This document shows positions 1-58,116 of a stretch of DNA of 58,116 nt, piece by piece. Positions within the stretch are counted from its first letter, which is position 1; each line of letters starts with the position of its first letter. The notes under the pieces were generated by a model. The model was not told the origin of the DNA. It saw only the letters and a list, made by a program, of their open reading frames with translations, and made no database searches. Source of the stretch: a virus. A program made the translations under genes and the position numbers. The stretch lies in the UHGV virus genome UHGV-0195737; one strand, given 5' to 3'.

Positions 1-61
1 AGATAAAATATATTGAGATAAAACATGATGTTACGAATGATTTTTCACCTTTAATCTTTGA

Positions 62-83
62 TTTGGTCACAATTTGGTACACA
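62..83. repeat. Left copy of imperfect 22-bp direct repeat (putative att-associated)
   Basis: TTTGGTCACAATTTGGTACACA matches 56196-56217 at 20/22 positions. Confidence 0.3.
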
Positions 84-110
84 AAAAGAAACGAGGCGTT
101 AGCCTCGTTT
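81..110 (-). terminator. Rho-independent terminator after tail-fibre gene
   Basis: 9-bp GC-rich stem AAACGAGGC/GCCTCGTTT followed on minus strand by CTTTTTGT. Confidence 0.5.
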
Positions 111-140
111 CGCGCGGCGATGTTCTTCGCACATCACCTC

Positions 141-1643
141 TTATTCTTCGCTTCCGGTTAACTGCTTAACAAGCGCAACCAGTTCGCTAACCTGATTTTC
201 AAGATTGGTGATGCGTTCATCCATGACAGCCGCGCTAGCGCGTAAGTTGGCGTTTTCTTCCTCCAGTGCGGTAACGCGATCATCTGTTTCGCGTGCCACC
301 TGGACAAGCAGACCAGTTACTGCGGCATAGTCTACGTTAAGGTAGCGTGTTTCTTCTCGCAGTTCATGACCGCTTTGTGTCGGGCCTGCCAGTTCTTCAC
401 CGTACTGAATAAACGATCCTACCGCTTCCGGGATGGCCTCCATACATTCCTGAGCGATAACACCAGCGTAAGGCAGGCCGTTTTCTTTCAGGGTGTAGGT
501 GTAACCATTCATTTTGCGGATCGCTGCGGTGGCGTCGCTAATGACCTGGATGTTATCTTTCAAGTCGCGGTCTGAGGATTGAGATAGCGAAGTGCAAGCA
601 ACGCTACCGTTAACATTAAGGGTCTGCGATGTGTCGCTTTGACGTTGAGCGTAAAACAGATAGCCTGTTGAAAGTTTTACCTCAAAGACGCTATAGCGAT
701 CCGAACCTTCGTAACCATCACCCCAGCATTGTACATACATGTCATGGTAAGCGTTACCGCTATTCTGGAGAACAAAAGATTTACCGGACATTCCACTAGG
801 TTGCACCAAATGCAAATCACAGGTAGATGTTAAGCCGCTATCACTAAGCGTTAAAGTCTGCGATGTGCCAGTTTGCCCGCCACTGTAAAGCTGTACAGAT
901 CCGTCGTCGCCATTCAGCATTACACCTTCGCTACCTAAATAATCTTCAAACCATACCTTATACGTCTGGCTCTTATATGTGCCAAGATACCAGCCCATGT
1001 TTTTTCCGGTGGAGTCGTAACCAGTAAGGCCGCAATTCATCGCACTGCGTTTCGACGTGTCGCCGATGATATGCAAATCGCCACCACCAGATCTAACCGC
1101 TGATGTGGTAGTCAGGCTGTTGACTGTTAAGTCAGTGGATGTGCTTAGGTCGTCTGTGGTTAATAAACGCTTCCAGCCATTATCCGTGCCAGCCTCAAAA
1201 GTCCTGGCCCAAAATTGGGATAAGCGCCCGGCAAACTGAACAGCATAGTTACCGCTGAATTGAACATGAAAACCACCGAACACGGTCGGATCTGATGGCC
1301 CATTAGTGCTGCCAGCCATAGGCTTAAATTTGTTTACGTTATCGGATATTTGCCCGCTCCAATCCGCGCCAGTGTGGGTAACGTGACCGCCAGGCGAGTG
1401 AAACGTGCCGTCTTTGTTAAAGTTAAAGAATTTATGTGCGGCGGCGGTTGTGAGATCGCGAACAATTACTTGGCCCTGGTTTTCTCCTGATCTGAATTCA
1501 GCCTGGCCGATTACTGCGCCAGTCGAATCTTTGAGCTTGGAATAAAATGTATTATTAACAACATCAACCCCTTGCGCCGTGAATGAATAACCGGAAAAAA
1601 CACCCTTTTCGGCGGTCACTTTACCTTCTGTTGTAATGCTCAT
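141..1643 (-). CDS. Tail fibre protein with C-terminal intramolecular chaperone (peptidase S74-like) domain
   Basis: 500 aa; SDRDLKDNI autoproteolysis-type motif and C-terminal coiled coil; strong SD AGGGGG upstream. Confidence 0.65.
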   Translation of the reverse strand: MSITTEGKVTAEKGVFSGYSFTAQGVDVVNNTFYSKLKDSTGAVIGQAEFRSGENQGQVIVRDLTTAAAHKFFNFNKDGTFHSPGGHVTHTGADWSGQISDNVNKFKPMAGSTNGPSDPTVFGGFHVQFSGNYAVQFAGRLSQFWARTFEAGTDNGWKRLLTTDDLSTSTDLTVNSLTTTSAVRSGGGDLHIIGDTSKRSAMNCGLTGYDSTGKNMGWYLGTYKSQTYKVWFEDYLGSEGVMLNGDDGSVQLYSGGQTGTSQTLTLSDSGLTSTCDLHLVQPSGMSGKSFVLQNSGNAYHDMYVQCWGDGYEGSDRYSVFEVKLSTGYLFYAQRQSDTSQTLNVNGSVACTSLSQSSDRDLKDNIQVISDATAAIRKMNGYTYTLKENGLPYAGVIAQECMEAIPEAVGSFIQYGEELAGPTQSGHELREETRYLNVDYAAVTGLLVQVARETDDRVTALEEENANLRASAAVMDERITNLENQVSELVALVKQLTGSEE

Positions 1644-1655
1644 TACTACCCCCTA

Positions 1656-1922
1656 TTAAGCCCATGCGCGGACGCCCGGATCTGGAACAATAAAGTCTTC
1701 CAGCGGGGCAATATCAATGTTGTCACTGGTTATGCGCATGTTGACGTAATACCCTTTGCGCTCGATTAAAACCGGGTTTTCACTTTCTGGATCGTCGAAT
1801 ACCAAAACAAAACCAATATCATCAATAAATACGGTTGACGGCTGGGCGTCCAGCCAGCCGCTATTAATCACAATGTCGTTATATTGTTGTTTATCAGTAA
1901 ACTGTAAGCTAATATCTCGCAT
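1656..1922 (-). CDS. Hypothetical protein between fibre genes
   Basis: 88-aa ORF with SD AAGGTGA, ATG start, packed between two fibre genes. Confidence 0.4.
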   Translation of the reverse strand: MRDISLQFTDKQQYNDIVINSGWLDAQPSTVFIDDIGFVLVFDDPESENPVLIERKGYYVNMRITSDNIDIAPLEDFIVPDPGVRAWA

Positions 1923-1931
1923 GTTATCACC

Positions 1932-4900
1932 TTAAACCTTTTCGAATAATTGCCCGTCGGTTAGCGCTTTGTGCCAGATACGGAAATTGCGGATGTGTCC
2001 GAATAAGTGGCGCTCACCTGTTGATGTTTGACCGCCGAATCTGATGTTTTTGTCCTGAGTTACTCCACCGTAAGAACATGTTGCATCTGCAACGGCTACA
2101 CCATTCATGATTACATGGAAAGTATCATCATCTTTAACTACCGCACCAATAATGGCCTTATTTGGCAATACGGAAGCGGCGGCGGAATTGATATAAGCTC
2201 CGTCACTTTTGGATAGAGACATGTAATACTTATCGCTACCACGGTTAACCGCAGCGATAACGCCCTGCCCCGTATTAGCGTTGGCAATATCAAAAACACG
2301 CGGCGCGGCGTTTGGCGCTCTGAACCAGTCCTTGTGAAGCTCGATCAGGAAACTGAACGGAGGACGCGCAAGGTTGTTTTTAGTCGTAATGCTTACTAGA
2401 TCGCTCGCACGGGTAGAAGGAGTTGAACCTGAGCAAATATACGATGATGCATTCGGGCCAAGCTCGACTTGAGGTGTCGCTAGTTCCATGTAGTCGCCGG
2501 ACACGAACGCGCTAACCGGAGCAAGCTGAATTTGTGCAGTAACCAGCGTTACGGTTGATTTATACGTCACCACTGCGCGATTCCATCCGGTGATGTTGTC
2601 TGTTGTTACACTAACAGTGATATTGTCTGCACCGCCGCCTGCTTTCGTTACAGTCATGTCGCTTAGTTTGATATACGCATCACACAGGAATGCCAGGCTG
2701 GAAGTATCTTCACCACCAGCAAAACGGATACGCAACCGGACGTCGCTTGACGAACGAAAACGACAAGAAACCGTGACGTACTGTTCATCGTGCTGAGTAG
2801 TGTCGATAACGTTAGCAGTGATCACTGATGCCATGTTGCAAGCACCAGTACCGCCAACTGCACTGTCGTCGATCACGAATTTTCCGTACAGGAAACCGTA
2901 GCTGTCAGTTTCTGCTGTAGCGGTGATATTAGTTGATCGGCCCCAACTTGCAGGAACGCTACCGTTAATAAAGAAGTTTGTGCGAGTACCTTCAATTAAT
3001 AATCCCTCGCGTTCGAAACGTGGCTCATCAATATCAGCAATGGTTAAAACACCGGATTTATTAATATAAGTCGCAGTGCTGGCGCGGGCGAAGCCCACCA
3101 CTTTATCCGACGGGATGGATGTGGTTTCGTCGTTAACCGTTACTTTCTTATAGCCAGGAGCGAAGCCTGCCAGCATATCAAGTGAATCGTTAAACGGTAT
3201 CCATACGTCAGGAAATGGTGCTTCTTCATGAATAAGTGGATCGGATTCGAATTTAGCCCAATCCGTCCAGGTTTCCAAATTGGCGTAATAGGTGCGCATG
3301 TAATACAAACCCGTCGAATTGTACGGGTAATATAATTGCGTGGCCCCGTTTGTATAGTTGCCGTTTTTCAGTACAACCAGTGCACCACCATATTTGCATG
3401 GGTAATGCAGTTCGGTTGTTGCTTTTGATGATGCGCCCTGCCAGTAAACACCGGAATAAGCGGCGGTAAGCGTATCCAGATCGGTGTCAGCTAGTGAGCT
3501 TTTTTGTTCGTGCATAGCGGCAAGGTTGGTGCGGGCCGTGGCTGCATCGTTTGCACCTGTACCACCATGTGATAAATCAAGCGGAATCCATTTTGATTGA
3601 GTGTCGCTATAACAGCCCCACGATGTTCCAGTAAGCCCTAAACGCATAGATGAATCTGCGTTATATACCCAGGTTTCACTACCCCATTGAGCAAGGCGAT
3701 CTACTTTTAAGTTTTCTCTTGCTTCGTCGACTGTTACAGCCCCTGTGCCGCCCTGTTCAATAGCTAACGCCTTCCAGCAATTATCAACCGGACTGTAATA
3801 ACCCCAGCGGCCCGTCGCGTCGAGCTGAAGATAGCACCCTGCTGTCGAGTCGTCCATAGAATAAACTACTGTCCGATTGCTGCCGCTTTGATTAAATCGA
3901 CTAACCTCATTTTTTCTTGCGTGTCGCGTCCATTGTGGGCCAGTGCTTTCACTCCAACGATAAGTATAAAGCGAGCGTGTCCCCCACCCCTGGAAAATGC
4001 CTGTATATGATGGCGAACCATCGTTTACGCTAATGAAGCCTGTTAGATATGCTTCACCGTCCGCGACGTCTTCGGGCCATCCGGTGACGCCTTCGCGAAT
4101 ACGAATAAAGCCAATGTAAGCGGCGGGATTGCCGGAAATATCGGCGCAATCGCGCGGGGCGTTAGTTAGACCAATGTCACCCAATAACACACCAGAACTA
4201 AGAAAACGCGCCCATTCTGACCATGTGAAAGTTGCCGCATCAAAACTACGAAGATAAAACGAAGCATTATAGTTATAAGGGTAATAAATTTGCGTGCATC
4301 CAGAATCAGTATTAGCACTATTCCCAATCACAACAAGCGCACCCGCATTATTGCACGGATAATGGCGATCAGTAGTAGCTTGCGCGTTGAGTTTTTGGCG
4401 ATAAAAACCGGAATACTCGCCCGTGAGCGTATCCAGATCCGTGTCAGCAAGATCGGTTTTTTGCTCGTACATTACTTGTAAATTTGTGCGGGCTTGTCCG
4501 GCGTTACCGCCGCCCGTACCACCATAATTGATGCCTAACTTAATTGCCCCATCAACTGAATAAGCACCCCACCCCGTATTATTCACGAAGATGTAATTTT
4601 GGCCCACGCCGTCCCATAACTGCGTTTCGCCTGTTGAGTTACTCGTCTGCAATAAGCGGCTTACTTCATCCTTCCGGGCGTGACGTGTCCAGCCGTAAGT
4701 CCCATCGGCATTGTTATACATGTATGTATAAAGTGAGCGCGTGTTAGTTCCCACAAAACAGCCGTTAATGATCAGGCCGTCACCGCGTGCCAGCCAGCCT
4801 ACCAAGTAGACTTCACCGGAAGCGATAGACGGGAAACCCGTTGCGGTCGCCTCTTCCAGACGAACAAAGCCAATATAGGCTGATGGGTTAACTGTGCAAT

Positions 4901-5909
4901 CAGGCCAATCACGGCGATCAGCACCCAGGCCAATAAGAGATAGTGAATCTTCTGATAGTGATTTTGCTTGCTCCATGTAGGTTTTGGCGTTCGCTTCCGA
5001 AAGTGCGGCGGCGGTGGCTGATTCTGCGGCGGCGGCGGCATTAGCTGCAATTTCTTGTTCGTCTTCTGCAACATTGGCGGCGCTTGTTTCGGCAGCAGTG
5101 GCGGCTTCTGTAGCGATGGTGGCTTGTTCGGTTGCTGTGGTCGCTGATTCTGCGGCGTTATTCATCCAGATGTACGCCGTGCCGCGATGATCTTTTGCCT
5201 CTGCGGCGGCGGCCGCGGCGGCGGTGGCTTGTTCGGTCGCTACGGCTGCCTGTTCAGTTGCGACGGTTGCTTGCGCGGCGGCTTCGTCACGGGCCGTTTC
5301 GGTAGCGGTCTGCGCGGTCTGCGCGGCGCTGGCGGCATTAGTGGCGATGGTGGCTTGTTCGGTTGCCGTGGTCGCCTGCGTGGTGGCGGTGGCGGCATGT
5401 TTCCCAGCCAGTACGCTGTAATCTTCTGCGGCATTTTTCGCGGTAATAGCTTCATCCCGCGCGGCGGCGGTTGTTTCAACGTCTGCGGCGGTCGCGGCGG
5501 CGTTGGCGTTTGATTGCGCTGTTTCTGCCTGAATAGCGGCTAACAGTGCTTCAACCTGCGCGGCATCACCATAATTTTTCCAGTATTCGACGGCAGCATA
5601 GATCTCTGATTCTTGTCCGGTGAAATAGCGCAATGCCTCCGCTACGTCCTGGGCCAGCCCGTCAACCGAGATCGAATCGCACAGCAAAATACTGTAAGCA
5701 GTACCCGCCGGAATATCCGGTGATGCTGCCGGGGTTACAGACAATTCCGTTTCACTGACAATTTCAGTGATAGAAAAGATCTGAATGGGGTTACTTTTTA
5801 CGATAACAGTACACCCCACGCGGATCATGGATAGCGGCGCTTTAAAATTCGTACCCGTCCCGGTCAGCGTGTTACCGGATACGGCAATGCTTCCAATGGT
5901 GTAGATCAT
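1932..5909 (-). CDS. Long tail fibre protein, repeat-rich
   Basis: 1325 aa; Ala/Thr/Gln-rich low-complexity segment; two tandem copies of a ~250-aa module (TRHARK-EVSR, HYPC-GALVV-YYPYN). Confidence 0.65.
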   Translation of the reverse strand: MIYTIGSIAVSGNTLTGTGTNFKAPLSMIRVGCTVIVKSNPIQIFSITEIVSETELSVTPAASPDIPAGTAYSILLCDSISVDGLAQDVAEALRYFTGQESEIYAAVEYWKNYGDAAQVEALLAAIQAETAQSNANAAATAADVETTAAARDEAITAKNAAEDYSVLAGKHAATATTQATTATEQATIATNAASAAQTAQTATETARDEAAAQATVATEQAAVATEQATAAAAAAAEAKDHRGTAYIWMNNAAESATTATEQATIATEAATAAETSAANVAEDEQEIAANAAAAAESATAAALSEANAKTYMEQAKSLSEDSLSLIGLGADRRDWPDCTVNPSAYIGFVRLEEATATGFPSIASGEVYLVGWLARGDGLIINGCFVGTNTRSLYTYMYNNADGTYGWTRHARKDEVSRLLQTSNSTGETQLWDGVGQNYIFVNNTGWGAYSVDGAIKLGINYGGTGGGNAGQARTNLQVMYEQKTDLADTDLDTLTGEYSGFYRQKLNAQATTDRHYPCNNAGALVVIGNSANTDSGCTQIYYPYNYNASFYLRSFDAATFTWSEWARFLSSGVLLGDIGLTNAPRDCADISGNPAAYIGFIRIREGVTGWPEDVADGEAYLTGFISVNDGSPSYTGIFQGWGTRSLYTYRWSESTGPQWTRHARKNEVSRFNQSGSNRTVVYSMDDSTAGCYLQLDATGRWGYYSPVDNCWKALAIEQGGTGAVTVDEARENLKVDRLAQWGSETWVYNADSSMRLGLTGTSWGCYSDTQSKWIPLDLSHGGTGANDAATARTNLAAMHEQKSSLADTDLDTLTAAYSGVYWQGASSKATTELHYPCKYGGALVVLKNGNYTNGATQLYYPYNSTGLYYMRTYYANLETWTDWAKFESDPLIHEEAPFPDVWIPFNDSLDMLAGFAPGYKKVTVNDETTSIPSDKVVGFARASTATYINKSGVLTIADIDEPRFEREGLLIEGTRTNFFINGSVPASWGRSTNITATAETDSYGFLYGKFVIDDSAVGGTGACNMASVITANVIDTTQHDEQYVTVSCRFRSSSDVRLRIRFAGGEDTSSLAFLCDAYIKLSDMTVTKAGGGADNITVSVTTDNITGWNRAVVTYKSTVTLVTAQIQLAPVSAFVSGDYMELATPQVELGPNASSYICSGSTPSTRASDLVSITTKNNLARPPFSFLIELHKDWFRAPNAAPRVFDIANANTGQGVIAAVNRGSDKYYMSLSKSDGAYINSAAASVLPNKAIIGAVVKDDDTFHVIMNGVAVADATCSYGGVTQDKNIRFGGQTSTGERHLFGHIRNFRIWHKALTDGQLFEKV
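4990..5520. repeat. GC-rich tandem coding repeats inside fibre gene
   Basis: Repeated GGTGGCTTGTTCGGT-type units encoding AT(E/A)QAT-like repeats. Confidence 0.5.
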
Positions 5910-5952
5910 TGCAATGACTCCATTATGTTAATTAACGGAATAATTCTACCAT

Positions 5953-5968
5953 TTTGTGATCTATGTTA
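5953..5968. promoter_or_regulatory. CRP-like palindrome upstream of lipoprotein gene
   Basis: TGTGA-N6-TTACA about 100 bp upstream of the 6069 start, next to CCATTTTGT/ACAAAATG inverted repeat. Confidence 0.25.
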
Positions 5969-6068
5969 CATTTCTGGTTTATACAAAATGTGTTTGTTGA
6001 TTTACATCAATGTTGTAAAAATGCGGTTTATGGATACTACAACCAACGAAACAACGGAGGGTAAGACA

Positions 6069-6308
6069 ATGAAAGGTTTAAAAAATATCGCTATCGCTGC
6101 AATGGTTGCTGGTCTGGTTGGTTGTGCTGATATGCCAAAACGTGAATGTACAGCAATCTATCAAACTGGCGGTAATGAATATGCGGTTGCAGTCTTTGGC
6201 GTTGCAGATGTTGGCGGTCACAAAATGGTTAAGGCCGGGTATCCGTTCAATTTCCAATGGGTGAGCGTTGACCACTTCAAGAAAACGGATTGCCCGGAAC
6301 TGAATTAA
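6069..6308 (+). CDS. Small lipoprotein (moron; possible superinfection-exclusion lipoprotein)
   Basis: Start moved to internal ATG with SD GGAGGG; signal peptide with lipobox LVGC; opposite strand to flanking tail genes. Confidence 0.5.
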   Translation: MKGLKNIAIAAMVAGLVGCADMPKRECTAIYQTGGNEYAVAVFGVADVGGHKMVKAGYPFNFQWVSVDHFKKTDCPELN

Positions 6309-6904
6309 TCATAGGCGTCGGTTTTAATGGCGGTGATAGCGTTCCCGTGGTTAATGTAGCTGTAAGCCTGCTGCAAGCTACCAACCTGTTTTCCGCGAAT
6401 TCGTGTAGTGCTGCCGTTGTAGTATGCCTCTGTATATATTGTTGCAGAACCCATACCTACAACGGCCCCTAATATCTGAGGCACTACCGCATAAGATCCT
6501 GATAATGTTTGATCGATATAAATCCCCCCGCTCGATCCCGCCGTGCCTACTGTAACAAGGTCGGTTAATATTTTTGATTCATTGGTCAGTACCAATTCCC
6601 CGGAAGCGTTCCAGATAGCCATCCCCCATCTCGGCAGCGATGGCGGGAAGATGCTGAATATATACGCATACCCGTTACCAGGCGGGATCACTACCGTAGA
6701 TGATGATGCGCGATAAGCAAGCCCCGTGGCGGTGTCGTCGGTGTTTTTGATGAATACCATTACAGGCTTGCCGTCGGGTACAGCGATCGTTTGTTGCTGG
6801 CTGGAATTTAAGGCCACCCGCGAATATAAACACATCGGGGTAGAATCCGGCGTCACAAAAATATTGCCATTATCCAGGCGTAAATAAGCGCCAAAAGTAG
6901 CCAT
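6305..6904 (-). CDS. Hypothetical tail-associated protein (MATFG family)
   Basis: 199 aa; shares N-terminal MATFG with the next gene; SD ACGGAG. Confidence 0.4.
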   Translation of the reverse strand: MATFGAYLRLDNGNIFVTPDSTPMCLYSRVALNSSQQQTIAVPDGKPVMVFIKNTDDTATGLAYRASSSTVVIPPGNGYAYIFSIFPPSLPRWGMAIWNASGELVLTNESKILTDLVTVGTAGSSGGIYIDQTLSGSYAVVPQILGAVVGMGSATIYTEAYYNGSTTRIRGKQVGSLQQAYSYINHGNAITAIKTDAYD

Positions 6905-7215
6905 TATGCAATCTCCGTAAAAATAATCAGGTCACATTGTGATGCGGGCCATATATCAGCCCCTACCGTATCCCCTGCTGAGGAAATGGAAACAGTGCCG
7001 CCGGAAATACTAATCTTTCTGCGCGTTGACGATGTTGTACCATAATCAAGCGCCACGCCATAAGATAATTTGCACCCGGTTGGAACGGTAAAAGAATATG
7101 TGCCGGATACTTGCCCGGAAGACAAGGAAATATAGCCAACCACGACGGAAGGTTTGATTCCATAGTTATTAGGATTGCCGTTGGCGTCCCAGGTCGCTAT
7201 GCCGAAAGTAGCCAT
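6904..7215 (-). CDS. Hypothetical tail-associated protein (MATFG family)
   Basis: 103 aa; strong SD AAGGAGGTGA; paralogous N-terminus to 6305-6904. Confidence 0.4.
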   Translation of the reverse strand: MATFGIATWDANGNPNNYGIKPSVVVGYISLSSGQVSGTYSFTVPTGCKLSYGVALDYGTTSSTRRKISISGGTVSISSAGDTVGADIWPASQCDLIIFTEIA

Positions 7216-7265
7216 AATTTCACCTCCTTAATAAAACTGAGGCCGAACAAGTCGGCCCCTTGATT

Positions 7266-10200
7266 TTACCATGATCCGGTAATTCGCCCAATCTGGACGC
7301 GTAACACGCTATTTCCATCTCTGACAGAGATTGTTGTGTTCGTCCATTTCATCGCTCCTTCACCGCTTACTGATCCGTAGTTTTCGAATGTACCGGATTT
7401 ATCCAGCTTCCAGCCAGTACTACCGGAAACATAGTTATTTGACTGGATGTAAGATCCAATTTTCGCGTTAGTGATTGAGGCGTCTTTAATAAACGCTTCG
7501 CGCACATACATTGCACCATTTGTGACATAGAAAGGCGTTGTATATGTGCCGTTTGCCGCTGTCATTAATACAAAGCGGTCAGCAAGGAAAATACATTGCG
7601 ATTGCGTACTCGTACCGCTGCCAGTCAAGCCAAGCGAGATCCCGGAAAAATATTTCATGCCGTTGTTGTCTGCGGCGATCTTAACGCTCCACGTTGCCGA
7701 CATGTCGGTTTCAAGGCCAGCGATGGCGGTTTTATTTTCCTCAATTGATACCGATTGCCCCTCGATTGACGCCGTAATACTTTCAATCTGCGTGGCGGTC
7801 GATTCCTTATAGGTTGTAAACGCTTCGCTCCACTCCGTGATCGACGCCTCGTTTGCTTCCAGCGATGCGCTAATTTCCGCAAACTGAGTAGCATTAGCTT
7901 GTTCATGGGTGGCAAGCGCGGATTGCATTTCGGTAATAGCTGCCGCCACATCGTCGTCTATTTGCGCCTGTAGTTGCTCCAGCTTCTGCGCGGTTGCTTG
8001 TTCATTGGTTGCGATCGTCTGATTAGTTTCAGTGATTGCAGCCTCATTCTCATCAATCTGACTTTGCAGGCTATTAAACTGCGTAGCGTTGGCTTTTTCG
8101 TGGGTAGCGAGTGCTTGCTCCATGTTGCTTATTGCTGACGATATATCACCATCTACTTTAGCCTCAAGGTTGCTAATAGATTCAGATGTGGATGATTCCA
8201 GATCGGTGATCGTCTGGTTAATCTCCGTTATGCTTGCCTGAATATCTTCGTTGACCTGGCTTTCTAATTTTTCGATCGACTGGCTTGTCGAACTTTCAAG
8301 CGTTGCAATGGTTTGTTGCAGTTCGGTTACGTTGGCGCTGATTTCGTCATTGACCTTGCTTTCGAGTGTCGTAAGCGCCTGCGCGGTCGCTTCTTTCTCT
8401 GTAGCGATCACAGTGTCGATGCGCTCAATCTCCGCCTTCGTTTCTGCTTTCTGGTTTTTATACTGTGCCGTCAACGTGGTGCGCGTGCTGGTGTTAGCCA
8501 GTGAGTTATTCATAAGCGCAATAGCTGCGTTTTGCAGGCTGGCGCGTGTCTGGATTAGTTCATTTTCCTGTTCAGTTAACTCGACGCTGATTTCGTTGAT
8601 CTGGCTTTCATGTTCTCCAATTCCATCCTCATTGTTTTTCACGCGTTCTTCCAGGTCTGCGGTCGATTCTTTCAGATCGGTAACAGCCTGGTCAATATCT
8701 ACCGTGGTTTGTTTCAGTTCTTCCACATCGCCCATCAAGCCGCCTGTTACCTCGTCGATGGTTTCTTTAATCATGTCCTGAAATTGCTCACCCTCCATAA
8801 CTTCATTCAGCACGGCATCCGTGATTTCTTCGAAGTTTTCGGACGGCTTACCACTGGCTTCGATAAAGTCAGATACGCCGAAAGCGTTTTTTGTGCGCAC
8901 GTAAACGTAATACGTGTGGCCCGTTGCCATCCCGCCAAAAGTCCACTGATAGCCGCGCCCGGAAAATTGCGCTGATGTTGTTACCAGTGAGAAGTCAGTA
9001 ATCTGGTTTTCTCCAGCGTAATAGAATTCGTAAGTAGTATCAGTCGTTAGCGTGCTGTTGCTGATCGGGTAAACAGTCGCCTGAAAAACACCTGGCACCC
9101 AATTAACACCAGTCGGCGCGGCAGGCGCACCAACAATAAGATCTACCAGTGTTTCCGCTCCCTTCATCCCGGTGTCATTGCGCCCACGAATACCAAGCGA
9201 ATAATTACCGCACTCAAGGCCGAAAAAGTCATACCGGTAATTTTGCGTTTCGTAGCTCGCCACCACGCGCCCGTCGGTGTCATAAATGCGGATCTCAAAG
9301 GTTAATGCGCGGGTAGTGGTTTGAGTTTCCCAGGTGGCGCGGCATTGAACTGTTTCCGATCCAATGTTTATCACTTTCAGGTTTTCGATGTTCGGTACAC
9401 GGAAGTGATTCAGCGTGTCGCTGTTAACCTCAAAGATTGCGCCCTCATCGACAACCGCTTGCTTGTTCGGATCGTGCTGCGCGGCCTCAATGGTGTATAC
9501 GCTGTTATTTTCGGTTTCGGCTACGCTAGTGATTCGACATAAAACGGGTTTTGCCGCTTCGGTTGATACAGCAAATACAGTACCGTTCCGAATCCATGCC
9601 GGGGCCGCCGCTAAGGTGATCTCGTTTCCATTCACTCCGGTGATCTGGTGTTTTTTAAATTTACCATCGCTATCGAGCAAGCTGATGGTGTCGCCTGCCG
9701 TAATGTACTCGCTATCAACCTTATCAACCGTTATCACGTTCCCGTTATTCGCCACGATACGACCGCCTAAACGCGCGCCAGCACGGTTATTATCGAGAAT
9801 CTCGATAATATCCCCTGGTGTAAAGTGAATCGCGTCACGGGCCATTTTAAACGTGAATTTCGACGGCTCGCGTTTTGCTGTTTCTATCAGCCATTTGCCC
9901 GCGCGGTACGCTTGCCCGCGTGATGTACAGCCGAACGCCTCCAGTGTGGTTTCATTGTAACCATCGCGGGCGATTAGCTCATCATCCGCTACATACTCTT
10001 TTGATTGCTCCCAGCCGTTTTCCGGATCAGTCCAGGATACAATCACGGCGTTGTAACATTCCGCACGCGCAATGCTTGAACGGGTGAATGCACCATCAAC
10101 GACGTTTGCGTTTGTGATGGTTGCAATCGGATCTTGCGGTGCATCGAGCATTACAGTAAGTGTTTGACCGTCCCATAACGCAATCCCCCGGAACATTCCG

Positions 10201-11243
10201 GCAATGTTGTCCAGTAAGTCGCGGGCGCTCATTTGCTCCGTAATGTATGCATTAAGCGTCACGCGCGGCTCAAGGCCGCCATAACCATCGTCAACCAACT
10301 GATCGCAGTATTGGGAAAGCGTGTATAATGCGCCGTCGTCAACGTCAATATAACCAGCATGGCGGGCAAGGCCAAAACGCTCGTTTTTAACCAGATACCG
10401 GAAGATCCACGCTGGGTTATTGGTGTACACCTGTTTCATCCCGCCCAGCCATAAACCGGAATAAGTGCGCGTTTCCGGATCGTAGTTATCCGGTACATCA
10501 ACAATCAGGCCACGCATGTGATAAGTGCGTGTCGGCGTGTCGGTATACTGGTCATGATCAATCACCGCGCCCGCTACAGCGGTGTGAGGATAAGACAAGT
10601 TATCGTCGATAATTTCACTGTAGCTATTCCAGCGGGTATCATTCTGCAATAGATCGCCCGTGCTGTCAGGTGTTATGCGGCGAACGCGAATATCGAACGG
10701 TTTTTCGTCCGGCGCATCAATGATGTGTGATTCCAGATATTCACCGCTAATCTTACCCGGACCGATTTGCACGGCCTTAATCGCCGACCAGATTGATGAT
10801 GATGATGGTTTTACATCAATCGCCATAAAAACTGATGTTTCATGCTGGTTTGATTCGCTGTCACTTTCCACCAGTGAATCCACGCCAATATTCAACCGGA
10901 CGCGCGTCACGTTCGGATCTGATACCGTCCTTACCAGTGGCGTGTCATATTTCACCTGCGCGTTAACCATTACCGTAGATTCAATGGCGTTGAAGCCGTT
11001 GATCGGTGACTGGTCGGCAGTACCCGGACGCCAGGCGACGCTAACGCCTGGGATACTGGTATTACCCACGGCATCCGTAACAGGTGTGTCATTAAGCATT
11101 ACGCAGTTTAACGGGGCAGCGGTATTGACCGGACCGTAAATCGGCCCTTCACTCAATATATCCAGAACCCGGTAAAATTGCTTATGAAATAAATTGTCGT
11201 TTATTAATGTTGGTGTTTTTGCTTTACCACCGCCGCCGCCCAT
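7266..11243 (-). CDS. J: Host specificity / tail tip protein J-like
   Basis: N-terminus matches lambda J as recalled (DxxSEGPIxGPV, NDTPV); long central coiled-coil repeat region; position after I. Confidence 0.8.
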   Translation of the reverse strand: MGGGGGKAKTPTLINDNLFHKQFYRVLDILSEGPIYGPVNTAAPLNCVMLNDTPVTDAVGNTSIPGVSVAWRPGTADQSPINGFNAIESTVMVNAQVKYDTPLVRTVSDPNVTRVRLNIGVDSLVESDSESNQHETSVFMAIDVKPSSSSIWSAIKAVQIGPGKISGEYLESHIIDAPDEKPFDIRVRRITPDSTGDLLQNDTRWNSYSEIIDDNLSYPHTAVAGAVIDHDQYTDTPTRTYHMRGLIVDVPDNYDPETRTYSGLWLGGMKQVYTNNPAWIFRYLVKNERFGLARHAGYIDVDDGALYTLSQYCDQLVDDGYGGLEPRVTLNAYITEQMSARDLLDNIAGMFRGIALWDGQTLTVMLDAPQDPIATITNANVVDGAFTRSSIARAECYNAVIVSWTDPENGWEQSKEYVADDELIARDGYNETTLEAFGCTSRGQAYRAGKWLIETAKREPSKFTFKMARDAIHFTPGDIIEILDNNRAGARLGGRIVANNGNVITVDKVDSEYITAGDTISLLDSDGKFKKHQITGVNGNEITLAAAPAWIRNGTVFAVSTEAAKPVLCRITSVAETENNSVYTIEAAQHDPNKQAVVDEGAIFEVNSDTLNHFRVPNIENLKVINIGSETVQCRATWETQTTTRALTFEIRIYDTDGRVVASYETQNYRYDFFGLECGNYSLGIRGRNDTGMKGAETLVDLIVGAPAAPTGVNWVPGVFQATVYPISNSTLTTDTTYEFYYAGENQITDFSLVTTSAQFSGRGYQWTFGGMATGHTYYVYVRTKNAFGVSDFIEASGKPSENFEEITDAVLNEVMEGEQFQDMIKETIDEVTGGLMGDVEELKQTTVDIDQAVTDLKESTADLEERVKNNEDGIGEHESQINEISVELTEQENELIQTRASLQNAAIALMNNSLANTSTRTTLTAQYKNQKAETKAEIERIDTVIATEKEATAQALTTLESKVNDEISANVTELQQTIATLESSTSQSIEKLESQVNEDIQASITEINQTITDLESSTSESISNLEAKVDGDISSAISNMEQALATHEKANATQFNSLQSQIDENEAAITETNQTIATNEQATAQKLEQLQAQIDDDVAAAITEMQSALATHEQANATQFAEISASLEANEASITEWSEAFTTYKESTATQIESITASIEGQSVSIEENKTAIAGLETDMSATWSVKIAADNNGMKYFSGISLGLTGSGTSTQSQCIFLADRFVLMTAANGTYTTPFYVTNGAMYVREAFIKDASITNAKIGSYIQSNNYVSGSTGWKLDKSGTFENYGSVSGEGAMKWTNTTISVRDGNSVLRVQIGRITGSW

Positions 11244-11255
11244 AATAACCCCCTA

Positions 11256-11786
11256 TTAACTTACAACGTCTAAGGCGTCTTTATTGTTGGTTGTATCAAT
11301 ACCCAACGATCCAACGTTCGACCCGATTTTCATTTCGCCAAGTAAAATTGGTACGGGTCGGCCTTGCCCTACTCTGTTTTCTACACTGGTGTAACTGTTG
11401 TTTGTAATGCTGTTATCCTGCGCACTTTCTGCTGATGTTTTCACTTTCATGTTTCGGGCCATAAAAATTGAAAACGCAATACTCGCAACGGAAAGGCCAA
11501 TTAACAGCCAGCCAACCACCCCAATCCCTGCAATACCACCTTCTACCACTGGCGCAACAATAATTGTTGTTCCGTCGGGATATTCATTATTAACGGCGGC
11601 TGGCGCGGTTTTCGCGTCGTAATCCTTTCCGGCAATCCGTAACCGTAATGGCGTACTTAAAAACGCCCGTTTAAATTCCTGATTCTGCGCGGTCAATAAG
11701 CGAAGCCCCTGCGCAGGTGTATTGACGTTTAAACACACCTTGCTGAAATATCTTCGAAGATTGCCCGTAAATCTAAATTTGAGCAT
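11256..11786 (-). CDS. I: Tail assembly protein I
   Basis: 176 aa, hydrophobic glycine-rich centre, overlaps K 3' end as in lambda; position between K and J. Confidence 0.55.
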   Translation of the reverse strand: MLKFRFTGNLRRYFSKVCLNVNTPAQGLRLLTAQNQEFKRAFLSTPLRLRIAGKDYDAKTAPAAVNNEYPDGTTIIVAPVVEGGIAGIGVVGWLLIGLSVASIAFSIFMARNMKVKTSAESAQDNSITNNSYTSVENRVGQGRPVPILLGEMKIGSNVGSLGIDTTNNKDALDVVS

Positions 11787-12460
11787 TTATCAGATCTCCA
11801 TATTGAATGCGTTTGTCGAACATATGCGGGCCGCATTTGCTCGCGGCGGCTCAATAGTCCGGCATGGTCATGATGCAAAACCGTGTTATCACCCAGGTAA
11901 ACCATCGCGTGACATGGGTCCGCGCCTTTAAATGGTTGCCTGATAATCACATCACCCGGCTGGATGTTTTGCGCGTCAACCTGGAAAAACCCGTTTAGCG
12001 GCAAGTTTTTTAAATACAGGTTTTCACCGCGCAACCACCAGCCATCAAGGCGCTCGAAGTCCGGTAGATCCACACCACAAAGGTGATAGGCATCCCGGAA
12101 AAGCGTGTAACAATCCGTTACGCCGTGCACAAACTTACGGCCTAACAGGTGCGCCACCGGGCGAAATCTTTTAATCCTGCCGCCGGAACACAAAAACCAG
12201 GGTAGCCCGGAAATAACTTGCTGTTGTCGATCCCGTGCCGACAATACCGGAATATCATCAACGTGGGAGTGGAAAACGGCGGTTATAACGCCCAATTCGT
12301 CCGCTTTGATGTAATCGTCCGGCGAAATCTTAAAGCTGTTGTACGGCGTTTCAGACACGTTAGCGCACGAAAAAAAATATTCATCATCTATCACCAGTCC
12401 GCATACTTCCTCAAGCGGGTGTGCGGCGGCATAACGCAACATTTTGTCTTCCATCGCCAT
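11729..12460 (-). CDS. K: Tail assembly protein K (MPN/JAMM plus NlpC/P60-like)
   Basis: HSHV JAMM-like motif and DCYTL cysteine motif; position between L and I. Confidence 0.7.
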   Translation of the reverse strand: MAMEDKMLRYAAAHPLEEVCGLVIDDEYFFSCANVSETPYNSFKISPDDYIKADELGVITAVFHSHVDDIPVLSARDRQQQVISGLPWFLCSGGRIKRFRPVAHLLGRKFVHGVTDCYTLFRDAYHLCGVDLPDFERLDGWWLRGENLYLKNLPLNGFFQVDAQNIQPGDVIIRQPFKGADPCHAMVYLGDNTVLHHDHAGLLSRREQMRPAYVRQTHSIWRSDKCSNLDLRAIFEDISARCV

Positions 12461-12462
12461 GA

Positions 12463-13167
12463 TTAACCTACCTTACTGGACCCCGGAAAACAGGAGATTG
12501 GCAGTGCCGCCGGGCGCGGGAAACGTAAACGGCAACCGCTCAAGCGGTGGCTGCACCGATCTAATGTTGGATCATTAGTCGGAACGTCTTTGTCTGTTGC
12601 AACTGGCCCGCCAGCGTAACCACATCCATCACCTTTGTATTGCCACTGGCAAACGTCCGCAAGAATGGTGCGGCCAGGGATAATGGCTTTATCTTCATCA
12701 ATTGGCGTTGCCAGTTCATATTGCACCTGGTCGGCGGTTTCTTCGCTCATAGCTTCAATGACGTAAACCGATACCGCTTCAATAGATGGATCTGCATCGG
12801 GATTGCCATTAGGGAAGTTAATGGCATCCAGATATTTTACCTCCACCTGGCGGCGCGTTACCTTCATCCCCCGAAGGTCGTTGTAATCGGTGTTCATTCC
12901 GGTAATAAGCCCTTCAATGTTGGCTACAGCCATTTGGGGCCGTGAATAAACACCCTCGTTTTTCATTTCGAAGCCTGTCGCCTCGATCGGGTAGCTGTTG
13001 TAAGCTACGCCCTTCCAGATAACCGGGCCGTAATAGCCGTTCGCGCCGGAATGGAAGCGGATAACCTCGCCTCCCAGGGGCGTAAGGTCCAGTTCGAACA
13101 AGTCAATGATTGCGCCGACTCCCGCATCGACGGAATCAATAATCATCTCTGTAGGTATATTGCGCAT
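12463..13167 (-). CDS. L: Minor tail protein L
   Basis: Matches lambda L as recalled (IDLTxxGGE, GDxCGYxG, RCSxxLSGCxxR); start set at ATG with SD instead of track TTG. Confidence 0.75.
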   Translation of the reverse strand: MRNIPTEMIIDSVDAGVGAIIDLFELDLTPLGGEVIRFHSGANGYYGPVIWKGVAYNSYPIEATGFEMKNEGVYSRPQMAVANIEGLITGMNTDYNDLRGMKVTRRQVEVKYLDAINFPNGNPDADPSIEAVSVYVIEAMSEETADQVQYELATPIDEDKAIIPGRTILADVCQWQYKGDGCGYAGGPVATDKDVPTNDPTLDRCSHRLSGCRLRFPRPAALPISCFPGSSKVG

Positions 13168-13299
13168 TTTCTCACCTTTCGATTTTGTGATCTGCGTCAC
13201 GCTAAATCGCGCCAAAATGGATTGATCGCGATTTTTACAATATGTATATTTTACTCAAACGAAGGGGAAGTTAACAAAACGGCATAAAAGGGGTACGGG

Positions 13300-13467
13300 A
13301 TGAACGATAAGCTATGGCGGCTAACCTTGTTTATGAGTAGCGGGCGTGATGTTGAGGCTGAATTCGATAATCCCAGCGACGCATTGGAAACAGCTCTCGA
13401 CCTGTCAGAAAAAGATGATCGCGTCCTGGGCTACCGGATTAAACCGATTAAAAACGGGGATCAGTAG
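13300..13467 (+). CDS. Hypothetical small protein (moron cassette b)
   Basis: 55-aa ORF, not in ORF track; SD AAAGGGG; first gene of plus-strand cassette. Confidence 0.4.
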   Translation: MNDKLWRLTLFMSSGRDVEAEFDNPSDALETALDLSEKDDRVLGYRIKPIKNGDQ

Positions 13468-13468
13468 G

Positions 13469-13819
13469 ATGCAAAAATATAAGCTCGAAGTGTTTACGGA
13501 TCGGTGCAATTGGGAATGTATAGGTTTATATGACACAGACGTTAAAGCACATACGGAAGGGCGAGAACTGCTGCGATGTTGGTCTAATGCCCGCGACTAT
13601 GTGGTCACTCCAGTACAAATAGCGGAAAAGGTGGAAGATATGAAATACGATATTGATAACAATGCTTGTTTTAAAGAAAACCTTGCGGATTCTATGGATC
13701 AATCTTGCCCGGAAATACACGCGCACGGTTTCCCGGCAGACGACCCGAAAGCAAAACAGGAATACGAAAAAGCGGCAAAAGATTTCTGCATCGATAACCT
13801 GGGCGCTTTCAATAAATAA
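13469..13819 (+). CDS. Hypothetical protein (moron cassette b)
   Basis: 116 aa from internal ATG of track ORF 13346-13819; coupled to upstream ORF. Confidence 0.5.
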   Translation: MQKYKLEVFTDRCNWECIGLYDTDVKAHTEGRELLRCWSNARDYVVTPVQIAEKVEDMKYDIDNNACFKENLADSMDQSCPEIHAHGFPADDPKAKQEYEKAAKDFCIDNLGAFNK

Positions 13820-13828
13820 GGTGGCAGT

Positions 13829-14077
13829 ATGGCGCGGCGTAATCACGGAGACTATGTATACACGTTGAAACAAGCCGCCCGCCTTATCGGTTATCATGAG
13901 CACGAATTTATTGATTTGCTGATTGAGCGCGGGATTTTGTACCAGGTCTGTTTAACGCTGTACCCGAAAGCGAAATATTTGCAGGAAAAGTTATTCATCA
14001 TCATGACGGATGAAAACCAGGTTAATCATTCATTCGTCACTGACAAGGGCGTTAATTATCTGCGTGATAACCTGTAG
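13829..14077 (+). CDS. Putative small DNA-binding protein (excisionase/HTH_17-like)
   Basis: 82 aa; YTLKQAARLIGYHEHEFIDLLIERGIL resembles Xis/AlpA-type HTH. Confidence 0.4.
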   Translation: MARRNHGDYVYTLKQAARLIGYHEHEFIDLLIERGILYQVCLTLYPKAKYLQEKLFIIMTDENQVNHSFVTDKGVNYLRDNL

Positions 14078-14085
14078 GACCGCAT

Positions 14086-14289
14086 ATGTTAAAGTACGAC
14101 GGGCAAGAAACAGTCAGGTTTACTGGTTTTACTAAGGGGAACAATAAGGAGCTAACAGAATATTTTAGCTTAGATATTGGCGATGTTTACCGAGTAGAAA
14201 AATACTTACCCTCAATTAATTCTTTCATAATCATTAACAAAGAAAATCAAGGGGTGCTTGTTACATTCAACGAAGTGGAGTTGCCTTAA
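14086..14289 (+). CDS. Hypothetical protein (moron cassette b)
   Basis: 67-aa ORF in operon-like spacing. Confidence 0.4.
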   Translation: MLKYDGQETVRFTGFTKGNNKELTEYFSLDIGDVYRVEKYLPSINSFIIINKENQGVLVTFNEVELP

Positions 14290-14370
14290 ATGAATAGAGT
14301 GGACGAAGTAATTGAAAATGTTCTGGTAGTGGCTGGCGCAATCGCCATTGTTTATGCCTTTCTGAATTAA
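14290..14370 (+). CDS. Putative hydrophobic microprotein (26 aa)
   Basis: ATG overlaps upstream stop (TAAATG); single predicted TM helix. Confidence 0.25.
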   Translation: MNRVDEVIENVLVVAGAIAIVYAFLN

Positions 14371-14381
14371 CGGAGTGAATC

Positions 14382-14519
14382 ATGAAAATCGAAGTTTTAG
14401 CACTAATAGCAATGGGATTGATAGTATTTGGCGTACACGCTGCGGATTTGGACTGGTGCGCAATAGCTGAGAATATGGCACACGCTCACCCAATGGGATT
14501 GATGCACATGAACTTCTAA
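14382..14519 (+). CDS. Putative secreted peptide (45 aa)
   Basis: SD GGAG; N-terminal signal peptide ending VHA-AD; His-rich C-terminus. Confidence 0.35.
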   Translation: MKIEVLALIAMGLIVFGVHAADLDWCAIAENMAHAHPMGLMHMNF

Positions 14520-14528
14520 CACGAAAAA

Positions 14529-14557
14529 CCCCGCTCCGGCGGGGTGTTATTTTATTT
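14529..14557 (+). terminator. Rho-independent terminator of cassette b
   Basis: CCCCGC-TCCG-GCGGGG stem-loop followed by TGTTATTTTATTT. Confidence 0.6.
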
Positions 14558-14639
14558 GTCGTTCCGGCTATCGATTTCGTAAAAAATAGCCATACCTACC
14601 GCGATAATGAATACCATTACTAAACCATCAATCAGCATA

Positions 14640-14825
14640 TTAAACGCCCTCAATCAGAAATAAATACTCCTTCCCTTCGTATGATCTGCATCCCACATAC
14701 CCGTCGCCGTAGTCATGCAGATACCAGGTGTCGCCCTTGTCACTCACTACCGTGAGGTTATCGATCTGATAGTCTTCGAATAGCGTAAATGATTCATCGC
14801 CCGTCTTAACGCACATCCCGTACAT
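14640..14825 (-). CDS. Hypothetical small protein
   Basis: 61-aa ORF immediately downstream of M. Confidence 0.35.
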   Translation of the reverse strand: MYGMCVKTGDESFTLFEDYQIDNLTVVSDKGDTWYLHDYGDGYVGCRSYEGKEYLFLIEGV

Positions 14826-14834
14826 GTTGCCCCC

Positions 14835-15188
14835 TTAATTGATAACTTGTTCAAATGTCGCGGTTAGCGTGTATACAGGGCCGTCTTTCGTCATGTTCCA
14901 TTTTCGGCAGACAAAAAGCCTTTGCTCCCCATCCATTGATGGTGTCCAGTAAAACGCCTCGACCGCGCCGCGCGCCCGTAAAAACGCCTCTGCCTGGACC
15001 GCTGGATTGCCAGCGTCACCACATCCGGCGCTCGAACCTTTAAAAACCACGCTGTAGTCGTCGAGCAAGGGATTAATCCCCTTAACCTGGCGTTGCTCAT
15101 AACCATCACCCAGCTTGACGACCGATACGTTTGGCTCCCTGGTTACGCTGTAGCTTCGCTGCGGCGTCCAGGTAAACACTTCCGGCAT
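14835..15188 (-). CDS. M: Minor tail protein M
   Basis: Matches lambda M as recalled (GDGYxQR, YSV, C-terminal FEQVIN); SD GGGGGAAG. Confidence 0.8.
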   Translation of the reverse strand: MPEVFTWTPQRSYSVTREPNVSVVKLGDGYEQRQVKGINPLLDDYSVVFKGSSAGCGDAGNPAVQAEAFLRARGAVEAFYWTPSMDGEQRLFVCRKWNMTKDGPVYTLTATFEQVIN

Positions 15189-15216
15189 ACTTCCCCCTAT
15201 AAGTTACATTTTGTGT

Positions 15217-15245
15217 ACATCTTTACGCGTTGCTACGCGAAAAAT
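15217..15245. repeat. 29-bp conserved hairpin element, copy 1
   Basis: ACATCTTTACGCGTTGCTACGCGAAAAAT; 28/29 identical to 27307-27335; upstream of M. Confidence 0.5.
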
Positions 15246-15356
15246 GAGATATTCATCACAAGAATTATAACCAGTTTACAAAATGGCTTCACACAGGACG
15301 CAACAAGATGTATATAGAAAGCAAGAAGAAAGCAGTACCAACAAAGGAGGCCCAAG

Positions 15357-15524
15357 ATGAAAGGCAACGATAAACACTACGCAGTCGTAATGCTTAACGA
15401 CGCATTCGAACAAGTAGAAGTAGCGATTGTTAAAGGCTTCGATGATGCGTTCAAAATGGGCCAGTTCTACATGAACGTGAAAGCAAACGAATATCGGGAT
15501 TTCTACCTGAAAGCGGTCAACTAA
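15357..15524 (+). CDS. Hypothetical small protein (moron cassette c)
   Basis: 55-aa ORF with strong SD AAGGAGG; not in ORF track. Confidence 0.45.
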   Translation: MKGNDKHYAVVMLNDAFEQVEVAIVKGFDDAFKMGQFYMNVKANEYRDFYLKAVN

Positions 15525-15542
15525 GGATGATGGGGGTGGGCT

Positions 15543-15797
15543 ATGAAACTGGTAGCGATTGATAAAAACCTGAAAGCACAGAAAAACGCACAGGACCGGA
15601 TCATCAAAAAAGGTAAGGCTTTATTAAACGCTTTCCTGAGAAAAGAAGCCTACCCCAAAAAATTACGCGATGGATACGGCTACAAAATGGATATTAACCC
15701 CGACTGGCGGCTTTACAGTCAGGACTTAAAGGTTTGGTTAATTGTTGAACACCACAAATACAATGAATTATGCGGCGTGCGCGGTTGCCATAAGTGA
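15543..15797 (+). CDS. Hypothetical basic protein (moron cassette c)
   Basis: 84 aa, Lys-rich, C-terminal HHKYNELCGVRGCHK; SD GGGGGTGGG. Confidence 0.45.
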   Translation: MKLVAIDKNLKAQKNAQDRIIKKGKALLNAFLRKEAYPKKLRDGYGYKMDINPDWRLYSQDLKVWLIVEHHKYNELCGVRGCHK

Positions 15798-15805
15798 GGT
15801 GGGAT

Positions 15806-15898
15806 ATGGAAGATGATAAATTTACATGGCGGGAGATCTGGAATATTTGGCAGGTGATTTTCGGAAGGGGATATGTCGCGCGGAATGGTCGATTATAG
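15806..15898 (+). CDS. Putative microprotein (30 aa)
   Basis: SD GAGGTGGG then ATG; Trp-rich. Confidence 0.25.
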   Translation: MEDDKFTWREIWNIWQVIFGRGYVARNGRL

Positions 15899-15904
15899 GG
15901 GTAA

Positions 15905-16087
15905 ATGATGATTATTAATGAAACGGAAGAATGTAGGCGAATCACTCTTAGCATTGAGTATGACGAAAGATTATGGCTTGAAAGCGACTGCGAACTTATC
16001 GTAATAGACAAAAAGCAAGCCGCCGAACTAATAAAAGCATTACAGCTTTATGTAAACAACGAATTTAAAAACGACGAAGTTGAATAA
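15905..16087 (+). CDS. Hypothetical acidic protein (moron cassette c)
   Basis: 60-aa ORF, AT-rich codon usage unlike flanking tail genes. Confidence 0.4.
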   Translation: MMIINETEECRRITLSIEYDERLWLESDCELIVIDKKQAAELIKALQLYVNNEFKNDEVE

Positions 16088-16094
16088 AAGATAA

Positions 16095-16125
16095 CCCCGG
16101 CATTGTACCGGGGTTTTGTTTATTT
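16095..16125 (+). terminator. Bidirectional rho-independent terminator (cassette c / H)
   Basis: CCCCGG-CATTGTA-CCGGGG followed by TTTTGTTTATTT; T-rich on the other strand as well. Confidence 0.6.
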
Positions 16126-18462
16126 GCGGCGTGGTTGCAATATGCCGCCAGGACGCGTGCTTTGTTCTCTGACTACACTCATAGCTACGCGCTTCATTGT
16201 GTCTTCAAGTCTGCGGCTATCATCATCACTAAAACCGTTTGTCGTTTGAACTGTGATACTGACAGGCATGTTGATGCCACCGCTGCCGCCCAGGTCGCGG
16301 CCTGGTGTAACACGCCCACCTTCACCGGGGATCATGTACTGTTTCCCGCCAGTGGTAGTAAACAGTTCTGGTATACCGTGCTCACCAACCCTGTAAAGAT
16401 TGCCACCGTTAACCGCGCCGCCGTTGTAGCGCCCGCCGCCGAAAATCGACGTCGCCAGTGACATGATCGCGGATAGTGCCGCCGCGCCAGCCGCCGCCCA
16501 GCTACCGCCAGTTGACGCCGCTGTCGCCGCTGCCGCCGGGGCCGCTGCCGCTGCAATCTGACCTTGCGCCGCTACCGCGCCAGCCGTGGTGCTGGCTTGC
16601 GTTGCCTTACTCTGACTTTCCATCATGATTTGATCGGCTATCCAGTTCCCGGCAATGTCGGCAAGCCTGTTACCCACCGTACCGAGTATATTGCTTCCCA
16701 GGTTAGCAAACATCTCACTGAGGGATTGCGTACCGTTCAATAATCCGGTGATAGCGTTGCTCATGCCGCCTTTTAAGCCGCTGACGCAATCGCCTATTAG
16801 GGCGTTAGTATCGCTTTGCGCCTGCCATTGTTCCCACTTCAGGTTGGCGATGGTTTGCTCATGCTGGAGTTGTTCAGCCCGGATTTGTGCCTCTGAGGCG
16901 TTCAGATCTAACAACATTTGCTTACGGATGGCCCATTCATTTTGCGCCTGCTGAATGGGATCTACTTGCCCTTTGAGTTTATCCATAGGATTAATCATGT
17001 TATCCCATTTATCTTGCAAGGCTTCGGCTTCAAGTCCAGCCAGCGTGCGATCCCTTTCTTCTCTTATGCCCTTCATAGCGCCTTTGTATTCAAGGAGCGT
17101 GATTTTGCCCTGGGCGAAGGCAGCATCAATGGCCATGCCGCTCTTTAATGCTTTGCGCATGGCGGCGGCGTCTTTGTTGTACTGGTCGGAAACACTGATA
17201 CCCTGATCGCCTAAGCGGTCATAGTCTGATTTTTTCGCTTTCTTCTGTTTTTTCGGCTTGCCAACTGGTTTGTCAAATCCGGTGATACTGCCATCATTAT
17301 TTGAGGCTTGTTCTTCCTTCTGCGCTTCTTCTGTGCGTTTAAGCATTCCTTGATGGTCTTCCCATGCTAACATCGCCCAACCTAAGCGTTTACCGTATTT
17401 CTTGAACGGATCGCTGTTATATTCATCCTTGCTTTTTCCGACCAATTCCTTCGCCCACTTATAAGCATCCATCATTGCCTTAATTGGCGTCACCATTTCG
17501 ATGATCTTGTCGGCAACCTCCTTAGCCTTAACCGCAACATCATCAAACATGTCGATAAACTCACCTCCAGCGCGCTTCAATGTATTAAAGCAGTTAGCTG
17601 CAAAACTCACTTTTTCGCCCAGCCATCGTCCACCAGTGGCAGTATTATCCAGGATAGTGACCACTCTGTCTGACACGCCTAATAGATCATCGAGTTTTTC
17701 AACCAGTCCCATGACTTCGATTTTTAGCGAATTGAACGCAACGCCGGACGTGCGCGGGAGTTGTTCAAATTGCTCGTTTGTTTCTTTCGTTGCCGCCTGG
17801 ATAGCGTTGACCATTCTTTCAGCGGTGATCTTACCTTCCAGCATTTCGGCGCGGAACTGGCCCATTGATAACCCCATTTGTTTTGCCATTGTTTGTACGA
17901 TGGTTGGGGTGTTTTCCAGTAAACTGTTAAATTCTTCCGCACGCAGTACGCCGCCGTCAACCGCCTGCCGGAATTGGCGCATGGAGTTAGACATTTGTTC
18001 GGCTGATGCCCCGCCTAACGCCCCCATTTTTTGAAGCGTGCCTACCAGATTAAGGATCTGCCCTTCGGTGGCAGATGTATTTTTTAATGAGATGGCTAAA
18101 CCTTGCCATAGGTCGGTTGTATCTTTAATACTTTGCCCGGTCTGGTGAGCGATAGATTTAAGGCCATCAAAAACCCGGTTTGCGCTTTCTGCGTCACCTG
18201 TCAGCATTTTGATTTTTATGCGTAGCTGTTTTGCCTGCTCTGCCATGTCAATAAACTGGCGCACGGCCTCCGCTGCGACTAACAGGTGGATAACCCTGGT
18301 CAGTGCTTTGATTGATGTTTTCAGTGTATTAACCTGGCGGTCAGCACGTTTTGCGCCGCGCTCGATACTGTCGAATGTCTGATCGGCCTGTCGCTGTACG
18401 ACAAGGAGTTGCCCTGTTTTGGCGTCGATCTCGTAATAAATTGTACCTAAACTGGTAGCCAT
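16120..18462 (-). CDS. H: Tail tape measure protein
   Basis: 780 aa, long alpha-helical protein with Ala/Gly-rich C-terminal segment; sits between chaperone and M. Confidence 0.85.
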   Translation of the reverse strand: MATSLGTIYYEIDAKTGQLLVVQRQADQTFDSIERGAKRADRQVNTLKTSIKALTRVIHLLVAAEAVRQFIDMAEQAKQLRIKIKMLTGDAESANRVFDGLKSIAHQTGQSIKDTTDLWQGLAISLKNTSATEGQILNLVGTLQKMGALGGASAEQMSNSMRQFRQAVDGGVLRAEEFNSLLENTPTIVQTMAKQMGLSMGQFRAEMLEGKITAERMVNAIQAATKETNEQFEQLPRTSGVAFNSLKIEVMGLVEKLDDLLGVSDRVVTILDNTATGGRWLGEKVSFAANCFNTLKRAGGEFIDMFDDVAVKAKEVADKIIEMVTPIKAMMDAYKWAKELVGKSKDEYNSDPFKKYGKRLGWAMLAWEDHQGMLKRTEEAQKEEQASNNDGSITGFDKPVGKPKKQKKAKKSDYDRLGDQGISVSDQYNKDAAAMRKALKSGMAIDAAFAQGKITLLEYKGAMKGIREERDRTLAGLEAEALQDKWDNMINPMDKLKGQVDPIQQAQNEWAIRKQMLLDLNASEAQIRAEQLQHEQTIANLKWEQWQAQSDTNALIGDCVSGLKGGMSNAITGLLNGTQSLSEMFANLGSNILGTVGNRLADIAGNWIADQIMMESQSKATQASTTAGAVAAQGQIAAAAAPAAAATAASTGGSWAAAGAAALSAIMSLATSIFGGGRYNGGAVNGGNLYRVGEHGIPELFTTTGGKQYMIPGEGGRVTPGRDLGGSGGINMPVSITVQTTNGFSDDDSRRLEDTMKRVAMSVVREQSTRPGGILQPRRK

Positions 18463-18500
18463 GATTTAACCTCATACAAAATGTGATCTGTGCCTCTATT

Positions 18501-18542
18501 TTATACAAAATGGCTTTACTTTACCGACTCCATTTTGTATAA
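18501..18542. promoter_or_regulatory. Perfect 13-bp inverted repeat (putative regulator binding site)
   Basis: TTATACAAAATGG-N16-CCATTTTGTATAA upstream of plus-strand cassette d. Confidence 0.4.
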
Positions 18543-18593
18543 GGAAGTCAAAGGAAAAGATAGTTAAACAAAACAATTAAGTGGGGGTGTTTT

Positions 18594-18818
18594 ATGAAAC
18601 GTTATGATGGTATCTATGAAAAAATTGGTGGCTTCCACAAAGGCGAACAATTTAAAATCATCGACGGCGAAGTGTACGCCGGGAGAAACAATAACAAGGA
18701 ATGGGAGCACATTGATCACCCAGCACAAAAGGAAGCCTGGTTGAGATTAGTTAAAGGGTTTCAAGTCGGCAATAGAATCATTAAAGACAAAAACATTGTA
18801 AAAATTGCTGATATTTAA
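18594..18818 (+). CDS. Hypothetical protein (moron cassette d)
   Basis: 74-aa ORF with SD GTGGGGG. Confidence 0.45.
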   Translation: MKRYDGIYEKIGGFHKGEQFKIIDGEVYAGRNNNKEWEHIDHPAQKEAWLRLVKGFQVGNRIIKDKNIVKIADI

Positions 18819-18829
18819 CGGGGTGTTTT

Positions 18830-19183
18830 ATGAAACGGTTAGCGAAAGTAGTAATGATGGTGGCGCTGGTTGGTTTTGCATTTAACGCCCACGCCGACGA
18901 TAAAATGGATAAGGCTATTTATGAATGCGCTCACGCCGCGCACCTGTACGACATAAGACACGGTGACGGTACGGGGTATAAAGAAATTATTTTTGACATG
19001 GCGTGTAAACAAAAAGCCTTAATACCATTTCTTGACAAGGAAATAGTTAAAGCAAGAAAAATACACGAAAAATACGAAGCATTGAAAGCGGAAAATAAAG
19101 ATCCCGAAGTCGCGGAAGTGTTCAGACATGGAGAAATAAAGGGGCACGCAATCCATAACAGAATCAACGCTGGCGCGGCCTAA
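18830..19183 (+). CDS. Secreted/periplasmic protein of unknown function
   Basis: 117 aa; signal peptide ending AFNAHA-DD; conserved Cys pair. Confidence 0.5.
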   Translation: MKRLAKVVMMVALVGFAFNAHADDKMDKAIYECAHAAHLYDIRHGDGTGYKEIIFDMACKQKALIPFLDKEIVKARKIHEKYEALKAENKDPEVAEVFRHGEIKGHAIHNRINAGAA

Positions 19184-19193
19184 TAAACAAAAC

Positions 19194-19216
19194 GCCCGGA
19201 TCTACCGGGCTTTTTT
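19194..19216 (+). terminator. Bidirectional rho-independent terminator
   Basis: GCCCGGA-TCTA-CCGGGC followed by TTTTTT; T-tract on the other strand too. Confidence 0.6.
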
Positions 19217-19879
19217 CTGCCTGCGATTTTTCATTCTTTCCAGTGCCTTTCTAGCGGCCTCCATTCGCTCGTCATAAACCTGTTTATTTATCTGAACGTT
19301 TGGTTTAGCTTTCTCGTTTTTCGCGTCTGGCGGCATTTTAGCGCGTACAGCGGCCCTATATCCGGTCATGGTCATGGCCCATGCTTCCGATTCAGATAAT
19401 CCCAGGTGAGCAACGGCAGAATAAACGAATTCCAGCACGTTAAAGGCTGGCTTATATTCCCCTTCCGGGATCTCTCCGGCGTCTTCTTCCGGCCCGTCAC
19501 CGATTAGACCGTGGTACATGCAATGCTGTGCCAGCGTGATAATATCTTCGGTTGGCATTAATCCGGGTTTCTGTCGTAGCTTGCCCGCAGGAGTAAATCG
19601 ACATTCGCCCACCAGGTCTGTTATATCGTCGTCAGAGCAACATTTCAGGATATGGATGGACGATTGCACTATCTCACCATAACACCGCGCCAGAATGCGA
19701 TTACGGAGGTCTGGATCGTTAGGCAGGCGGGAGGGATACTTGCTACCGTGAATGGTTGCGAATAACTGGACAAGCTCACGATCGCCGCCAATTTTCGCCA
19801 TTGCAGCGAAGCAGGGGTTAAACACGTAGCGTTTATTATCCACCACCGCCGCAAATTGTCCGGTACGAACATGAATCAT
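19202..19879 (-). CDS. Putative tail assembly chaperone
   Basis: Position between major tail gene and tape measure; start set at ATG with SD GGTGA; no frameshift partner seen. Confidence 0.4.
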   Translation of the reverse strand: MIHVRTGQFAAVVDNKRYVFNPCFAAMAKIGGDRELVQLFATIHGSKYPSRLPNDPDLRNRILARCYGEIVQSSIHILKCCSDDDITDLVGECRFTPAGKLRQKPGLMPTEDIITLAQHCMYHGLIGDGPEEDAGEIPEGEYKPAFNVLEFVYSAVAHLGLSESEAWAMTMTGYRAAVRAKMPPDAKNEKAKPNVQINKQVYDERMEAARKALERMKNRRQKKAR

Positions 19880-19890
19880 AATTATCACCC

Positions 19891-19915
19891 TAAAAGAAAG
19901 GGGCCGGATGGCCCC
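19891..19915 (-). terminator. Terminator/attenuator after major tail gene
   Basis: GGGGCC-GGAT-GGCCCC stem followed by TTTCTTTTA on minus strand. Confidence 0.55.
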
Positions 19916-19923
19916 ATCAAATG

Positions 19924-20436
19924 TTATTCGGTTTGCTGTTCTTCTTCTGTTCCGGCGTCTTCTTCTACCGGAAGATCATCAACGCCTACTTGTCCGGCGC
20001 TTGAACATTCAATAGACCAGGTAGAAACATCATCGTGAGGATTTTCCTCTTCAAAGCTGGTGCAAAGAAATGGGCCTTCGGTCACATCAAGCGGGGAAAC
20101 AATTTTCAACCACACATACGGCTGATTACCAGTGGCCTCGCCTGGCGTCATTACGTGACGTTTTAGTGCCTTCTGGTTATGGATTTCTTCGGTACGGGAT
20201 ACGCCATCACCGGAGAAGGTAACAGATTTGTAAGTTACCATTGATTCCTTTGTGTAATCTGCTGATTTATCAGCGGTGGCGTCGGCAGTTTCCCATTCAA
20301 CGGAAAGCGTTTTACCGCGCATCATGCCTAATGCCTGGTATTCCTCATCGGCTGGCTTCGCATTCGGGCAAGCAATAGCGAAGAATACCGCGACGTCGCG
20401 GCCTGTAAATGTGCCTTTTTCGCAAGTTTGAGACAT
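19924..20436 (-). CDS. Putative major tail tube protein
   Basis: 170 aa with acidic C-terminal tail; strong SD AGAGG; followed by terminator, position upstream of chaperone. Confidence 0.5.
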   Translation of the reverse strand: MSQTCEKGTFTGRDVAVFFAIACPNAKPADEEYQALGMMRGKTLSVEWETADATADKSADYTKESMVTYKSVTFSGDGVSRTEEIHNQKALKRHVMTPGEATGNQPYVWLKIVSPLDVTEGPFLCTSFEEENPHDDVSTWSIECSSAGQVGVDDLPVEEDAGTEEEQQTE

Positions 20437-20449
20437 GTTATTTTACCTC

Positions 20450-20836
20450 TTATCTAGATATGATGGTCTGAAAAGCTACTGTGAAAATAAAGCGCCCTTC
20501 CCTTGTCTGCATCACCGGAATAGCGCCTGTTGGCTTCATGAGTGTAATTTTATCAGTTTTAAATTCACTTAACATACTTTGCCGGATGGCGTCCGCCAGG
20601 TCTTCCACTTCACTGATATTTGCGTCATTACGCGCAGAAATAACCAGTATGCGAAAATAGTCGCGGGTAATGGCTTCCTCTCCCGGTGCGCCGCCGTTCT
20701 GTTGGATTACGATGTATCTGTCATTATTCGAATTACTTCGCTCATTCCAGAAACGGGCCTGCAAAATATAGCCCTCATCGTATCCGTGGGATTGTATCCA
20801 ATCCCTTACATTGTCGTAGACTTCGCTGCGCTTCAT
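20450..20836 (-). CDS. Putative tail completion / tail terminator protein
   Basis: 128 aa; position in head-tail joining block. Confidence 0.4.
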   Translation of the reverse strand: MKRSEVYDNVRDWIQSHGYDEGYILQARFWNERSNSNNDRYIVIQQNGGAPGEEAITRDYFRILVISARNDANISEVEDLADAIRQSMLSEFKTDKITLMKPTGAIPVMQTREGRFIFTVAFQTIISR

Positions 20837-21297
20837 ACTTTGTAACCTTCTACAATCTCTTTATAAATATCATCAGCGTGGTTAGGATCTTCGAATGCCT
20901 TACGCAAAAATCCAGGCTCCGCGTTTGGGTCCCAATATTTATCCTTGCCAGTACCGCCGCCGAAACTAATTACCTGTTTCGGTCCGAAATCTGAAAGGTT
21001 ATTTGTTTTACCGAAATCTTCGCGCGGCTGGCCTTTTAATGTGCCCGGCATATCATGCACCCATTCGGCGTAGCGGGCCGTATACCCCAGGCGCAATTGC
21101 AAGCCTTCCGCCGTCTTGCCTATATATTGGAACTGGCTGTTGATTAAAAAACCCGTATCGACTGGCGTCATATTCGCAGCAAAGCCACCAGCCAGCATAC
21201 CGACACGCCATAAAACCTCATGCGTCTTCTTGTCGGTTATTTCCTTTAATTCCTGCTTCAATCGCTCCCTTACGCGCTTCACTCCCTTAATCGGCAT
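20833..21297 (-). CDS. Head-tail joining protein (HK97 gp10-like)
   Basis: 154 aa; resembles HK97 gp10 family by position and size. Confidence 0.5.
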   Translation of the reverse strand: MPIKGVKRVRERLKQELKEITDKKTHEVLWRVGMLAGGFAANMTPVDTGFLINSQFQYIGKTAEGLQLRLGYTARYAEWVHDMPGTLKGQPREDFGKTNNLSDFGPKQVISFGGGTGKDKYWDPNAEPGFLRKAFEDPNHADDIYKEIVEGYKV

Positions 21298-21299
21298 AA

Positions 21300-21674
21300 T
21301 TAACCCCCTGTCACAATTTTATAATCCGGTGTGTCGTTAAACATGCTCATGTCCCATTCAACAATTCCGGTAATAATATTGGCCCCAGCCGCCAGCGGAT
21401 CGAGAATATCAGTAGTGTCGCCAGTGGCAATCATCCAGCCTTTTTCCGGGCGCTGTACTGGCTGCATATTGTAAAGCAGTTCGGTAAACACGGTTATCGT
21501 ATTGCTAACCTCGTTGCCGTTTGAGTCAGTCGCTGTGCCGTCGGTGCGCTCCCATGCACAGTTAACCAGGTACGGCTCACCGTATACATCGGAGTTTGTC
21601 CAGTCGTCATGCGTCACGGGGTAAATGGTGGCTAATGCCTTGTAGCTGAATCGCGCGATCTTACTCATAACCAT
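21300..21674 (-). CDS. Putative head closure / head-tail connector protein
   Basis: Start set at first ATG (track start is TTG); position after capsid genes. Confidence 0.4.
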   Translation of the reverse strand: MVMSKIARFSYKALATIYPVTHDDWTNSDVYGEPYLVNCAWERTDGTATDSNGNEVSNTITVFTELLYNMQPVQRPEKGWMIATGDTTDILDPLAAGANIITGIVEWDMSMFNDTPDYKIVTGG

Positions 21675-21846
21675 AGCTCCACTTAACAATTTTTGGATGG
21701 GTTTTCGCCACGCGCGGGCAAAGAATTACCCACTGACCAGCATCATTGAGGTAGGCCGCCACCTGTCGCCCGGTGTCAGTCTTCACCCATACGCGGGTAA
21801 ACAGCTTCGGTAATACCGGATTCGGTAACGTTAGGTCATTCCACAT
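21661..21846 (-). CDS. Hypothetical small protein
   Basis: 61-aa ORF in head-tail block. Confidence 0.35.
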   Translation of the reverse strand: MWNDLTLPNPVLPKLFTRVWVKTDTGRQVAAYLNDAGQWVILCPRVAKTHPKIVKWSYGYE

Positions 21847-21848
21847 GG

Positions 21849-22235
21849 TTACATCCTCCCGCTTTTACCAATCCATAGTCCGGCGTGCGCGGTAGCTTCG
21901 GGATCTGCCGGGATTAGTTCGGCTGTGCAATTATGTTTGTCAATTGAGCGAAGCAACGAGCAAGCTGCCTTCCATTTTTTATTGAAATCAACGTAGCGGT
22001 AAGACTGGCTTGCGCCGTTCGGGCCTGTGTGTGAGGAAACGTATTTATTCGCCTGCGTGAGTCCTAACAGGCCAATCAGGTAAAGTTGGATCAATGTTGC
22101 AGTGGAGGCCGGATAATTGGCATCAAGGCATTCATTAACGCTGTTAGCCTGCTCCACCATCAAAGACAAGATAATGTCTGGCAGGTCAATACCCTGGCTT
22201 TCAAGATATTCCCGCGCCTGTTCTGTAGTGACCAT
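21849..22235 (-). CDS. Putative head-tail connector (gp6-like)
   Basis: Start set to ATG with SD GGAG; track start lies inside the upstream terminator hairpin. Confidence 0.45.
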   Translation of the reverse strand: MVTTEQAREYLESQGIDLPDIILSLMVEQANSVNECLDANYPASTATLIQLYLIGLLGLTQANKYVSSHTGPNGASQSYRYVDFNKKWKAACSLLRSIDKHNCTAELIPADPEATAHAGLWIGKSGRM

Positions 22236-22252
22236 TTTGTTTGCTCCACATA

Positions 22253-22281
22253 CAAAAAAAATCCCCGGCATCGCGCCGGGG
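22253..22281 (-). terminator. Terminator after major capsid gene
   Basis: CCCCGG-loop-CCGGGG stem followed by ATTTTTTTTG on minus strand. Confidence 0.55.
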
Positions 22282-22301
22282 AGTTACAGGAAACAGATAG
22301 A

Positions 22302-23351
22302 TTATTCGTGACCGTAAACGACACCGGAACGGCCCAGCATGTCGGAAGTGATTTGTAAACCTTCTGCTGACATGATGCGGAAGTTATAGTTGTCGGTCGG
22401 CATCATACGCGGCAGCGGTACTACACCAGTAGTCATACCGATCAGTGGGGTAACTACATCTTTACGGCGTTGATAGCCGAGAATTTCGTTGCCTTTCAGG
22501 GCGAAGGTCTGAGTAATTTCACCAACCGGGGCAAACGGTTTGATAATATCCAGAACACTACCAACGATAGCACCGTTAACGATGTGCGGACGTGCCAGGT
22601 TAGCCATGATTTCCGGGGATACCCACAGACGATCGTATTTAGCAACGAAGTTGTTGCGGGCCAGTACACCGAATTCACCAACGGTGAAGAAATCGATAAT
22701 CTCTTCAAAGCCTGCGGTAGTCAGGTCAATGGTCAAAGTAAGCTGTTGAGTGTTTTTGTGGTTTTTCAGGCCCATTGCTTTATGACCATCAACAACCATG
22801 CGTTCATTGCCGTTCAGATAAAAATCGACGCGTGCTTTGTTGAATTTTTTCAGTTTCAGGCGCTGGCTATCCAGTGCAAGGTCAATGCCTACGGTATTCA
22901 GGCCAGCGGCATGACGCCAGTTAACACCGTAACCCGCTGCGAACATCGGGATCGGGTCGCCATCGCTACCGTATTCGGTGTGGTCGAAGCCATGCGGAAC
23001 TTGACCGTCCATAGACATTACGACCTCATCGTTAATATCGCCAGCCACGCTGTACATTTTCAGCGTTTTACCGATAGGCAGTACGGTTTGTACAGCCATC
23101 AGGTCGTTGACGATCTCGATACCGATTTCTTCGGTGTTCAGTTCGATGATCTGGTTATCGATTTCTTTCCAGAATTCTTTCTCGAAGCCGCCGACGGCGT
23201 TACATGCCAACATTTCAGTGGTCATGTTTGCTTTGTTAGCTGCAATCATGGCGTTATGCTGAACGTTGAAGATATTACGTTGCGCCCACAGTTCAGCCCA
23301 ATGCGCTTGAAGGCGGCTATTAGCGGCTAAATTTTCTTTAGTAAAGTACAT
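22302..23351 (-). CDS. Major capsid protein
   Basis: 349 aa; follows decoration gene, followed by terminator; SD AAAGGGG. Confidence 0.75.
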   Translation of the reverse strand: MYFTKENLAANSRLQAHWAELWAQRNIFNVQHNAMIAANKANMTTEMLACNAVGGFEKEFWKEIDNQIIELNTEEIGIEIVNDLMAVQTVLPIGKTLKMYSVAGDINDEVVMSMDGQVPHGFDHTEYGSDGDPIPMFAAGYGVNWRHAAGLNTVGIDLALDSQRLKLKKFNKARVDFYLNGNERMVVDGHKAMGLKNHKNTQQLTLTIDLTTAGFEEIIDFFTVGEFGVLARNNFVAKYDRLWVSPEIMANLARPHIVNGAIVGSVLDIIKPFAPVGEITQTFALKGNEILGYQRRKDVVTPLIGMTTGVVPLPRMMPTDNYNFRIMSAEGLQITSDMLGRSGVVYGHE

Positions 23352-23368
23352 GTTTTTCCCCTTTTAAA

Positions 23369-23740
23369 TTAAGCAATGCGGACGCGGACGAAATCAACGT
23401 CTTCTAAGGTGACGTTTTCCTGGCAGAAAGCAACGGTTACTTCACCCAGCTTGATAGCCTGGTCTTTCACGTATTCACCAGCATCAAGGCGCATAGCGAA
23501 CTCGCGACCTTCTTCCACGTAATCAGCTACAACCGTTTCACCTGCTGCGATGGCGTCACCAATACCTTTTCCTTCATGGTATGCAGGGTTAACGATATAC
23601 AGGCGGCCCGTTGCGTCAGTAGCGTTTACGAACACACCATCAACCAGGGCAACCAGTTTTCCCGGCAATACTTCTTCGCCTGCTGCGTAGGTTTCGGTAA
23701 TGGATTTACCATCAATATTTACACGACGAAAACGAAACAT
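23369..23740 (-). CDS. Head decoration protein (D-like)
   Basis: 123 aa immediately upstream of capsid gene. Confidence 0.5.
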   Translation of the reverse strand: MFRFRRVNIDGKSITETYAAGEEVLPGKLVALVDGVFVNATDATGRLYIVNPAYHEGKGIGDAIAAGETVVADYVEEGREFAMRLDAGEYVKDQAIKLGEVTVAFCQENVTLEDVDFVRVRIA

Positions 23741-23756
23741 TGTGATCCCCTCTTAA

Positions 23757-25040
23757 TTAGAAATAAGTGTTAAAGTCTGGTACTTCGCCTTTTTTGCCTT
23801 CATCAGCGGCATTGGTTGCCAGCGGCGCGGCTTTGCCCAGGTTTTTAAACATTTCCTCTAACGCTTCACCACTCAAAGCGTTAGCAACAATTTCGCCGTG
23901 AACTTTTGCTACTGCGGCGCGTTTTTCTTCGACTTCTTTATTTGCGTTGGCTGCAATTTCTTCTTTAATTGCTTTCTGATTGGTCTGTAATTCTTCTACG
24001 CTTGCCTGTACTGGTTTTAATGCTTCTGCTACTGCATTAGCGATATTAGCGGCTAAACCTTCGTTAATTTCTTTTACCAGTTCGGCGCGTTCTTCTTTGG
24101 TCAAAGGCATGTCGAGATCCTCTTTTTTGTTGGCCTGGATTTTTTCTTTCAGGATGAATAAATCAGATAGGTGTTCAGCGAATTGAGTAAACCAGGATTT
24201 CGATTCCTCGTTAGTTTGCAGTTCGCCATCATTGAGAATTATTTTATCAGCCTGTTTTTCGTAGTTGTATCTTTCCGCACAGTTTTCATTGGTGGCGATT
24301 GTCACCTCTTTATCAGTGAAGTCCACCACGTATACGTAATCAGCATCAGGGAACATTTCCCGCGCGGCGGCGGTTAACTGTTTTTCAAGCGTGCGATAGC
24401 TGTTTTCTTTCATTGCCACTGCCATTAATGGTGTAGCTTGTTCAGTATTAACCATCAGGCCGACACCTTGTTCCGGCGATGCGGCTGGCGGCTCATGCAG
24501 TAAAATAGCGTCATGGTCGATCGACATGATTTTCACTACATGGTCAGCACCCTGGGCTTTCATTTCTTCGGTAGCTGGCATACGTTGACGATATACAGCA
24601 ACGGAGGACCAGATCGGATCTTTGCTTTCTCCTTTCTCCAGTGCTTCCAGTCGGGTTAATAATTCGCGGCCCTGTTCTGAATGGCTGGCGGTTTCTACGT
24701 CCACCCATTTTTCCACATAAACACGGTTGCCGCGTAATTCCACATTTCTATTCCACGCCCCACAAAAACCCGTGTTTAATCCTTCCGGGCTAAATGCGGA
24801 AACGAATTTACCATCAACGGTGGGATGGCCCAGCGGGGCAAGTGTTCCCTCCAGTGACTGATAGTTAGCGATAATTTCAGTTTCCGGGTAATACTCCCGA
24901 TTCATAACGATATTGAATGGCAACGTGTAGGACGGAACGACAATATGTTCGCGCCCGTTATACGTTTCCCGGCGAATGGTATTAGCGGTTAATTTGGTGT
25001 TAACCTGAATCAATTCTTTTTCCACGGTTATTACTCCCAA
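23757..25040 (-). CDS. Putative prohead scaffolding/protease protein
   Basis: 427 aa; C-terminal third is Ala/Glu/Lys-rich coiled coil typical of scaffolds; track start is TTG, a GTG with SD GGGAG lies 15 nt downstream. Confidence 0.45.
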   Translation of the reverse strand: MGVITVEKELIQVNTKLTANTIRRETYNGREHIVVPSYTLPFNIVMNREYYPETEIIANYQSLEGTLAPLGHPTVDGKFVSAFSPEGLNTGFCGAWNRNVELRGNRVYVEKWVDVETASHSEQGRELLTRLEALEKGESKDPIWSSVAVYRQRMPATEEMKAQGADHVVKIMSIDHDAILLHEPPAASPEQGVGLMVNTEQATPLMAVAMKENSYRTLEKQLTAAAREMFPDADYVYVVDFTDKEVTIATNENCAERYNYEKQADKIILNDGELQTNEESKSWFTQFAEHLSDLFILKEKIQANKKEDLDMPLTKEERAELVKEINEGLAANIANAVAEALKPVQASVEELQTNQKAIKEEIAANANKEVEEKRAAVAKVHGEIVANALSGEALEEMFKNLGKAAPLATNAADEGKKGEVPDFNTYF

Positions 25041-25978
25041 TCATTACCATATTTAGCGTGCGCTACCTTATAGTTTTCTTGCGCCCGTTCTAAAATTCGT
25101 TTGTTTAATATATTACCGTCTTCATCCACCAATACGGTAATCGTGCTGCATTTACAGTTAATTGAGTTAGGAGATCTGCTCCACCATTCGCGCTGCTCAT
25201 CTATGGTGTATGTCTTTCCGTGCCGCTGTGCGTGTGATAGCCTGGTTGTCGGTGATAATGCCGAGATATGCATTTGCTTAGTGCGGAGGTTGAATTCTTC
25301 CGTCGCCGCTTCAGCCTCATCCATACGCGCTGTGCGTAACGCTGTGCATATTTCCGTTCGGGCAATACGTTTGCACCTGTACAGGGGCAATTGCGTTTCC
25401 TGCTGCAATGTGCGCGCTATTTCTAGTGGATTTAAGCCACGGGCCATCCCTTCCGTTAGCCGTCGGGCCATATCCTTTTTGATCTGTGCGGTCAGCCCGC
25501 GCATTTCCTCAAATACACGTGTCCGGACCAGGGCAAGGCGTATGCGATAAGGTGTACTGGATAACACCGCCGACACTTCCGGGTAAGCCCTGGCGTATGT
25601 AACCGACTGGTTGGCAAGGTTGGCATATTCCTGTGCCGTGCCGCGCTGATAGGCGACCTTCACGTAATCCTGCCAAAACCAGAATGAATCAGGATCTGAC
25701 AGTTCGAATATCTCGTCAATCATTCGACCAGCATCATCCAGGAGATCATGCAGTTCATCCATGTAAATCTGGAATGAGTATTTCTTATTCACCGAAAGGC
25801 TGTGCGGTATCTTGTCCAGTATATCGACATAAGGTTGGGCCACCTTCTTTAAGCACGCCTTAAATCGCTTGTTAGCGCCCGACCGTAACTTACCTGTCAT
25901 GGTCGGGTCTTCGGTGTTATTTGGCATTATTGCGGACGGCGGAATCTTTTTGATTATTCTCTTTACCTTCATCTTCAT
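25031..25978 (-). CDS. Head morphogenesis protein (SPP1 gp7 / Mu F-like)
   Basis: 315 aa; position after portal, overlaps portal 3' end. Confidence 0.55.
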   Translation of the reverse strand: MKMKVKRIIKKIPPSAIMPNNTEDPTMTGKLRSGANKRFKACLKKVAQPYVDILDKIPHSLSVNKKYSFQIYMDELHDLLDDAGRMIDEIFELSDPDSFWFWQDYVKVAYQRGTAQEYANLANQSVTYARAYPEVSAVLSSTPYRIRLALVRTRVFEEMRGLTAQIKKDMARRLTEGMARGLNPLEIARTLQQETQLPLYRCKRIARTEICTALRTARMDEAEAATEEFNLRTKQMHISALSPTTRLSHAQRHGKTYTIDEQREWWSRSPNSINCKCSTITVLVDEDGNILNKRILERAQENYKVAHAKYGNDWE

Positions 25979-27290
25979 CGTCCTCGTCTTCCAGTTCTAC
26001 TTCCTGCGTCGGGCCTTCGTATCCGGCAGCTTCGCGGATTTCTTCACCGTCGAATATTTGCTCCCCGGTGGCTAAACATGCCTGGTTAATCTGTGCCATC
26101 TTATGTGCCGCTTCCAACATTTCGGCTTTCGTCATGGCGTTAAGATCATCCCATATCACTGATATATCGATCGGCATTGCAATCAGACGAAGATCAGCCA
26201 GCTTACGGAACAGAATTTCAATCTCCCCGCCGATTTCCTCGCGTCTGGTCATACAGCGGTTATTGAAGTAGCGGAGGTCTTCGGTTGATGCGCGTTCACC
26301 CTGTTGATTCCCAACAAGAATACGCGTTGGAATGTCAATCCCGGCGGCGGCGGTTTGCAGGTTGACGTCATAGGTTGCCGATGGATCGGCTACGGTAGTG
26401 ACCAGTGGGTTAACGGTAGCGCCTTGTAACGCCATCATCACGTCATTACCCCTGTTCATTTCAGCGGTGGCCTCGTTGAATTTCTCGCGTAGCTCTGTAA
26501 CATCGCAATCATACGTCGCGGCCAAGGAACGGAAATCAATTTCCTTATCGAATGAGATAGCCAGTTGGCGTGCTGCGTTTTTCAGGAAAGATTCACCGCT
26601 ACCGCCTTCCACTTTCTCCAGTGAAACAAAGGCGTTATAGGACGGCTCAAGGAATGCAATGGCGTCTTCGGAATAGTCACCGAAGATGAAAATACGGTCA
26701 GCGTGGATCTTCCGGTTTATGGTTTTCCCGTTGATACGCTCCTTGTACTCCCACCAGGTAGGCAGGCCATAGGTTTCGCTATCCGGGTTTTCATCGAAGT
26801 CTTTCGGTGTCAGTGCGCCCGCCCATACAGGTGAAAACTTCTCGATCGCCGTTCCCTTAGTCACTGGTTTTTCCCACGGCTGATTATCTTTGACGTGGAT
26901 TAACAGGCCAGCATAACGACCAATCAGGCGGCGGCGGTCGCATTCTGAGATAGTGCGCCAGAAACGATTGTCAAATTGCTTTTTAATTGCCCTTTCCCAT
27001 GCCGTTTCCTTTTCAGCACGCTCGTCTTCTGTACCCTCGATAATAACCGGGGGAGTGCGCCAGCAAGTACCTACTATCTTCTCGATGGCCCCGTGAGCGA
27101 TACCACCGCGACGATACAGCTTATATAAATCGCTGTAGGTAATTTCTTCTTTAAATCCGTATTCACTCCATGCTGCGTGGCGTTTTGCATCAATACCCAT
27201 TGAGAATGGATGTGCGGCAGCGTAGCGGGTCATTGCTGCGTGGCGTTGTTCCATTGCAGCATTAACCGCCAATTCTAAATTGGATGGCAT
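25917..27290 (-). CDS. Portal protein
   Basis: Position directly after terminase large subunit; start set to second ATG with SD AGGAG. Confidence 0.7.
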   Translation of the reverse strand: MPSNLELAVNAAMEQRHAAMTRYAAAHPFSMGIDAKRHAAWSEYGFKEEITYSDLYKLYRRGGIAHGAIEKIVGTCWRTPPVIIEGTEDERAEKETAWERAIKKQFDNRFWRTISECDRRRLIGRYAGLLIHVKDNQPWEKPVTKGTAIEKFSPVWAGALTPKDFDENPDSETYGLPTWWEYKERINGKTINRKIHADRIFIFGDYSEDAIAFLEPSYNAFVSLEKVEGGSGESFLKNAARQLAISFDKEIDFRSLAATYDCDVTELREKFNEATAEMNRGNDVMMALQGATVNPLVTTVADPSATYDVNLQTAAAGIDIPTRILVGNQQGERASTEDLRYFNNRCMTRREEIGGEIEILFRKLADLRLIAMPIDISVIWDDLNAMTKAEMLEAAHKMAQINQACLATGEQIFDGEEIREAAGYEGPTQEVELEDEDDEDEGKENNQKDSAVRNNAK

Positions 27291-27306
27291 AATGTTTACT
27301 CCTGAA

Positions 27307-27335
27307 TACATGTTTACGCGTTGCTACGCGAAAAA
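27307..27335. repeat. 29-bp conserved hairpin element, copy 2
   Basis: ACATGTTTACGCGTTGCTACGCGAAAAAT between terminase and portal genes. Confidence 0.5.
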
Positions 27336-27368
27336 TAGAAAAATTTGTGGGGGATTGTGAGGCAGATT

Positions 27369-28853
27369 TTAAAATCCACGCAGGCGCTTAGGTAACATAA
27401 GGCCCATAGCCTGTGGCTGGCTTAATTCAGTGATACCCCATACCATTGCGTCGAGTCGGTCCGGGGATTTTTTAGCGGTAGCTGGCACGTATTCCATCAT
27501 TTGGTTTTCCAGCGTGTACAGTTCGCCAGTGTGAGCGACCTTACCTTGCGCATACAGTGCTGATATTGGCTCTGCACGGGCGAATTTACCCTTACTGGCG
27601 TGCACCTTAACGATGCGACCATCGAAGCGGGCGTTGCGTAAGGTTGCCTCCGCCATCTCCCCGCCCTGGTTGGTTTCGATAACTATCGCATCAGCTTCGT
27701 GGATCTTGTAAGCGCGTATTGCAGTTTGTGCCCAATCGTTAGGCGACATGCGGCCTGAGTAGTCACCATCGACCGAGTACTGCGCATACTTCCCGCCACC
27801 ATAAGCGGAACACGCCACAATTCCGGTTTCGTCCGATTCTTCCGATGATGTTGTCGCCGGGTCGATAGCAATTACCGTGCGGATCTTGTCCTGCGTTATC
27901 TGCATCCGGTGCGCAGCGGTTATCATCGCTTCCGTCCATAATGCGCCTTCCTCGTCGAATTTACGCGGGCGCTGCATATATTGGGCTTCGAATGATCTGC
28001 GGTGCGCTCTTAGTCCGGCTTCATGGCTATCATTGTGCTTCTTAGGCCATAGCCAGCCATCCGGCAGGTTGTGAGCAATAGGAATGGCGAATTCGTTTTC
28101 AGGGTACAGATCCCAATAACCCAGGCTGTTGTCAATCTTCACGGGCAGATTAAGGTGATGCCACTTCTCACCACTCCCGCCGCGTAGCAGGTAGCCGGAT
28201 AAATCATCGTAATGGATACGCTGCATAATGACGATAACGGGCGTCGCTTGCACTGCCAGACGTGATGCCAGTGTGTCGTTGTAGTTGGTGTTAACCTGCG
28301 TCCTGACCACATCAGAGTAAGCGTCAGCGGGTTTTAATGGGTCGTCAATGATTAACGCACCGTTAAAGCCGGACTCCATATATCCGGCCCTGAATCCTGT
28401 CACCTGCCCTAACGAAGACGTTGCATATACACCGCCGCCGTGTTCCGTCCACCACATCGATTTGGAATTGGCATCATTGCGGATCTTCATAGGCCACATC
28501 GCCTGATATTCCGGCGTACAAATCATACTTCTGACTGTCGATGAATTGAGTAATGCCAGGTTGTTGGAATAGGAAACATGAAGGAAGCGTGTGCGGGGAT
28601 TTATTGCGAGGGAACGCGCCATCATATTGATGGTCGCAATCATGGTTTTACCGTACCCTGGGGGAATGTTAACGATAAGCCGGGTAATCTCACCGTTAAT
28701 AACGCGTTGCAGTGCATCACGGATAGCTAAATGATGGCCTGCGATAAACATCTTCGTTCCGTTGGCCTGCTTATAGAAATAGCGGTTGAAGAACAGGCCG
28801 TCGTTTTCACATTTGGATTGGATAACCCTTTCTTTAATCGTCAACACAATCAC
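27369..28853 (-). CDS. Terminase large subunit
   Basis: 494 aa; Walker A-like PPGYGKT; GTG start overlapping small-subunit stop. Confidence 0.8.
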   Translation of the reverse strand: MIVLTIKERVIQSKCENDGLFFNRYFYKQANGTKMFIAGHHLAIRDALQRVINGEITRLIVNIPPGYGKTMIATINMMARSLAINPRTRFLHVSYSNNLALLNSSTVRSMICTPEYQAMWPMKIRNDANSKSMWWTEHGGGVYATSSLGQVTGFRAGYMESGFNGALIIDDPLKPADAYSDVVRTQVNTNYNDTLASRLAVQATPVIVIMQRIHYDDLSGYLLRGGSGEKWHHLNLPVKIDNSLGYWDLYPENEFAIPIAHNLPDGWLWPKKHNDSHEAGLRAHRRSFEAQYMQRPRKFDEEGALWTEAMITAAHRMQITQDKIRTVIAIDPATTSSEESDETGIVACSAYGGGKYAQYSVDGDYSGRMSPNDWAQTAIRAYKIHEADAIVIETNQGGEMAEATLRNARFDGRIVKVHASKGKFARAEPISALYAQGKVAHTGELYTLENQMMEYVPATAKKSPDRLDAMVWGITELSQPQAMGLMLPKRLRGF

Positions 28854-29335
28854 ACCTCGTCTTCCACTTCCTGGACGATGCGGGCGATCTCTTCTTTCGA
28901 TACCTCCGCTACCTGAACGGGCGCTTCTTCCTTGTTGCCGACGATCTCCTGTGTGACGCGTTCACCGTATTTGCGCGGCTGGAGTTTTGCCAGTAGCCAC
29001 TTGCGGGTATCAATCATCAGTTGATGGCGGCGCAATTCCTCCGCTTTGATGTTTTCTGCGGCGTCAGAAAGATCGATAATTTCATCAGCCAATACCTCAA
29101 AGCCGATCTCCTTCGCGTGCGCGTACATGACCGAGAATTCTGGTATATCTCTAAACCATTTCAAGATTGTGGAACGGGTAGGCATACCGGGCATTTTCGA
29201 AATTTTATTAATGCTCTGACCGTCCGCCACCAGTTCGCAGATCTCTAACGCTTTTTCTTCGGTATAACCATGCGGACGGCCCACCTTTTTAACGGCAGGC
29301 TCTTTATCAACCTTTGCCTTTTTAGTGCGGGCCAT
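28850..29335 (-). CDS. Terminase small subunit
   Basis: 161 aa; N-terminal HTH, acidic C-terminus; SD GAGAGGTGA. Confidence 0.7.
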   Translation of the reverse strand: MARTKKAKVDKEPAVKKVGRPHGYTEEKALEICELVADGQSINKISKMPGMPTRSTILKWFRDIPEFSVMYAHAKEIGFEVLADEIIDLSDAAENIKAEELRRHQLMIDTRKWLLAKLQPRKYGERVTQEIVGNKEEAPVQVAEVSKEEIARIVQEVEDEV

Positions 29336-29345
29336 ATTTCACCTC

Positions 29346-30108
29346 TCAATATTTATTGATGATATATACGCAAGCAACAAAACTTGCACAGTATGTAAAC
29401 ACTTCCAACCAGTCGAATAATTCTTTCATTGTTTACCCTTAAATCTCTGTTTTACTTCTTTGTGAATGAGCGCACCAATCATTACAATCACGTATGCGCA
29501 TAACATTATCGCGACAATAAGCAGACCAGAACAAAGCAAGAACATAAGCAGATCAAGAAACTCGAACATGATATTCCCCTACTGGCTATTTAATATCGTT
29601 AATTCTTGGAAGCGCATAAAATGCGCGTCCGGGCTAAATGGCGAAAGCCAGGGCGATAATGACAATAGCTAAAACCATGCACCAAAAATCTGATTCTTTC
29701 ATTCTTTAAGCTCCCGGTAAACATCCACAGCAATAACCACAACGACTGCCACCAGTAATAACATTTCATATGCGTTCATGCTTTCACCTATACGACGTTT
29801 TTCCACCAGAAATACAGGACACAGGCAAAGGCCACACACGCTATAATTTCGTGAAGCTCCATTGCGTCACCATAATCTATAAATATTCACGCCAATACCC
29901 ACGATAAGCACCAACAACCAGATGAGATCGTAGGCGTTCATAATTTACCTCGTTATAACATCGAACAATGCAAGGCCAACAAACAACAAAACTATCAGTA
30001 ACAGGAAGTCGCCCATAATTACCTCTGCATAGACATGACTACCAGAAACAGGCAAAGAATAAATCCAGCCGCCATACCGCCAATGAATGTTAATATCGAT
30101 GCAACCAT
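29346..30108 (-). other. Tandem array of 8 small hydrophobic ORFs (22-47 aa)
   Basis: Starts near 30108, 30016, 29941, 29862, 29779, 29702, 29569, 29429; each one predicted TM helix; several ATGA overlaps or AGAGGTAA-nn-ATG junctions; two begin MNAY. Confidence 0.35.
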
Positions 30109-30110
30109 AA

Positions 30111-30665
30111 TCAGCCTCGTTTAAAGCTCATAACGCGCGGTACAAGCGCTTCTTTTGCTTTTGCCTTACGTTTCCCTTTCTTCGTGGGTTTTTCTTCTTC
30201 CTGCGGTTGTTCTGCCTGTTCTAACGCCTGTTCTAACGCTTGCTCCACCACTTCTGCTGCCTGTTGTGCTGCAATTTCCGCTTCGTTTGATTCAGCCAGG
30301 ATAGGGAAGAAAGTGTCAAACATGCGCCCGATCATGTAGGCGTAAGTTTCATTCGCCGGATGTTCTGGACTGGTAGTTGCCAACACACCGACGTCACTTA
30401 GGCAATGGAATGTCGCATGAGCAATTTCATGGACCAGCGTACCCATCTCATGATCGAATACAGCTACAACATAGAAGTTGCCGCCGTTCTCACCAGTACA
30501 GGTTAACGTCAGGCCGCCAGCCAGTTCGAAATCAGGCTCGATTGGAATATGTGCACGCTCGCAGAAGTCATAAAAGATTTCGCGGGTCGGGCAAAAGAAA
30601 ACGGTTGTATGCTCAAAGAGCGGGATCTTGAAGTGAGGCAATTTTAAGCCTTTACCCTTAGCCAT
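30111..30665 (-). CDS. Putative zinc metallopeptidase-like protein (HExxH)
   Basis: 184 aa; LVHEIAHATFH motif; Gln/Glu/Ala-rich and Lys-rich C-terminus; SD AGGAG. Confidence 0.45.
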   Translation of the reverse strand: MAKGKGLKLPHFKIPLFEHTTVFFCPTREIFYDFCERAHIPIEPDFELAGGLTLTCTGENGGNFYVVAVFDHEMGTLVHEIAHATFHCLSDVGVLATTSPEHPANETYAYMIGRMFDTFFPILAESNEAEIAAQQAAEVVEQALEQALEQAEQPQEEEKPTKKGKRKAKAKEALVPRVMSFKRG

Positions 30666-30941
30666 CAGAATATTCTCCTACGTTGGAAAATATAACCCCC
30701 GTAAATTTTGATACCATCGGGGAGTAAAACAGATATAAAACACTGAAAACGGCGCTTATCAGTACCGTTTCCAGAATTTTATAAATTGGTGGATGGCGCT
30801 TTCTTCTACCCAGGTAGCGCCGACCTGTTAATGGGATGGATGATCCGGTATTACGTGTTTTTGACTATTCCGCCGTCGCTCGCGGGAAGGATTGGCCCGG
30901 TTATGGCTGGCTGGCGGAAACGGCGACACGTCCACGCGCTG

Positions 30942-31424
30942 TTATTCTTTGCGTAAGCACTGCGTATTAATGTAGTCCTGCAATCCGGTGATCTTCGCGT
31001 CTTTCTCTTTTAGCTGCTCTCTGAGGGATAGATAAGCCGATTCAGCGTCGGGAGTGAGTCTACAGGCGGTTCCATCAATGGTGCTGGCGGTGGCGGTGGC
31101 GTCGGACACTCGCACGGGTATTGCGTTGACGTGCAACCGGATAGCACCGCTATTAATACCGCTACGCAGATCGGCAATGTCAGACCTGATAGCTTTAATT
31201 TCATCGTGATACCTCTTATCAAGTTTTGACAGTTCGGCGTTTCGCTCCTTCATTTGCTGTATGGTGTTACTTGCGGTTTTTAAAGCGCCTTGCGTTGTCG
31301 TTAGTTCAGTCTGTAACGTGTTTACAGTTGACTGGTAGTGACAAAGCGCGGCGGTGAGTCCGGCAACAATGCAAACAACCACGGCGATGATTAACGCCTT
31401 TATCTTGTCCACGTTTCCCCCCAT
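30942..31424 (-). CDS. Rz: Rz-like i-spanin
   Basis: N-terminal TM helix then coiled coil; directly after endolysin. Confidence 0.65.
31010..31204 (-). CDS. Rz1: Rz1-like o-spanin (embedded, +1 frame)
   Basis: Embedded in Rz; lipobox LSGC; proline-rich mature region. Confidence 0.55.
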   Translation of the reverse strand: MKLKLSGLTLPICVAVLIAVLSGCTSTQYPCECPTPPPPPAPLMEPPVDSLPTLNRLIYPSESS

Positions 31425-31891
31425 TCGCAGACGGCATATTCAACATCACGGCGGTTAATTAAACCTTGCCATTTCTGACCACCAGCATATATCCAGCGTT
31501 TAAGCTGGGCGCACGCCTCTGATTTCTTGCCGTCATTGAGTAGTTTTAGTAAGGTTGATGTTTTGAAGTTGGTAGCGCCTACGTTATAGGCGAATGAGTA
31601 AAGCGCGGCGCGGGTAAAGTCGGAGATCTCGACCTTGATATATGGGTCAATAGCTTTCGCCACTTTGTGAAGATCTTTATTGAGTAATGCCTCGCATTCC
31701 GCAGGGGTGTAAGCCTTACCCAACATAATGTCTTTTCCGGTGTGACCATAACAAACGGTCCAGACACCGATAACATCACGATAGGGATCGTACTCCACGC
31801 CCTCCAGCGGTTTAATCATCACGGCAGCAATTGCTATTGCCCCACCCGCCGCTGCCGCCAGAATCTGGCGCTTTAGCGTTTTGCTGATCAT
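31400..31891 (-). CDS. SAR endolysin (T4-lysozyme-like, GH24)
   Basis: N-terminal Ala/Gly-rich SAR helix; lysozyme-type EG...D...T...GHT signature. Confidence 0.8.
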
Positions 31892-32100
31892 AATTTTTTC
31901 ATCTCCAGGTTGTGCCTTTCCTGCTCCCGCTTATTCTCCTGTCGCTTGTAATACCAGTTAACCGCGAAAGTGCCTATCGTGCACCCGATACCAACTATCA
32001 CGGCTATGTCATTCAGGGATAAACCGCCAATTATGGTTGTCAGAATACCAGCTACATAGCTTGCGGCCTCCCTTGTTCGCGTAATTAACGTGGCGATCAT
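31888..32100 (-). CDS. Holin (pinholin-like, class II)
   Basis: 70 aa, two TM helices, charged C-terminus; overlaps endolysin start. Confidence 0.65.
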
Positions 32101-32110
32101 TTATTCCCCC

Positions 32111-32140
32111 AACAAAGCAAAAACCCGGCGCGGGGCCGGG
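32111..32140 (-). terminator. Late-leader terminator (tR'-like)
   Basis: CCCGGCCCCGCGCCGGG stem followed by TTTTTGCTTTGTT, just upstream of holin. Confidence 0.55.
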
Positions 32141-32379
32141 TGAATACAATTTCGCATTGTTAGGAAATATTTTAATCCGTTTGTTTAACCTATACAAACA
32201 CGGCTTATAGCTACAAATCACCAACCTTGCGCCAGGTCCGCTTCGATGCCTTTGATGGTGTTTACATATTCGCGTTTCATTTTCTTATCTCCCCTTCCGT
32301 CTTTCCTTGACTTATATATAACAAAACGGCACTGCCGGAACAATGCCATTTTGTAAACTTTGCGGGGTAGATCACGCTT
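32141..32379 (-). promoter_or_regulatory. Putative late promoter / Q-utilisation region
   Basis: Only sizeable non-coding gap between Q and holin; contains CCATTTTGT motif and a 20-aa SD-preceded mini-ORF. Confidence 0.3.
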
Positions 32380-32604
32380 TTATTCATCCTGCTTAAAGGC
32401 CACTACAACCGCGCGATCGTCATTCTGAATCAGCCACCAGCCACGCGCCTTGCTGGGCGCTGCATACCATAAGTGACCGTAAGCATCTGTGACGACTAAA
32501 AACGGATTTTTCGGTAATCCGCCTGGCTTTTCCGCTTCGTACTGGCAACCGTCCTCGAAACAATCAAGATCAGATCCGTGACACGTTAAAATAGTCATTA
32601 TCAT
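32380..32604 (-). CDS. Small protein, paralogue family member 1
   Basis: PKNPFLVVTDAYGHLWYA matches family motif; start at internal ATG. Confidence 0.4.
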   Translation of the reverse strand: MIMTILTCHGSDLDCFEDGCQYEAEKPGGLPKNPFLVVTDAYGHLWYAAPSKARGWWLIQNDDRAVVVAFKQDE

Positions 32605-32849
32605 ACCCCCACATACGAAAATGCAGCAAAAGCGCCGCCACCAGTACGCGCATAAACAAGCGCCGTGCCACACCCCATCTTATAAAAGCGCCATAGCTGG
32701 CCCTGGTCGTCAGTAATGGCGTGGATATATTCCTGATCCTTCGCGTCAACCAATGCCGCGCTGACTTCGTAGATCTTGCCATTCTTAAAAAACGCGCTGC
32801 ATCGTGAATACGTGCATTGATACCTGTGATTCCGACTCATAACAACCAC
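32601..32849 (-). CDS. Small protein, paralogue family member 2
   Basis: FFKNGKIYEV...AITDDQGQLWRF. Confidence 0.45.
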   Translation of the reverse strand: MVVMSRNHRYQCTYSRCSAFFKNGKIYEVSAALVDAKDQEYIHAITDDQGQLWRFYKMGCGTALVYARTGGGAFAAFSYVGV

Positions 32850-33101
32850 CTATTCCGGTTTACTGCCTTCGCGGTCACAAAATACAGCTACGCCCTGGAA
32901 GTCATGCACGATGCGATAATAAACCTTGTCAGTGTGTGGAAAGCGTGTGACATAAGCAAAATAAACCTTATCATCATCGCCAGTTATCGCCATCGCCTCA
33001 CCGCCCGGTGCACCGTGGATTTGAACGCCGCAATAAATCTTTCCTTCTTCGAATATGTCGCGATCGCGCGTCTGTACTACCTCAAAATATAAATGTTTCA
33101 T
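32850..33101 (-). CDS. Small protein, paralogue family member 3
   Basis: FEEGKIYCGV...AITGDDDKVYFAY; SD AAAGGGG. Confidence 0.45.
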   Translation of the reverse strand: MKHLYFEVVQTRDRDIFEEGKIYCGVQIHGAPGGEAMAITGDDDKVYFAYVTRFPHTDKVYYRIVHDFQGVAVFCDREGSKPE

Positions 33102-33111
33102 GGTTACCCCT

Positions 33112-33324
33112 TTAATAACGTTCGAAGCTGGCAACAAAACCCACGCCGGATATTTCGCCGCCCTGATAGCTTGGCCTGAACATCCAGATCTCATCATGGT
33201 TATCAATTAAGGCGAGGCAGTTATTCATTGTGTGATTTTCATTGCCATAAACGATGTGAACGTCATAAATTCGCCCAATCGTGAAAACGCTGTCATTGCT
33301 TGAGTATGAACATTTAACCTGCAT
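33112..33324 (-). CDS. Small protein, paralogue family member 4
   Basis: FTIGRIYDV...ALIDNHDEIWMF. Confidence 0.45.
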   Translation of the reverse strand: MQVKCSYSSNDSVFTIGRIYDVHIVYGNENHTMNNCLALIDNHDEIWMFRPSYQGGEISGVGFVASFERY

Positions 33325-33598
33325 TATCAGCCACCTTTAAATAATTTTTTACATCAACATCAGCCGGGTATCTGGAAAATTGCGCTAACCATTGTCCGGT
33401 AATGTTTTTCACCAGTGCATAATCAAGATCGCCGCAGTAGAATACCTGATACATTACCCCTTCGTTATCACTCGCAACGAATACCATCGGGTCAGTAGTC
33501 GCATTGCGCAATCTGTGAATTGTGTACGCCTGCCCCGTGGTAAATTTATATTCGTTACAAGTTGTGCGGCAAAACATCCGATCAAAATAGCTTTCCAT
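33314..33598 (-). CDS. Small protein, paralogue family member 5
   Basis: FTTGQAYTI...VASDNEGVMYQVFY. Confidence 0.45.
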   Translation of the reverse strand: MESYFDRMFCRTTCNEYKFTTGQAYTIHRLRNATTDPMVFVASDNEGVMYQVFYCGDLDYALVKNITGQWLAQFSRYPADVDVKNYLKVADNAG

Positions 33599-33849
33599 CA
33601 GAATATTCCCTTATAATCGACCGTGTATTTTGCTATCAGATTCCAGTCGCAATAATTAAGCATGTCGCGCGGTTGCCAACCTTTCATCCCGACCGCGCCG
33701 CGCGCAGCGTGACGACGATAATCATCGTTATAGTCAGCCATGCACCACGGCTGGAGAACAAACATATAATTTGCTTCATTAACCAGGATAGCCACACGCT
33801 TTCCTGTTGCTTTATCTTTCGCTCTGAAATAATTCACTTTCATTTTCAT
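33598..33849 (-). CDS. Hypothetical small protein
   Basis: 83-aa ORF, start overlaps upstream stop. Confidence 0.4.
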   Translation of the reverse strand: MKMKVNYFRAKDKATGKRVAILVNEANYMFVLQPWCMADYNDDYRRHAARGAVGMKGWQPRDMLNYCDWNLIAKYTVDYKGIF

Positions 33850-34061
33850 TTCAATACCTCGTCGATCAACATTTCTTCTTCCAGGTTAGCCGGACGTTTA
33901 CGGAATATCCCGGCAAAAACCAGATCATCAAGTAGGTCTTTACGCTTGAATAACCACTCCTTCATTATCACCCCGTCGTCACTGCGGCATACGACGCCGT
34001 TTTTCAGAAAATAAAAGGTGTGGGTATTCGTCTGTAGGTATAAATCCTCGTAAACGTCCAT
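33846..34061 (-). CDS. Hypothetical small protein
   Basis: 71-aa ORF in compact same-strand array. Confidence 0.4.
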   Translation of the reverse strand: MDVYEDLYLQTNTHTFYFLKNGVVCRSDDGVIMKEWLFKRKDLLDDLVFAGIFRKRPANLEEEMLIDEVLK

Positions 34062-34065
34062 GATA

Positions 34066-34293
34066 TTAACCCTCGACTACTTGCAGGCCGCGCCCCTTAT
34101 CACCTACGAAATCCCCCAGGCTGAATGTATACGACCACGCCGGGTTAATGTAGTGATCATCAGCACCATGAGCGATGAGGTCTTTACCCATAATGACGCA
34201 GGTCACATCATCAGAATGAACTACGTCTACCACTTCCCCTACTACGCGTTTTAATGATGGGTATCCGTGGTCATGCAGGAATTTAACTTTCAT
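34066..34293 (-). CDS. Hypothetical small protein
   Basis: Start set at internal ATG (MKVKF). Confidence 0.4.
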   Translation of the reverse strand: MKVKFLHDHGYPSLKRVVGEVVDVVHSDDVTCVIMGKDLIAHGADDHYINPAWSYTFSLGDFVGDKGRGLQVVEG

Positions 34294-34576
34294 ATTTTTT
34301 ACCCTTATAAGTAACAGCATCAGCGATCAACAATACCGCCAACATTTCACCGTCATGTAACGGATCTGGAATAGCAAAAAATATGTCGCTGTTTTTGTCC
34401 GGCACTACGACACGCATATTTCCCTGTTTATCTTCATGAACAAACCACGGCTTTTCGTGTGGTTCAAACATACCAAAAAGCAATTTAAGATCTATTTCTT
34501 CACCCTTCGTGAATAACGATACATCCGTTGTGGCGATAACCAACGCTTTCTTATCTGCTGCTTTCTTCGTTTTCAT
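34283..34576 (-). CDS. Hypothetical small protein
   Basis: 97-aa ORF. Confidence 0.4.
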   Translation of the reverse strand: MKTKKAADKKALVIATTDVSLFTKGEEIDLKLLFGMFEPHEKPWFVHEDKQGNMRVVVPDKNSDIFFAIPDPLHDGEMLAVLLIADAVTYKGKKYES

Positions 34577-34806
34577 TCCTCTGCCTCCCAGCGGTCAATG
34601 CTGATTAAAAAATCACGGATAGCGTGGCGCTCGTCGTGCGTCGGTTTGCGCTTCCGGTAAATCTTGAAATCAAACCACTCCTTTTCTTGCTCGAAATCCA
34701 GGTCGTAAGCAAGCGCCTCAATATACCCGCAGTCGTGATACTGGTACGCCACGCCAGCACGAACAAAAAAGCGGGTTTTATCCCGCTTGTGCTCATAGAT
34801 ACGCAT
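34573..34806 (-). CDS. Hypothetical small protein
   Basis: ATG with SD GGGGTGA; track start is GTG. Confidence 0.4.
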   Translation of the reverse strand: MRIYEHKRDKTRFFVRAGVAYQYHDCGYIEALAYDLDFEQEKEWFDFKIYRKRKPTHDERHAIRDFLISIDRWEAEE

Positions 34807-34816
34807 ATTCACCCCG

Positions 34817-35047
34817 CTATGCAGTTGTGTAGCTGTCGGTTAATATTTCATCTTTCATTCTGGCAAGCTGGGCGATGTTCATCGTGTAGCCATCGTCAGA
34901 GAAAAGCCACTCCGCAGCTTTGCGACGAAAAACAATATCATCATGGTTATGCGTCCATGTAGCGATCACTACGCGCTTTCCATCAGTGGCAAACATACTT
35001 AACTCATTGTCAACTACGTCGATAGCACGCCAGATCTTTAGCTCCAT
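34817..35047 (-). CDS. Hypothetical small protein
   Basis: 76-aa ORF with SD GGAGG. Confidence 0.4.
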   Translation of the reverse strand: MELKIWRAIDVVDNELSMFATDGKRVVIATWTHNHDDIVFRRKAAEWLFSDDGYTMNIAQLARMKDEILTDSYTTA

Positions 35048-35403
35048 GATTTACCTCCGTAAATTTTAAATAATTCCCGTGCTTCCTGGTCTTCAAAGAG
35101 ATTCATATGCAGGTTATGCAGGCGGCGCATTGTGCGGAAGCGTGGTCGGAATTCTTGACCCCTTTTAATGTATTTATCGCCAATTGAATAAATATGACCG
35201 TATGCATACCATCTATTCCCGACCCAAATTAGATAAATTTCACCCTCATAATTAAATTTGATTGTAAGCTCGTCAACCTCCATTATTAATCCTTTATCGA
35301 GAATATCGTTTAGCATCGAATCCCATTCTTTAAGAAATGGTTGTTGATAAAAGCCAAAAATTGTATTGAATACATGGCAAAGGTAATCAATGATTATTTG
35401 CAT
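35038..35403 (-). CDS. Hypothetical protein
   Basis: 121-aa ORF. Confidence 0.4.
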   Translation of the reverse strand: MQIIIDYLCHVFNTIFGFYQQPFLKEWDSMLNDILDKGLIMEVDELTIKFNYEGEIYLIWVGNRWYAYGHIYSIGDKYIKRGQEFRPRFRTMRRLHNLHMNLFEDQEARELFKIYGGKSWS

Positions 35404-35407
35404 ATTA

Positions 35408-35620
35408 TCACCACATCATATAGTAAATGTTATCATCAGCTAATGCGTCGGCGTCTTCCTGCGTCATATGCCGCGCTTCCAGGAAGAAATCATCATCATG
35501 CCATTCACTAACAAAAAATCGCGCCCACTTGCGGCGCTGGCGCTTATTGTGTCGCAGATCATCAAAAGCCTTTAACGCTTTGTCATACGCCCTTACCAGG
35601 CGTTTACGGTTACTTTTCAT
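35408..35620 (-). CDS. Hypothetical basic small protein
   Basis: 70 aa, Arg/Lys-rich N-terminus. Confidence 0.4.
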   Translation of the reverse strand: MKSNRKRLVRAYDKALKAFDDLRHNKRQRRKWARFFVSEWHDDDFFLEARHMTQEDADALADDNIYYMMW

Positions 35621-35924
35621 CGCTCCCCCACCTTAACATCCAATTCACATCACATTTAATTGCGAATACTTTCACCGGATCAGGGCCGAATAATGGATGT
35701 GTGATAATTTTCACTTCATACCCAAAATAAGGAAGGTTTATGATCCGGTGCGCTTCGTGGCTGGCTGGATACCCCAGCTTAATAATCAGGCGTTCATATT
35801 CCCGCCCCTCCAGGCGCTTGCGCCAATAGTCATTATAAAGCCGGTATTCCTCCACCTTCTTTCCCGCCCGGATGGCGTAAAAGTATTCTCCTTTCAGGTT
35901 TAAATGTAGATCTTTACTTGCCAT
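35610..35924 (-). CDS. ASCH/PUA-like domain protein
   Basis: LKGEYFYAIRAGKKVEEYR pattern typical of ASCH-like folds; first ATG (track start is TTG). Confidence 0.4.
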   Translation of the reverse strand: MASKDLHLNLKGEYFYAIRAGKKVEEYRLYNDYWRKRLEGREYERLIIKLGYPASHEAHRIINLPYFGYEVKIITHPLFGPDPVKVFAIKCDVNWMLRWGSDEK

Positions 35925-36186
35925 CGCTATGATCCTGTAAACAGTCGTTATAGCCTTCAATATATCCGGTTAATCCGGTATTACTTACTGACCATTCAGC
36001 AGTCCGGCGCTTGATGGCCTTGTCCATCGTCATTTCGTCACCCGGCCCGCCAGGCTCAATATATTTTTTCAAATCCCTTGCTATCCACGCCCGTAATTGT
36101 TGTGTATCACCACACAACCGCGCTGATAACGTCAGGTCATTAACAAGTTTTGCAAAAAGATGTTCTTTTAATTTAGGCTTCATCAT
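35914..36186 (-). CDS. Hypothetical protein
   Basis: ATG with SD GGGGTGA; track start is GTG. Confidence 0.4.
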   Translation of the reverse strand: MMKPKLKEHLFAKLVNDLTLSARLCGDTQQLRAWIARDLKKYIEPGGPGDEMTMDKAIKRRTAEWSVSNTGLTGYIEGYNDCLQDHSDGK

Positions 36187-36373
36187 CGTCACCCCGTTTG
36201 TAAATATGGACTGGCTTAACAGGGATGGCAGGTAACTCGCCGTCGTGTAACGCGCTTGCTATTTTCAAAATTAAATGCGCTTCTGTACCAGTGACTTTCT
36301 TACACCATGCGCCGCCTGTTTTATCTTCGAACAAGATAACAGCGAACTGATCGTTTATTTCCAGCTTATCCAT
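36173..36373 (-). CDS. Hypothetical small protein
   Basis: 66 aa; start overlaps Q stop. Confidence 0.4.
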   Translation of the reverse strand: MDKLEINDQFAVILFEDKTGGAWCKKVTGTEAHLILKIASALHDGELPAIPVKPVHIYKRGDDDEA

Positions 36374-37095
36374 TATTCACCCCGTGTCACTCGCTTGATT
36401 TCGCTTTCCGCGCGGGCTTCCTCTTTGAATAGCTCCGCTATGGCGTCCTCATAGAAAACCCGATATTTTTTCCACCACGTTGATCGGCTTACCGGAAAAA
36501 CAAGCTGATTAACCGCCTGCCGAACAAGATCTACCGGGAAACGTGAGTACCCACGCCCGCCGCAGTGCTGGCACGTTTTGAAAACTGGCATTTCCGCCGC
36601 GTTGCTGGCTGCTTTATCCGGTATCTCGCCGCGCCCTTTGCATTGTTTACAATGGTTGCGAACTTTCCCATGCCCCTTGCATTTTTTGCAAAGGTGTTTT
36701 TCCCCGTAGTCGTCAAACGTAAATTTATATCCGCCGCACTCCATACAAGTTTTTTCCGTAGCGGCGCTTTGGCAATAATCCCTAAACGCGAAAACGGCAA
36801 CAAGAATAATAAGTCCATTGCGCTGATCCTCGTTTAACTCCATGACGTATTCGTAATCTTTTGCCATAGCCCTTAAACGCTCTGTAAGCAATACTACGGC
36901 CTTGTGTTTTTCGGCTTGCGATAGTTCCATCTTCCCTAAAAAAGCGCTATAGCCAAGCTCTACGCGCGATTGCGCCATACCAGCGGCGGTAAGTGCATCC
37001 GTCGTATTAAGCGCATCCGGGGATGTTCCCCGGCTTTCGTCTGACAATCGCGGTGATTTAGGAAAGTGGAATTTTAGAATGGATTCTAAATTCAT
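36373..37095 (-). CDS. Q: Late-gene antiterminator Q
   Basis: N-terminus close to lambda Q as recalled (LESxxKFHxPKSPxxSD, AxGMAQS); CxxCxGxG zinc-finger repeats. Confidence 0.75.
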   Translation of the reverse strand: MNLESILKFHFPKSPRLSDESRGTSPDALNTTDALTAAGMAQSRVELGYSAFLGKMELSQAEKHKAVVLLTERLRAMAKDYEYVMELNEDQRNGLIILVAVFAFRDYCQSAATEKTCMECGGYKFTFDDYGEKHLCKKCKGHGKVRNHCKQCKGRGEIPDKAASNAAEMPVFKTCQHCGGRGYSRFPVDLVRQAVNQLVFPVSRSTWWKKYRVFYEDAIAELFKEEARAESEIKRVTRGE

Positions 37096-37277
37096 TATTT
37101 ACCCCCGTAACGCGCCGCCAGGTGTTTACGGTCAGAAATGGATTGCACCATCTTTCGCTCAAGCTCTTTTAGCGCAAGCAATTCGCGCATATGAAAAGCC
37201 TGGATTTGTCGGATTGTTTCTAAATCATGTTCCTCACGCTGAATATCTATTTGCAGATCTTTAATTTCGTTTTTCAT
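37095..37277 (-). CDS. Hypothetical coiled-coil small protein
   Basis: 60 aa; overlaps Q start. Confidence 0.35.
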   Translation of the reverse strand: MKNEIKDLQIDIQREEHDLETIRQIQAFHMRELLALKELERKMVQSISDRKHLAARYGGK

Positions 37278-37681
37278 TGCTCACCCCACATATTAGTCGC
37301 GTATTCGTCAATATCCGGTAGCAGGTCGCCGCGTTCGCGTACCTTAATAAACAATCGCCCGCCTTTTACCTTCCGGCAGCGTACAATTTTTATTGCGTCG
37401 ATTTGTCCATCATCTTTCCAGAATCCGGCATAAGTAAGGCTATCAAAAAGGCATTTAGGGAGATTATCGAGATCCCTGGTCCGGTTATCCGGCGGCGCGG
37501 CATAAATGGCGATTGCCAGTCGGCAAGATAGGTTAATATTTAAATTCAATAGCTCGATAATGTCTTTTACTTGCTCCCGGTACTCCTTCCCCACTTTGCT
37601 GATATAGTGAAAACCGCGCGAATGCCTGTAATAGCGGTTATTGGATGGCGGGTAAGGCAGGCTAAAAGTATATTCATTCAT
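37274..37681 (-). CDS. rusA: Holliday junction resolvase RusA
   Basis: LPYPPSNNRYYRHSRG and RDLDNL motifs. Confidence 0.8.
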   Translation of the reverse strand: MNEYTFSLPYPPSNNRYYRHSRGFHYISKVGKEYREQVKDIIELLNLNINLSCRLAIAIYAAPPDNRTRDLDNLPKCLFDSLTYAGFWKDDGQIDAIKIVRCRKVKGGRLFIKVRERGDLLPDIDEYATNMWGEQ

Positions 37682-38283
37682 GCTGCCTTTCTCCTTAAGG
37701 CGTCCAATTTCGCCTGATAGATGTTTATTAACTCCTTACATTCTGCGATCGTCCATTTATGCGTATCGTTGTTGTTCTCCAGTGCTACCACCCTAGCGAG
37801 GCCAATTTTTCGAATCAGTGCCGGGCGATACCCTCCTATGTTTCCGTCTAATGTCTGGTTGCAGTGCCTGCATTGTTTATGGCAATTATCCTCGTTAAAG
37901 CGAAGGTGTCCGGCGGCGGCAACCGTTCTGTAGTGGCCTGCATCCCACCCGCATTGCTCACCGTAGTAAGTCCCGCAGGATATACACGGCAACCGCGCAT
38001 CACGTTCGCGGATATAGGCATTGAATACATTTTGAACTTGTTTGATCCAATAACTACGCGGATTTAACTGTTTACGCTTCCGGTTGCGTTCTTCCCGCTG
38101 GCTATCACGGCGTTTCTTCCGTTCCATAGCCTTCATAGCCTTCTCACGGTCGCGGCATAGCTGGTCAAATTTCAATTCTTCCAGGCATTCGTCACTGCAC
38201 CACGTCTGGTTGTGATATTTAGGCTCAAAAAAAACGCCGCAGCACTTGCAACGGCGTCTTATGGGTTTTTTAGGGTTTTGCAT
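37678..38283 (-). CDS. ninG: NinG/Rap-like recombination protein
   Basis: RRRCKCCGxxF start and CISCG, NEDNCHKQCRHCN Cys motifs; start at internal ATG with SD GGGGTGGA. Confidence 0.7.
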   Translation of the reverse strand: MQNPKKPIRRRCKCCGVFFEPKYHNQTWCSDECLEELKFDQLCRDREKAMKAMERKKRRDSQREERNRKRKQLNPRSYWIKQVQNVFNAYIRERDARLPCISCGTYYGEQCGWDAGHYRTVAAAGHLRFNEDNCHKQCRHCNQTLDGNIGGYRPALIRKIGLARVVALENNNDTHKWTIAECKELINIYQAKLDALRRKAA

Positions 38284-38297
38284 AAAGTCCACCCCAA

Positions 38298-38474
38298 TTA
38301 TTTTCGATATTCGATTTCGTTCGGCTTTGCGGCGGCTCCGGCCCTTAGCCAATGATCTACGCATTTGTTGCACTCGTTACAATCTCCTTTGTCGGGGTTA
38401 CATAAATTGCACATTGCCCGCATTACGCATTCGCGCTCGTAGTCGTCATGCCACGCGTACCTATCATCGTTCAT
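38298..38474 (-). CDS. Small Cys-rich protein (putative zinc-binding)
   Basis: 58 aa, not in track; strong SD AAGGAG; CxxC-type cysteines. Confidence 0.4.
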   Translation of the reverse strand: MNDDRYAWHDDYERECVMRAMCNLCNPDKGDCNECNKCVDHWLRAGAAAKPNEIEYRK

Positions 38475-38556
38475 GATTTATTCTCCTTCTGTCAGGTGAT
38501 ATATTTCCGCATTTCAGCGGGGCCAGGTTTTTAAAGAGCATTTCGTTTGATTGCAG

Positions 38557-38635
38557 TATACAAAATGGATACGCCCGGACAAGATGAAAAGCGCCATTAT
38601 GTGACGCTCATCACACAATGACGCCATTTTGTAAA
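38557..38635. promoter_or_regulatory. Intergenic element A with CRP-consensus palindrome
   Basis: TACAAAATGG...TGTGACGCTCATCACA...CCATTTTGTA; ~80% identical to element at 42417-42475. Confidence 0.4.
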
Positions 38636-38637
38636 CA

Positions 38638-39402
38638 TCAATCCGGTAAAACACGGTTAAGCGTAGTGCGAGTGATTGCCCGGTCGTTAGCCAGGAATAC
38701 AGCACGGGCAAAGCCGCGCGGCGTTAGTGAGCGGATCATCTTAGTGCGCTTCGACTTTCCGCCCAACTTCGCGTGCTGCTTACTATCTTCCCATTCATCC
38801 GGCATCGGTACAGGCCGGAATAGCGGCTGTTTAAATCCATTCCCACACCAGATACATGTTTTCTTCGTGTAGGCGTCGCGGTCGGCGATGTATTCCGGGA
38901 AAGCAGGATGTTTATCATCTTCCGGCAGGTAGCCACCGTAAGCGCACGGATTAAAGATAAAATCCGGTTTACGCCATAACGTTGACAGTGCGCCTACCGG
39001 ATTTTCCACCATCCACGGGACGTTATACATACTCGCCAGCATTTCTACTAACTTTGCGTTGTACGCTGCTTTCTGCTGAAAGTAAGGATCTTTCTTCCGC
39101 TTATCAGCAAACCAGCGAGCGCCGGATACCGCGAGATCGTCGCACGGAGGAAAGCCCAGGATAATGTCAGGATCTGGATAAACAGACAATTCAGGGGAGA
39201 ACATTACCAGGAAATGGCTGTCAATCCATACGTTAACGTATTCGATATTCGGATGAATGATTTTTACGCCTTCGTAATCGCCGTGATTAGCGCCGTCATA
39301 GTTGAAGCAATAGCACTTATATCCAGCTTCCGCCCAATCCTTAACGGCGTACCCGCTGCCGTCGTACAGCGACCACACAACCCAATTTCTAAGCCCTTTC
39401 AT
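38638..39402 (-). CDS. Atypical C5-cytosine methyltransferase-like protein
   Basis: C5-MTase-like motifs in order: LYDGSGY (I), GFPPCDD (IV-like, PCD not PCQ), ENPVG (VI-like); only 254 aa, no obvious target-recognition domain. Confidence 0.45.
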   Translation of the reverse strand: MKGLRNWVVWSLYDGSGYAVKDWAEAGYKCYCFNYDGANHGDYEGVKIIHPNIEYVNVWIDSHFLVMFSPELSVYPDPDIILGFPPCDDLAVSGARWFADKRKKDPYFQQKAAYNAKLVEMLASMYNVPWMVENPVGALSTLWRKPDFIFNPCAYGGYLPEDDKHPAFPEYIADRDAYTKKTCIWCGNGFKQPLFRPVPMPDEWEDSKQHAKLGGKSKRTKMIRSLTPRGFARAVFLANDRAITRTTLNRVLPD

Positions 39403-39902
39403 TTCCTGCCCTCAAACGTAAAATAGCGGCGCATGATGATAGTAATCACCGTTACCGCTGCCATTTTTGAGATGAATTGCATAGCTGATATTTCCGGCAT
39501 AAATGCCACAAACGATAGCGTAGGAAAAATTAACGCATCACCAATGGCGGACGCTATATTTGCAGGCCAGCGTTTAGAATCGAAATCACCAGGTAAAACC
39601 CGGTAAACGCCGCCAGAAATAAGCGCACCGGAAACAACCGCGACAAACGACGCGATCGCCACCATTCCGGCGTCGTAATTTATCAGCACCGTGATCGCGC
39701 CAGCTATAGCGCATGTTGTAGCCGACCATTTCAGGCCGCCGTCATATAACAGGAAGTCACGGATCATCATATTGACACACACAGCGGCTACCGTGGTGAC
39801 TGGAATTACCCACGGGCCGCAATGGTTAACAATAAGATTGATGATCACAAAAACGGCGACATAAACGCAGGCTAATAACCTGTCAATTGTCACCCTTTTC
39901 AT
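39399..39902 (-). CDS. Multi-pass inner membrane protein
   Basis: 4-5 predicted TM helices; start at internal ATG with SD GAAGGA. Confidence 0.45.
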   Translation of the reverse strand: MKRVTIDRLLACVYVAVFVIINLIVNHCGPWVIPVTTVAAVCVNMMIRDFLLYDGGLKWSATTCAIAGAITVLINYDAGMVAIASFVAVVSGALISGGVYRVLPGDFDSKRWPANIASAIGDALIFPTLSFVAFMPEISAMQFISKMAAVTVITIIMRRYFTFEGRK

Positions 39903-40374
39903 TTTTATGATCCTTCGGTGAATACAATAAAGCCTCTTTATTAAACCGCCAGCCGTTACCAAGCTGGAGGCTACCATTCATTATTACTTCGCCACTAGCG
40001 ATCAGGTCGCCTGGTATCGAGGTTTTTTTACAGCCGCAATTTAACGGCATATCAAAAACAGCCTGTTTCTTACTTTGTTCTTCCTCCCGATCCGTTAATA
40101 TTTGCTCTGCTTTTAGCGCGTTATAGCTAATCAAATCAATCAACGTGTCTGTCGGATCTGTTCCGTTGCTTAAAATGGCCCCTAAACGCGCTTCTTTGAG
40201 GCAAATCAGTAGATCCCATACATCAAGCGGGGTTAAATCGGCTCCCTTCTTAGCGTTGTAAATAGTGGCTATTTTTGGCGCTGATTTTTCCTCTTTTTTG
40301 TCGTAGCCGTTTTGCTTACCTCTTTGCTCTATGGTTTCCGCTGCGAGTCTTAATAAATCTGCTGCCTTAGTCAT
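39883..40374 (-). CDS. Hypothetical protein
   Basis: 163-aa ORF between membrane protein and Dam genes. Confidence 0.4.
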   Translation of the reverse strand: MTKAADLLRLAAETIEQRGKQNGYDKKEEKSAPKIATIYNAKKGADLTPLDVWDLLICLKEARLGAILSNGTDPTDTLIDLISYNALKAEQILTDREEEQSKKQAVFDMPLNCGCKKTSIPGDLIASGEVIMNGSLQLGNGWRFNKEALLYSPKDHKNEKGDN

Positions 40375-40907
40375 TATTCTGCACCTCTTGCATATAGCTC
40401 TTTACGTGTTATCTGCGTGAAAATACATTCATGCCTGCATCGTGGATGCCAGATCAAGAACAAGCTACCCTTATTGTTCCCGCTCGCTGGCTTACCAGTC
40501 GCAGCATTAATAAACGCCAGCCGCCCGCGCGTGATCAAGCGACATTCGTTTGCCGTTTCCAGGCCGTTCATAAACCAGTTAACAGAAATATCAGCGGGCA
40601 ATAACATTACACATCCGATATGATTTTGATGGTGCTCAAGTGCCGCCTTATCAACGAATGGCCCCGGATTAGAATATGGTGGATTCATCCAGACATACTC
40701 ACCAGGCATCGCCACCGCTCCCCACGGATAATGTAGTGTGTTCATTTCTTCGGTTATATATCGCGGAACTAATGCGTTTGCCTTGTTTGCCGCCACATCG
40801 GCGACGAATTCGAATTCCCGATCCATTCCTCTAAATACGGGCTTCGGCGTTTGCCAGAGATCCTTAATTTCCTTCGGCGTGTGGCTGCCGCCGTAATCAT
40901 TTTTCAT
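40374..40907 (-). CDS. DNA N6-adenine methyltransferase (phage Dam-type)
   Basis: 177 aa; NPPY catalytic motif; size typical of small phage Dam family. Confidence 0.7.
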   Translation of the reverse strand: MKNDYGGSHTPKEIKDLWQTPKPVFRGMDREFEFVADVAANKANALVPRYITEEMNTLHYPWGAVAMPGEYVWMNPPYSNPGPFVDKAALEHHQNHIGCVMLLPADISVNWFMNGLETANECRLITRGRLAFINAATGKPASGNNKGSLFLIWHPRCRHECIFTQITRKELYARGAE

Positions 40908-40916
40908 TATACCCCC

Positions 40917-41150
40917 TTAAAAATAATCCTGTTCCGTCCCCCAGCGGTTGTTTAAATACCCCACCAACCACACAAACCGCTCAATACTGATTAGCGGGGC
41001 GACCTTGCGATAATGCCTATCGAGTATCAGCCGCGTGGCTTTATCGCTATAGCCGTTTCTTTCTACCTCCGCTTTGCAGGCAGAAAGCGCCGCGCGGGCA
41101 GCAGTTTTAACGGCGTTAAATTGCGGCTCTGACAGGTTGAATAAAGCCAT
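40917..41150 (-). CDS. Hypothetical protein
   Basis: Start set at internal ATG with SD GGTGA. Confidence 0.35.
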   Translation of the reverse strand: MALFNLSEPQFNAVKTAARAALSACKAEVERNGYSDKATRLILDRHYRKVAPLISIERFVWLVGYLNNRWGTEQDYF

Positions 41151-41154
41151 ATAA

Positions 41155-41391
41155 TCACCACGGATCATCCCAATCAGGTGCGGCAGCCCAACAAAAACCC
41201 ATGAAAACACTAAAAGCGATTAGCACGCGTACACCAAAAAACAATTCCGCCCACGGTCGAATATCAGGAAGCGACCATGTGATAAACATTGCACCGACAA
41301 TCAAAACAGCAATAATGACAGTGCACCCCAGGAAAACAAAAAGCGCGGCTAAAAGCCACGCCCCCAAGAAATGAAACAGTTCTCTTAACAT
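41155..41391 (-). CDS. Small membrane protein (2 TM)
   Basis: 78 aa, two hydrophobic helices. Confidence 0.4.
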   Translation of the reverse strand: MLRELFHFLGAWLLAALFVFLGCTVIIAVLIVGAMFITWSLPDIRPWAELFFGVRVLIAFSVFMGFCWAAAPDWDDPW

Positions 41392-41595
41392 TTAAACGTC
41401 CTCAATCACCCCGCCTTTCACGCGCTCTTTAATATCCCACACATGAGGCATACACATTTCCTGATAATAGTGATCCGGCCTGCTGCCGAAATACCATTTG
41501 CCATCCATGTAAAAATAAACGCCCGAAAAATTACCAGGTGCGGCCTTTGTTGCTGCTTCTGGAATTTTCCATTCTCTGTAATGTTTAAACCGCAT
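41392..41595 (-). CDS. Hypothetical small protein
   Basis: 67-aa ORF. Confidence 0.4.
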   Translation of the reverse strand: MRFKHYREWKIPEAATKAAPGNFSGVYFYMDGKWYFGSRPDHYYQEMCMPHVWDIKERVKGGVIEDV

Positions 41596-41779
41596 GTAAC
41601 GATACCTCCCGGATAAGTTTGCTCAATTCAACATCTGGTAGCCTGCGAAAATGCTGTACACCATCGACAAAGCGCACGCAATAAACATCGCCTATATTGT
41701 TGTAGTAATAACAGCCACTAAAACCAATCCCGGCTAATTTGGCGTTGTCCGGTAATGTATAGCCACCAACCTTTTTCAT
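41585..41779 (-). CDS. Hypothetical small protein
   Basis: ATG start (track start is GTG). Confidence 0.4.
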   Translation of the reverse strand: MKKVGGYTLPDNAKLAGIGFSGCYYYNNIGDVYCVRFVDGVQHFRRLPDVELSKLIREVSLHAV

Positions 41780-41797
41780 ATTCAGCCTCACAAATAT

Positions 41798-41965
41798 TTT
41801 TCAATCACCCAGCGGAGAAACAAACCGACCATTACGATCCCCCAGCAACAAGCCATAAACATCAATTCAGCGTCCATTGTGTTTTCCTTCTTCCCAGGCG
41901 AAATAACAAACAAAGCCAACCAGGGCGAACAACCAACAACCCAGGATTAAATCAATCAGCCACAT
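41798..41965 (-). other. Two coupled hydrophobic microprotein ORFs (about 29 and 32 aa)
   Basis: MWLIDLILGCWLFALVGFVCYFAW with SD GGAGG; overlapping start of MDAELMFMACCWGIVMVGLFLRW. Confidence 0.3.
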
Positions 41966-41967
41966 AA

Positions 41968-42186
41968 TCACGCCTCCAGTAAGCCATAATCGAATTTTCC
42001 AAGATATTGCTCGATACCAATCATCTCGACACCCTGGACTTCCGCGCCCCATACAGTTACGTGATAAGCGTCCTCCCGCCATTGTTCGTGGCTTAACACT
42101 TCGTTTGCCGGATATTTCCGCCCGGCGACGTAAGCGCCCGGACCTACGCCACCCTCTACGCAATGCAGCATGATTTGGTTTTCCAT
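41968..42186 (-). CDS. Hypothetical protein
   Basis: ATG with SD GGGGTGGA; the overlapping Arg-rich track ORF 41867-42163 is judged spurious. Confidence 0.4.
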   Translation of the reverse strand: MENQIMLHCVEGGVGPGAYVAGRKYPANEVLSHEQWREDAYHVTVWGAEVQGVEMIGIEQYLGKFDYGLLEA

Positions 42187-42196
42187 ATCCACCCCG

Positions 42197-42379
42197 CTAA
42201 TAGCAAACCGCGTACATACAGATCCCGTTGTTGAAGGCTTTGATAATCAGGTCAATGATCATGTAAACGAGCATTACAGCCGCCGCCGGGACCAGAATCG
42301 CGAATAGTCCGCCTAACGTGCGCTCAATGATGAAGTGCGGGTTTAGTTTGCTTTTGTGGTTACGTTCAAAGTTTGTCAT
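42197..42379 (-). CDS. Small membrane protein
   Basis: About 60 aa from internal ATG; one TM helix. Confidence 0.35.
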   Translation of the reverse strand: MTNFERNHKSKLNPHFIIERTLGGLFAILVPAAAVMLVYMIIDLIIKAFNNGICMYAVCY

Positions 42380-42416
42380 TTTCCCGCCCTCCGTTCTGTA
42401 TACCTTTCGATTTAAG

Positions 42417-42475
42417 TTTACAAAACGGATACAGCAGGACAAGACAAAATGTATATTTATGTGATCGCAATCACG
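42417..42475. promoter_or_regulatory. Intergenic element B (homologue of element A)
   Basis: TACAAAACGGATAC...TGTGATCGCAATCACG; near-CRP palindrome. Confidence 0.4.
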
Positions 42476-42478
42476 CTG

Positions 42479-43099
42479 TTAATGAAGTACGCGTTTTTCC
42501 GGCTCATGAATAGGCTGTGCGTTTTTCCGTGCATCATTAAGCACAGCGATAGCCGCCTGTACGCCTAATTCATTAGCTCGCATATCATCGCCAACGAAAT
42601 TTCCGTAAAGCACCGGAATAAACGCCTTAACGTTCACTTCTTCGTGTCCTTCCTCAACAAATTTCTGTAACATCTTAACCTCAAAGATGCCTTTCATCAG
42701 TTCGCGCATACAATGCAGTGAAGCACTACCGAACTGATCCTTACTTAACGGGAAAATAACAGCACTTCCGAACGCGAGCGGATCAACTTCCTCCGGTACT
42801 GGTACGCGTCCGAATTCTTCCTCCATGCGTTTTACAAAAGAAAGGCAGAACACATAACGCGCAATATCTGTTTTTTCTTCCAGGCTTAAATCAACGTAAT
42901 CGCGGATTGATGCATCCATCATAATATCAACAATCTGTAGCGCCAGGTTTAAATCGGCGTCATACGCGCCAGCGTTCATATCTTTTAATACTTCGTGATA
43001 ATCCTTCGTTTCCACTTCATGAAAACTTGCGTCCTCCGCGTAGCGAGTGATTAACATGCCGTCGCTGCCGAGTGAATAAGCTGTTTTGATATTGTTCAT
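42479..43099 (-). CDS. Hypothetical protein (early operon)
   Basis: 206 aa from ATG with SD AAGGA. Confidence 0.45.
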   Translation of the reverse strand: MNNIKTAYSLGSDGMLITRYAEDASFHEVETKDYHEVLKDMNAGAYDADLNLALQIVDIMMDASIRDYVDLSLEEKTDIARYVFCLSFVKRMEEEFGRVPVPEEVDPLAFGSAVIFPLSKDQFGSASLHCMRELMKGIFEVKMLQKFVEEGHEEVNVKAFIPVLYGNFVGDDMRANELGVQAAIAVLNDARKNAQPIHEPEKRVLH

Positions 43100-43110
43100 A
43101 ATATTTATCC

Positions 43111-43443
43111 TTATAGTGGATGATGCCATTTCATTTCAGTTTCTGGATTGAACGGGTTTCCTTCGCTTGAAAGGAATAAATCACGCTCCCGTTTCAGTTC
43201 TTCCGGGCTTATTTCCATTTCGTCAATCTGACCGAACGATCCCGGCATCATTCGTTTTAAATCAGATAGCGGACGCATAAGGCCACAGCCACGTAACAGC
43301 ATATCTACCGCAAATTGTCGCCGCCCGCCAGCATCATTGAAGCGACGCGCCCACGGCACACACACGATCCGGCGTTCGAATTCAATGAATAGAGATAGCT
43401 TGTTTGTGTTAGCGTCATACGCTTTGTGGAATTTAATTTTCAT
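43111..43443 (-). CDS. Hypothetical protein
   Basis: 110-aa ORF. Confidence 0.4.
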   Translation of the reverse strand: MKIKFHKAYDANTNKLSLFIEFERRIVCVPWARRFNDAGGRRQFAVDMLLRGCGLMRPLSDLKRMMPGSFGQIDEMEISPEELKRERDLFLSSEGNPFNPETEMKWHHPL

Positions 43444-43626
43444 TTATAACACCTCGACATATTGTTCAAGATGCCATTGGCCTACCTCGTCGTAATCTTC
43501 ATCGAATATTGTTACCTGACCCCCTGGCCCGAAATAAAAGGCAGTAGCAATAAATTCATATCCCCACCACGCGCGGATCTTCTCACCGCCTTTCAGGTCT
43601 TTAACCTTCACCAATTTTATAGCCAT
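43444..43626 (-). CDS. Hypothetical small protein
   Basis: 60-aa ORF. Confidence 0.35.
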   Translation of the reverse strand: MAIKLVKVKDLKGGEKIRAWWGYEFIATAFYFGPGGQVTIFDEDYDEVGQWHLEQYVEVL

Positions 43627-43889
43627 ACGCCGAACATCCCATTTAGACCAGCGAACAACCGCCGCCAGTGGTTTTCAACATAAGCCCGGAACGGCTTAAC
43701 ACGAACATTGCGGGCCGTTAGTACGATACTATCGAAGTAGCGCGGCTCGATCAGCGTGCCATCTAAATATTGAACAAGTAACGGTCGTTCAAGATCGCTA
43801 CATGTTTTATTCAGCACGACCAGGCCAGGATCACTACGATATGCAGGCAAAACAACGAGATCACCCGCCTTTGCATCCCAAATCATCAT
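43617..43889 (-). CDS. Hypothetical protein
   Basis: First ATG (track start is GTG). Confidence 0.4.
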   Translation of the reverse strand: MMIWDAKAGDLVVLPAYRSDPGLVVLNKTCSDLERPLLVQYLDGTLIEPRYFDSIVLTARNVRVKPFRAYVENHWRRLFAGLNGMFGVWL

Positions 43890-44130
43890 CACATTAACCC
43901 CTTACCAATAAAGCTAATCACCGCCGCCAGTGCGCCGCAAAACACAACCGTAAACAGGAAGCAAATAACGCAAAACGCAACCCTTACAATATCCTTACCG
44001 ACTTTCATAATTGGCCTCACATATTAGTAATCAGTTTGATGATCGCCACCGTGATATAAAGCGAAACACTGAGATACAGCACCGCCACTGCTACCGCCGC
44101 GAGCAATGCGGCAATTTTTGCGAGATTCAT
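43889..44130 (-). other. Two coupled hydrophobic microprotein ORFs (about 37 and 39 aa)
   Basis: MNLAKIAALLAAVAVAVLYLSVSLYITVAIIKLITNM and MKVGKDIVRVAFCVICFLFTVVFCGALAAVISFIGKGLM; ATGA overlap with upstream gene. Confidence 0.3.
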
Positions 44131-44393
44131 TTGCCACCCTCCGCAATGAATTTATCAAGCCATTTATTATTCGCCAGACGTTCGGCGTCTTCGCCAAATG
44201 ATTTACGGTTACTTAATTCCTGGCGAGTAGGGAAAGGCCATTTATCCACCCACCCCGCAGACGTTTCGAATTCATAGTTACCGCCGCCGAAATCAATAAA
44301 GACGTCACTATCATCAAGACTTTCCGCAGTCCTCTGAAAACCTCTGCCGTTATTTTCGCTTAATGTTGTAGCTGTCATGATTCGATACCTCAT
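44127..44393 (-). CDS. Hypothetical protein
   Basis: 88-aa ORF. Confidence 0.4.
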   Translation of the reverse strand: MRYRIMTATTLSENNGRGFQRTAESLDDSDVFIDFGGGNYEFETSAGWVDKWPFPTRQELSNRKSFGEDAERLANNKWLDKFIAEGGK

Positions 44394-44671
44394 TAATCGT
44401 TAATAACCTGGCCCATACGCCCGCGATATTTGCGCATACGTGGATCGACATATTCAGGCCACTGCATATCCGGTTTTCTTTGCAGCGGGTAAAAACTCGC
44501 TTGCCAGTTGTCAAACCAGATTTGCTTTGCGTACAGGTCACTAAATCTTTTCGCCATTCGTTCCGCTGCCGTGCCACATAAAAAAAGCCCCCGATCGATT
44601 TGATCGCGGGCTTCTTTTAATACTTGCTCTTTTGTTCGTGGCGGCGGTGGCGGTTTTAAATAATCACCCAT
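44393..44671 (-). CDS. Hypothetical protein
   Basis: 92-aa ORF; Pro-rich N-terminus. Confidence 0.4.
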   Translation of the reverse strand: MGDYLKPPPPPRTKEQVLKEARDQIDRGLFLCGTAAERMAKRFSDLYAKQIWFDNWQASFYPLQRKPDMQWPEYVDPRMRKYRGRMGQVIND

Positions 44672-44687
44672 CGCTAACCTATTGATT

Positions 44688-45107
44688 CTAAAAAGGAATA
44701 TCGTCGTCGAAGTCCATCGGCGGAGGATTGTTCCCGTTATTATTCTGCTGCTGCGGCGGCGCTTTCTGCTGCTGGCCTTGCTGCTGGCCCTGCTGGTTAA
44801 CGTTCATGAATTCGAATTCACTGACCGCTACTTCTACAGCCGTTCCCTTCGTGCCGTCGTTCCGGTCATATTGCCGAACATCCAGGCGACCGCTTACCAC
44901 TATCTTTCCGCCCTTGCGGATATGCGGCGCTAATTTTTCCGCACGCTCACCAAATACCAGGCAAGTGATCCACATTGTCCGCTTATTATCGCCGTAGCCA
45001 TTCGTTACAGCTAACGAGAAACTACCAATCGCTTTTCCGTTTTGCGTGTAGCGAATTTCCATGTCGTTTCCGATATTTCCGCCCAGCGTGATTGAATTTA
45101 AACTCAT
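44688..45107 (-). CDS. ssb: Single-stranded DNA-binding protein
   Basis: OB-fold-sized N-terminus, Gln/Gly-rich linker, canonical acidic tail DFDDDIPF. Confidence 0.85.
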   Translation of the reverse strand: MSLNSITLGGNIGNDMEIRYTQNGKAIGSFSLAVTNGYGDNKRTMWITCLVFGERAEKLAPHIRKGGKIVVSGRLDVRQYDRNDGTKGTAVEVAVSEFEFMNVNQQGQQQGQQQKAPPQQQNNNGNNPPPMDFDDDIPF

Positions 45108-45748
45108 TAATTAATCTCCCCGTTAAGCTCTTTTAAGCGAATGTCATAAACGTCTTTCGCTTTTTGTTGTTGTTCTGAATCTTTAGGCAGTAGCTTCCAG
45201 CACTTGCCGAAGATCTCGCGCAATTTGTTCGCGTCCGGCGCTTTCGCTGCCGCATCACAGAAACGTGCTAACACTTCATCAGGATTTGGTGGCGCTTTCT
45301 GCTGCTGCGGTTGTTGTTTTGGCGGGTTTTTCTGCTGGCGTGGCTGTTGATTTGTCTGTTTAGCATAAGCATCAGTATCAGCGTCTTTCGCGTCGTCTAT
45401 GCAGAATAAACCGTTCAAGGCATATTTCCGCGCGTAACTTGATGTTGCTCCTGTTAGCTGGCTTGCATCCATACCGCGCTTGTTTTCTTCCTCCCTTGCG
45501 TAAGCAGTTACCGCTATTGCGTCCTCGCCGTCGCTTAATGTCGCAGTGGCTTTAACGTAATAACGCTCACCAATCAGGATAATTTCATCATTCAGCGTTA
45601 GTGTGACATTTTGAAGTAGCGGTTTAACCGCTTCCAGAATATCCTCCGCTGAACGATAGCTATAACCCCCGAAGTTATTACGCTGATTCTTAGGCGCGTT
45701 AAGCGTCTGCTGAATCGTCCACAGTTTCTTGTGTAGCTCTGTTTTCAC
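45107..45748 (-). CDS. erf: Erf-family single-strand annealing protein
   Basis: GGYSYRSAEDI-type ERF signature; Gln/Pro-rich linker; GTG start with SD AAGGAG. Confidence 0.65.
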   Translation of the reverse strand: MKTELHKKLWTIQQTLNAPKNQRNNFGGYSYRSAEDILEAVKPLLQNVTLTLNDEIILIGERYYVKATATLSDGEDAIAVTAYAREEENKRGMDASQLTGATSSYARKYALNGLFCIDDAKDADTDAYAKQTNQQPRQQKNPPKQQPQQQKAPPNPDEVLARFCDAAAKAPDANKLREIFGKCWKLLPKDSEQQQKAKDVYDIRLKELNGEIN

Positions 45749-45858
45749 CCTTTAATCTCCTTCGCTGTTAATACCACATACAAGGCTTTATTCGCGGCGC
45801 TCCACATTTCGGCATCGTGAAGCATTTCCGCTACCGCCAGTTTGAATTGAAGCGCCTG
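45736..45858 (-). CDS. Hypothetical small protein (40 aa)
   Basis: Strong SD AGGAGGTGA; not in track. Confidence 0.35.
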
Positions 45859-45897
45859 GATAACCATAATGTCACCTCCTGTTGTTTACGTTATGTA

Positions 45898-46188
45898 TTA
45901 ATGGTATCGGACTTTATCGAGGGGTTTTTCCCCAAGCTGGCGCGGCTGCGTTGCGTGAAAGTAGTTGCCGCTTTCATTTTCCTGATACCATTTTGTTGCT
46001 CCCTTGCGACGTCCTTTAACGCTATTTGGTTCGCATTTTTCCTCATTTGCAAAGCGAATAGCTTTTTCCACTCTATCAACCTTCTGTATGTGCGGGCCTT
46101 CATCTTGCTCTGCTGCCCGTTTCATCCGTCGGCGGGCGCGGGCGTTAAGTTTGCTCTCACAGTTACCGTAAGTAATTTTCGCATTCAT
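45898..46188 (-). CDS. N: N-like transcription antiterminator
   Basis: Arg-rich motif ARARRRMKRAAEQ near N-terminus; resembles P22 gp24 as recalled; nut-like site upstream. Confidence 0.5.
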   Translation of the reverse strand: MNAKITYGNCESKLNARARRRMKRAAEQDEGPHIQKVDRVEKAIRFANEEKCEPNSVKGRRKGATKWYQENESGNYFHATQPRQLGEKPLDKVRYH

Positions 46189-46218
46189 AATCTTATTTCC
46201 TTAGTTGAAATTTATGTC

Positions 46219-46252
46219 TGCACATTTCAGTGCAACCGGATTGTTAAAGAGC
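46219..46252 (-). promoter_or_regulatory. nutL-like site (boxA + boxB hairpin)
   Basis: Minus strand reads GCTCTTTAACAAT (rrn/lambda boxA-like), then hairpin TGCAC-TGAAAT-GTGCA, about 30 nt before N start. Confidence 0.45.
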
Positions 46253-46417
46253 ATTTTCAAACTTCCTTTTTTCTACTGCCTTCCCTCCTTTGACTCGCAA
46301 TATACGCCCCGTGATATGTTGAGTCAATCCATTTTGTATACTTTTTTAAAATATTTTCTATCTCATTGATATTCAAACAATAAAAACTGTTTTCGGTTTA
46401 CGTTTTGGTGCTTTCCG

Positions 46418-46444
46418 GGCAAAGAAAAGCCGCCATCCGGCGGC
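46418..46444 (-). terminator. Terminator after repressor gene
   Basis: GCCGCC-GGAT-GGCGGC stem followed by TTTTCTTT on minus strand. Confidence 0.55.
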
Positions 46445-46450
46445 TAATGT

Positions 46451-47098
46451 TTATGGCAGGTTTACGATCTTTGCATCCACCACCACGCCAATAATTTTTG
46501 ATTCAGGGTTTAGCGGGATTGGTGGGTACAGCGGATTAAGCGAACGTAAAAGCCTTTGACCTCCATCAATGATTAACTGTTTAAACGTCGGCGTTTGCCC
46601 TTCCTCCAGTTGGGCTATAACCAGTTTGCCGTCAATAGCTGGCGCGTGCGGATCGACAAGTATCATCGTCCCTGCCGGGATACTTAATCCCTGCGGTGCG
46701 TTCATTGACTCACCTTTTGCGACCAGCCAATAACTATCATCCGAACAAATCACGCTCGTGTTAACGTGTGGTAGTAATGCGCGTTTTGCTTCTTCCATGT
46801 AGTTTCCTGCGTCTTTCCAGTCAATAACCGGATAACGTCCCACGTCGAGCGGCGGCGCTCCCGGCAACGTATTTGAAACTGAATCATCGATAACCATCCC
46901 GTCATGAGTGACCGTAAACTGCCGACGACCAAGCGCCCGCATAATCCGCGCAATATCTTCAAGATTTGGCTCGCGGCGACCATTCAGCCAGTGAGATAAG
47001 CCGCCTTTTGTGATCCCCATGAGATCCGCCAATGAATCCTGGCTCATGCCTTGCGCCCGCATGAGTTGTTTTGCTAAGTCATACCATTTTGTTTTCAT
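46451..47098 (-). CDS. CI-like repressor (HTH plus LexA-type S24 peptidase domain)
   Basis: N-terminal HTH (QDSLADLMGITKGGLSHWLNG); C-terminal AKGESM serine motif and downstream Lys. Confidence 0.75.
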   Translation of the reverse strand: MKTKWYDLAKQLMRAQGMSQDSLADLMGITKGGLSHWLNGRREPNLEDIARIMRALGRRQFTVTHDGMVIDDSVSNTLPGAPPLDVGRYPVIDWKDAGNYMEEAKRALLPHVNTSVICSDDSYWLVAKGESMNAPQGLSIPAGTMILVDPHAPAIDGKLVIAQLEEGQTPTFKQLIIDGGQRLLRSLNPLYPPIPLNPESKIIGVVVDAKIVNLP

Positions 47099-47126
47099 AT
47101 CGCTACCCTATCGCCCTAAAAAGTTT

Positions 47127-47222
47127 GATGCAAGTCACAAAATGTATTTTTCAAGCCTTGACCGAAAAACACCATTCTGTAAACTTGCAGACAAGGTAAA
47201 GCCGGACTTGCAAAGACGCAAG
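47127..47222. promoter_or_regulatory. Operator/divergent promoter region
   Basis: Inverted repeats TCAAGcCTTGA, CTTGcagaCAAG, CTTGCaaagacGCAAG, plus TGCAAGTCA/GACTTGCA pair. Confidence 0.4.
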
Positions 47223-47265
47223 AAAAAAGATGAGGGAATAGCACAAAAAGGCGCATACCTTAAAA

Positions 47266-47298
47266 GCTCTTTAAAAACCTGGTGTCGCTGCGAAGCGA
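47266..47298 (+). promoter_or_regulatory. nutR-like site (boxA + boxB hairpin)
   Basis: GCTCTTTAA then 10 nt then TCGCT-GCGA-AGCGA hairpin, upstream of the first plus-strand gene. Confidence 0.4.
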
Positions 47299-47405
47299 AA
47301 AACAAATATCACGCAACGGCGGGATCTGTTGAGCGGTCAATCACTGCTACCTAATGCTAATGGGATACCCGCCCGCGCGTTCATTTTAACCATAGGAGAA
47401 ACACA

Positions 47406-47660
47406 ATGAGTATGCACATGATGAATGAGGCTTGGAAAGTGGAACTTAACAGCCCGATTCAAAAACTTGTCTTAATGGCTCTGGCTGAAAAGGCAGATAA
47501 TCGCCGCCACGCCAGGGTATCACACCAAGAAATCGCAAAAATGTGTGAAATTCCTGTAAGTACGGTGATACTTGCTATCAACGGATTAACACACAAAGGA
47601 TTTATTTGTAACCCTTACCCGGTAAATGACGTTTACCTGGTAATGCTGCCGGAGGAATAG
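47406..47660 (+). CDS. Winged-helix regulatory protein (Cro/CII position)
   Basis: 84 aa; HTH-like segment SHQEIAKMCEIPVSTVILAINGL; first gene of rightward operon. Confidence 0.45.
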   Translation: MSMHMMNEAWKVELNSPIQKLVLMALAEKADNRRHARVSHQEIAKMCEIPVSTVILAINGLTHKGFICNPYPVNDVYLVMLPEE

Positions 47661-47662
47661 AA

Positions 47663-48775
47663 ATGAAGTGGTTTAAGCATGATAGCGATGCGAACCGCGA
47701 TGAAAAACTTCAAAACGTTTTGCTTGATTATGGCCTGGAAGGATACGGGCTTTATTGGTATTGCATCGAGTTAATAGCCTACGAAGTAGATCAACATAAT
47801 CTGACATTCGAACTAAAACACGATGCAAGAATCATTGCCCGGAACGTAGGATCAAGTCCGAAACGTGTAGAAGAAATGATGAGATACTTCATCGAAGTTG
47901 GCTTGTTCGACTGCTCACATGGCGTTGTAAGATGCCTGTCGTTAGCAAAAAGACTTGATCAATCAATGGCTTCGTCAAAAAGCGAATTTAGAGAGGCAAT
48001 TAAAAGGCTAAACGTCAAAAAAAATAAAAAGTTAGATAATCCTTTAGTGGAAGTAAATAATTCACCAGATACAGAAAAAGAAAAACCATGGCACAACCAT
48101 GATGCAGCCATGGCACAACCATGGCACAACCATGGATTAGAAGTAGAAGTAGAAGAAGAAATAGAAACAGAAGAAGAAAAGAAAAATATAAAAAGAAAAG
48201 AAGTCAATCAGGACGGTGACTTTCAGATAAGCGAATCTGCATTGCGTTGCCTGGCTTTCTACAACGAAAAGGCAGGATGCAAATGTCGTGATACTAAGCC
48301 ATTCATCGAACTACTGACAGAAACAAAAACACGTAAGGCATACACGGAGGATGAGATCACATTAGTAATTGAGTGGGCTTTGACGCAATGGCGTAGCCGT
48401 GGTGGAGTGCCTAAGCCTGTTAACATTTGCCGGGTAACTAAGTTTGATGGGTATCTGGCTGATGCTGAACAATGGCGCAAGCTGTCAGCTACTGTAAACG
48501 CTGCCGACGTGGTGGAAGCATTTAACAGCACGTTTGACGGCCTGTTACCACCTGCCGAACTGGATCGGGATATTGAACGTAAGATCCATTCGCTATCTGA
48601 CTACCTGAAAGACAAAAGCGTTGACAGCTTTATTGCTTACTTCCAGAAATTTAAAGCTGATGCGCCGAACTTCTATTTCGGTGAGAATGAAAGCGGCTGG
48701 CTGGCTGATATAGATTTTCTGTTGAAGCCGGAAACGCTCCGCAAGACGCGTAACTTCCAACATATACCATCATGA
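47663..48775 (+). CDS. Replication initiation protein (replisome organiser-like)
   Basis: 370 aa; N-terminal phage replisome-organiser-like region; iterons plus AT-rich tract inside the gene; upstream of DnaB. Confidence 0.6.
   Translation: MKWFKHDSDANRDEKLQNVLLDYGLEGYGLYWYCIELIAYEVDQHNLTFELKHDARIIARNVGSSPKRVEEMMRYFIEVGLFDCSHGVVRCLSLAKRLDQSMASSKSEFREAIKRLNVKKNKKLDNPLVEVNNSPDTEKEKPWHNHDAAMAQPWHNHGLEVEVEEEIETEEEKKNIKRKEVNQDGDFQISESALRCLAFYNEKAGCKCRDTKPFIELLTETKTRKAYTEDEITLVIEWALTQWRSRGGVPKPVNICRVTKFDGYLADAEQWRKLSATVNAADVVEAFNSTFDGLLPPAELDRDIERKIHSLSDYLKDKSVDSFIAYFQKFKADAPNFYFGENESGWLADIDFLLKPETLRKTRNFQHIPS
48086..48200. repeat. Putative origin: iterons plus AT/purine-rich tract
   Basis: CCATGGCACAA x3 plus degenerate copy, then GAAGTAGAAG...AAAAATATAAAAAG. 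Confidence 0.45.
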
Positions 48776-48899
48776 ATTACCAAAAATCCAAAATTACCCA
48801 CAAAACAAGCTCACCAGCGAGCTAAATCGCATTGGGTGCTACACTTGCTTACCTTTTTGCGATTAGCTCGTCAGAGAGCGTTACAGAGAGGATTTTAAA

Positions 48900-49001
48900 A
48901 TGGACGGTAAACACGTTTTCGCCCTGGCTTTTGCCATCGCTGCGGCAATCGCTGTTAACGTCGCCTTGTTCGGCGGTTTGTTCCTTCTAGTCAATCCATA
49001 A
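48900..49001 (+). CDS. Putative hydrophobic microprotein (33 aa)
   Basis: MDGKHVFALAFAIAAAIAVNVALFGGLFLLVNP; SD GAGAGG. Confidence 0.3.
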   Translation: MDGKHVFALAFAIAAAIAVNVALFGGLFLLVNP

Positions 49002-49133
49002 CCTACCTACCAGTCTGTAAATCGAAAATTAGCCACCTGATAGCGTTTCTGACGCAATAAGACACTGCAACCTGTGCAAACGGGTTACGCGGTGGGATTT
49101 TTGCGTTGTAGCGCGTTTTACGGAGAAATTACA

Positions 49134-49904
49134 ATGTCTGAATTAATGGTTTTTGATAACGTTAAAATGAATAGTATTGAAATTTCAGAGTTGGTTGGTA
49201 AGCGTCATGATAACGTAAAACGCACTATCGAGACGCTTGCTAATAATGGGATTATCCGACTTCCTCAAATTGAGGTTTTCGGAAAAATCAATAACTTAGG
49301 ATTGATTCGTGGCGTGGACGCTTACGTTTTTGAAGGGGAGGAAGGCAAGCGAGATAGTATTATTGTGGTCGCACAGCTTTGCCCTGAACTTACGGCGCGG
49401 ATCGTTGACCGCTGGCAGGAACTTGAAAACGCAGTCCGGCAAAATGCTGTTCCAAATTACGGTAACACACAGATCAGTAATGTTCTTGCTTTTGCTGAAA
49501 CGGCGGGCCGAATGCTGAATATGAGTAATTCAGGTAAGTTAGGTATGCTACAGAAGATTGAGAAGGAATATAATATTCCTCCTATCCTTCCGCATTACGC
49601 TATTGACGCTCCTTCTGATGCTGTGGACGGATCAAGCCGCGTGACCAAATCACTGACAGCATTGTTAGAAGAAAATAACGTTGGCATGACTGCGCGTGAA
49701 GTTTACCCAATCCTTGAACGCAAAGGCATTGTCGATCGCAAGTATCGTAAAGCAAAATGCGGAGAAAAAAGATTCTGGAATGTAACTGTGTATGGTCTGC
49801 GATACGGAAAAAATATAACCAACCCATCTAATCAGAGAGAAACACAGCCGCATTTTTATGAATCAAGATTTAAAGAGTTATTGAATATTATTTTTTCTGA
49901 ATGA
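49134..49904 (+). CDS. Rha-family phage regulatory protein
   Basis: N-terminal SELVGKRHDNVKRTIETL matches Rha family signature; SD GGAGAA. Confidence 0.6.
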   Translation: MSELMVFDNVKMNSIEISELVGKRHDNVKRTIETLANNGIIRLPQIEVFGKINNLGLIRGVDAYVFEGEEGKRDSIIVVAQLCPELTARIVDRWQELENAVRQNAVPNYGNTQISNVLAFAETAGRMLNMSNSGKLGMLQKIEKEYNIPPILPHYAIDAPSDAVDGSSRVTKSLTALLEENNVGMTAREVYPILERKGIVDRKYRKAKCGEKRFWNVTVYGLRYGKNITNPSNQRETQPHFYESRFKELLNIIFSE

Positions 49905-49937
49905 GTATACATTCCGTAAACCGGAGGAAATAACGTT

Positions 49938-51056
49938 ATGTCACAGAGAAAGATCAGCGATGAGCAACTGATCGCTGAGTACAACAAGGGGAAGACTTAC
50001 AAGCAAATAGCCGAAGAATATGGAATGGCAAAACGCAACGTCGAACGCCTGGGCGCACGGCTGGCTAAGCGCGGTTTAATATCCACGCGCCGCGCTCCTG
50101 GCTTCGGTGTTAACGGTGAATCATTGCTCGTTGATAAGGATGGCAATGTAATCATGCGCTGGATTAAAACGGCCCGTGACCGTGAGGAAATGGAAAGGCT
50201 AACGCAAGCGGCTTGCGACGCATTCACGGAAGAAATACCACGCGCGGAGGTAGTGCCAGTGCCGGAAATTGATTTCCAAAAAAGCCTGGCCCTTTATCCG
50301 GTATTCGATCTGCATATCGGGGCGCTTGCACATAAAGCTGAATGCGGAGAAAGCTACGACACCGGGATCGCCGAACGCGTGCTAAATGACTTCTTCGACT
50401 ACGCGGTAGGCGCTGCACCAACGTCTGAGAAGGCTGTTTTGCTTCTCGGAGGCGATCTACTTCACTCTGACGGGATGATCCCGGTTACACCGACAAGCGG
50501 GCATATTCTTGATCAGGATAGCCGCTACGCAAAACTTGTTTATGTGGCGATCCGGTCGGTCCGGCGTGCGGTGGGGAAAATGTTGTTAAACCATAAGGAC
50601 GTCGAGATACAAGTGTTATCCGGCAATCACGATCAGTCGGGGATGATCTGGCTACGTGCGGCGCTGGCGGCTTTTTACGAGGATGAACCGCGCGTAACGG
50701 TTGATGTATCACCTGCTATCGTCCACCACACGCAGTACGGTAAAACATTCCTTGCTTATCATCACGGGCACACCATCAAAAAACCCGAAAATTTGTTAGC
50801 TGCCTGTGTTTCTGACTGGCGGGAGGACTTCGGCAAGTCGGCGGCGGTTTACGCTCACACGGGGCATCTGCATCATCAATCTGTCGTAGAAACATCATTA
50901 GGGATCGTTGAGCACCACGGCACGTTAGCGGGTAAAGACGCTTATTCAACGAATGGCGGTTGGCGGTCGCGGCGGCTGGCGGCGGTGATAATTTACAGCC
51001 CGGATTATGGGGAAATCGGGCGCTTTGTTTATTACCCTGAATATTCCATTTTGTAA
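49938..51056 (+). CDS. HTH - metallophosphoesterase fusion protein
   Basis: N-terminal HTH (YKQIAEEYGMAKRNVERL); calcineurin-like phosphoesterase motifs DLH, GGDLLH, GNHD, HHGH, GHLHH. Confidence 0.55.
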   Translation: MSQRKISDEQLIAEYNKGKTYKQIAEEYGMAKRNVERLGARLAKRGLISTRRAPGFGVNGESLLVDKDGNVIMRWIKTARDREEMERLTQAACDAFTEEIPRAEVVPVPEIDFQKSLALYPVFDLHIGALAHKAECGESYDTGIAERVLNDFFDYAVGAAPTSEKAVLLLGGDLLHSDGMIPVTPTSGHILDQDSRYAKLVYVAIRSVRRAVGKMLLNHKDVEIQVLSGNHDQSGMIWLRAALAAFYEDEPRVTVDVSPAIVHHTQYGKTFLAYHHGHTIKKPENLLAACVSDWREDFGKSAAVYAHTGHLHHQSVVETSLGIVEHHGTLAGKDAYSTNGGWRSRRLAAVIIYSPDYGEIGRFVYYPEYSIL

Positions 51057-51074
51057 ACCGGAGGCGACGCCATA

Positions 51075-52496
51075 ATGATAACTGAGCAAGTAAACTCATT
51101 GCGGCAAGAAAGGGAATCGGCGGTTATTGGTGGACTTCTGTTAGGCGGGCTTACCCCTAACGCGCAAGATGTTCTTGCTACACTCGATCCAGAAGTTTTC
51201 ACTATTCCGCTATACAGACGGGCGTTCGAAATTATCCGGGCGCAAGCCAGAAACAGAAATCTCATCGATGCGTTATTGGTTGGCGATGAAATCGGTAACG
51301 AAAACTTCATACCGCTGATGCAAACGGCGCGATCGTGTCCTTCGGCTGCCAACCTGAAAGGGTATGCCGAATTATTGCAGGAAGAACACCAGCGGCGGCA
51401 AATGTTGGACCTGATAGAAGATATTCGCTACAAACTGGAAACGGGTACGCTTGAAGTTGTCAGGGAAACGATGAAAGATTTTGATTCCCGGTATTCAAAA
51501 TTAAAAGTAACGAAAGGCGAAATCCTCCCGGTGCTGTTGCGCGACGCGGTGCAGGAATACACGGAAGTGCTAAGTAAGCGCATGGAATGCGGCGTAAACT
51601 CCGACAACATCAAAACAGGGATTGACCCACTCGACGAAATGTTAGGCGGCATTAACGCCACTGATTTAGTGCTCATCGCCGGACGTCCGGGATCTGGTAA
51701 ATCGGCGTTAGCGTTGGCAATTGCCCGCGCGGCGGCTGAGAGACCTTACCCTGGCGGCGAAGGAAATCGTGTCGGTGTTTTGCTCTTTACGCTTGAAATG
51801 TCGCTCGATCAAATAACTGAGCGGGCCATCGCTGGTGCGGGGAATTTATCAACGGATTGTTTGCGTAATCCGGTAAAACTTGACGATGAGGGGTGGGCGC
51901 ACGTCGCCCAGGGTATGAGCGCCCTCGCCGATCTCGACGTATGGATTGTTGACGCATCGCAGTTAACGGTCGAGGAAATACGCGCCACCACCGAACGTAT
52001 GAAACAGGACCATCCCAACCTGGGAATGGTAATGATTGACTACATCGGGTTAATGAAGCTGGCTAAGGCCGAACGTCATGATCTTGCCGTAGGGCAATTG
52101 TCGCGGTCATTGAAAATGATGGCGAAGGAATTGCGCGTACCAGTGGCGGCGCTGGCGCAATTATCCCGCCGCGTTGAGGAACGACCGAACAAGCGCCCGA
52201 ACAATTCTGATCTGCGTGATTCCGGTAATCTGGAGCAAGATGCGGACCGGATCATCATGGTCTACCGTGATGGCTACTACAACGAACAATCTGTTGCCCG
52301 CGAATATATGGAGATCATCGTTTCAAAAAACCGTCACGGGAAAACGGGCACTGTTTACCAGCGGTTTGACGACAACGGCAATATCTTACCATGTGACCAG
52401 GCCCGCGCGGCGTCCGCTTGCATCCAGTCAATGCAACAACGTCCGGCGGCAAGCCGATTCTCCCCACGAAACAACCAGAATAACTCATCCTTTTAA
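51075..52496 (+). CDS. dnaB: Replicative DNA helicase (DnaB family)
   Basis: Walker A GRPGSGKS, Walker B LGMVMIDY; 473 aa. Confidence 0.85.
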   Translation: MITEQVNSLRQERESAVIGGLLLGGLTPNAQDVLATLDPEVFTIPLYRRAFEIIRAQARNRNLIDALLVGDEIGNENFIPLMQTARSCPSAANLKGYAELLQEEHQRRQMLDLIEDIRYKLETGTLEVVRETMKDFDSRYSKLKVTKGEILPVLLRDAVQEYTEVLSKRMECGVNSDNIKTGIDPLDEMLGGINATDLVLIAGRPGSGKSALALAIARAAAERPYPGGEGNRVGVLLFTLEMSLDQITERAIAGAGNLSTDCLRNPVKLDDEGWAHVAQGMSALADLDVWIVDASQLTVEEIRATTERMKQDHPNLGMVMIDYIGLMKLAKAERHDLAVGQLSRSLKMMAKELRVPVAALAQLSRRVEERPNKRPNNSDLRDSGNLEQDADRIIMVYRDGYYNEQSVAREYMEIIVSKNRHGKTGTVYQRFDDNGNILPCDQARAASACIQSMQQRPAASRFSPRNNQNNSSF

Positions 52497-52575
52497 TTAA
52501 CTTGAGTAAACGGCTTACCGGAAAGCTGACCGCTTTCTGGTGGCTGTTTTCGCGCTTAAATCGAGGCTAAAAACA

Positions 52576-53103
52576 ATGAAAACCACTTATAAAACACAAA
52601 TAGCGAATTTTTTACAGGATGCTACTGTCGCGGGTGAAGCAACAATCATTAAATCTATTCCAGGTCCTGAAATCGAGATTGTTAACAGTTTGCGTGATAT
52701 GGTTTCTGACGGCGCTATTATTCCTGTGGAAATGGGAGGACCACGGTTATCATATTGCTTGAAGTCAGTGCGCGAAATGGCAATAAAAAAAATCATGCCT
52801 TTATTTCTGAATAGTAGCGATTATTTTTCTGCTGAGGATGTTAAGAAGAAATTAAAACTCGAAATAAAACAGAGAAAAATCTGTCGGGTTTTAAAGATGT
52901 TAGGTAGTGAAAATTTATTAACTGTCAATAAATTTGACGGGAAATATTTTTTTAGATCAGCTCGCTTCTATGGTTGTTCAAGTCCTATCGTATTTGAATT
53001 TAACAGCCGCCTGAACGAATACCGGAAAAATAACGGCTTGTTACCGGATAAACCAGCATTTGAAATCGAAAAACTTAACGGTGAAACGGGGTTAGAATTA
53101 TGA
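52576..53103 (+). CDS. Hypothetical protein (AT-rich accessory gene)
   Basis: 176 aa from first ATG; markedly AT-rich relative to flanking replication genes. Confidence 0.4.
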   Translation: MKTTYKTQIANFLQDATVAGEATIIKSIPGPEIEIVNSLRDMVSDGAIIPVEMGGPRLSYCLKSVREMAIKKIMPLFLNSSDYFSAEDVKKKLKLEIKQRKICRVLKMLGSENLLTVNKFDGKYFFRSARFYGCSSPIVFEFNSRLNEYRKNNGLLPDKPAFEIEKLNGETGLEL

Positions 53104-53306
53104 GACGGGTAATCTTTTATTCAGTTGAAACATTCATTGATGAATCACATTTCCGTTTTCCATGCAATTCTTGTGGCGCAATGGTTTATACACCTCCGCT
53201 AATGCGCAAATACAGACACGTAAGATTTAGCTGGGCTTTCGTTCCAATTCGTGAGGCGTTGCGGGCGCTGCGTGGGGAATTAAGAAACACAATGCGGATT
53301 GTGTAA
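53100..53306 (+). CDS. Hypothetical small protein
   Basis: 68 aa; start overlaps upstream stop. Confidence 0.35.
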   Translation: MRRVIFYSVETFIDESHFRFPCNSCGAMVYTPPLMRKYRHVRFSWAFVPIREALRALRGELRNTMRIV

Positions 53307-53315
53307 GGGGGAGTT

Positions 53316-53513
53316 ATGAACAAGGATTTAGAATTGACCGTGGAGGATTTAAGCACTATTGCGGAATACAAGCGCCGCGGTGATCCTGATATGCCTGTTA
53401 CGGTTGATATGGAATATTTAAAAGGCGCTTTTATGACAAGCTCGCGGCTAATTTCTTTGCAGGCGATTATGTACGCGCGCGCACAATGGAAAAATAGCAA
53501 CGGTGTATTATGA
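53316..53513 (+). CDS. Hypothetical small protein
   Basis: 65 aa; SD GGGGAG. Confidence 0.4.
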   Translation: MNKDLELTVEDLSTIAEYKRRGDPDMPVTVDMEYLKGAFMTSSRLISLQAIMYARAQWKNSNGVL

Positions 53514-53941
53514 GGCAAATTAGATTTGAGATAGTTAACGACGCCGTGAAAGAAAATGCTATCAGGCAGATAAGGGAGATCCAGCCTGATAGCAAAAGCC
53601 CGCTGATAATTACCATTCAGGAGAAAACCCGCTCACTGAGTCAAAATGCGTTGTTATGGGCGCTACTAACCGATGTTAGCGATCAGGTTAACTGGTACGG
53701 CAAGAAGCTGTCGCCGGAAGACTGGAAAGCAGTATTTACTGCCGGGCTTAAGAAATATGGCGTCGTCCCCAATCTGGATAAATCCGGCTTCGTTGTATTG
53801 GGAACATCCACCAGTCGAATGAGTAAATCAGAATTCAGCGAACTAATCGAATTGATTTATTCGTTCGGCGCGGAGCATGGCGTTCAGTGGTCAGGTGATA
53901 CGAAATTAAACGAGGAATTTATAAAACGCTGGGGGCAATAA
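53510..53941 (+). CDS. ninB: NinB/Orf-family recombination mediator
   Basis: RSLSQNALLWALLTDVSDQ and SPEDWK motifs typical of NinB. Confidence 0.65.
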   Translation: MRQIRFEIVNDAVKENAIRQIREIQPDSKSPLIITIQEKTRSLSQNALLWALLTDVSDQVNWYGKKLSPEDWKAVFTAGLKKYGVVPNLDKSGFVVLGTSTSRMSKSEFSELIELIYSFGAEHGVQWSGDTKLNEEFIKRWGQ

Positions 53942-54117
53942 TGGTTAGTTATTACAAAGCTAAGGTTACTGGTATCCTGTACAAAATAGAAAACCATACA
54001 GTTTATTATTTTAGTAGACCAGCAAATGAATGGCGTGAATGTTTTTCTAAGTTTAAATCTGAAATAGAAAACAACCCTGAATATTATATCAAGGTTGACA
54101 ATGTAACCGTGGCGTGA
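53941..54117 (+). CDS. Hypothetical small protein (58 aa)
   Basis: ATG overlaps NinB stop; not in track. Confidence 0.3.
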   Translation: MVSYYKAKVTGILYKIENHTVYYFSRPANEWRECFSKFKSEIENNPEYYIKVDNVTVA

Positions 54118-54131
54118 CTGAGGATAAGCAA

Positions 54132-54788
54132 ATGAATAAATCAAAAGTAATCGGTATAATTAGCCATCGCACTAACCCTGAATGCTACCCATCGTTCGAA
54201 GTATCGACATGCAGGGAAGAATATAATTTTGGATCATGCTATTTAGTTGGTGTCCGCGCTGATACTCGCGGCACTTATTCTGTTATGGCGGCAAGCTGGA
54301 AGTTTGATAAATATGCCAATTTATCTAATAAAGATGATGATGGCATGAATAAAGAAAGTGAAATCATTGACGAATTAATCGAAGATGAGCGGCATGATTG
54401 CGATACGCCAGAAGTTACGGAATGGATGGCAGGAGAAAAGCCGCCATGCGGAGTATGGCTTGAGCTTCTAGATCCTGTCGATGGTCGGAAATATGTTATT
54501 CTGAAATACAAGTATATAAGTGATCGCCTTGCTCTTTTTGTAGAAATGGATGCGCCTGATTTTGAACAAGCCGGGGAATGGAAGCCTTTCGCTCATAAGT
54601 TGTATGTAGATCCGAAAGAAAAAATACTGGCTGAAATTGCGTTTGCACTTGCCACTAAGGTTATCGGTGAAGACGCAGCAAAAGAAATTAATTTTAACCG
54701 CGACAATGAGTTTTCACACGATTATCGCAACATGGCGCAAGCTATTATTGATGGATGTATCGGACACGTCGAATACACGGGGAAATGA
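54132..54788 (+). CDS. Hypothetical protein near int
   Basis: 218 aa from ATG with SD GAGGA; acidic. Confidence 0.4.
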   Translation: MNKSKVIGIISHRTNPECYPSFEVSTCREEYNFGSCYLVGVRADTRGTYSVMAASWKFDKYANLSNKDDDGMNKESEIIDELIEDERHDCDTPEVTEWMAGEKPPCGVWLELLDPVDGRKYVILKYKYISDRLALFVEMDAPDFEQAGEWKPFAHKLYVDPKEKILAEIAFALATKVIGEDAAKEINFNRDNEFSHDYRNMAQAIIDGCIGHVEYTGK

Positions 54789-55027
54789 ATATGATCAGCG
54801 ATAAGGAAACGACGATACTAATCACGACGGAAAATATCTGTAAGATGTTAGGTGGCATTAGCCGGGGAACGTTTTACAAGTGGCGTAAAGCGTGGAAGAA
54901 CAGCGGAACACCATTCCCCGCGCCCGCTGCTCTCCCCTTCCCCGGATGTAACCACCTTTACCGCTATCAGGACGTTATGCGGTTTTTTCATGAGCGCGGC
55001 TTAATCTCAACCAGGGATAAAACATAA
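54785..55027 (+). CDS. xis: Excisionase / AlpA-like DNA-binding protein
   Basis: ICKMLGGISRGTFYKWRK HTH typical of Xis/AlpA; convergent overlap with int. Confidence 0.6.
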   Translation: MNMISDKETTILITTENICKMLGGISRGTFYKWRKAWKNSGTPFPAPAALPFPGCNHLYRYQDVMRFFHERGLISTRDKT

Positions 55028-56181
55028 TCAGCCCACTTATTCATCGCTTCTTTTTGCTCATCAATGTAGTCATATTTATCATAAACGGCTAACACGCCTG
55101 ATAGGGCGTGGCCTAATACTTTCTCCGCTATGTGCGGTGCTACTCCTATAGCTGCTAAATGAGTGCGGCATGTCCGGCGCAAGTCATGACATGACCATGC
55201 CTCACAATTCATTATGCTGTAAACGGATAGCGCCGCTTTCTTGATTACGGTTTTACACGCTGGCTTATCTTCCTGTGATCTCGCAGGGGGTAACAGGTGC
55301 TCTTTATCATGCGCCGCCATAATTTCACGCAATAAAGAGACGGCGTAATCAGATAATCCCCTTCTAATCAGTCGCCGGGTTTTTGATATTTCAGCCGGGA
55401 CCGTCCACACACCATTGTCTAAATCAAAATGCGATCTCTTTGCATCCCTCAATTCAATGACACGGCAACCAGTAAGTAACAGCAATTTAAGCGCGTACTT
55501 ATGCAGGCTGTAGATCCTCGACCTTTCCACGGCACGCCAGAACTCCACAATTTCATCCGTTGATAAATACCGCTCACCGACGCCGGGCGTGTTTCCAATA
55601 TCAATAACGCGAACATTTTTTATTGACTGGCTTGTAACCATATCTCGCCTGATGGCGTTATCAATTACGATCTTCATTCGCTTTAACACTATTCCGGCCT
55701 GTACGGGGTAGCCCGCCTCCGTTATCTTCGAAAATATATCCATCCATTGACGCGTCGTTATATCGTCAACGATATAAAAACCGTAGTCTTTCACTACATA
55801 GCGTTGTAGAAAACTTTTAATATCCCTGTAGTTAACAAGTTTTTTGACGTTGGTCATTGAGAGATAATCATCAATCACATCACTGATCGTCTTCTTCTCC
55901 TTCTCCCCTTCTATCCGCTGCTTCAATACTGTTGCCGGATTCTTCCCCTCCGCGAGTATCTCCTTGCATTCTGCCACCGCCGCGCGGGCTTCTTTTAGCG
56001 ACATGATGCCATAGTCGCCCAGCTTCAAGCGCACTGGTTTACCATTGAAACGATAGCGGTACTGGAATGTAATTTTCCCCTTCGCACTTACCCTGGCTGA
56101 TAGTCCGCCAGCGTCCGCCAGTTCATCCGGCCCGGTGTACGCCTTCCCGGCGATGGCTCGTAATTTCGTATCAGACAACAT
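54988..56181 (-). CDS. int: Tyrosine integrase (phage integrase family, arm-binding N-domain)
   Basis: C-terminal HDLRRT, LGH and Tyr motif; N-terminal arm-binding-like domain. Confidence 0.85.
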   Translation of the reverse strand: MLSDTKLRAIAGKAYTGPDELADAGGLSARVSAKGKITFQYRYRFNGKPVRLKLGDYGIMSLKEARAAVAECKEILAEGKNPATVLKQRIEGEKEKKTISDVIDDYLSMTNVKKLVNYRDIKSFLQRYVVKDYGFYIVDDITTRQWMDIFSKITEAGYPVQAGIVLKRMKIVIDNAIRRDMVTSQSIKNVRVIDIGNTPGVGERYLSTDEIVEFWRAVERSRIYSLHKYALKLLLLTGCRVIELRDAKRSHFDLDNGVWTVPAEISKTRRLIRRGLSDYAVSLLREIMAAHDKEHLLPPARSQEDKPACKTVIKKAALSVYSIMNCEAWSCHDLRRTCRTHLAAIGVAPHIAEKVLGHALSGVLAVYDKYDYIDEQKEAMNKWADYVLSLVEIKPRS

Positions 56182-56195
56182 GTTTCCCCCTTCGT

Positions 56196-56217
56196 TTTGG
56201 TCACGTTTTGGTACACA
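56196..56217. repeat. Right copy of imperfect 22-bp direct repeat (putative att-associated)
   Basis: TTTGGTCACGTTTTGGTACACA, 15 bp from int start. Confidence 0.3.
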
Positions 56218-56329
56218 CTTTTCGTTAAACGGATATTAACAGCAATGTACGTAAGAAGACACACTACGGCTAAAAAATAATCTAAGCTGTTGTTTTTGAT
56301 AGGGATTAGTGAACAGGGATGAACGCGAA

Positions 56330-56503
56330 TGAACGCGAATAAACAAGGCGAGATCCTTTTTGGCGAAGTGGTATCAGCAGCGGCAGACGCACGGGTATTT
56401 GTCGAAGGCCGCTGGCAGTTTGATGATGATAAGCTCAATACGTTGCATCATTTAGGTGCTGGCACGTTTGTTACCAGTGGTAAGCGAGTTACCGCGGGCT
56501 AAA
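56330..56503 (+). CDS. Hypothetical small protein (flank)
   Basis: 57-aa ORF MNANKQGEILFGEVV...; outside prophage. Confidence 0.25.
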
Positions 56504-56567
56504 GAATCATATGCAGCAACCAAGTTGTTTAAGCAATGTTTCCATATGAGTTAAAGCATATTTTATC

Positions 56568-57034
56568 TCACGATTGCATATTTTTAGTGAAGATTAATTT
56601 ATCCTCACCAACATCATAGTAATTGCGTATTATCGCCTCATTGATAAAGCCCTGTTTTGTATAAAATGCGCGGGCGGCACTAAAATCGATATGGCTGGCG
56701 GTCTCTACTAATAGTAGTCTTGCCTGTTTAATTGTGAGCTCTTTTCTATTTCGTTAATCAGCAGATGTCTCACTCCCTGGCGCTGATGGGAAGGACTGAT
56801 CCAGAGCATTAATAAATTTCAGACATCATTTGTCATCATTTCAGAAGCACAGTAGGCAATCCCTGCCAGTCCCAAGTGTTCTGCACTAAACCATAAATCG
56901 GCAGATTGACCTGAGAAATAATGTGTTAGTGTTTTTTGTACATGATGAAGGCCATCTTGATCAAATTGATCCCTGTCAAGCAGCATATCCATTAATGGTT
57001 CAACATCTGAAGGTTTGACTGGTCGTATAAACAT
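56568..57034 (-). pseudogene. GNAT-family acetyltransferase, frameshifted
   Basis: N-terminal fragment (track ORF 56819-57034) and C-terminal fragment with ARAFYTKQGF motif in a different frame. Confidence 0.45.
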
Positions 57035-57111
57035 GGAACTCCTTATTTATTGATGAATATTTGAAAATTGTTTGCATGGAACGCGGTTAATCTGAATTTT
57101 CAGCGGAAGTT

Positions 57112-57255
57112 TCACTCAAAGGCTTTATTAATCCGCTCCTTATGTCCTTTTACAGCAAATAAATAATTACCTCCCTGTTTTTGTATCTTCTCTGCAATAT
57201 CTTTCTGGCAACCCATCGCATCAGTTGTGATAATTTCACCTTTAATATCCAACAT
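57112..57255 (-). pseudogene. ISAs1-family (H-repeat-associated) transposase remnant
   Basis: 48-aa fragment [27 protein letters not shown] matches conserved ISAs1 transposase core. Confidence 0.5.
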
Positions 57256-57493
57256 GTTAGTATCAATTATTGAACATAAAATGTAAATTATTTAGTGCAA
57301 AAAATCGGCGCACCGTGTTCTTTCCCATATTCCTAATATGGCAACTTTAAGTTATCGCCGTCTATACTTATAGAAATTTCATCAGGGGTGACGTAAATAG
57401 AATTTTTTTCATCCTCAATTGCCCATAACTGATTAATAAAAAAGTGTTTTTTCATCTAATAACAAATTATTACATGTAGTAAAATTATTAATA

Positions 57494-57961
57494 TCAAAAA
57501 AAATCATCAGCACAATTAATTTTTAAATTTAAAAAATAAAGAAAAATATTATTGATTGATTTGAGTGTAAACCACTTGTCATTAACAAATTTATAGCCAG
57601 ATGGTTTTATAAAATAATAATTATCTCCTGGTATAAAGGCATACATATCATTTAAGGTTATACTCAACAAAAAACTACGACCTGGTTTAATAGTATTCCA
57701 CCGTTCAGGATTCGTATTAATTTCAAAAGGACATGAACCACCTAAGTAGTCCAACGTGATATTCCCAGAGTTGATTCTGAATGGTTTTTTGCATATCGCA
57801 TCATATTCATCTCCTTTTCCATCTTTTACTTTCATAGGTAGATAATATTTAGAAAAAAAATACGTGGTAGAGCTATTGTTAGTAAAGGTTATGTTAGCAA
57901 AAATCCTGTTATTTTTTTTACTCATAGCTAATTGAGCATTGACATCCGCTATATAATTCAT
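57494..57961 (-). CDS. Hypothetical protein in AT-rich flank
   Basis: 155-aa ORF, very AT-rich, Asn/Lys/Phe-rich. Confidence 0.35.
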   Translation of the reverse strand: MNYIADVNAQLAMSKKNNRIFANITFTNNSSTTYFFSKYYLPMKVKDGKGDEYDAICKKPFRINSGNITLDYLGGSCPFEINTNPERWNTIKPGRSFLLSITLNDMYAFIPGDNYYFIKPSGYKFVNDKWFTLKSINNIFLYFLNLKINCADDFF

Positions 57962-58116
57962 ATGATTGTATTTTTTCTTACACTCATCATAATTTTCGAT
58001 AGGATAAATTAATGGCCTTCCTTTGATATCTCTCTCAAGCCCAAACCCGTATTTTTTATTAAAACCATTTCATCCGCAGTCGATTGAAAGGAATAGAAAA
58101 ATATAATATTTACGAT

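Follow-up and report, generated by a model that had tools for sequence, protein, structure and literature searches.

A lambda J-like central tail fibre protein with a long predicted helical stalk and no lambda-type receptor-binding domain

Introduction

Lambda gpJ (PDB 8iyk, 8xcj; PMC11101478) consists of a hub, FNIII-A, two FNIII/Ig domains, the alpha-helical bundle AHS and the central straight fibre (CSF), with the LamB-binding domain PF12421 (residues 1001-1132) at its C-terminus. The virus genome UHGV-0195737, of which we analysed a stretch of 58,116 nucleotides (the window), encodes a J homologue with the same domain order but without PF12421, which raises the question of how such a fibre finds its receptor and what its long repetitive segment does. 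An earlier note, made from the sequence alone, had read the segment as an insertion and had suggested that recognition is delegated to other proteins. Our best explanation, to which we assign a probability of about 0.7, is a lambda-like fibre with an expanded stalk (a candidate fold switch) and a short tip that would dock separate small proteins, to which binding of the receptor, most likely FhuA, would be delegated; this end of the fibre would have been exchanged between phages as a module.

Results and discussion

The gene is a single uninterrupted open reading frame (Table 1). Its product matched the PHROGs family phrog_31, 'central tail fiber J' (E=0), and its best match among sequences of solved structures was lambda J (E 3e-184). 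In the alignment to PDB sequences, residues 1-827 correspond to lambda J 1-834 (E 1.8e-183), which bears out the earlier note's statement that the N-terminal ~800 aa follow lambda J. Pfam recognised FNIII-A_GpJ, Phage-tail_3, Ig_J, Ig_J_second and PF09327; PF24421, PF24489 and PF09327 all scored above their curated cut-offs, and in the hub PF24801 and PF13550 reached E 1.4e-34 and 1.2e-29. The predicted order from the N- to the C-terminus is therefore a lambda-J-like hub, two FNIII/Ig domains, a helical stalk of ~330 residues, the CSF beta-prism and a short conserved tip, an interesting mosaic, yet of a kind already known. By homology, the hub and the two FNIII/Ig domains would close the tail tip, and the protein is assumed to be a trimer.

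A blastp search with residues 1-815 showed 88-92% identity to J of mEp021-group phages and prophages and 39% to lambda J. With J of mEp021, mEp554 and MagusPhagus (PMC11893012) the protein also has in common the long repeat-containing stalk, described there as 'repeats of different length' with a conserved stretch after them, and the flanking tail genes. At the nucleotide level the J gene is 80-82% identical to mEp021-group J outside the stalk, and 24.7 kb of structural genes (window 11244-36000) are 64-82% covered at 81-84% identity in seven phages of this group, including MagusPhagus and mEp phages. Judged by these similarities, the product is the central tail-tip fibre protein of a temperate coliphage or prophage, a siphophage of the mEp021 ('mEpimmI') group.

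Table 1. Features of the J homologue and of its surroundings in the window
Feature	Position	Strand	Basis or remark
J homologue gene, complete	7266..11243	-	1325 aa + stop; ORF list and translation
Tail-tip hub part, residues 1-607	9423..11243	-	FNIII-A 88-214, Phage-tail_3 335-492 (Pfam); blastp of residues 1-815
Two Ig/FNIII-like domains, residues 608-811	8811..9422	-	Ig_J 608-707, Ig_J_second 709-811; Pfam E 3.7e-16, 1.5e-31
Long alpha-helical stalk (predicted), residues 819-1145	7809..8789	-	AlphaFold2 helices; no proline; hydrophobic period; lambda AHS counterpart
Repeat array, 32-33-aa units, residues 906-1158	7770..8528	-	Forward and reverse SxSxxMxxLxS motif per unit; candidate fold-switch region
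CSF/beta-prism block, residues 1167-1304	7332..7745	-	PF09327 Phage_Tail_Tip
Conserved C-terminal tip, residues 1256-1325	7269..7478	-	Ends ...RVQIGRITGSW; travels with downstream cassette
GC-rich hairpin + T-run	7239..7259	-	Between J stop codon and strong Shine-Dalgarno (AAGGAGG) of next gene; possible attenuating terminator
103-aa protein gene	6904..7215	-	phrog_557, E 2.7e-28; homologue of HK022 p24 / HK75 gp21; first of presumed receptor-binding cassette
199-aa protein gene	6305..6904	-	phrog_425, E 2.5e-49; homologue of HK022 p25 / HK75 gp22; candidate receptor-binding protein
cor, 79-aa superinfection-exclusion lipoprotein	6069..6308	+ (opposite strand)	phrog_1119, E 1.3e-23; lipobox LVGC
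Large downstream fibres	1932-5909 and 141-1643

The C-terminal end of the protein bears directly on receptor recognition. In an AlphaFold2 (AF2) monomer model of moderate confidence, helices at model residues 3-213 and 218-329 (J 819-1029 and 1034-1145) are followed straight away by long beta-hairpins of 12-14 residues that start at J 1149. Here PF09327 matched over model positions 2-138 of 139 (E 8.6e-43), the CSF block aligned to lambda J 858-934, and Foldseek matched the lambda central fibre 8xcj_F (E 2e-4). Only 21 aa follow this block, and PF12421 (Ig_GpJ_C, the lambda receptor-binding domain) was absent from the protein at E <= 0.1; lambda J, searched as a control, gave E 4.5e-74. The expectation that the protein ends soon after a J-like block, with no complete lambda-type receptor-binding domain, was confirmed by the Pfam search and its control.

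This end could be taken for decay, in which a deletion or a premature stop in a defective prophage had removed the receptor-binding domain. In favour of this, J of the closest phage relatives of our protein, MagusPhagus and mEp554, goes on for 124-143 residues past the CSF as a fused variable terminus, whereas our homologue stops and is followed by the p24/p25/cor cassette. We regard this explanation as effectively refuted. The J proteins of the E. coli prophage Ecol_244, of HK75 and of PeterMerian all stop 21 aa past the CSF block, and T1 gp33 shares the terminal tip sequence, which argues that the end is native and not a truncation. Moreover, the reading frame is unbroken over 1325 codons, the genes of the downstream cassette are intact and coupled in translation, and elsewhere the structural region keeps the gene order of viable phages.

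The last 70 aa are 97% identical to Ecol_244, 76% to HK75 and 73% to PeterMerian, while the N-termini of the same three proteins are only 29-31% identical to ours. T1 gp33 (PDB 9l9p chain S; PMC11945409) matches the last 144 aa (E 5e-48) and ends ...RVQIGRLTGSW. T1 gp33, HK022/HK75 and Drexlerviridae such as PeterMerian (Bas05) share with our protein the order hub, two FNIII, helical stalk and CSF, as well as the 21-aa tail ending ...RVQIGR(I/L)TGSW without a fused receptor-binding domain. They differ in the hub and in the stalk, which is ~210 aa long in HK75 and PeterMerian and ~330-360 aa here; besides, the present genome is of the temperate mEp021 type, unlike the T1-like or HK97-like carriers of this kind of J. 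We infer that the conserved tip is a docking site or adaptor for separate receptor-binding proteins.

Candidates for these proteins are encoded immediately downstream. The ATG of the 199-aa gene and the stop of the 103-aa gene overlap, and by tblastn the 103-aa gene was found in 345 phage records, always together with the 199-aa gene, which was found in 347. In HK75, gp21 and gp22 are annotated as 'similar to HK022 p24/p25'. The same cassette follows a J without receptor-binding domain in HK022/HK75, Drexlerviridae and Dhillonvirus, with the same gene order in HK75, PeterMerian and Ecol_244; the HK75 and PeterMerian records list proteins of ~100 and ~200 aa and a lipoprotein. The E. coli prophage Ecol_244 shares both the J end and the cassette; a Cor-like lipoprotein or a Cor-type cassette was not found in the text of PMC11893012. 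The function of the hairpin ahead of the 103-aa gene is uncertain, as terminator-like matches in the region were not more numerous than expected from shuffles.

Receptor specificity has been reported to be matched by dedicated receptor-binding proteins, whose genes lie downstream of gpJ, along with exclusion proteins, and the cassette has been treated as a receptor-binding-protein locus (PMC8594841; bioRxiv 10.64898/2026.04.02.716166). We consider that receptor binding is probably delegated to the 103-aa and 199-aa proteins. These products would dock on the J tip and bind the terminal outer-membrane receptor, and the large downstream fibres would give reversible primary adsorption. The earlier suggestion of delegation was probably right in substance, but it had named those large fibres as the delegates, and the phrog_557/phrog_425 cassette is the likelier choice. 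The role of the p24/p25 homologues as virion proteins and FhuA binders is putative.

Alternatively, the J tip itself may bind the receptor, and the two small proteins would not be structural but serve as accessory factors, chaperones or membrane proteins (morons). Their names in PHROGs are 'outer membrane protein' and 'membrane associated protein / moron', J has been taken as the receptor-binding protein of FhuA-dependent phages (PMC10373560), and the high conservation of the tip among FhuA-using phages fits direct contact with a conserved receptor. We judge this improbable. Both small proteins lack a signal peptide, a lipobox and a transmembrane stretch. The 199-aa protein, which matches no Pfam family and begins without a signal-like sequence, is confidently predicted by AF2 as soluble and all-beta (pLDDT 89.8, pTM 0.86), and in the alignment of its family the ends are conserved and the internal loops hypervariable, as expected of a receptor binder. 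A comparative genomic study covering over 100 phages linked receptor identity to the downstream families and not to J, with AF3 models supporting binding (bioRxiv 10.64898/2026.04.02.716166), and direct binding of the downstream protein to the receptor was observed for the LptD allele (bioRxiv 10.1101/2025.07.07.663478). Finally, 21 residues past the CSF block are too few for a receptor-binding domain. Against delegation it can be said, nonetheless, that the conserved tip could make contact with the receptor itself.

FhuA is the most likely receptor, since the cassette includes Cor and matches those of T1, HK022/HK75, ES18, JLBYU41 and Teewinot. JLBYU41, JLBYU37 and Teewinot, which are FhuA-dependent (PMC10373560), were among the genomes matched by our searches with the cassette genes. 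In those mEp021-group phages that have been characterised, the fused J termini serve to recognise LamB or OmpA (PMC11893012), so that FhuA as a receptor in this group is extrapolated from other families of phages. A similar logic is known from T5 pb4/pb5/Llp, in which a trimeric central fibre works with a separate, non-covalent FhuA-binding protein and a receptor-blocking lipoprotein (bioRxiv 10.1101/2022.06.28.497910). Neither by sequence nor by fold did the 199-aa protein show a relationship to any solved structure, T5 pb5 included, so that no solved relative hints at its function; Cor and Llp belong to different families. RefSeq names the 87%-identical E. coli copy of cor 'phage exclusion lipoprotein Cor'.

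The CSF, the tip, the small genes and cor appear to have been swapped between phages as one module. This is suggested by three observations: the tip is 73-97% identical to that of phages whose hubs are only ~30% identical, the DNA similarity to E. coli prophages that carry cor (87%) runs from window position 5900 to ~7685 and then ends, and the stalk resembles another prophage instead, being ~95% identical to that of the E. coli prophage RM9245, whose J carries a fused C-terminal domain.

In the stalk region, proline is absent from residues 821-1175, whose composition is E14/A13/T12/S10/I9/Q9 %. The earlier note had described an Ala/Thr/Glu/Gln-rich heptad region at ~7650-8700; a proline-free, E/A/T/S/Q-rich predicted helix is indeed there, at about 7809-8789, but its hydrophobic periodicity is strongest at 3.61 residues rather than 3.5, and ~9 core positions per 32-33 residues correspond to a mix of heptads and hendecads. 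A trimeric coiled coil is the likely form. As for the long insertion, the long helical segment is present, but by comparison with lambda it is better termed an expanded form of the AHS that lambda already has: lambda J has only ~24 residues between the flanking blocks that align to our homologue, and its AHS measures ~50 aa (residues 809-861; PMC11101478) against ~330 aa here.

The stalk is built of about ten units of 32-33 residues. Autocorrelation of the protein peaked at lags 33 and 65 (z ~8; 8.5 at lag 33), and that of the DNA at lags 99 and 195 (z ~6 against codon shuffles). The repeat, which had been called clear at the DNA level, is thus statistically real but degenerate there: Tandem Repeats Finder reported nothing in the stalk DNA, a repeat search returned 36-38-nt copies only 61-75% identical at a spacing of 96-99 nt, and the units share on average only ~42% nucleotide and ~25% amino acid identity.

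Within the units lies the motif SxSxxMxxLxS, the signature reported for the coiled-coil-to-beta-prism switch of the F7 pyocin fibre (PMC12874032). We counted 18 matches in the stalk, against 3.4 +/- 1.8 in shuffles (none of 5000 reached 18; ~5-fold enrichment), with forward and reverse matches alternating every 15-18 residues. In two other helical proteins of the window, the Ala-rich coil of the side fibre and the tape measure protein, the motif was not above chance; these two and the shuffles served as controls, rather than a large set of unrelated coiled coils. The motif register runs past the helix into J 1149-1175, already beta-strand in the AF2 model. In addition, the stalk and CSF are homologous to the fibres of F-type pyocins, F7 and F2 (PDB 25vf; F2 928-1188 aligned, E 2e-27), and the lambda AHS partly turns into beta-structure upon LamB binding (PMC11101478). 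F-type pyocins are tailocins with another C-terminal end and other receptor-binding partners; switching was observed in F7, and here it is a candidate only.

More tentatively, then, the stalk (~48 nm) may be more than a spacer, namely a metastable coiled coil that would turn into a beta-prism after receptor binding. Such refolding would be seeded by the adjacent beta-prism, as in the F7 pyocin fibre and in miniature in the lambda AHS, and its effect would be a shorter fibre and an opened tail tip. A fuller version, which we hold to be rather unlikely, makes the stalk a modular metastable 'spring' in which a latent beta-prism would be made up of one beta-hairpin per 32-33-aa unit. Refolding, triggered by tip-bound small proteins, would zip from the CSF seed, reduce the fibre from ~45-50 nm to <10 nm and pull the tail tip to the membrane, with a stroke tuned by gain or loss of units (328 to 750 aa). 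The hairpins of the small proteins would act as an asymmetric cap: the three J chains could be the docking sites of a short N-terminal hairpin motif, present once in the 103-aa and twice in the 199-aa protein. If so, the cap would fit a fibre of threefold symmetry to FhuA, a monomeric receptor.

The stalk may also be only a passive, semi-rigid spacer that sets the reach of the tip, for example through O-antigen or capsule, with no large refolding; we give this somewhat less than even chances. Its length varies widely among close relatives (328, 360, 381, 384 and 750 aa), and compared with prophage RM9245 there is a clean one-unit indel of 32 aa at J residues 1043-1074 with the frame kept, as expected of a tolerant spacer whose length would evolve by gain or loss of whole units. 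Furthermore, the AF2 monomer gives a plain helix, not a beta-prism, for nearly the whole stalk, and so no direct support for a second conformation. Against a mere spacer speak the specific alternating motif, which the side-fibre coil and the tape measure protein lack above chance, its register entering predicted beta-strands, and the relationship to fibres in which conversion has been seen. With the candidate fold switch in mind, the motif region can be compared directly with that of the F7 pyocin: it spans 163 aa there and ~250 aa here.

J lacks a lambda-type receptor-binding domain

The J homologue is encoded by a single ORF of 1325 codons at 7266-11243 on the minus strand, as established from the ORF list and the translation, and it matches the PHROGs family 'central tail fiber J' at E = 0. 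Upstream on the same strand we found homologues of L, K (NlpC/P60) and I, with a 780-aa tape measure protein encoded further upstream, so J lies in the expected place within a siphophage tail module; the gpI-like protein matched no family in Pfam. Among solved structures the top match was lambda J, which aligned in two blocks: J 1-827 with lambda 1-834, in agreement with the earlier note's claim that the N-terminal ~800 residues follow lambda J, and J 1180-1256 with lambda 858-934. While the spacing between these blocks is ~24 residues in lambda J, it reaches ~350 in the window J.

In lambda J, PF09327 (845-972) is followed by PF12421, the receptor-binding domain (RBD), at 1001-1132. The Pfam search detected no PF12421 in the window J, which stops 21 residues past PF09327. 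Congruently, the alignment to the lambda J domains matched the hub/Ig and central straight fibre (CSF) blocks but no complete lambda-type RBD, bearing out the claim that the protein ends soon after a J-like block and lacks such an extension. The short terminus could be read as that of a truncated pseudogene; we ruled this out because the J proteins of Ecol_244 (an E. coli prophage; 1350 aa), HK75 (1183 aa) and PeterMerian/Bas05 (1192 aa) likewise stop 21 residues past the CSF, and T1 gp33 (1172 aa, PDB 9l9p_S) has the same terminal sequence, ...RVQIGR(I/L)TGSW. An RBD-less J with a long alpha/beta C-terminal fibre is already known from T1 gp33 and HK022/HK75.

Features of J and its downstream region (positions in nucleotides of the window unless given as J residues)
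Feature	Position	Strand	Remarks
FNIII-A_GpJ	J residues 88-214		Pfam
Phage-tail_3	J residues 335-492		Pfam
Ig_J	J residues 608-707		Pfam
Ig_J_second	J residues 709-811		Pfam
Phage_Tail_Tip (PF09327)	J residues 1167-1304		Pfam
GC-rich hairpin, 8-bp stem, and T-run	7239-7259	-	Between J stop (7266-7268) and ATG of the 103-aa gene (7215)
103-aa gene	6904-7215	-	phrog_557
199-aa gene	6305-6904	-	phrog_425; start overlaps stop of the 103-aa gene
cor, 79-aa lipoprotein gene	6069-6308	+ (opposite to J)	phrog_1119, Cor
Large side fibre	1932-5909	-	PHROG tail-fibre family; Laminin_G_3 domain
Second fibre protein, 500 aa	141-1643	-	PHROG tail-fibre family; C-terminal S74 chaperone domain (Peptidase_S74)

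The tip of J travels with the downstream genes

The 24.7 kb of structural genes share 81-84% nucleotide identity over 64-82% of their length with MagusPhagus, mEp554, mEp010, mEp044, mEp021, mEp013 and mEp515, which form the 'mEpimmI' group (PMC11893012). Residues 1-815 of J are 88-92% identical to those of mEp021-group phages and related prophages, 39% to lambda J and 29-31% to HK75 and PeterMerian. The J proteins of the group vary in size, with 'repeats of different length', a conserved stretch and a variable terminus presumed to contact the receptor, which is LamB or OmpA in the members tested (PMC11893012). Consistent with this variable terminus, J extends 143 residues beyond PF09327 in MagusPhagus (1478 aa) and 124 in mEp554 (1828 aa), compared with 21 in the window.

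The stalk, the helical segment at J 819-1145, is ~95% identical to that of J from the E. coli prophage RM9245, which has a fused terminus; the sole large difference is a clean 32-residue gap opposite window J 1043-1074, exactly one repeat unit. With Ecol_244 J, identity is 86% in the CSF block and 97% in the last 70 residues, but only 36% in the stalk. At the DNA level, Ecol_244-type prophages are similar (82-88%) over 5900 to ~7685 and no further; since the stalk and CSF identities switch partner as well, we place a crossover at ~J 1186-1200, the boundary between the stalk and the beta-prism. The J tip is 76% identical to that of HK75 and 73% to that of PeterMerian, and T1 gp33 matches the final 144 residues of the window J (E 5e-48), so that the tip is far closer to these proteins than their hubs are. 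Together with the Ecol_244 junction, these comparisons indicate that the tip travels with the downstream genes and not with the rest of J.

A conserved cassette lies downstream of J

The 103-aa gene has a strong Shine-Dalgarno sequence directly beyond the hairpin and T-run that follow J. This hairpin may attenuate read-through and so keep the small proteins at a lower dose than J. Separately, a terminator is annotated at the end of the mEp554 J gene.

Both small proteins occur together in ~345 phage genomes, which include Drexlerviridae, Dhillonvirus, Hendrixvirinae (HK75, HK542, mEp213), Klebsiella T1-like phages and ES18. In the HK75 record the copies are annotated as similar to HK022 p24 and p25 and are followed by cor, and PeterMerian and Ecol_244 have the same gene order as the window; at least a few E. 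coli prophages share the J/cassette arrangement of the window. Pfam returned no family for the 103-aa protein, the 199-aa protein or Cor, PDB sequence searches with the two small proteins gave no match at E <= 1, and a literature search on the function of HK022 p24/p25 found nothing relevant.

The 199-aa protein has neither a signal peptide nor a membrane segment, and its family alignment shows conserved ends and variable internal loops. AlphaFold2 predicted an all-beta fold with high confidence (pLDDT 89.8, pTM 0.86). In Foldseek searches this model had no PDB match better than E 0.32, and its BFVD matches were all uncharacterised phage proteins (from Pectobacterium, Proteus and Pseudomonas phages and Xanthomonas phiL7 p23). 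The fold is widespread among phages but has no solved structure. The motif F/W-G-x-A-x-W-D/N-A-x-G, a predicted beta-hairpin, is present once in the 103-aa protein, at its N-terminus, and twice in the 199-aa protein, at its N-terminus and at residue 92. Three copies of such a motif are suggestive for a three-chain fibre tip. We also considered a pseudo-trimer, with the 103-aa protein as one domain and each half of the 199-aa protein as a further homologous one; whole-domain homology was unsupported, as BLASTP and profile-profile comparisons among these three parts aligned only the 12-22-residue N-terminal motif (hhalign probability 0.5-52%).

Receptor binding is probably delegated to the small proteins

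T1, HK022 and ES18 are FhuA-dependent. The BASEL study proposed that dedicated receptor-binding proteins (RBPs) attach non-covalently to a J-like protein, and that they are encoded directly downstream of gpJ with exclusion proteins, with alleles that correspond to receptor specificity (PMC8594841). This correlation between RBP allele and receptor was confirmed in a larger phage set by a 2026 preprint, which named an FhuA-specific family and described co-variation of the J C-terminal tip with the locus (bioRxiv 10.64898/2026.04.02.716166). In the case of the LptD allele, binding of the downstream protein to the receptor has been observed (bioRxiv 10.1101/2025.07.07.663478). The matches to the window cassette include JLBYU41, JLBYU37 and Teewinot, which are FhuA-dependent (PMC10373560), and a Tunavirus record is also among the small-protein matches.

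Given the distribution of the cassette, the RBP literature, the FhuA-dependent carriers and the properties of the 199-aa protein, receptor binding is probably delegated to the 103-aa and 199-aa proteins, with FhuA as the probable receptor. The earlier suggestion that recognition may be delegated to the downstream fibres is thus probably right as to delegation, given cassette homology and the literature, but the likely delegates are the small proteins and not the large fibres. The latter, encoded at 1932-5909 and 141-1643, we infer to be side fibres for primary adsorption.

The stalk carries an old, degenerate repeat

Proline is absent from J 821-1175, where Glu, Ala, Thr, Ser, Ile and Gln are abundant. 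An AlphaFold2 monomer of J 817-1325, built on a 71-sequence alignment (mean pLDDT 72), predicted helix at J 819-1029 and 1034-1145 and, beyond these, long beta-hairpins, in support of the long coiled-coil insertion previously proposed. The homologue search with the C-terminal 509 aa of J returned mostly partial proteins of <900 aa, and it served the structure-prediction alignment only, not architecture counts.

The BLOSUM autocorrelation of the stalk protein peaked at lags 33 and 65 (z ~8 vs shuffles), and the identity of its DNA at lags 99 and 195 (z ~6 vs codon shuffles). The internal repeat is real, and it is old and degenerate: mean identity between units is 25% for amino acids and 42% for nucleotides, Tandem Repeats Finder reported no repeat in the stalk when run over 7000-11500, and the direct-repeat search yielded only short copies, 61-75% identical, so that the repeat is visible solely through autocorrelation and degenerate direct-repeat families. 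Hydrophobicity recurs with a period of 3.61 residues, with ~9 core positions per 32-33 residues, as in a mix of heptads and hendecads; a strict heptad stalk was rejected, with power near background at period 3.5. Hence, of the earlier description of an Ala/Thr/Glu/Gln-rich heptad region clearly repeated at the DNA level, the repeat and the composition stand, while 'heptad' and 'clearly' are overstated.

If helical, ~323 residues at 1.5 Å each would span ~48 nm. The shorter C-terminal part of T1 is put at ~37 nm by AlphaFold3 (PMC11945409), and the mEp021-group paper gives no fibre dimensions against which to check the predicted length (PMC11893012). Among close relatives the stalk ranges from 328 aa (RM9245 J, 7467-11738 of locus L005) to 750 aa (mEp554 J, 3136-8622 of locus L002), always proline-free and enriched in the motif SxSxxMxxLxS; if helical, the 750-aa stalk would exceed 100 nm, comparable with the ~130-nm tail reported for mEp021-group phages.

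The stalk bears a proposed fold-switch signature

In lambda J, a three-helix bundle (AHS, residues 809-861) lies between FNIII and CSF and partly converts to beta-structure on LamB binding (PMC11101478). The F7 pyocin has a 163-residue coiled coil in this place, all of which converts to a beta-prism, opening the tip; the per-strand pattern SxSxxMxxLxS was defined there, and similar switches were predicted in phage fibres (PMC12874032).

We counted 18 occurrences of this pattern in the window stalk, compared with 3.4 ± 1.8 in 5000 composition-preserving shuffles, of which none reached 18. Along J 937-1158, forward and reverse motifs alternate every 15-18 residues, one of each per 32-33-aa unit. 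The stalks of relatives, HK75 and PeterMerian included, are similarly enriched, and neither the Ala-rich coil of the side fibre nor the tape measure protein is. The F2 pyocin fibre matched the window stalk and CSF at E 2e-27, and the last two motif-bearing segments (J 1149-1175) are already strands in the AlphaFold2 model. These sequence and model results are compatible with a seeded coil-to-prism switch, without being proof of it. A stalk that acts as a passive spacer of variable length is a fair rival, in keeping with the helix predicted for the stalk monomer.

Known and window-specific elements

The downstream RBP/Cor cassette, the repeat-rich J of the mEp021 group and the fold-switch idea (F-type pyocins) are already known. 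Specific to the window are the combination of a mEp021-group J, a T1/HK022-type tip and the cassette, and clean evidence of unit-wise length change in a motif-bearing stalk; text searches of the mEp021-group paper (PMC11893012) found no Cor-like lipoprotein or cassette. The T1/HK022-type module of docking tip, separate RBPs and Cor has thus been joined, where the stalk meets the beta-prism, to the J of a different, recently described gut coliphage group. While the characterised members have fused J termini for LamB or OmpA, the window has a probable separate-RBP module, and FhuA is the predicted receptor, so far unreported for this group. This would be an example of receptor specificity moving between phage families as a cassette. 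Moreover, the stalks of the window and its prophage relatives differ from one another by whole repeat units and all bear the proposed fold-switch signature; this natural series could be used to test the F-type pyocin coil-to-prism mechanism in phages and the effect of stroke length. None of these findings overturns current understanding.

Other features of the window

The large side fibre (1932-5909) has exactly 1325 aa like J, a coincidence; it is Ala/Thr/Glu/Gln-rich at ~residues 100-330, and its Laminin_G_3 (ConA-like lectin) domain is C-terminal. By eye, two similar ~270-aa modules start at ~residues 335 and 610 ('...NPSAYIGFVRLEE...TRSLYTY...WTRHARK.EVSR'); self-BLAST at E 1e-5 did not report this duplication. 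The interval 141-1922 on the minus strand encodes an 88-aa protein (phrog_1361, function unassigned in PHROGs) and then the 500-aa S74 fibre protein, an arrangement that suggests side fibres that are branched or made of two parts.

On the plus strand, 13346-14077 carries ORFs of at least 80 aa amid minus-strand tail genes, in what looks like a moron island within the tail operon. Two relatives carry small opposite-strand genes in the equivalent position, flanked by L- and M-like tail genes (locus L004, 14486-15278; locus L001, 14892-15668), one of them annotated as a KilAC-domain antirepressor.

At the right end, 56001-58000 has a G+C content of 36.6%, compared with 44-52% elsewhere, and may represent inserted foreign DNA or mark where the phage ends; the top E. 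coli prophage matches to 47000-58116 reach only ~55200.

Follow-up and report, generated by a model that had tools for sequence, protein, structure and literature searches.

A lineage-wide opposite-strand operon encoding a stand-alone KilAC domain between tail genes L and M of mEp021-type coliphages

What separates the tail genes L and M in mEp021-type phages, and is it a recent acquisition or a part of the phage's own programme? We addressed this in UHGV virus genome UHGV-0195737, a mEp021-type (mEpimmI) coliphage, here called the window (58,116 nt). According to the original prediction, a six-ORF plus-strand cassette lies in a gap of ~1.6 kb between L and M. The coordinates and Pfam identities of both flanking genes agree with this, and all six ORFs (o1 to o6) were found at the expected sites (Table 1), 0–11 nt apart and each preceded by a purine-rich SD-like stretch. 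The cassette is lower in GC (0.37–0.46) than L and M (0.50–0.55) and ends at a hairpin with T-runs on both strands. The most likely start of L is the ATG at 13167, giving a 234-aa protein that matches its relatives; a TTG at 13215 is less likely. Public gene callers predicted five of the six cassette ORFs, missing the 26-aa o5, and summed dN/dS across 47 related loci places all six under purifying selection. For these two reasons the ORFs are beyond chance.

Table 1. Features of the L–M gap and its flanks in the window.
Feature	Position	Strand	Description
L	12463-13167	minus	Pfam Phage_tail_L, E=1e-69
CRP-consensus-like dyad TGTGATCTGCGTCACG	13186..13201		TGTGA-N6-TCAC; centre ~63 bp upstream of the inferred cassette transcript start
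P_o	13211..13250	+	predicted sigma-70-like cassette promoter (promoter scan); nearly invariant in 34 distinct relatives
Predicted L promoter	13248..13277	-	TTGTTA-18-TAAAAT; promoter scan 9/12; consensus match only, function inferred
Leader box TTAACAAAACGG	13271..13282	+	variant of the phage-wide TACAAAATGG box; TTAACAAAATGG in most relatives
o1	13300-13467	+	55 aa, acidic, fast-evolving; phrog_29559, E=7e-13
o2	13469-13819	+	116 aa; hypervariable N-domain, disordered linker, near-invariant C-terminal 45 aa
o3	13829-14077	+	82 aa; stand-alone KilAC/ANT domain (MerR/Xis-like winged HTH); nearly invariant
o4	14086-14289	+	67 aa, accessory; 9/47 loci; dN/dS 0.11; weak phrog_14327 match
o5	14290-14370	+	26 aa, accessory; 16/47 loci; dN/dS 0.18
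o6	14382-14519	+	45 aa, accessory; 33/47 loci; dN/dS 0.12
Terminator	14528..14545		bidirectional, intrinsic (terminator scan, both strands); common to the cassette and the convergent M-o8-o7 unit
o7	14552-14653	minus	33 aa, hydrophobic; last gene of the M unit; 5/47 loci; dN/dS 0.13
o8	14640-14825	minus	61 aa, directly after M; phrog_3249, E=6e-19; 47/47 loci; dN/dS 0.10
M	14835-15188	minus	Pfam Phage_min_tail, E=2e-30

The gap also carries two minus-strand ORFs, o8 and o7, just 3' of M. On the minus strand the late genes run H, M-o8-o7, L-K-I-J, with plus-strand units interposed. Three further plus-strand cassettes are present in the same late region (four in all), and promoter boxes are shared among them. 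In the neighbouring M-H cassette, p2 matches ParE_like PF24732 (44.1 bits, cut-off 24.4); another sister cassette encodes the published Lpp lipoprotein, for which phage exclusion has been shown experimentally.

The cassette had been taken for an insertion into the tail operon, but it is not one that sets this genome apart. The comparison set comprised 47 related loci, with the o2 scan of viral contigs supplying 44 loci. In all 47, L and M are separated by o2 and o3, and in 46 also by o1; the gap is always at least 1196 nt, and the flanking genes are never adjacent. A check for an invertible segment or flanking repeats found no significant inverted or direct repeats around the cassette. Annotations of the cassette exist, moreover, for mEp021 (gp74–gp71) and mEp515. 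It is thus no recent insertion but an accessory operon fixed throughout the lineage of published mEp021-type (mEpimmI) E. coli phages. The constant core consists of o1, o2, o3 and at least one tiny hydrophobic peptide, while o4, o5 and o6 are interchangeable extras: across the 47 loci, the last gene of every cassette variant encodes a hydrophobic peptide of 24–45 aa, of which there are three mutually unrelated types. With o4, o5 and o6 all present, the window has the most complete version.

The layout is of the moron or "non-contiguous operon" type. As in morons by the Hendrix/Juhala definition, a promoter and a terminator, both conserved in relatives, flank the genes, and the GC content differs from that of the neighbours; as in non-contiguous operons, genes on the opposite strand break up a co-directional operon. 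Small membrane proteins are typical moron cargo, and HK97 gp15 is reportedly a moron in a tail-gene cluster. The cassette resembles such tail-cluster morons as an extra low-GC unit with its own promoter and terminator between tail genes, but it is oriented opposite to the late genes, and its o1-o2-o3 core is not "more DNA" relative to kin. Variable presence is seen only for o4, o5 and o6 (9, 16 and 33 of the 47 loci); o2 and o3 are never missing. The 3' part (o4–o6) therefore behaves as swappable moron cargo, as the evidence supports, while a core set found in every member is atypical for a moron of benefit to the host.

Among the published genomes of mEp021 and the mEpimmI group (PMC11893012; GenBank MH706966, PP180001-5), that of mEp021 has plus-strand ORFs of the same lineage at the same locus between L and M. 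Its gp71, a "putative antirepressor", is 100% identical to o3, and its counterparts of o2 and o1 are 66% and 52% identical; it has one more ORF than the window between o2 and o3, namely gp72, and no o4 or o5. Negrete-Mendez et al. 2025 list a "phage antirepressor protein KilAC-like" among the near-core genes, and their text neither presents the cassette as a unit nor mentions how it is oriented, which promoter it has or that its 3' end varies (PMC11893012).

The original prediction also offered a toxin-antitoxin or defence unit as a candidate. No such family was matched by o1–o6 in Pfam, NCBIfam or PADLOC, and with the eight small ORFs in the L–M gap PADLOC-DB 2.0 yielded zero families at E<=1. 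Apart from o3, the cassette products matched nothing in Pfam, NCBIfam or PADLOC and only function-unassigned families in PHROGs, and sequence searches of the PDB with them yielded chance-level matches only.

The first two products are related to each other. o1 is a paralogue of the o2 N-domain (hhalign probability 82%, E=1e-5); its identity across loci ranges from 37 to 93% (dN/dS 0.26), and among 50,697 phage records it is restricted to seven mEp-type phages. The o2 N-domain (residues 1–50) is predicted to fold as beta-beta-alpha-beta, with AlphaFold2 pLDDT >90, and in the C-terminal 45 aa the residues C80, H84 and C107 are invariant in the alignment. Overall dN/dS of o2 is 0.22, with 0.26 in the N-domain and 0.08 in the C-domain. 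For o2 there are 44 clusters, each of them drawn from E. coli or an mEp-like source. When 1.84 billion proteins were searched with a profile, 13 representatives emerged; apart from the family and fragments, the only matches were two spurious repeat proteins (one OmpA-like, one with an NVNYADSM repeat), and a scan of genome contigs yielded no confirmed relative. The o2 fold weakly resembles small DUF7336/DUF2188-like phage proteins; for o1 and o2 alike, no informative homologues or fold matches were found. The pair are fast-evolving paralogous small alpha/beta proteins confined to the mEp lineage. Two other assignments were rejected: o1 as an Arc-like RHH repressor, given the beta-beta-alpha-beta prediction for the related o2 N-domain, and a paralogy of p1 with o1 or with the o2 N-domain (hhalign probability <1%).

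For the third product, an Xis-like HTH had been proposed, together with the statement that no product matched a recognised family. The former fits the domain found here (MerR/Xis-like winged HTH), and the latter does not hold. o3 matches Pfam ANT/KilAC PF03374 with 29.9 bits against a gathering threshold of 25.3 (E=7e-7, HMM positions 23–105 of 108), precomputed PF03374 matches exist on six of seven o3 homologue clusters, and RefSeq names it "phage antirepressor KilAC domain-containing protein". The two-domain architecture of antirepressors, with an N-terminal Bro-N, AntA/AntB or Rha domain, is absent, the KilAC domain standing by itself. Outside the lineage the only relatives are C-termini of longer phage antirepressors (Rha/Ant), identity to other KilAC domains is only ~30–38%, and within the lineage o3 is the only KilAC-domain protein. 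Its conservation (dN/dS 0.11, with low dS) exceeds that of M and most neighbouring genes and about equals that of L, as would suit a protein constrained by a conserved partner or by many DNA sites. Alleles of its C-terminus include …GVNYLRDNL and …GLTYLKGAL.

A comparable placement is known from P22, where immI (mnt-arc-ant) sets an antirepressor-type gene with its own promoter inside the late genes and at a distance from the main immunity region, as is the case for the KilAC gene here. Ant of P22 has 300 aa and is under the ribbon-helix-helix repressors Arc and Mnt, whereas the cassette has a bare KilAC domain and small upstream proteins predicted to be beta-beta-alpha-beta, not RHH. PF03374 is also shared with AriS of Listeria phage phi10403S (Azulay et al. 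2022, PMC9043618); there, expression of the KilAC domain alone is enough to stop both SOS and prophage induction in Listeria. The two proteins are likened through their common Pfam family: AriS has 259 aa and an N-terminal AntA/AntB domain, and o3 is a bare domain from a phage of E. coli. Transfer of function from AriS to o3 is weak, because o3 is 82 aa long and only ~30–38% identical to other KilAC domains, the AriS host is Gram-positive, and the AriS target is unproven.

The remaining products are small. o4 had no match among the 50,697 phage records. o5 has a C-terminal hydrophobic stretch, VLVVAGAIAIVYAFL, as read from its sequence. The signal peptide proposed for o6 was recovered as an N-terminal signal-peptide or TM-like segment (…FGVHA|AD), followed by a His/Met-rich tail, and o6 comes in two lengths, the shorter being 38 aa. 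These features support o5 and o6 as predicted membrane or secreted peptides, of a kind often used for exclusion.

How the cassette may be controlled is suggested by the region between L and o1. In the predicted promoter P_o, a CCAAAATGG box abuts the -35 hexamer TTGATC (13222-13227), which is followed by a 17-nt spacer with ACAATATGTA and the -10 hexamer TATATT (13245-13250). The -10 of the predicted L promoter overlaps that of P_o, and both hexamers stay promoter-like in relatives. Upstream, the TGTGA-N6-TCAC dyad has conserved arms and four variable central bp in the 34 distinct relatives in which conservation of the promoter region was judged; the window has five matches to it at four sites, with 0.23 expected. 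Direct SOS control of P_o was rejected, as the sequence has no LexA box (CTGT-N8-ACAG). At the other end, the terminator hairpin, AACCCCGC-loop-GCGGGGT, is conserved in all 47 loci with a variable loop. Given the minus-strand terminator and the predicted separate L promoter, the late units may be separate transcripts. Rfam gave nothing credible in 12900-19300. The cassette had been called a self-contained regulated module, and the first part of this stands, since it is an opposite-strand unit with a conserved promoter and terminator. Its autonomy does not: the extended promoter consensus is common to other phage promoters, including an early one, so the cassette looks wired into the phage programme.

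Taking these observations together, we tentatively favour, at somewhat less than an even chance, an operon expressed while late transcription is off, which would combine KilAC-based control of induction or SOS with exclusion at the membrane. The cassette would be made in the prophage and perhaps also early after infection, a timing that we infer from gene orientation and consensus promoters only. It would be shut down by antisense late-gene transcription running through it and by the overlap with the L promoter. o3 would modulate the repressor/SOS induction circuit, as does the KilAC domain of AriS; o1 and o2 would serve as variable subunits that bind partners or targets; and the small peptides would work at the membrane, where they would contribute to exclusion or host modification. 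In favour of such a role for o3, most mEpimmI phages are reportedly not UV-inducible (PMC11893012), yet the repressor here has an S24 domain with a candidate Ala-Gly site, a GESM serine and a lysine; the lack of UV induction could also arise in other ways.

What counts against this reading is that P_o most closely resembles the early promoter adjoining the repressor gene (TTGACT-17-TATATT, 46327-46299), which should be off in a lysogen. Both promoters have AAAATGGATTGA, a 17-nt spacer, TATATT and a TCAAA-purine start region. If they shared an operator, the cassette would be an early lytic unit, silenced by the repressor in the lysogen and firing with the early genes. o3 would then be a classical antirepressor, or an early regulator, and would commit the phage to lytic growth or set off induction of resident prophages, and the hypervariable o1 and o2 would be host-takeover or anti-defence inhibitors. 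We regard this as possible, though doubtful. Variants of the TACAAAATGG box occur at about -42 of P_o, over its spacer and -10, and in the leader, and in the immunity region the same type of box overlaps the -10 hexamers of two divergent promoters, as operators would; equally, such boxes could be UP-like promoter elements. The immunity region contains several dyads, and covariation is no help in defining the repressor operators because the relatives are all of one immunity type. Antirepressors typically have KilAC domains, and presence of the core in all members fits a life-cycle function. By contrast, an opposite strand inside the late region, where transcription would collide with that of the late genes, is more typical of prophage-expressed genes, and the small membrane peptides and the sister cassettes with Lpp and a ParE-like toxin resemble lysogen functions. 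The mosaic o1 and o2 N-domains suggest an arms race, yet their averaged dN/dS is only ~0.26.

The timing in the favoured reading has a parallel in phi80: the lysogen expresses a gene that interrupts the late operon on the opposite strand, and Q-driven late transcription lowers that expression (He et al. 2024, PMC11364771). A closer correspondence to that taiEcA/atiEcA pair would make the cassette a prophage-expressed anti-phage factor which o8 (and o7) neutralise during the phage's own lytic cycle; we consider this unlikely. The architecture is alike, with gene(s) divergent to the late operon and a small late-orientation gene beside them (PMC11364771), the core 61-aa o8 sits exactly at that position, and the location is among tail-tip genes. 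The likeness is one of architecture, not of direct sequence comparison: phi80 has a single opposite-strand gene upstream of the packaging genes, as opposed to a six-gene operon between L and M, and TaiEcA is a 26-kDa protein, as opposed to products of 26–116 aa. Against it also stand the lack of PADLOC matches, the absence of relatives beyond the mEp lineage in the o1–o3 searches (distant KilAC domains for o3 excepted), which brought up no known Tai-carrying phage, and the alleles of o8, which co-vary with its neighbours M, o7 and o6 and not with o1 or o2.

Still less probable is a toxin-antitoxin or abortive-infection unit in which a small hydrophobic peptide or o2 is the toxin and a neighbouring product restrains it. 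Close packing and translational coupling of the genes, the tiny hydrophobic peptides and the ParE-like toxin of the adjacent M-H cassette speak for it; however, none of the six products matched a toxin or antitoxin family in Pfam, NCBIfam or PADLOC, Rfam gave no antisense RNA family, and the peptides swap between phages while the core stays fixed. Finally, a role in tail assembly or in the virion, suggested by the site between L and M and by core status in the lineage, is very improbable given the strand opposite to all structural genes, the separate promoter and terminator, the absence of tail-family matches for any cassette product in Pfam and PHROGs, and the absence of gp71–gp74 from the published text on the mEp021 virion proteome (16 proteins).

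A more far-reaching possibility is that the whole late region is built as a chain of "divergons", with o3 in addition blocking RecA/SOS-dependent repressor cleavage; both parts jointly seem rather unlikely to be true. Each late unit (H; M-o8-o7; L-K-I-J) and an opposite-strand accessory operon would share one interdigitated bidirectional promoter under TACAAAATGG-box control, and RNA polymerase proceeding in one direction at a time would yield a distributed lysogenic/lytic toggle. Such a block by o3 would account for the failure of most mEpimmI prophages to respond to UV even though the repressor looks cleavable.

In a collection isolated from human faeces, mEpimmI phages are reportedly as frequent as lambdoid phages, and about half of their genes are without known function; the cassette forms part of the gene set they conserve. 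A phage-host or phage-phage interaction is a candidate role for the fast-evolving o1/o2 pair. The four opposite-strand cassettes, through their shared promoter boxes, offer a compact system for studying how prophage-expressed genes stay apart from late transcription. If o3 damps the SOS response or repressor cleavage, the poor UV inducibility of the group would be explained and AriS-type SOS control would extend to E. coli phages.

In the window, the lambda-like tail module occupies the minus strand, and the gap between its genes L and M holds six tightly packed plus-strand ORFs (o1–o6, the cassette). They are preceded by a sigma-70-like promoter, P_o, and followed by a GC-rich hairpin with T-runs on both strands. 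The GC content of the cassette is 0.37–0.46, as compared with 0.50–0.55 in L and M. The six ORFs of the original prediction, with the sizes given there, were all found, as were the terminator and the drop in GC content. Two minus-strand ORFs, o7 and o8, continue the M unit. Judged by sequence, the small ORFs of the L–M gap are genes; summed pairwise dN/dS values (NG86) are listed in the table.

Coordinates of the features in the window, with dN/dS values
Feature	Position	Strand	dN/dS	Remark
Lipoprotein gene (MKGLKNIAIAAMVAGLVGC…)	6069–6308	plus		between distal tail-fibre genes
J	7266–11243	minus
I	11256–11786	minus
K	11729–12460	minus
L	12463–13167	minus	0.04	start set as in relatives, whose L has 234 aa
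Dyad TGTGATC-N4-GTCACG	13186–13201			E. coli CRP consensus form
P_o, TTGATC-17-TATATT	13222–13250	plus		5′ of o1–o6; promoter scan
Predicted L promoter, TTGTTA-18-TAAAAT	13277–13248	minus		−10 overlaps P_o −10; promoter scan
o1	13300–13467	plus	0.26
o2	13469–13819	plus	0.22
o3	13829–14077	plus	0.11
o4	14086–14289	plus	0.11
o5	14290–14370	plus	0.18
o6	14382–14519	plus	0.12
Hairpin with T-runs	14528–14545	both		3′ of o6; terminator scan
o7	14552–14653	minus	0.13
o8	14640–14825	minus	0.10
M	14835–15188	minus	0.07
p cassette (M to H)	15357–16087	plus
p1	15357–15524	plus		55 aa
p2	15543–15797	plus		84 aa; ParE_like PF24732, 44.1 bits (cut-off 24.4)
p3	15905–16087	plus		60 aa
p cassette terminator	16093–16115	both
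H (tape measure protein)	16120–18462	minus
Third cassette (H to next late gene)	18594–19183	plus		within 18463–19215
ORF of third cassette	18594–18818	plus		74 aa
ORF of third cassette	18830–19183	plus		117 aa; signal peptide
Third cassette terminator	19194–19210	both
boxA-like GCTCTTTAA	46243–46251	minus
Repressor gene	46451–47098	minus		HTH_3 and Peptidase_S24 domains
boxA-like GCTCTTTAA	47265–47273	plus

The cassette had been predicted to be an insertion. The comparison, by tblastn, covered 47 loci, of which 44 came from IMG/VR and three from annotated records. The L–M gap contains o2, o3, and o8 in every one of them and o1 in 46, while the L–M distance is never below 1196 nt (median 1290, maximum 1891). 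Hence, an insertion is not borne out, and the cassette is a fixed feature of the lineage. Its 3′ cargo varies: 17 loci carry o6 alone, nine o4, o5, and o6, seven o5 and o6, and 14 none of these. As read from the locus sequences, these 14 (L005, L007, L012, L017, L022–L025, L029, L035, L040–L042, and L047) hold a different hydrophobic ORF of 24 aa, MCENYVLEVIIIIIGLLCILLSTL and variants, one base 3′ of the o3 stop (about nt 1–75 after it). Therefore, no version of the cassette lacks a tiny hydrophobic peptide at its 3′ end, and three unrelated sequence types occupy this one slot. The o2–o3 gap is a second variable slot, with about 270–470 nt of extra DNA in six of the 47 loci (L002, which is mEp021, L012, L020, L029, L041, and L042); in mEp021 it contains gp72 (75 aa). 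The terminator hairpin, AACCCCGC...GCGGGGT, is kept throughout the 47 loci; its loop varies.

The region is 82–90% identical in DNA to mEp021, mEp515, mEp010, mEp044, mEp554, mEp013, and MagusPhagus, and is also matched by prophages in 34 complete E. coli genomes. In IMG/VR contig 3300045988_076772 (locus L004), the L–M genes are identical to those of the window save for one residue of o7. Phages of this type belong to a lineage reported in 2025 under the name mEpimmI, which depends on Nus, is non-lambdoid, and has a single immunity type (PMC11893012). The matching plus-strand genes of mEp021 are annotated as gp74, gp73, gp72, and gp71, gp71 being a "putative antirepressor." A "KilAC-like antirepressor" is named among the near-core genes of mEpimmI phages, and the text of the same paper does not go into the cassette or how it is oriented and regulated (PMC11893012). 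In mEp021 and mEp515 (L002 and L001), a 188-aa ORF in late orientation lies between I and J, labelled a putative HNH endonuclease in the former and hypothetical in the latter; it is absent from the window.

The identity of o3 to the window copy is 90–100% in every locus, above that of M (82–95%) and K (77–93%) and at least equal to that of L (84–92%). The all-against-all median identities of L and o3 are about the same (95.6 and 95.1%), and dS of o3 is 0.29, as compared with 0.5–0.9 in neighbouring genes. The fastest-evolving genes of the neighbourhood are o1 (37–93% identity) and o2 (55–74%). Such a pattern, with o3 highly conserved and o1 and o2 poorly, is unusual.

The o3 protein is a stand-alone KilAC/ANT domain (PF03374, 29.9 bits at a cut-off of 25.3), with an AlphaFold2 model of moderate quality (mean pLDDT 69). 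Outside the lineage, its relatives are only C-terminal parts of Rha/Ant antirepressors from Vibrio, Cronobacter, and Hafnia phages, at 32–38% identity. In o2, a hypervariable, mosaic N-domain of ∼50 residues is followed by a variable linker and 45 almost invariant C-terminal residues, C80, H84, and C107 included. AlphaFold2 models the N-domain as beta-beta-alpha-beta (pLDDT >90), and the remainder poorly. Full-length o1 aligns with this N-domain (hhalign, 82% probability, E = 1e-5), and o1 and o2 are probably tandem paralogues. Homology searches gave no informative match for o4. The 26-aa o5 has a hydrophobic tail. Read from its sequence, o6 begins with a segment resembling a signal peptide or TM segment (…FGVHA|AD) and is rich in His and Met towards its C-terminus.

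We found three sister plus-strand cassettes, which together with the L–M cassette make four islands of opposite-strand genes within the late region. The second gene of the p cassette encodes a ParE-like toxin; p2 is present in 47 and p1 in 45 of the 47 loci, and p1–p2 looks like an antitoxin–toxin pair. The lipoprotein gene, with TACAAAATG-type boxes upstream (5949 on the minus and 5982 on the plus strand), corresponds to the Lpp superinfection-exclusion proteins, whose plasmid-borne expression was shown to keep out mEp phages and lambda (PMC11893012).

The 132-nt spacer between L and o1 is almost invariant in 34 distinct relatives. In its CRP-like dyad the arms are conserved and the centre is variable; the centre lies ∼63 bp upstream of the inferred cassette transcript start, roughly the class-I position. 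Sites of the form TGTGA-N6-TCAC occur four times in the window (13186, 35700, 38600, and 42460; 0.23 expected). Three of the four dyads share a regulatory spacer with boxes: the one 5′ of P_o, one within the spacer of a promoter-like site on the minus strand ahead of NinG, and one immediately 3′ of a plus-strand promoter-like site (42417–42456) with no obvious gene behind it.

The −35 of P_o is adjoined by CCAAAATGG, its spacer contains ACAATATGTA, and its leader contains the box TTAACAAAA(C/T)GG, all variants of the 10-mer TACAAAATGG. Window-wide, this 10-mer has nine perfect copies, eight of them in intergenic promoter regions, and 22 copies at no more than one mismatch (6.8 expected). Perfect copies lie immediately 5′ of the −35 ahead of the p cassette (15277), in the spacer between H and the third cassette on either strand (18504+ and 18530−, inverted), and ahead of the lysis/late region (32346). 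Others precede the NinG unit (38559, 38624) and the early operon adjoining the repressor gene (46329), and two are at 15681 and 51046. One-mismatch copies include those before the repressor gene (47172) and at 42419, 5982, and 18475. In most cases the box directly adjoins a promoter-like −35, often with a related box, ACAAnATGTA or CCATTTTGTA, 26 bp downstream. The inverted pair could serve divergent promoters for the third cassette and H. Two of the boxes in the immunity region overlap −10 hexamers belonging to the divergent promoters, as operators would. The box fits the proximal UP-element consensus equally well, and it could act as a UP-like element or as the operator for a regulator of the phage. 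We conclude only that P_o is, by its motifs, a member of a phage-wide promoter family. Downstream of the two divergent or early promoters flanking the repressor gene, the boxA-like sites are probably counterparts of nutR1 and nutL, two of the mEp021 nut sites.

If the predicted L promoter is real, transcription from P_o and towards L would compete for RNA polymerase. Taken with the minus-strand terminators (14545–14528 and 16115–16093; terminator scan), this promoter suggests, on consensus matches, that the tail genes form several transcription units rather than a single operon.

The cassette has the same architecture as the "non-contiguous operon" of phi80, an opposite-strand interruption of late genes. 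In phi80, taiEcA interrupts the Q-dependent late operon from the opposite strand and is made in the lysogen; it is reduced when Q drives late transcription, and its late-orientation neighbour atiEcA counteracts it (PMC11364771). For a KilAC domain on its own, only one activity has experimental support: the C-terminal domain of Listeria AriS blocks the SOS response and prophage induction (PMC9043618). The mEpimmI phages are reported to be mostly not UV-inducible (PMC11893012), yet the repressor of the window has S24-type features, with a candidate Ala–Gly cleavage site (…WKDAGNY…), the GESM serine, and a downstream lysine. The best explanation, which we advance tentatively, is that the operon would be expressed while late transcription is off, with o3 modulating the circuit of repressor and SOS induction, o1 and o2 as variable proteins that bind partners or targets, and the small peptides acting at the membrane.

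Somewhat less likely, the cassette would be an early module under repressor control, in which o3 would serve as antirepressor or early regulator and o1 and o2 in host takeover or anti-defence; in its favour, the cassette genes have core status, and P_o most resembles the early promoter, sharing AAAATGGATTGA, the 17-nt spacer, TATATT, and a TCAAA-purine start region. A Tai/Ati-like pair with o8 as the antidote is attractive by architecture but unlikely, as nothing points to a phenotype or, in searches with o1, o2, and o3, to Tai homology; outside the mEp lineage these searches gave only distant KilAC domains for o3. As for the toxin–antitoxin or defence unit among the candidates of the original prediction, no cassette product matched a toxin, antitoxin, or defence model in Pfam, NCBIfam, or PADLOC. 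Toxin–antitoxin or abortive infection is poorly supported and quite improbable, and a structural role even more so.

Deposited records already contain the genes, some of them named; the phage group has been published, and accessory units lying on the opposite strand within late operons are a known kind. What appears to be new is a unit whose core is fixed and whose peptide tail can be swapped, with o1 and o2 as paralogues carrying hypervariable domains and a KilAC protein among the best-conserved genes of the stretch, equalled only by L. Promoter boxes common to all four cassettes and to the early and repressor promoters also appear to be new.

Follow-up and report, generated by a model that had tools for sequence, protein, structure and literature searches.

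The viral DNA analysed here (58,116 nucleotides, hereafter the window) carries a group of small genes between a homolog of the lambda tail gene M and the tape measure gene. From its sequence, this region appears to be a self-contained, moron-type antisense accessory operon inside the late tail operon. One of its genes, ORF2, encodes a protein that is predicted to have the toxin-like fold of the RelE/ParE superfamily, and this is the main functional clue to the cassette. We consider it somewhat probable that the toxin-like protein is produced in the prophage and early after infection, and that late transcription running antisense to the cassette switches it off.

Location of the cassette and its host phage

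The window originates from a temperate coliphage, an mEp021-like temperate siphophage or prophage of the mEpimmI group, which was described recently (PMC11893012). Its morphogenesis genes are located on the minus strand, and gpJ, gpL, the tail tube protein and the integrase were confirmed elsewhere in the window. The left boundary of the cassette is formed by the gpM homolog, which shows 32% identity to lambda M (E 6e-10) and 70% identity to ES18 gp23 (both by tblastn; ES18 is a Salmonella phage); its homologs in RefSeq are named “phage tail protein.” The right boundary is the tape measure gene. The gap between the two genes spans 15189-16119, and the end originally assigned to the cassette, 16125, lies 6 nt inside the tape measure gene. 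All features are listed in Table 1.

The closest relative is the IMG/VR contig UViG_3300045988_076772 (locus L008), which has 100% protein identity with the window over 5.2 kb around the cassette. For the DNA of the cassette, matches of ~80-90% identity were found in six mEp phages and 33 E. coli chromosomes. As had been claimed, the region is AT-rich: the GC content of 15189-16125 is 0.410 (vs 0.537 for M and 0.509 for the tape measure gene), which places it in the lowest 4% among segments of 937 nt. An Rfam search of 12800-19600 did not find an RNA family. Two ORFs of 1325 aa (1932-5909 and 7266-11243) were considered as duplicates and rejected; they are unrelated and encode a fibre-like protein and gpJ.

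Table 1 Features of the cassette and its surroundings (positions in the window)
Feature	Position	Strand	Evidence or property
Further cassette, L/M junction	about 13216-14551	opposite to tail genes	GC 0.429; terminator 14528-14545
Lambda gpM homolog, tail tip protein, 117 aa (left boundary)	14835-15188	-	tblastn
Late-strand leader element of M, 30 nt, contains TACGCG-N4-TACGCG	15216-15245	-	repeat
Candidate sigma-70 promoter of the cassette	15288-15316	+	comparative conservation
ORF1, 55 aa, mildly acidic, pI 5.6	15357-15524	+	dN/dS; phrog_29810
ORF2, 84 aa, basic, pI 9.8	15543-15797	+	Pfam ParE_like; dN/dS; model
ORF3, 30-aa Trp-rich microprotein	15806-15898	+	dN/dS
ORF4, 60 aa, acidic, pI 4.4, variable accessory gene	15905-16087	+	phrog_13627; dN/dS
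Bidirectional intrinsic terminator, common to the cassette (+) and the tape measure gene (-)	16093-16115	both	hairpin
Tail length tape measure gene, 780 aa (right boundary)	16120-18462	-	homologs annotated as tape measure protein
Further cassette, upstream of the tape measure gene	about 18463-19201	opposite to tail genes	GC 0.398; terminator 19194-19210

The four reading frames are genes

The plus-strand ORFs of 55, 84, and 60 aa were found at the positions given in the original prediction. A 30-aa gene is present as well, although two overlapping candidate frames exist for it: the frame 15826-15918 is not coding (dN/dS about 1.27), and the gene is 15806-15898, with the sequence MEDDKFTWREIWNIWQVIFGRGYVARNGRL. 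The genes are tightly packed with a spacing of 6-18 nt. Each is preceded by a Shine-Dalgarno-like motif, as had been noticed before: AAAGGAGG for ORF1, and GGGGGTGGG, GAGGTGGG, and AGGGGT for the genes that follow.

To assess coding, 52 related loci were collected from GenBank phages, E. coli chromosomes, and IMG/VR, and dN/dS was calculated by the Nei-Gojobori method for relatives against the window sequence, with 12-38 distinct relatives per frame. The median dN/dS is 0.076 for ORF1, 0.101 for ORF2, 0.087 for ORF3 (27 distinct relatives), and 0.137 for ORF4. All four genes are under strong purifying selection and are therefore real genes. The earlier note named unconserved ORFs or a non-coding spacer in relatives as grounds for refutation; the genes are kept in 24-52 loci. 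Chance frames in a non-coding spacer might have been suspected given that all ORFs are short (30-84 aa) and that one listed 30-aa frame indeed proved non-coding. This explanation can be dismissed for practical purposes: it is refuted by the low dN/dS of all four genes in comparisons where dS reaches about 1.9, and the conservation across loci as well as the Pfam and PHROG matches also argue against it.

Promoter, late-strand leader, and terminator

The candidate promoter consists of a -35 hexamer TTCACA (15288-15293), a 17-nt spacer, and a -10 hexamer TATATA (15311-15316), and the predicted transcription start of the cassette is near 15322. It escaped a consensus scanner, as its -10 hexamer does not end in the usual T. 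In an alignment, the pattern TTCA(C/T)N-17 nt-TATA(T/C)A is present in 46/46 distinct intergenic sequences between M and ORF1. The spacer is always 17 nt long, and it occurs in 27 different sequences among the 46 relatives. A spacer of fixed length that is free to vary between conserved hexamers is what should be expected of a sigma-70 promoter. Comparative evidence hence suggests that the cassette has a promoter of its own, for which this sigma-70-like element is the candidate.

The 24-nt core (15222-15245) of the element in front of M has an exact second copy at 27313-27336, directly upstream of the start of the portal gene, and both copies are also present in mEp021. As the same 24-mer fronts the portal gene, the element is assigned to M as a late-gene leader and not to the cassette. 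For the same reason, the TACGCG-N4-TACGCG repeat was rejected as an operator for autoregulation of the cassette.

The bidirectional terminator that had been claimed is borne out, as the hairpin scores terminator-like on both strands, with folding energies of -15.3 and -16.8 kcal/mol (z -3.0 and -3.6 vs shuffled controls). A GC-rich hairpin adjoins the tape measure stop codon in 52/53 loci. It occurs in three sequence types whose stems are unrelated; thus, the terminator is conserved as a structure. With its own candidate promoter, its terminator, and its AT-rich composition, the region fits the earlier description as a separate opposite-strand transcription unit.

ORF2 is predicted to have a RelE/ParE fold

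The product of ORF2 matches the Pfam family PF24732 (ParE_like) with 44.1 bits at a cutoff of 24.4, and its homologs in RefSeq are named “ParE family toxin-like protein.” Lysine and arginine account for 19 of the 84 residues, in agreement with the Lys-rich character noted before. A first AlphaFold model, based on close homologs only, was mediocre (pLDDT 74) and matched nothing relevant. Distant relatives were then collected by a profile search of 1.84 billion protein representatives and by a second, word-indexed search, and the alignment was rebuilt. The second AF2 model from this alignment reached a pLDDT of 87 and a pTM of 0.76, and its top structural matches are the RelE, YafQ, YoeB, HigB, and ParE toxins. 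Structure prediction and remote homology searching, which had been recommended as a check, thereby pointed to a fold that the original prediction had not recognized.

In RelE/ParE toxins, the N-terminus usually comprises two helices, whereas the ORF2 model has a single N-terminal helix after a beta-hairpin. ORF2 also belongs to a separate family, PF24732, and does not match the canonical Pfam models of the RelE/ParE toxins, i.e., the RelE/YoeB/YafQ/HigB mRNA interferases and the ParE gyrase poisons. At the sequence level, ORF2 and family profiles gave no match to PDB sequences with HMMER, and nothing significant came from hhalign when the family profile was compared with YafQ and RelE as single sequences. 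NCBIfam models did not match any cassette product, and PADLOC-DB defence models did not match any of five candidate products at E <= 1.

Residues K40, L41, R56, and H70 are invariant across the ORF2 family. In a MAFFT alignment with RelE, YoeB, and YafQ sequences verified against PDB entries, R56 falls on the catalytic residues R61 of RelE and R65 of YoeB, and Y/F73 falls on Y87 of RelE; at 20-23% identity, this alignment is not statistically supported. The depositors of a jumbo-phage sequence named its homolog “putative YafQ-like ribonuclease toxin” (HHpred 97.7% to 4MMG). For ORF2, we lean towards an mRNA endonuclease that depends on the ribosome, like RelE, YoeB, and YafQ, rather than a gyrase poison of the ParE type.

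The C-terminus of the 84-aa protein does end with HHKYNELCGVRGCHK, as reported; the metal-binding tail read into it is not conserved. That ORF2 is a small metal-binding protein acting through C-terminal His/Cys residues is very improbable. G81, H83, and K84 are invariant inside the close clade, as such a role would suggest, but in most homologs C82 is Ala and H71 is Leu, C77 is replaced by Ser, Thr, or Val in some, and distant family members do not have the tail at all. The last four residues (81-84) are modelled as disordered with a pLDDT below 50.

ORF1 as a candidate partner of ORF2

ORF1 matches phrog_29810, a family of unknown function, with an E value of 3.5e-28. Searches of Pfam, NCBIfam, PADLOC, and PDB gave no match, and neither an antitoxin family nor a recognizable DNA-binding domain was found. 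Its homologs were found only in mEp021-like phages. ORF1 is present in 49/52 loci and is linked to ORF2 at a distance of 17-20 nt; in the window, its stop codon lies 18 nt before the ORF2 start, and both genes share the orientation and the candidate promoter. A pair of small neighbouring genes in the same orientation, of which one encodes a toxin homolog, and the differing charge of their products (pI 5.6 vs 9.8) are features of a toxin-antitoxin pair.

Three loci, E. coli UMNK88 and the IMG/VR relatives L024 and L034, are cleanly devoid of ORF1. ORF2 is intact there and keeps all invariant residues; hence, ORF1 cannot be an indispensable antidote. These loci have a weaker -35 hexamer (TTCACT) and a different leader. 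In a toxin-antitoxin system, the toxin should never occur without its antitoxin, yet ORF2 stands alone in 3/52 loci and its distant homologs are unpaired, with no ORF1 relatives found near them. A classical toxin-antitoxin pair is therefore no more than plausible. We regard ORF1 as a lineage-specific partner and as a candidate antitoxin or modulator of ORF2.

ORF3, ORF4, and other genes at the 3′ end

For ORF1, ORF3, and ORF4, matches are limited to PHROG families without a known function, or there are none. The ribosome-binding site of ORF3 overlaps the stop codon of ORF2, and its translation is probably coupled to that of ORF2. ORF3 is intact in about 32/52 loci. About 120 phage records, the majority of them rV5-like, contain homologs with the pattern DDKFTWRE..NIW..GRL, and the gene is unannotated in most database records. 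ORF4 matches phrog_13627 (E 2.4e-9); genes of its family are present in 24/52 loci, with a tandem duplication in one. Other variable genes at the 3′ end encode a family of 56-66 aa, a family of 95 aa (phrog_1443), and, in mEp021, a zinc-ribbon protein. Some loci carry an HNH endonuclease inserted exactly at the boundary between ORF2 and ORF3.

The core of the cassette is fixed in the lineage

An opposite-strand unit of 681-2075 bp is located between M and the tape measure gene in every one of the 52 loci, and the minimal unit among them is ORF1 plus ORF2. The M gene of this phage was found in 35 of 5426 complete E. coli genomes (about 0.6%). ORF2 lies beside M in all 35 of these and ORF1 in 34; ORF2 is likewise present in all 52 loci. 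The idea of a sporadic insertion within the lineage has to be given up, as variation is confined to the 3′ part. The core, being present throughout the lineage, is fixed, and only the 3′ tail of the operon acts as a swap site.

Outside the lineage, ORF2 homologs have 24-50% identity. Some are encoded in the terminal-repeat early region of ~350-kb jumbo phages such as phAPEC6, K64-1, Muenster, and GAP32, inside long arrays of small same-strand genes. Others occur on contigs resembling 150-kb virulent phages, on a contig bearing ParA/ParB, and in early operons of other temperate phages. No recurring partner or neighbour gene of these distant homologs was found. The family profile matched only 10 representatives among the 1.84 billion proteins. 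A scan of 185,579 species-representative bacterial genomes gave a single match, a spurious one inside an unrelated 205-aa ORF, and no true relative. The ORF2 family is therefore essentially phage-borne.

This distribution keeps alive the view that ORF2 is not one half of a toxin-antitoxin pair but a solitary phage effector from a phage-restricted branch of the RelE fold. ORF2 would then, e.g., reshape host translation or fight co-infecting phages, and its transcription unit would also encode ORF1, ORF3, and ORF4 as small accessory proteins that have nothing to do with it. We consider this possible though rather unlikely. The homologs in jumbo-phage early arrays and other contexts without a recurring neighbour, the rarity of profile matches, the lack of true bacterial relatives in the representative genomes, and the persistence of ORF2 in the three loci without ORF1 are all in its favour. 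It is at odds with the tight linkage of ORF1 and ORF2 in the remaining loci and with the stronger constraint on ORF1 than on ORF2 (dN/dS 0.076 vs 0.10). Moreover, a constitutive and unrestrained RelE-like RNase should harm a lysogen, and the weaker -35 hexamer and different leader of the ORF1-less loci could be a compensation.

A known insertion site for possible morons

The original prediction of two further opposite-strand cassettes of the same design holds true: one is located at the L/M junction and the other upstream of the tape measure gene. The idea that the tail operon serves as an insertion platform is likewise supported. H and M directly adjoin or overlap each other in lambda and many relatives, and ES18 carries unrelated opposite-strand genes at the same junctions, which supports an insertion hotspot that is already known. 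In the ES18 record (GenBank AY736146), gp22 and gp25 are designated “possible morons” at the H/M and M/L junctions, as in the window. They resemble the cassettes in their orientation opposite to the tail genes and in a terminator adjoining the upstream tail gene, next to an M gene product with 70% identity. They differ in that the proteins do not have sequence similarity to those of the cassette and in that each site holds a single gene.

[quoted passage not shown] The cassette is like HK97 gene 15 in being a promoter-to-terminator unit of differing GC content between tail genes that are adjacent in relatives, and it is presumably expressed from the prophage as well. HK97 gene 15, however, encodes one inner-membrane exclusion protein, whereas the cassette encodes four small soluble proteins. 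Also, the sporadic occurrence of morons is not seen for the core, which is fixed across mEpimmI; only ORF3, ORF4, and other genes are sporadic.

A fixed position throughout the lineage could also be explained if the cassette served the lytic development of its own phage, e.g., in tail assembly or late gene regulation. This alternative is improbable. It would account for the retention of the core in 35/35 E. coli prophages (ORF1 in 34/35) and in all IMG/VR relatives and for its embedding in the tail module, and the conserved element shared with the portal leader is in the same intergenic region. That element, however, is on the late strand and outside the cassette transcript. The cassette itself is on the opposite strand with its own candidate promoter and terminator, its AT-rich composition is unlike that of the tail genes, and relatives of ORF2 reside in non-tail contexts. 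In addition, lambda and many relatives build tails with H and M adjacent, and ES18 has unrelated genes at the same site.

Proposed function and its implications

Since the candidate promoter is independent of the late operon, we infer that the unit is expressed from the prophage and early after infection. In the moron-type reading that we favour, the cassette would be active from this promoter in lysogens and during early infection. ORF2 would act as a toxin-like inhibitor, more likely an mRNA endonuclease that depends on the ribosome than a gyrase poison, and either the upstream partner ORF1 or low expression, or the two together, would restrain it. In the lytic phase, late transcription under antitermination would cross the cassette on the opposite strand and turn it off. 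The benefit may be the exclusion of competing phages by abortive infection or the stabilization of the prophage.

Several findings weigh against this reading. The conserved T at the end of the -10 hexamer is missing. ORF1 falls into no antitoxin family, some loci are without it, and distant ORF2 homologs are unpaired. HMMER and hhalign gave no significant link to RelE/YafQ, and none of the PADLOC models matched. Finally, a lineage-fixed core is unusual for a moron.

A further reading treats PF24732 as a phage-specific, antitoxin-independent branch of the RelE fold, whose members phages would use as weapons against translation; ORF1 and the 30-aa microprotein would be lineage-specific modulators. 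It is speculative, and we rate it as unlikely. According to it, mEpimmI phages would deploy PF24732 from an antisense unit that late transcription silences, and virulent jumbo and rV5-like phages from the early gene arrays that are injected first.

If our favoured reading is correct, a toxin-like module would be a fixed part of a common group of gut coliphages, and its antisense placement in the tail operon would by itself tie its expression to the life cycle. It would be a compact, testable case of a prophage that keeps a dangerous gene on in lysogeny and off in lysis. It would also provide the first functional handle on the uncharacterized RelE-fold family PF24732, which is otherwise found in jumbo-phage early regions, a setting in which classical addiction would be meaningless. 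For now, the gain is mostly in annotation: four genes, including a 30-aa microprotein that is often missed, a promoter, a terminator, and a hotspot known from ES18.

Relation to known systems

A literature search did not find a study of the cassette or of PF24732. The insertion-platform reading and the hotspot at the ES18 junctions are already known. Modestly new are the lineage-fixed gene of predicted RelE/ParE fold as the anchor of the cassette, its dispensable partner, and the phage-only distribution of the family. Compared with type II toxins of the RelE/ParE kind, the cassette is without a recognizable antitoxin, and the ORF2 family is confined essentially to phages. Neither ORF1 nor ORF2 has sequence similarity to PaaR2-PaaA2-ParE2 of E. 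coli O157:H7 or to other prophage ParE/RelE modules; a PaaR2-like regulator is missing, and three natural variants do without ORF1.

Transcription specific to the life cycle acts as a switch for genes that lie antisense within phage operons (PMC11364771, PMC11087260). For the noncontiguous operon tha/ith of 80alpha, mutually exclusive transcription states were shown experimentally (PMC11087260), and the same logic has been put forward for taiEcA of phi80, which interrupts the late operon under Q control (PMC11364771). The proteins of both systems are unrelated to those of the cassette, for which we infer such switching. Antitermination systems of both the N-like and the Q-like kind are present in mEpimmI phages (PMC11893012). 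In the window, transcription of the late operon has to pass three bidirectional terminators, at 19194-19210, 16093-16115, and 14528-14545.

Variation of the M/tape-measure cassette in related loci

The four-gene cassette between M and the tape measure gene varies among relatives (see table). Three natural variants are without ORF1 (55 aa); these loci also have a different -35 (TTCACT), promoter spacer and leader. They look like cases in which the 5' end of the cassette was swapped by recombination rather than simply deleted.

The HNH_3 gene found in some relatives looks like a free-standing homing endonuclease and an invader of the cassette. It overlaps the 3' end of ORF2 (84 aa, ParE_like), and in the comparison locus L047 the start of the 168-aa ORF lies 12 nt before the ORF2 stop.

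The Trp-rich microprotein encoded by ORF3 is absent from most annotations. Its family is represented in approximately 120 phage records, the majority of which are rV5-like myoviruses of about 136–140 kb. In two virulent-phage-like metagenomic contigs, too, a family member is present, and it and a ParE_like gene are located approximately 2.5 kb apart.

Features of the tail region and of comparison loci (L handles; positions refer to the window unless a locus is named)
Feature	Position	Strand	Remark
L/M-junction cassette	13216-14551	plus	five small proteins
Consensus promoter-like site	13222-13250		L/M-junction cassette
KilAC-domain (antirepressor-like) protein, 82 aa	13829-14077	plus	L/M-junction cassette
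Hydrophobic peptide, 45 aa	14382-14519	plus	L/M-junction cassette
Bidirectional terminator	14528-14545		end of L/M-junction cassette
Two small genes	14552-14825	minus	after M, before L/M cassette; same strand as M
30-aa Trp-rich microprotein (ORF3)	15806-15898; L054 about 142-261; L061 1436-1549		motif DDKFTWRE..NIW..GRL
Cassette upstream of tape measure gene	18463-19201		products of 74 aa and 117 aa
Bidirectional terminator	19194-19210		end of 18463-19201 cassette
HNH_3 endonuclease gene, 160-168 aa	L005 2088-2570; L047; mEp515		precisely between ORF2 and ORF3
Two tandem ORF4-family paralogs, 59 aa each	L001 about 3848-4206		cassette of E. coli RM9245
Natural variants without ORF1 (n = 3)	L006 (E. 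coli UMNK88) 1335-1501; L024; L034		

Neighboring small genes and cassettes

The two small genes following M encode a 61-aa protein (phrog_3249) and a 33-aa hydrophobic protein. Their arrangement resembles that in Salmonella phage ES18, in which the same-strand "possible moron" gp24 lies directly 3' of M.

Neither product of the 18463-19201 cassette had a match in Pfam or PHROG. The 117-aa protein carries a signal-peptide-like N-terminal segment (MKRLAKVVMMVALVGFAFNAHA). On its far side, this cassette is flanked by the gene of a DUF6246 protein, which is not a recognizable homolog of lambda G/T.

Repeated element upstream of M and the portal gene

On the late (minus) strand, a 30-nt element is present in two copies (15216-15245 and 27307-27336), directly preceding the start codon of M in one case and that of the portal gene in the other. 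The copies differ by one mismatch and are identical over the 24-nt core TTTACGCGTTGCTACGCGAAAAAT. The element could be a late-mRNA processing signal, a translation signal or a protein-binding site. A short CGCG hairpin is possible within it, and mEp021 also has both copies, slightly diverged.

Follow-up and report, generated by a model that had tools for sequence, protein, structure and literature searches.

A short repeated element at the starts of the portal and M gene blocks of mEpimmI-group prophages and in CPZ-55-type islands, a probable regulatory signal

The same short element stands at the start of the portal-onward gene block and at that of the M-onward block in the 58,116-nucleotide DNA analyzed here (UHGV virus genome UHGV-0195737, the whole of which is called the window), an E. 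coli prophage of the mEpimmI (mEp021) group. Comparison of its copies indicates that it very likely has a function, and it is best explained as a discrete, family-specific cis-regulatory signal. The original prediction knew only of the two phage copies; the most informative fact, the occurrence of the same element in satellite-like islands of the CPZ-55 type, was not visible from the window. A search of the literature returned no description of the element.

A pattern search of the whole window gave exactly two matches, both on the plus strand (15217-15245 and 27308-27336) and identical at 28 of 29 positions, which bears out the 29-bp duplication first proposed; the first copy had been placed correctly and the second, given as 27307-27335, was 1 nt off. 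No match to the pattern was obtained in 100 dinucleotide-preserving shuffles; the repeat is real and none is expected by chance. In a repeat search the match grew to 30 nt (15216-15245 and 27307-27336; 97% identity). The two copies, called A (portal) and B (M), share an identical 24-nt core, TTTACGCGTTGCTACGCGAAAAAT, of which the window holds no third copy at up to three mismatches, and relaxed searches for half-site and direct-repeat variants gave only chance-level matches elsewhere. Read in the late-gene direction, the unit is ATTTTT-CGCGTAG-NNN-CGCGTAAA-nATrTAT. Similarity between the flanks of copies A and B was not significant and, since these flanks are unrelated, the repeated unit is a discrete one of 30-34 nt. 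Repeat, boundaries and orientation were all read directly from the window, where the features are as follows.

27369..27371, minus strand: stop codon of terL (large terminase), the upstream limit of the gap that holds copy A
27313..27336, minus strand: core of copy A, sense ATTTTTCGCGTAGCAACGCGTAAA, in the terL-portal gap, 22 nt 5' of the portal ATG
27304..27343, minus strand: extended block of copy A (TTTTTCT + core + CATGTATTC), from the junction alignment
27288..27303, minus strand: portal translation start, Shine-Dalgarno (SD) AGGAG at 27303-27299 and ATG at 27290-27288, invariant in relatives
15264..15269, minus strand: perfect TATAAT, 18 nt 5' of copy B in the M direction
15222..15245, minus strand: core of copy B, the same as that of copy A in the window, ending 33 nt 5' of the M ATG
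15213..15248, minus strand: extended block of copy B (CTC + core + GATGTACAC), from an alignment of 30 distinct 40-nt variants
15186..15197, minus strand: M translation start, SD GGGGG at 15197-15193 and ATG at 15188-15186
14835-15188, minus strand: M, a PF05939 minor tail protein, the gene 3' of copy B
16093..16115, both directions: bidirectional terminator after the tape measure gene, from the terminator scan
14528..14545, both directions: bidirectional terminator after the unit of M and a 61-aa gene, from the terminator scan
36373..37095, minus strand: Q-like antiterminator gene (PF03589, 1e-28; phrog_127, 2e-77)

Each copy lies 5' of a minus-strand gene, as had been proposed: copy A within the 78-nt gap between the terL stop and the ATG of the portal gene (identified from PF06381), copy B ahead of M. 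The ORF listing puts the portal start at an in-frame ATG at 27311, within the flank of copy A. In the portal-junction alignment, the columns of the extended block of copy A are invariant or at least 90% conserved and the preceding 30 nt are variable, and some relatives have ~88 nt extra between the terL stop and the conserved leader. The aligned copy B variants share the 3' extension nATrTAynC. The two bidirectional terminators together insulate the M unit, which, being enclosed by them and by opposite-strand genes, needs a start signal of its own; a transcript from copy B must also cross the terminator at 14528..14545 to reach L-K-I-J. The TATAAT at 15264..15269, kept as nTATAAT across M-junction sequences, is a possible sigma-70 -10 for a promoter of the M unit and was missed by the consensus promoter scan because it has no -35. 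The Q-like gene is the sole late regulator recognizable in the window.

The element was found exactly twice per genome, at both junctions and in constant orientation, in ~50 IMG/VR relatives (capsid identities 75% to 100%); 7 isolated phages and 30 E. coli prophages gave the same result. Its absence from related phages, named in the original prediction as evidence against a role, was looked for, and every relative covering the junctions had both copies. Across 43 distinct portal-junction sequences, and in metagenome contigs, the core of copy A had few or no changes; at copy B (38 distinct M-junction sequences), CGCGTAG and CGCGTAAA were invariant bar one TGCG and the flanks were variable. One relative (L012) has an extra gene between the element and M, with the element still heading the unit. 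The element is missing from the nearest phages outside the group, ES18, which has different genes at the junction, and Midgardsormr38, in which the gap is 11 nt; among 185,579 species-representative genomes there were only 5 matches, all at chance level. It is present in 51 of 5,426 complete E. coli genomes, at 1-2 places each, which led us to reject a REP-type host-wide palindrome, and every E. coli copy inspected was within a prophage or an island in eut.

Least probable of the explanations considered is a functionless sequence that was duplicated once and whose copies stay alike through gene conversion and because the group has diverged little. The portal 5' region adjoining copy A is itself almost invariant and exchange between the copies is visible, as the central triplet is swapped between copies A and B in some genomes. 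However, at copy B and in the islands the core has outlasted divergence or replacement of its flanks, mobile elements of a separate kind have retained the element, and the changes among ~100 copies are almost confined to the three central bases.

Family-specific short repeats in one orientation just 5' of gene starts have been described in Cluster K mycobacteriophages as SAS/ESAS; they are conserved across subclusters next to unrelated genes, their function is unknown, and the ESAS inverted repeats show no RNA-type covariation (PMC3203893). SAS are 13-bp units present 10-19 times per genome, 3-7 bp from the start codon with the SD inside, at non-structural genes only (PMC3203893). Unlike these, the present element occurs twice per genome, 22-36 nt upstream with the SD outside the unit, and heads structural gene blocks, so that membership of SAS/ESAS was rejected.

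The islands of the CPZ-55 type (intZ, inserted in eut) have one copy of the element, which heads a 7-gene operon with unrelated first genes. They encode a homologue of the TerS of this phage (PF20901, same PHROG 1482), a tape measure homologue with 55-58% identity to the phage protein at both ends and an Xis-like protein with 51% identity to the phage homologue. The islands are probably satellites of these phages, and we infer that they depend on them. Their flanks differ from one another and the core is kept; with the flanks of the two phage copies also unrelated, selection acts on the 28-34 nt themselves. Class 2 islands possess the same operon without the element, which is thus not strictly needed by islands.

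Satellites often carry the packaging site of their helper, and the element could on this ground be a pac-type terminase sequence mimicked by satellites, or a linker for module exchange between phages and islands. The TerS-like protein of the islands, the joining of terL alleles and island flanks near the 5' edge of the element and the triplet swaps, which imply exchange between copies, are in line with such a site. Even so, it is distinctly improbable: two direct repeats 12 kb apart are unexpected for pac and, as recombination sites, would invite the loss of all head and tail genes; pac is usually in or near terS in phages with a TerS of this kind; the copy ahead of M is unconnected with packaging; and the element is missing from class 2 islands.

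Our tentative first choice is that a late regulator encoded by the phage may bind the element as DNA, the site lying over a weak internal late promoter and having been pirated by satellites. The fixed parts are two CGCGTA(G/A) units, a T-run and TAAA, and the variable part is precisely the 3-nt spacer between the units; fixed units around a variable spacer are the pattern of a protein-binding DNA site, and the phage's own boxB hairpins show the opposite one, with covarying stems and a fixed loop. We infer that a protein binds, that DNA is its target and that a promoter is present. The binding site would consist of the two units, 10 bp apart, or alternatively of the half-sites TTTwCGCG / CGCGwAAA. 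It would overlie the spacer of a weak promoter lacking a -35, with the invariant 3' TAAAnA as -10-like hexamer; the bound regulator would either activate RNA polymerase or load an antiterminating factor onto it, and the transcript would start a few bases 5' of the SD sequence. That the element keeps the start of the unit in L012 and heads the 7-gene operon of the islands also supports a DNA site.

Several observations speak against this proposal. The consensus scan called no sigma-70-like promoter at copy A, at copy B or in the islands, and no consensus -35/-10 pair with 16-18 bp spacing was seen at a fixed distance from the element, though an activator-dependent promoter may lie there: the best internal -10-like sequence, TAAAnA (TAAACA / TAAAGA), matches 3 of 6 positions and misses the usual final T, and TATAAT is found 5' of copy B only. 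From the portal copy, a transcript would have only ~13 nt ahead of the ATG. A candidate regulator was not identified, and the phage already has the Q-like antiterminator, which should take late transcription across all of this region. The TAG at the centre of the palindrome is also fixed, which the direct-repeat reading alone explains, and class 2 islands do without the element. In addition, every change seen within the pairs (A/G at the closing one, C-to-T once) is wobble-compatible in sense RNA; with the constant orientation, an RNA element fits equally well.

A promoter in the other direction, on the window plus strand, was also considered, with TTTACG as -35, a 17-bp spacer and a -10-like hexamer in the flank. 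It would oppose the upstream gene, which is terL for the phage and the HTH gene for islands, and, at copy B, would run toward a plus-strand ParE-like cluster, a control likened to lambda paQ or oop. The hexamer is TAGAAA at copy A (TTTACG-17-TAGAAA), TAGAAT, TAGATT or TAATAT in islands and TAAGAT in most copies B, so that T-A-n-n-A-T recurs in flanks otherwise unrelated; the TTTTTCT adjoining copy A is conserved and plus-strand genes do follow downstream of copy B. Nevertheless the match to the consensus reaches at most 8 of 12 positions and was not called by the scan, the key A is lost in three relatives (TGGAAA or TGGGAA) and in copy B of the window (TGAGAT), and the plus-strand cluster has a better promoter-like site by eye (TTCACA-17-TATATA, 15288-15316). 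A candidate downstream terminator within terL has uncompensated changes. As this arrangement was found after many registers had been tried, chance is a serious explanation and we consider such a promoter improbable.

A late-regulator site ahead of particle genes has a precedent in P2 and P4. The site for P2 Ogr / P4 delta is repeated ahead of several morphogenetic operons and is also present in the satellite, allowing joint switch-on; P4 copies this late control site of its helper, that of the Ogr-dependent promoters of P2. The present element resembles it as a short site ahead of particle-gene blocks and in a satellite late operon. In P2/P4 a TGT-N12-ACA dyad, with its centre near -55, precedes a recognizable -10, whereas the element is unrelated in sequence and abuts the ribosome site, with no activator gene or -10 identified for it; P2 moreover has no Q-type antiterminator and this phage has one. 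As no TGT-N12-ACA dyad was seen by eye in or upstream of the element, a P2 Ogr-type late promoter was rejected. Other late regulators are known: P1 late genes require the activator Lpa (PMC8198154), and AlpA and lambda Q have documented sites between -35 and -10 (PMC7969949). AlpA- and Q-type proteins are small phage-type regulators acting on a handful of promoters in a genome (P. aeruginosa AlpA on two), by activation or terminator resistance (PMC7969949). The likeness to AlpA is that islands carry an HTH_17 (AlpA/Xis family) gene immediately 5' of the element. On the other hand, the AlpA element is GGGACG-N5-GGTA in a normal promoter, and neither copy A nor the islands show such a promoter; the same HTH gene occurs in one island class (L177) that lacks the element, and all that the phage has of this kind is a weak HTH_17-like Xis homologue. 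AlpA/Q-type loading calls for an element within a functional promoter, then a sigma-dependent pause and a terminator; here terminators are present downstream, a promoter-like -10 is found at copy B only, and no copy of the element lies near the Q-like gene.

A close rival to the DNA site, and itself quite possible, is a hairpin in the sense-strand mRNA leader (CGCG with a U-A or U.G closing pair, an AGNN loop and UUU/AAA extensions), which would be read by a phage-encoded RNA-binding factor or a host RNase and would raise expression of the downstream block, through cleavage at the U-run leaving a protected 5' end, nut-/put-like antitermination or opening of the ribosome site. The 5-bp stem CGCGT/ACGCG with a 4-nt loop described originally is correct for the window. 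Most relatives read CGCGTAGAAGCGCG at copy B, with a fifth pair T:G, which can pair only as a U.G wobble in sense RNA. Overall, pairing holds in 98.8% of stem cells, the only substitutions in the stem (A/G at the closing pair, one C-to-U) pair in sense RNA and not in antisense RNA, and local folds of most relatives give the hairpin a pairing probability of 0.9-1.0. The constant sense orientation, 22-36 nt 5' of a start codon in transcribed gaps between co-directional genes, agrees with a leader element, as does the position of copy B at ~+13 to +36 from the conserved TATAAT; intrinsic terminators lie 3' of both copies (22282-22262, 19915-19900, 19210-19194, 16115-16093, 14545-14528), and a leader hairpin would make a promoter at copy A, where none is visible, unnecessary.

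Yet the fold of copy A (-6.2 kcal/mol, z = -0.34) is no better than those of shuffles, so that the hairpin is thermodynamically ordinary and a weak argument in itself. No compensatory stem change was found across the copies; the stem letters are the same in every context, and variation falls in the 3' half of the loop. The closing pair is broken in three relatives (AAT), and the basal pair is lost in most islands through a G-to-A change. The island operon, in which no intrinsic terminator was found, offers none to override. Against Rfam 15, the window had no match at gathering score, and the surroundings of both copies had none at E up to 10.

The element resembles nut sites, which occur in 2-3 copies per genome, in its low copy number, sense orientation, place in operon leaders, short GC stem, purine-rich loop and downstream terminators. 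The true nut sites of this phage (boxA-boxB, 38500-38543 and 46213-46256) have boxA TGCTCTTTAA, a UGAAAU loop and covarying stems (PMC11893012). The element differs in lacking boxA and in its fixed stem and partly variable loop. A nut site was rejected because boxA of the CGCTCTTA / TGCTCTTTAA type is missing, the upstream sequence being TTTTTCTATTTTT at copy A and GAATATCTCATTTTT at copy B, and a boxB because the stem is invariant, the 3' half of the loop variable and compensation nil; with a loop unlike UGAAAU, binding of the N-like protein is not expected (PMC11893012). The RfaH ops / JUMPStart element (GGCGGTAGnnTG, acting on the non-template strand in operon leaders) was also rejected, only GTAGC being common to both (5/12) and GTAG alone in most copy B sequences. 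An intrinsic terminator was rejected since the T-run precedes the hairpin in the sense direction, an A-run follows it on the other strand and the scan calls neither copy. The RNase III site suggested originally is excluded: the enzyme requires ~20 bp of dsRNA (about two helical turns), well beyond this stem of 4-5 pairs (8 with a mismatch when the U/A arms are counted). A translational-control hairpin tied to M is disfavoured by the gene between element and M in L012 and by the 7-gene island operon with its unrelated first genes. The original interpretation is partly supported: a leader element acting as RNA and the late-regulator binding site put forward at the outset remain candidates.

Taken together, conservation, restriction to one phage group and presence in the islands, all directly observed, indicate that the element very probably serves as a dedicated switch that turns on the particle-building genes. 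If it is a DNA site for a late regulator, the head block and the terminator-insulated tail-tip block would each gain a late boost of their own. The CPZ-55-type islands would have copied the site ahead of their terminase/tape-measure operon, which would then fire only with a regulator supplied by the helper.

The 29-nt hairpin pattern of the original prediction was found twice in the window, at 15217-15245 and 27308-27336, and in none of 100 dinucleotide-preserving shuffles. Both copies are thus real, and only the second predicted interval had to be shifted by one base. A repeat finder lengthened the match to 30 nt, with 97% identity. The two copies share an unchanged 24-nt core, of which the window has no third copy at up to 3 mismatches, and relaxed patterns for the half-sites or the direct-repeat core gave chance-level matches only elsewhere in the window. 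The flanks of the two copies show no extended homology and no similarity above that of shuffled sequence, so that the repeated unit is a discrete segment of 30-34 nt, which reads ATTTTT-CGCGTAG-CAA-CGCGTAAA-(C/G)ATGTA in the late-gene direction and is placed as follows:

27308-27336, minus-strand sense: copy A, in the 78-nt gap from the terL stop (27369-27371) to the portal start, 22 nt before the ATG at 27290
15217-15245, minus-strand sense: copy B, with 33 nt between its end and the ATG of M, a PF05939 minor tail protein gene

The minus strand carries all structural genes of the window, and each copy was correctly predicted to lie just upstream of one of them, portal and M respectively. The portal ATG at 27290 is preceded by AGGAG. 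Two in-frame ATGs, 7 codons apart, are present in the portal ORF (27309-27311 and 27288-27290); the upstream one lies within the 3' flank of the element and has no Shine-Dalgarno sequence. The mEp021 portal is nevertheless annotated from this upstream ATG; in that phage the Shine-Dalgarno-proximal ATG has become ATA and a TTG is then the likely start.

The window prophage is 80-84% identical at the nucleotide level to the mEpimmI coliphages compared (mEp021, mEp010, mEp013, mEp044, mEp515, mEp554 and MagusPhagus). In a phage collection the element was confined to seven mEp-type phages and occurred twice in each. A capsid-anchored scan of IMG/VR gave 49 related loci with capsid identities from 75% to 100%; absence from these junctions in relatives had been named as evidence against the prediction, and the element was found at both, in the same orientation, in every locus covering them. 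A degenerate pattern scan of IMG/VR returned 89 stretches, at most two per contig, and a metagenome scan anchored on the portal start, independent of the element, showed the same element in 22 of 22 true matches, with no new stem variants; one match of the metagenome scan, L154, was set aside as an unrelated chance match. Among 185,579 species represented by one genome each, only 5 matches were obtained, all in unrelated MAGs and about the number expected by chance for 19 fixed bases. The next-closest portals (~60% identity) lack the element; the terL-portal junction holds two small genes and a terminator in ES18 and is an 11-nt gap in Midgardsormr38.

Alignment shows CGCGTAG and CGCGTAAA to be invariant amid variable adjoining non-coding bases, most clearly at copy B. 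Changes among the 30 distinct 40-nt variants are concentrated in the three bases between the CGCG blocks, which read CAA, AAG, AAT, AGG, CGA, CTA or AAA. The triplet typical of copy B stands at the portal site in some genomes, and copy B of the window has the portal-type triplet; therefore either the copies exchange sequence or both triplets are acceptable at both sites. Where an extra gene precedes M, as in the related locus L012, the element is still at the head of the unit. In a subset of relatives (L013, L014, L019, L023, L024, L045, L049, L067 and L165) an insert of ~88 nt separates the terL stop from the conserved portal leader, which is kept from AAAATCTGnCTCACAA onward; the insert contains a perfect palindrome, CTTCGAAAAATTTTCGAAG, and a possible 10-codon ORF.

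M and a 61-aa gene form an unusual unit, lying between two opposite-strand clusters and two bidirectional terminators, and further terminators are found within the late operon:

15357-16087, plus strand: opposite-strand cluster between the tape measure gene and M, upstream of the M unit
16093-16115: bidirectional terminator after the tape measure gene
14528-14545: bidirectional terminator downstream of the M unit, where the second opposite-strand cluster also lies
22262-22282, 19900-19915 and 19194-19210, minus strand: intrinsic terminators in the late operon

One of the intrinsic terminators, a strong one, stands directly 3' of the major capsid gene, and the major tail gene is flanked by others. 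Because of these terminators, late transcription must be terminator-resistant or segmented. Besides lysis genes and a TerS gene, the phage encodes an N-like protein and a Q-like antiterminator (36373-37095), and about 15 small uncharacterised genes lie between 32.3 and 36.4 kb. A perfect, conserved TATAAT (15264-15269, minus strand) lies 18 nt upstream of copy B in the direction of M. Between the two is a CRP-like site, TGTGAtgaataTCTCA (15245-15260), which is also centred ~70 bp upstream of a plus-strand promoter-like sequence, TTCACA-17-TATATA (15288-15316). The plus-strand cluster comprises a 55-aa ORF, the start of which is conserved throughout the phage group, then an 84-aa protein with a ParE-like toxin domain (PF24732, 2e-11), possibly forming with it a toxin-antitoxin pair, and a 60-aa ORF. 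At the start of the L-type minor tail gene (~13222-13252, minus strand) an inverted repeat, AAATCGCG-N15-CGCGATTT, has CGCG cores like those of the element and is otherwise unlike it; it lies downstream of a promoter-like TTGTTA-18-TAAAAT (13277-13248). Elsewhere, about six strongly hydrophobic ORFs of 22-30 codons with their own ribosome sites occupy 29336-30110 (minus strand), between the lysis region and terS, and a dense array of GCGGCGGCGGTGGC-type repeats with a 21-nt period (4984-5498) lies within a 1325-aa ORF (1932-5909), near a second ORF of 1325 aa (7266-11243).

A local hairpin is predicted in the element, with pairing probabilities of 0.9-1.0 in most relatives. This hairpin is weak, with folding energies of -6.2 kcal/mol for copy A (z = -0.34 against shuffles) and -11.5 kcal/mol for copy B (z = -2.2), and the core hairpin of the common island variant reaches only -4.4 kcal/mol. 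Pairing holds in 98.8% of stem cells over the 30 variants, and no pair shows a two-sided (compensatory) change, so that the count of pairs speaks neither for nor against a structure. Of these variants, 17 close the stem with U.G, 10 close it with U-A and 3 have no pair at that position, and one variant changes G-C to G.U; these changes preserve pairing in the sense RNA only. Every context has the same stem letters and part of the loop varies, a combination that would argue against a purely structural role. This pattern is the reverse of that in the phage's own boxB hairpins, where the stems vary (CCGC/GCGG versus GCAC/GUGC) and the loop UGAAAU is fixed:

38500-38543 and 46213-46256, minus strand: nut-type repeat of 44 nt (75% identity), boxA TGCTCTTTAA followed by a boxB hairpin; probably equivalent to nutR2 and nutR1 as known from mEp021

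The fixed letters of the element can be read as two direct CGCGTA(G/A) units 10 bp apart, which explains the fixed TAG and the presence of exactly three free bases, or as the half-sites TTTwCGCG and CGCGwAAA.

The element was tested as a terminator, RNase III site, nut site, ops element and SAS-type ribosome-site extension and was rejected in each case, so that the RNA-processing role first suggested loses its RNase III version. Compared by eye, it departs in sequence or spacing from sigma-54, sigma-28, sigma-32, sigma-E and ECF promoters, from the T4 late TATAAATA motif, from CRP, PurR, NarL, marbox, DnaA and H-NS motifs, from RfaH ops and from the TTGC-N6-TTGC repeats of lambda CII. NagC/Mlc operators are fixed only as TT/AA at positions +/-5 and 6, i.e. 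TT-N9-AA (PMC4288165), whereas in the element 15 bp separate the T run from the A run. A plus-strand small RNA with its terminator inside terL was also discarded, since the candidate hairpin has uncompensated changes. Terminator scans of both copies and of the island were negative, and Rfam gave no match to the element. Its sequence was absent from the searchable literature, where a text search led to one unrelated paper, and the sole paper on the mEpimmI group, in which three nut sites are described, makes no mention of it.

A 37-nt block compared by blastn with 5,426 complete E. coli genomes was found in 51 of them, in 81 places and at most twice per genome; this amounts to two copies in 30 genomes (prophages) and a single copy in 21. 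The four single copies inspected were all in ~10-kb islands with the integrase intZ, between eutB and eutA, which is the location of the cryptic prophage CPZ-55 in K-12. Islands of this type, with and without the element, are:

L171, 11798-21905: island of E. coli KSC9, with the element
L172-L174 and L176-L178: further islands
L175, 2192-8981: CPZ-55 of K-12, a shortened member without the element

Among the island products are an HTH_17 protein of the AlpA/Xis family, a TerS-like protein (PF20901) that shares its PHROG with the TerS of the window and belongs to the family of K-12 YffO, a 726-aa protein with both ends 55-58% identical to the tape measure of the window, a Xis-like protein 51% identical to window 54755-55027, and a 116-aa protein with a weak match, over its last 21 residues, to the C-terminal end of the 427-aa head protein of the window (E = 0.008, a hint only). 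Such content is as expected for satellites of mEpimmI-type phages, and on this ground the islands look like such satellites; no paper linking CPZ-55 to satellites was found in the literature. Each inspected island with the element has one copy in sense orientation, 36 nt upstream of the first gene of a 7-gene operon that includes the TerS-like and tape-measure-like genes. The island core is ATTTTTCGCGTAGCAACGC(G/A)TAAACA(T/A)G, and the sequence upstream of it differs from island to island. A second class of islands has the same operon behind a leader without CGCG blocks, for which no match was found in the phage collection; the island of strain PV15-279 also lacks the element.

The 28-34-nt unit is kept in three unrelated contexts, has a constant orientation and always heads a run of morphogenetic or particle-hijacking genes, and it has apparently been copied by an island that would depend on the phage. 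Taken together with its position in L012, these features of sequence and placement indicate that the element would act in cis as a self-contained expression signal for a specific reader supplied by the phage. A translational-control hairpin had been suggested, and the same features argue against translational control of one particular gene. Three candidate readers were rejected: a CI-like repressor, since the immunity region has no similar site; the island HTH_17 protein, since L177 carries a homologous HTH gene (~70% identical by eye to that of L172) yet no element; and the 184-aa protein encoded upstream of terS (30111-30665, minus strand; phrog_1365), which combines an HEIAH (HExxH) metalloprotease-type motif with an acidic/lysine-rich tail and does not resemble a regulator.

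We tentatively read the signal as a DNA site. This reading is supported by the fixed letters around a free spacer, the ordinary folding energy, the G-to-A change in the islands and the need of the M unit for its own start signal. P2/P4 gives a precedent for a satellite that copies a late control site of its helper. Small phage regulators such as AlpA and Q have sites inside promoter spacers (PMC7969949). Against a DNA site, promoter scans found nothing at copy A, copy B or the island copy, and no consensus promoter stands at a fixed distance from them; the sole invariant -10-like hexamer, TAAAnA, is poor, a transcript from the portal copy would begin ~13 nt before the ATG, no regulator was found, and a Q-like protein is already present. 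An antisense promoter on the opposite strand, pointing into terL or the island HTH gene, can be read there as TTTACG-17-TAGAAA, TAGAAT or TAAGAT, but only 8 of 12 positions match, the match is broken in several relatives and it was found after many registers had been tried, which makes this explanation quite improbable. It is conceivable, if somewhat doubtful, that the element acts instead as an RNA leader in the sense transcript: its sense orientation is constant, it sits in transcribed gaps (copy B at about +13 to +36 from the TATAAT), its changes are compatible with wobble pairing and terminators lie downstream. The remaining probability falls to a role in packaging or recombination, or to no function.

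Whether as DNA or as nascent RNA, the 30-nt signal would be read by a phage protein, and this reading would either fire transcription of the head and tail-tip blocks or protect it. The islands of the CPZ-55 family, the degraded CPZ-55 of K-12 among them, would have mEpimmI phages as helpers and, as their satellites, would use the pirated signal to time an operon that redirects packaging through the TerS-like YffO and remodels the particle through the tape-measure homologue and a possible scaffold mimic. We offer this picture, of a second tier of late control beside Q together with satellites that pirate its signal, as speculative and rather unlikely in its entirety. The element may be of a familiar kind, a phage-specific late control motif perhaps shared with a satellite; the literature searched describes neither the motif itself nor its placement directly before portal and M, its occurrence beside a Q-type system or the link to CPZ-55-type islands. 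Late control in the mEpimmI group, recently defined and prevalent in the gut, is known only by analogy with lambda, through the N-like Gp17 and the Q-like gene, and a strictly conserved signal before portal and M points to an extra control step. With two sites per phage genome and one per island, the question can be tested easily and cleanly, and one site with one operon gives a handle on how islands sense their helper. A satellite with its own tape measure would be unusual, and the element, together with the terminase and tape-measure homologues, provides a concrete hypothesis for the long-enigmatic CPZ-55 family.
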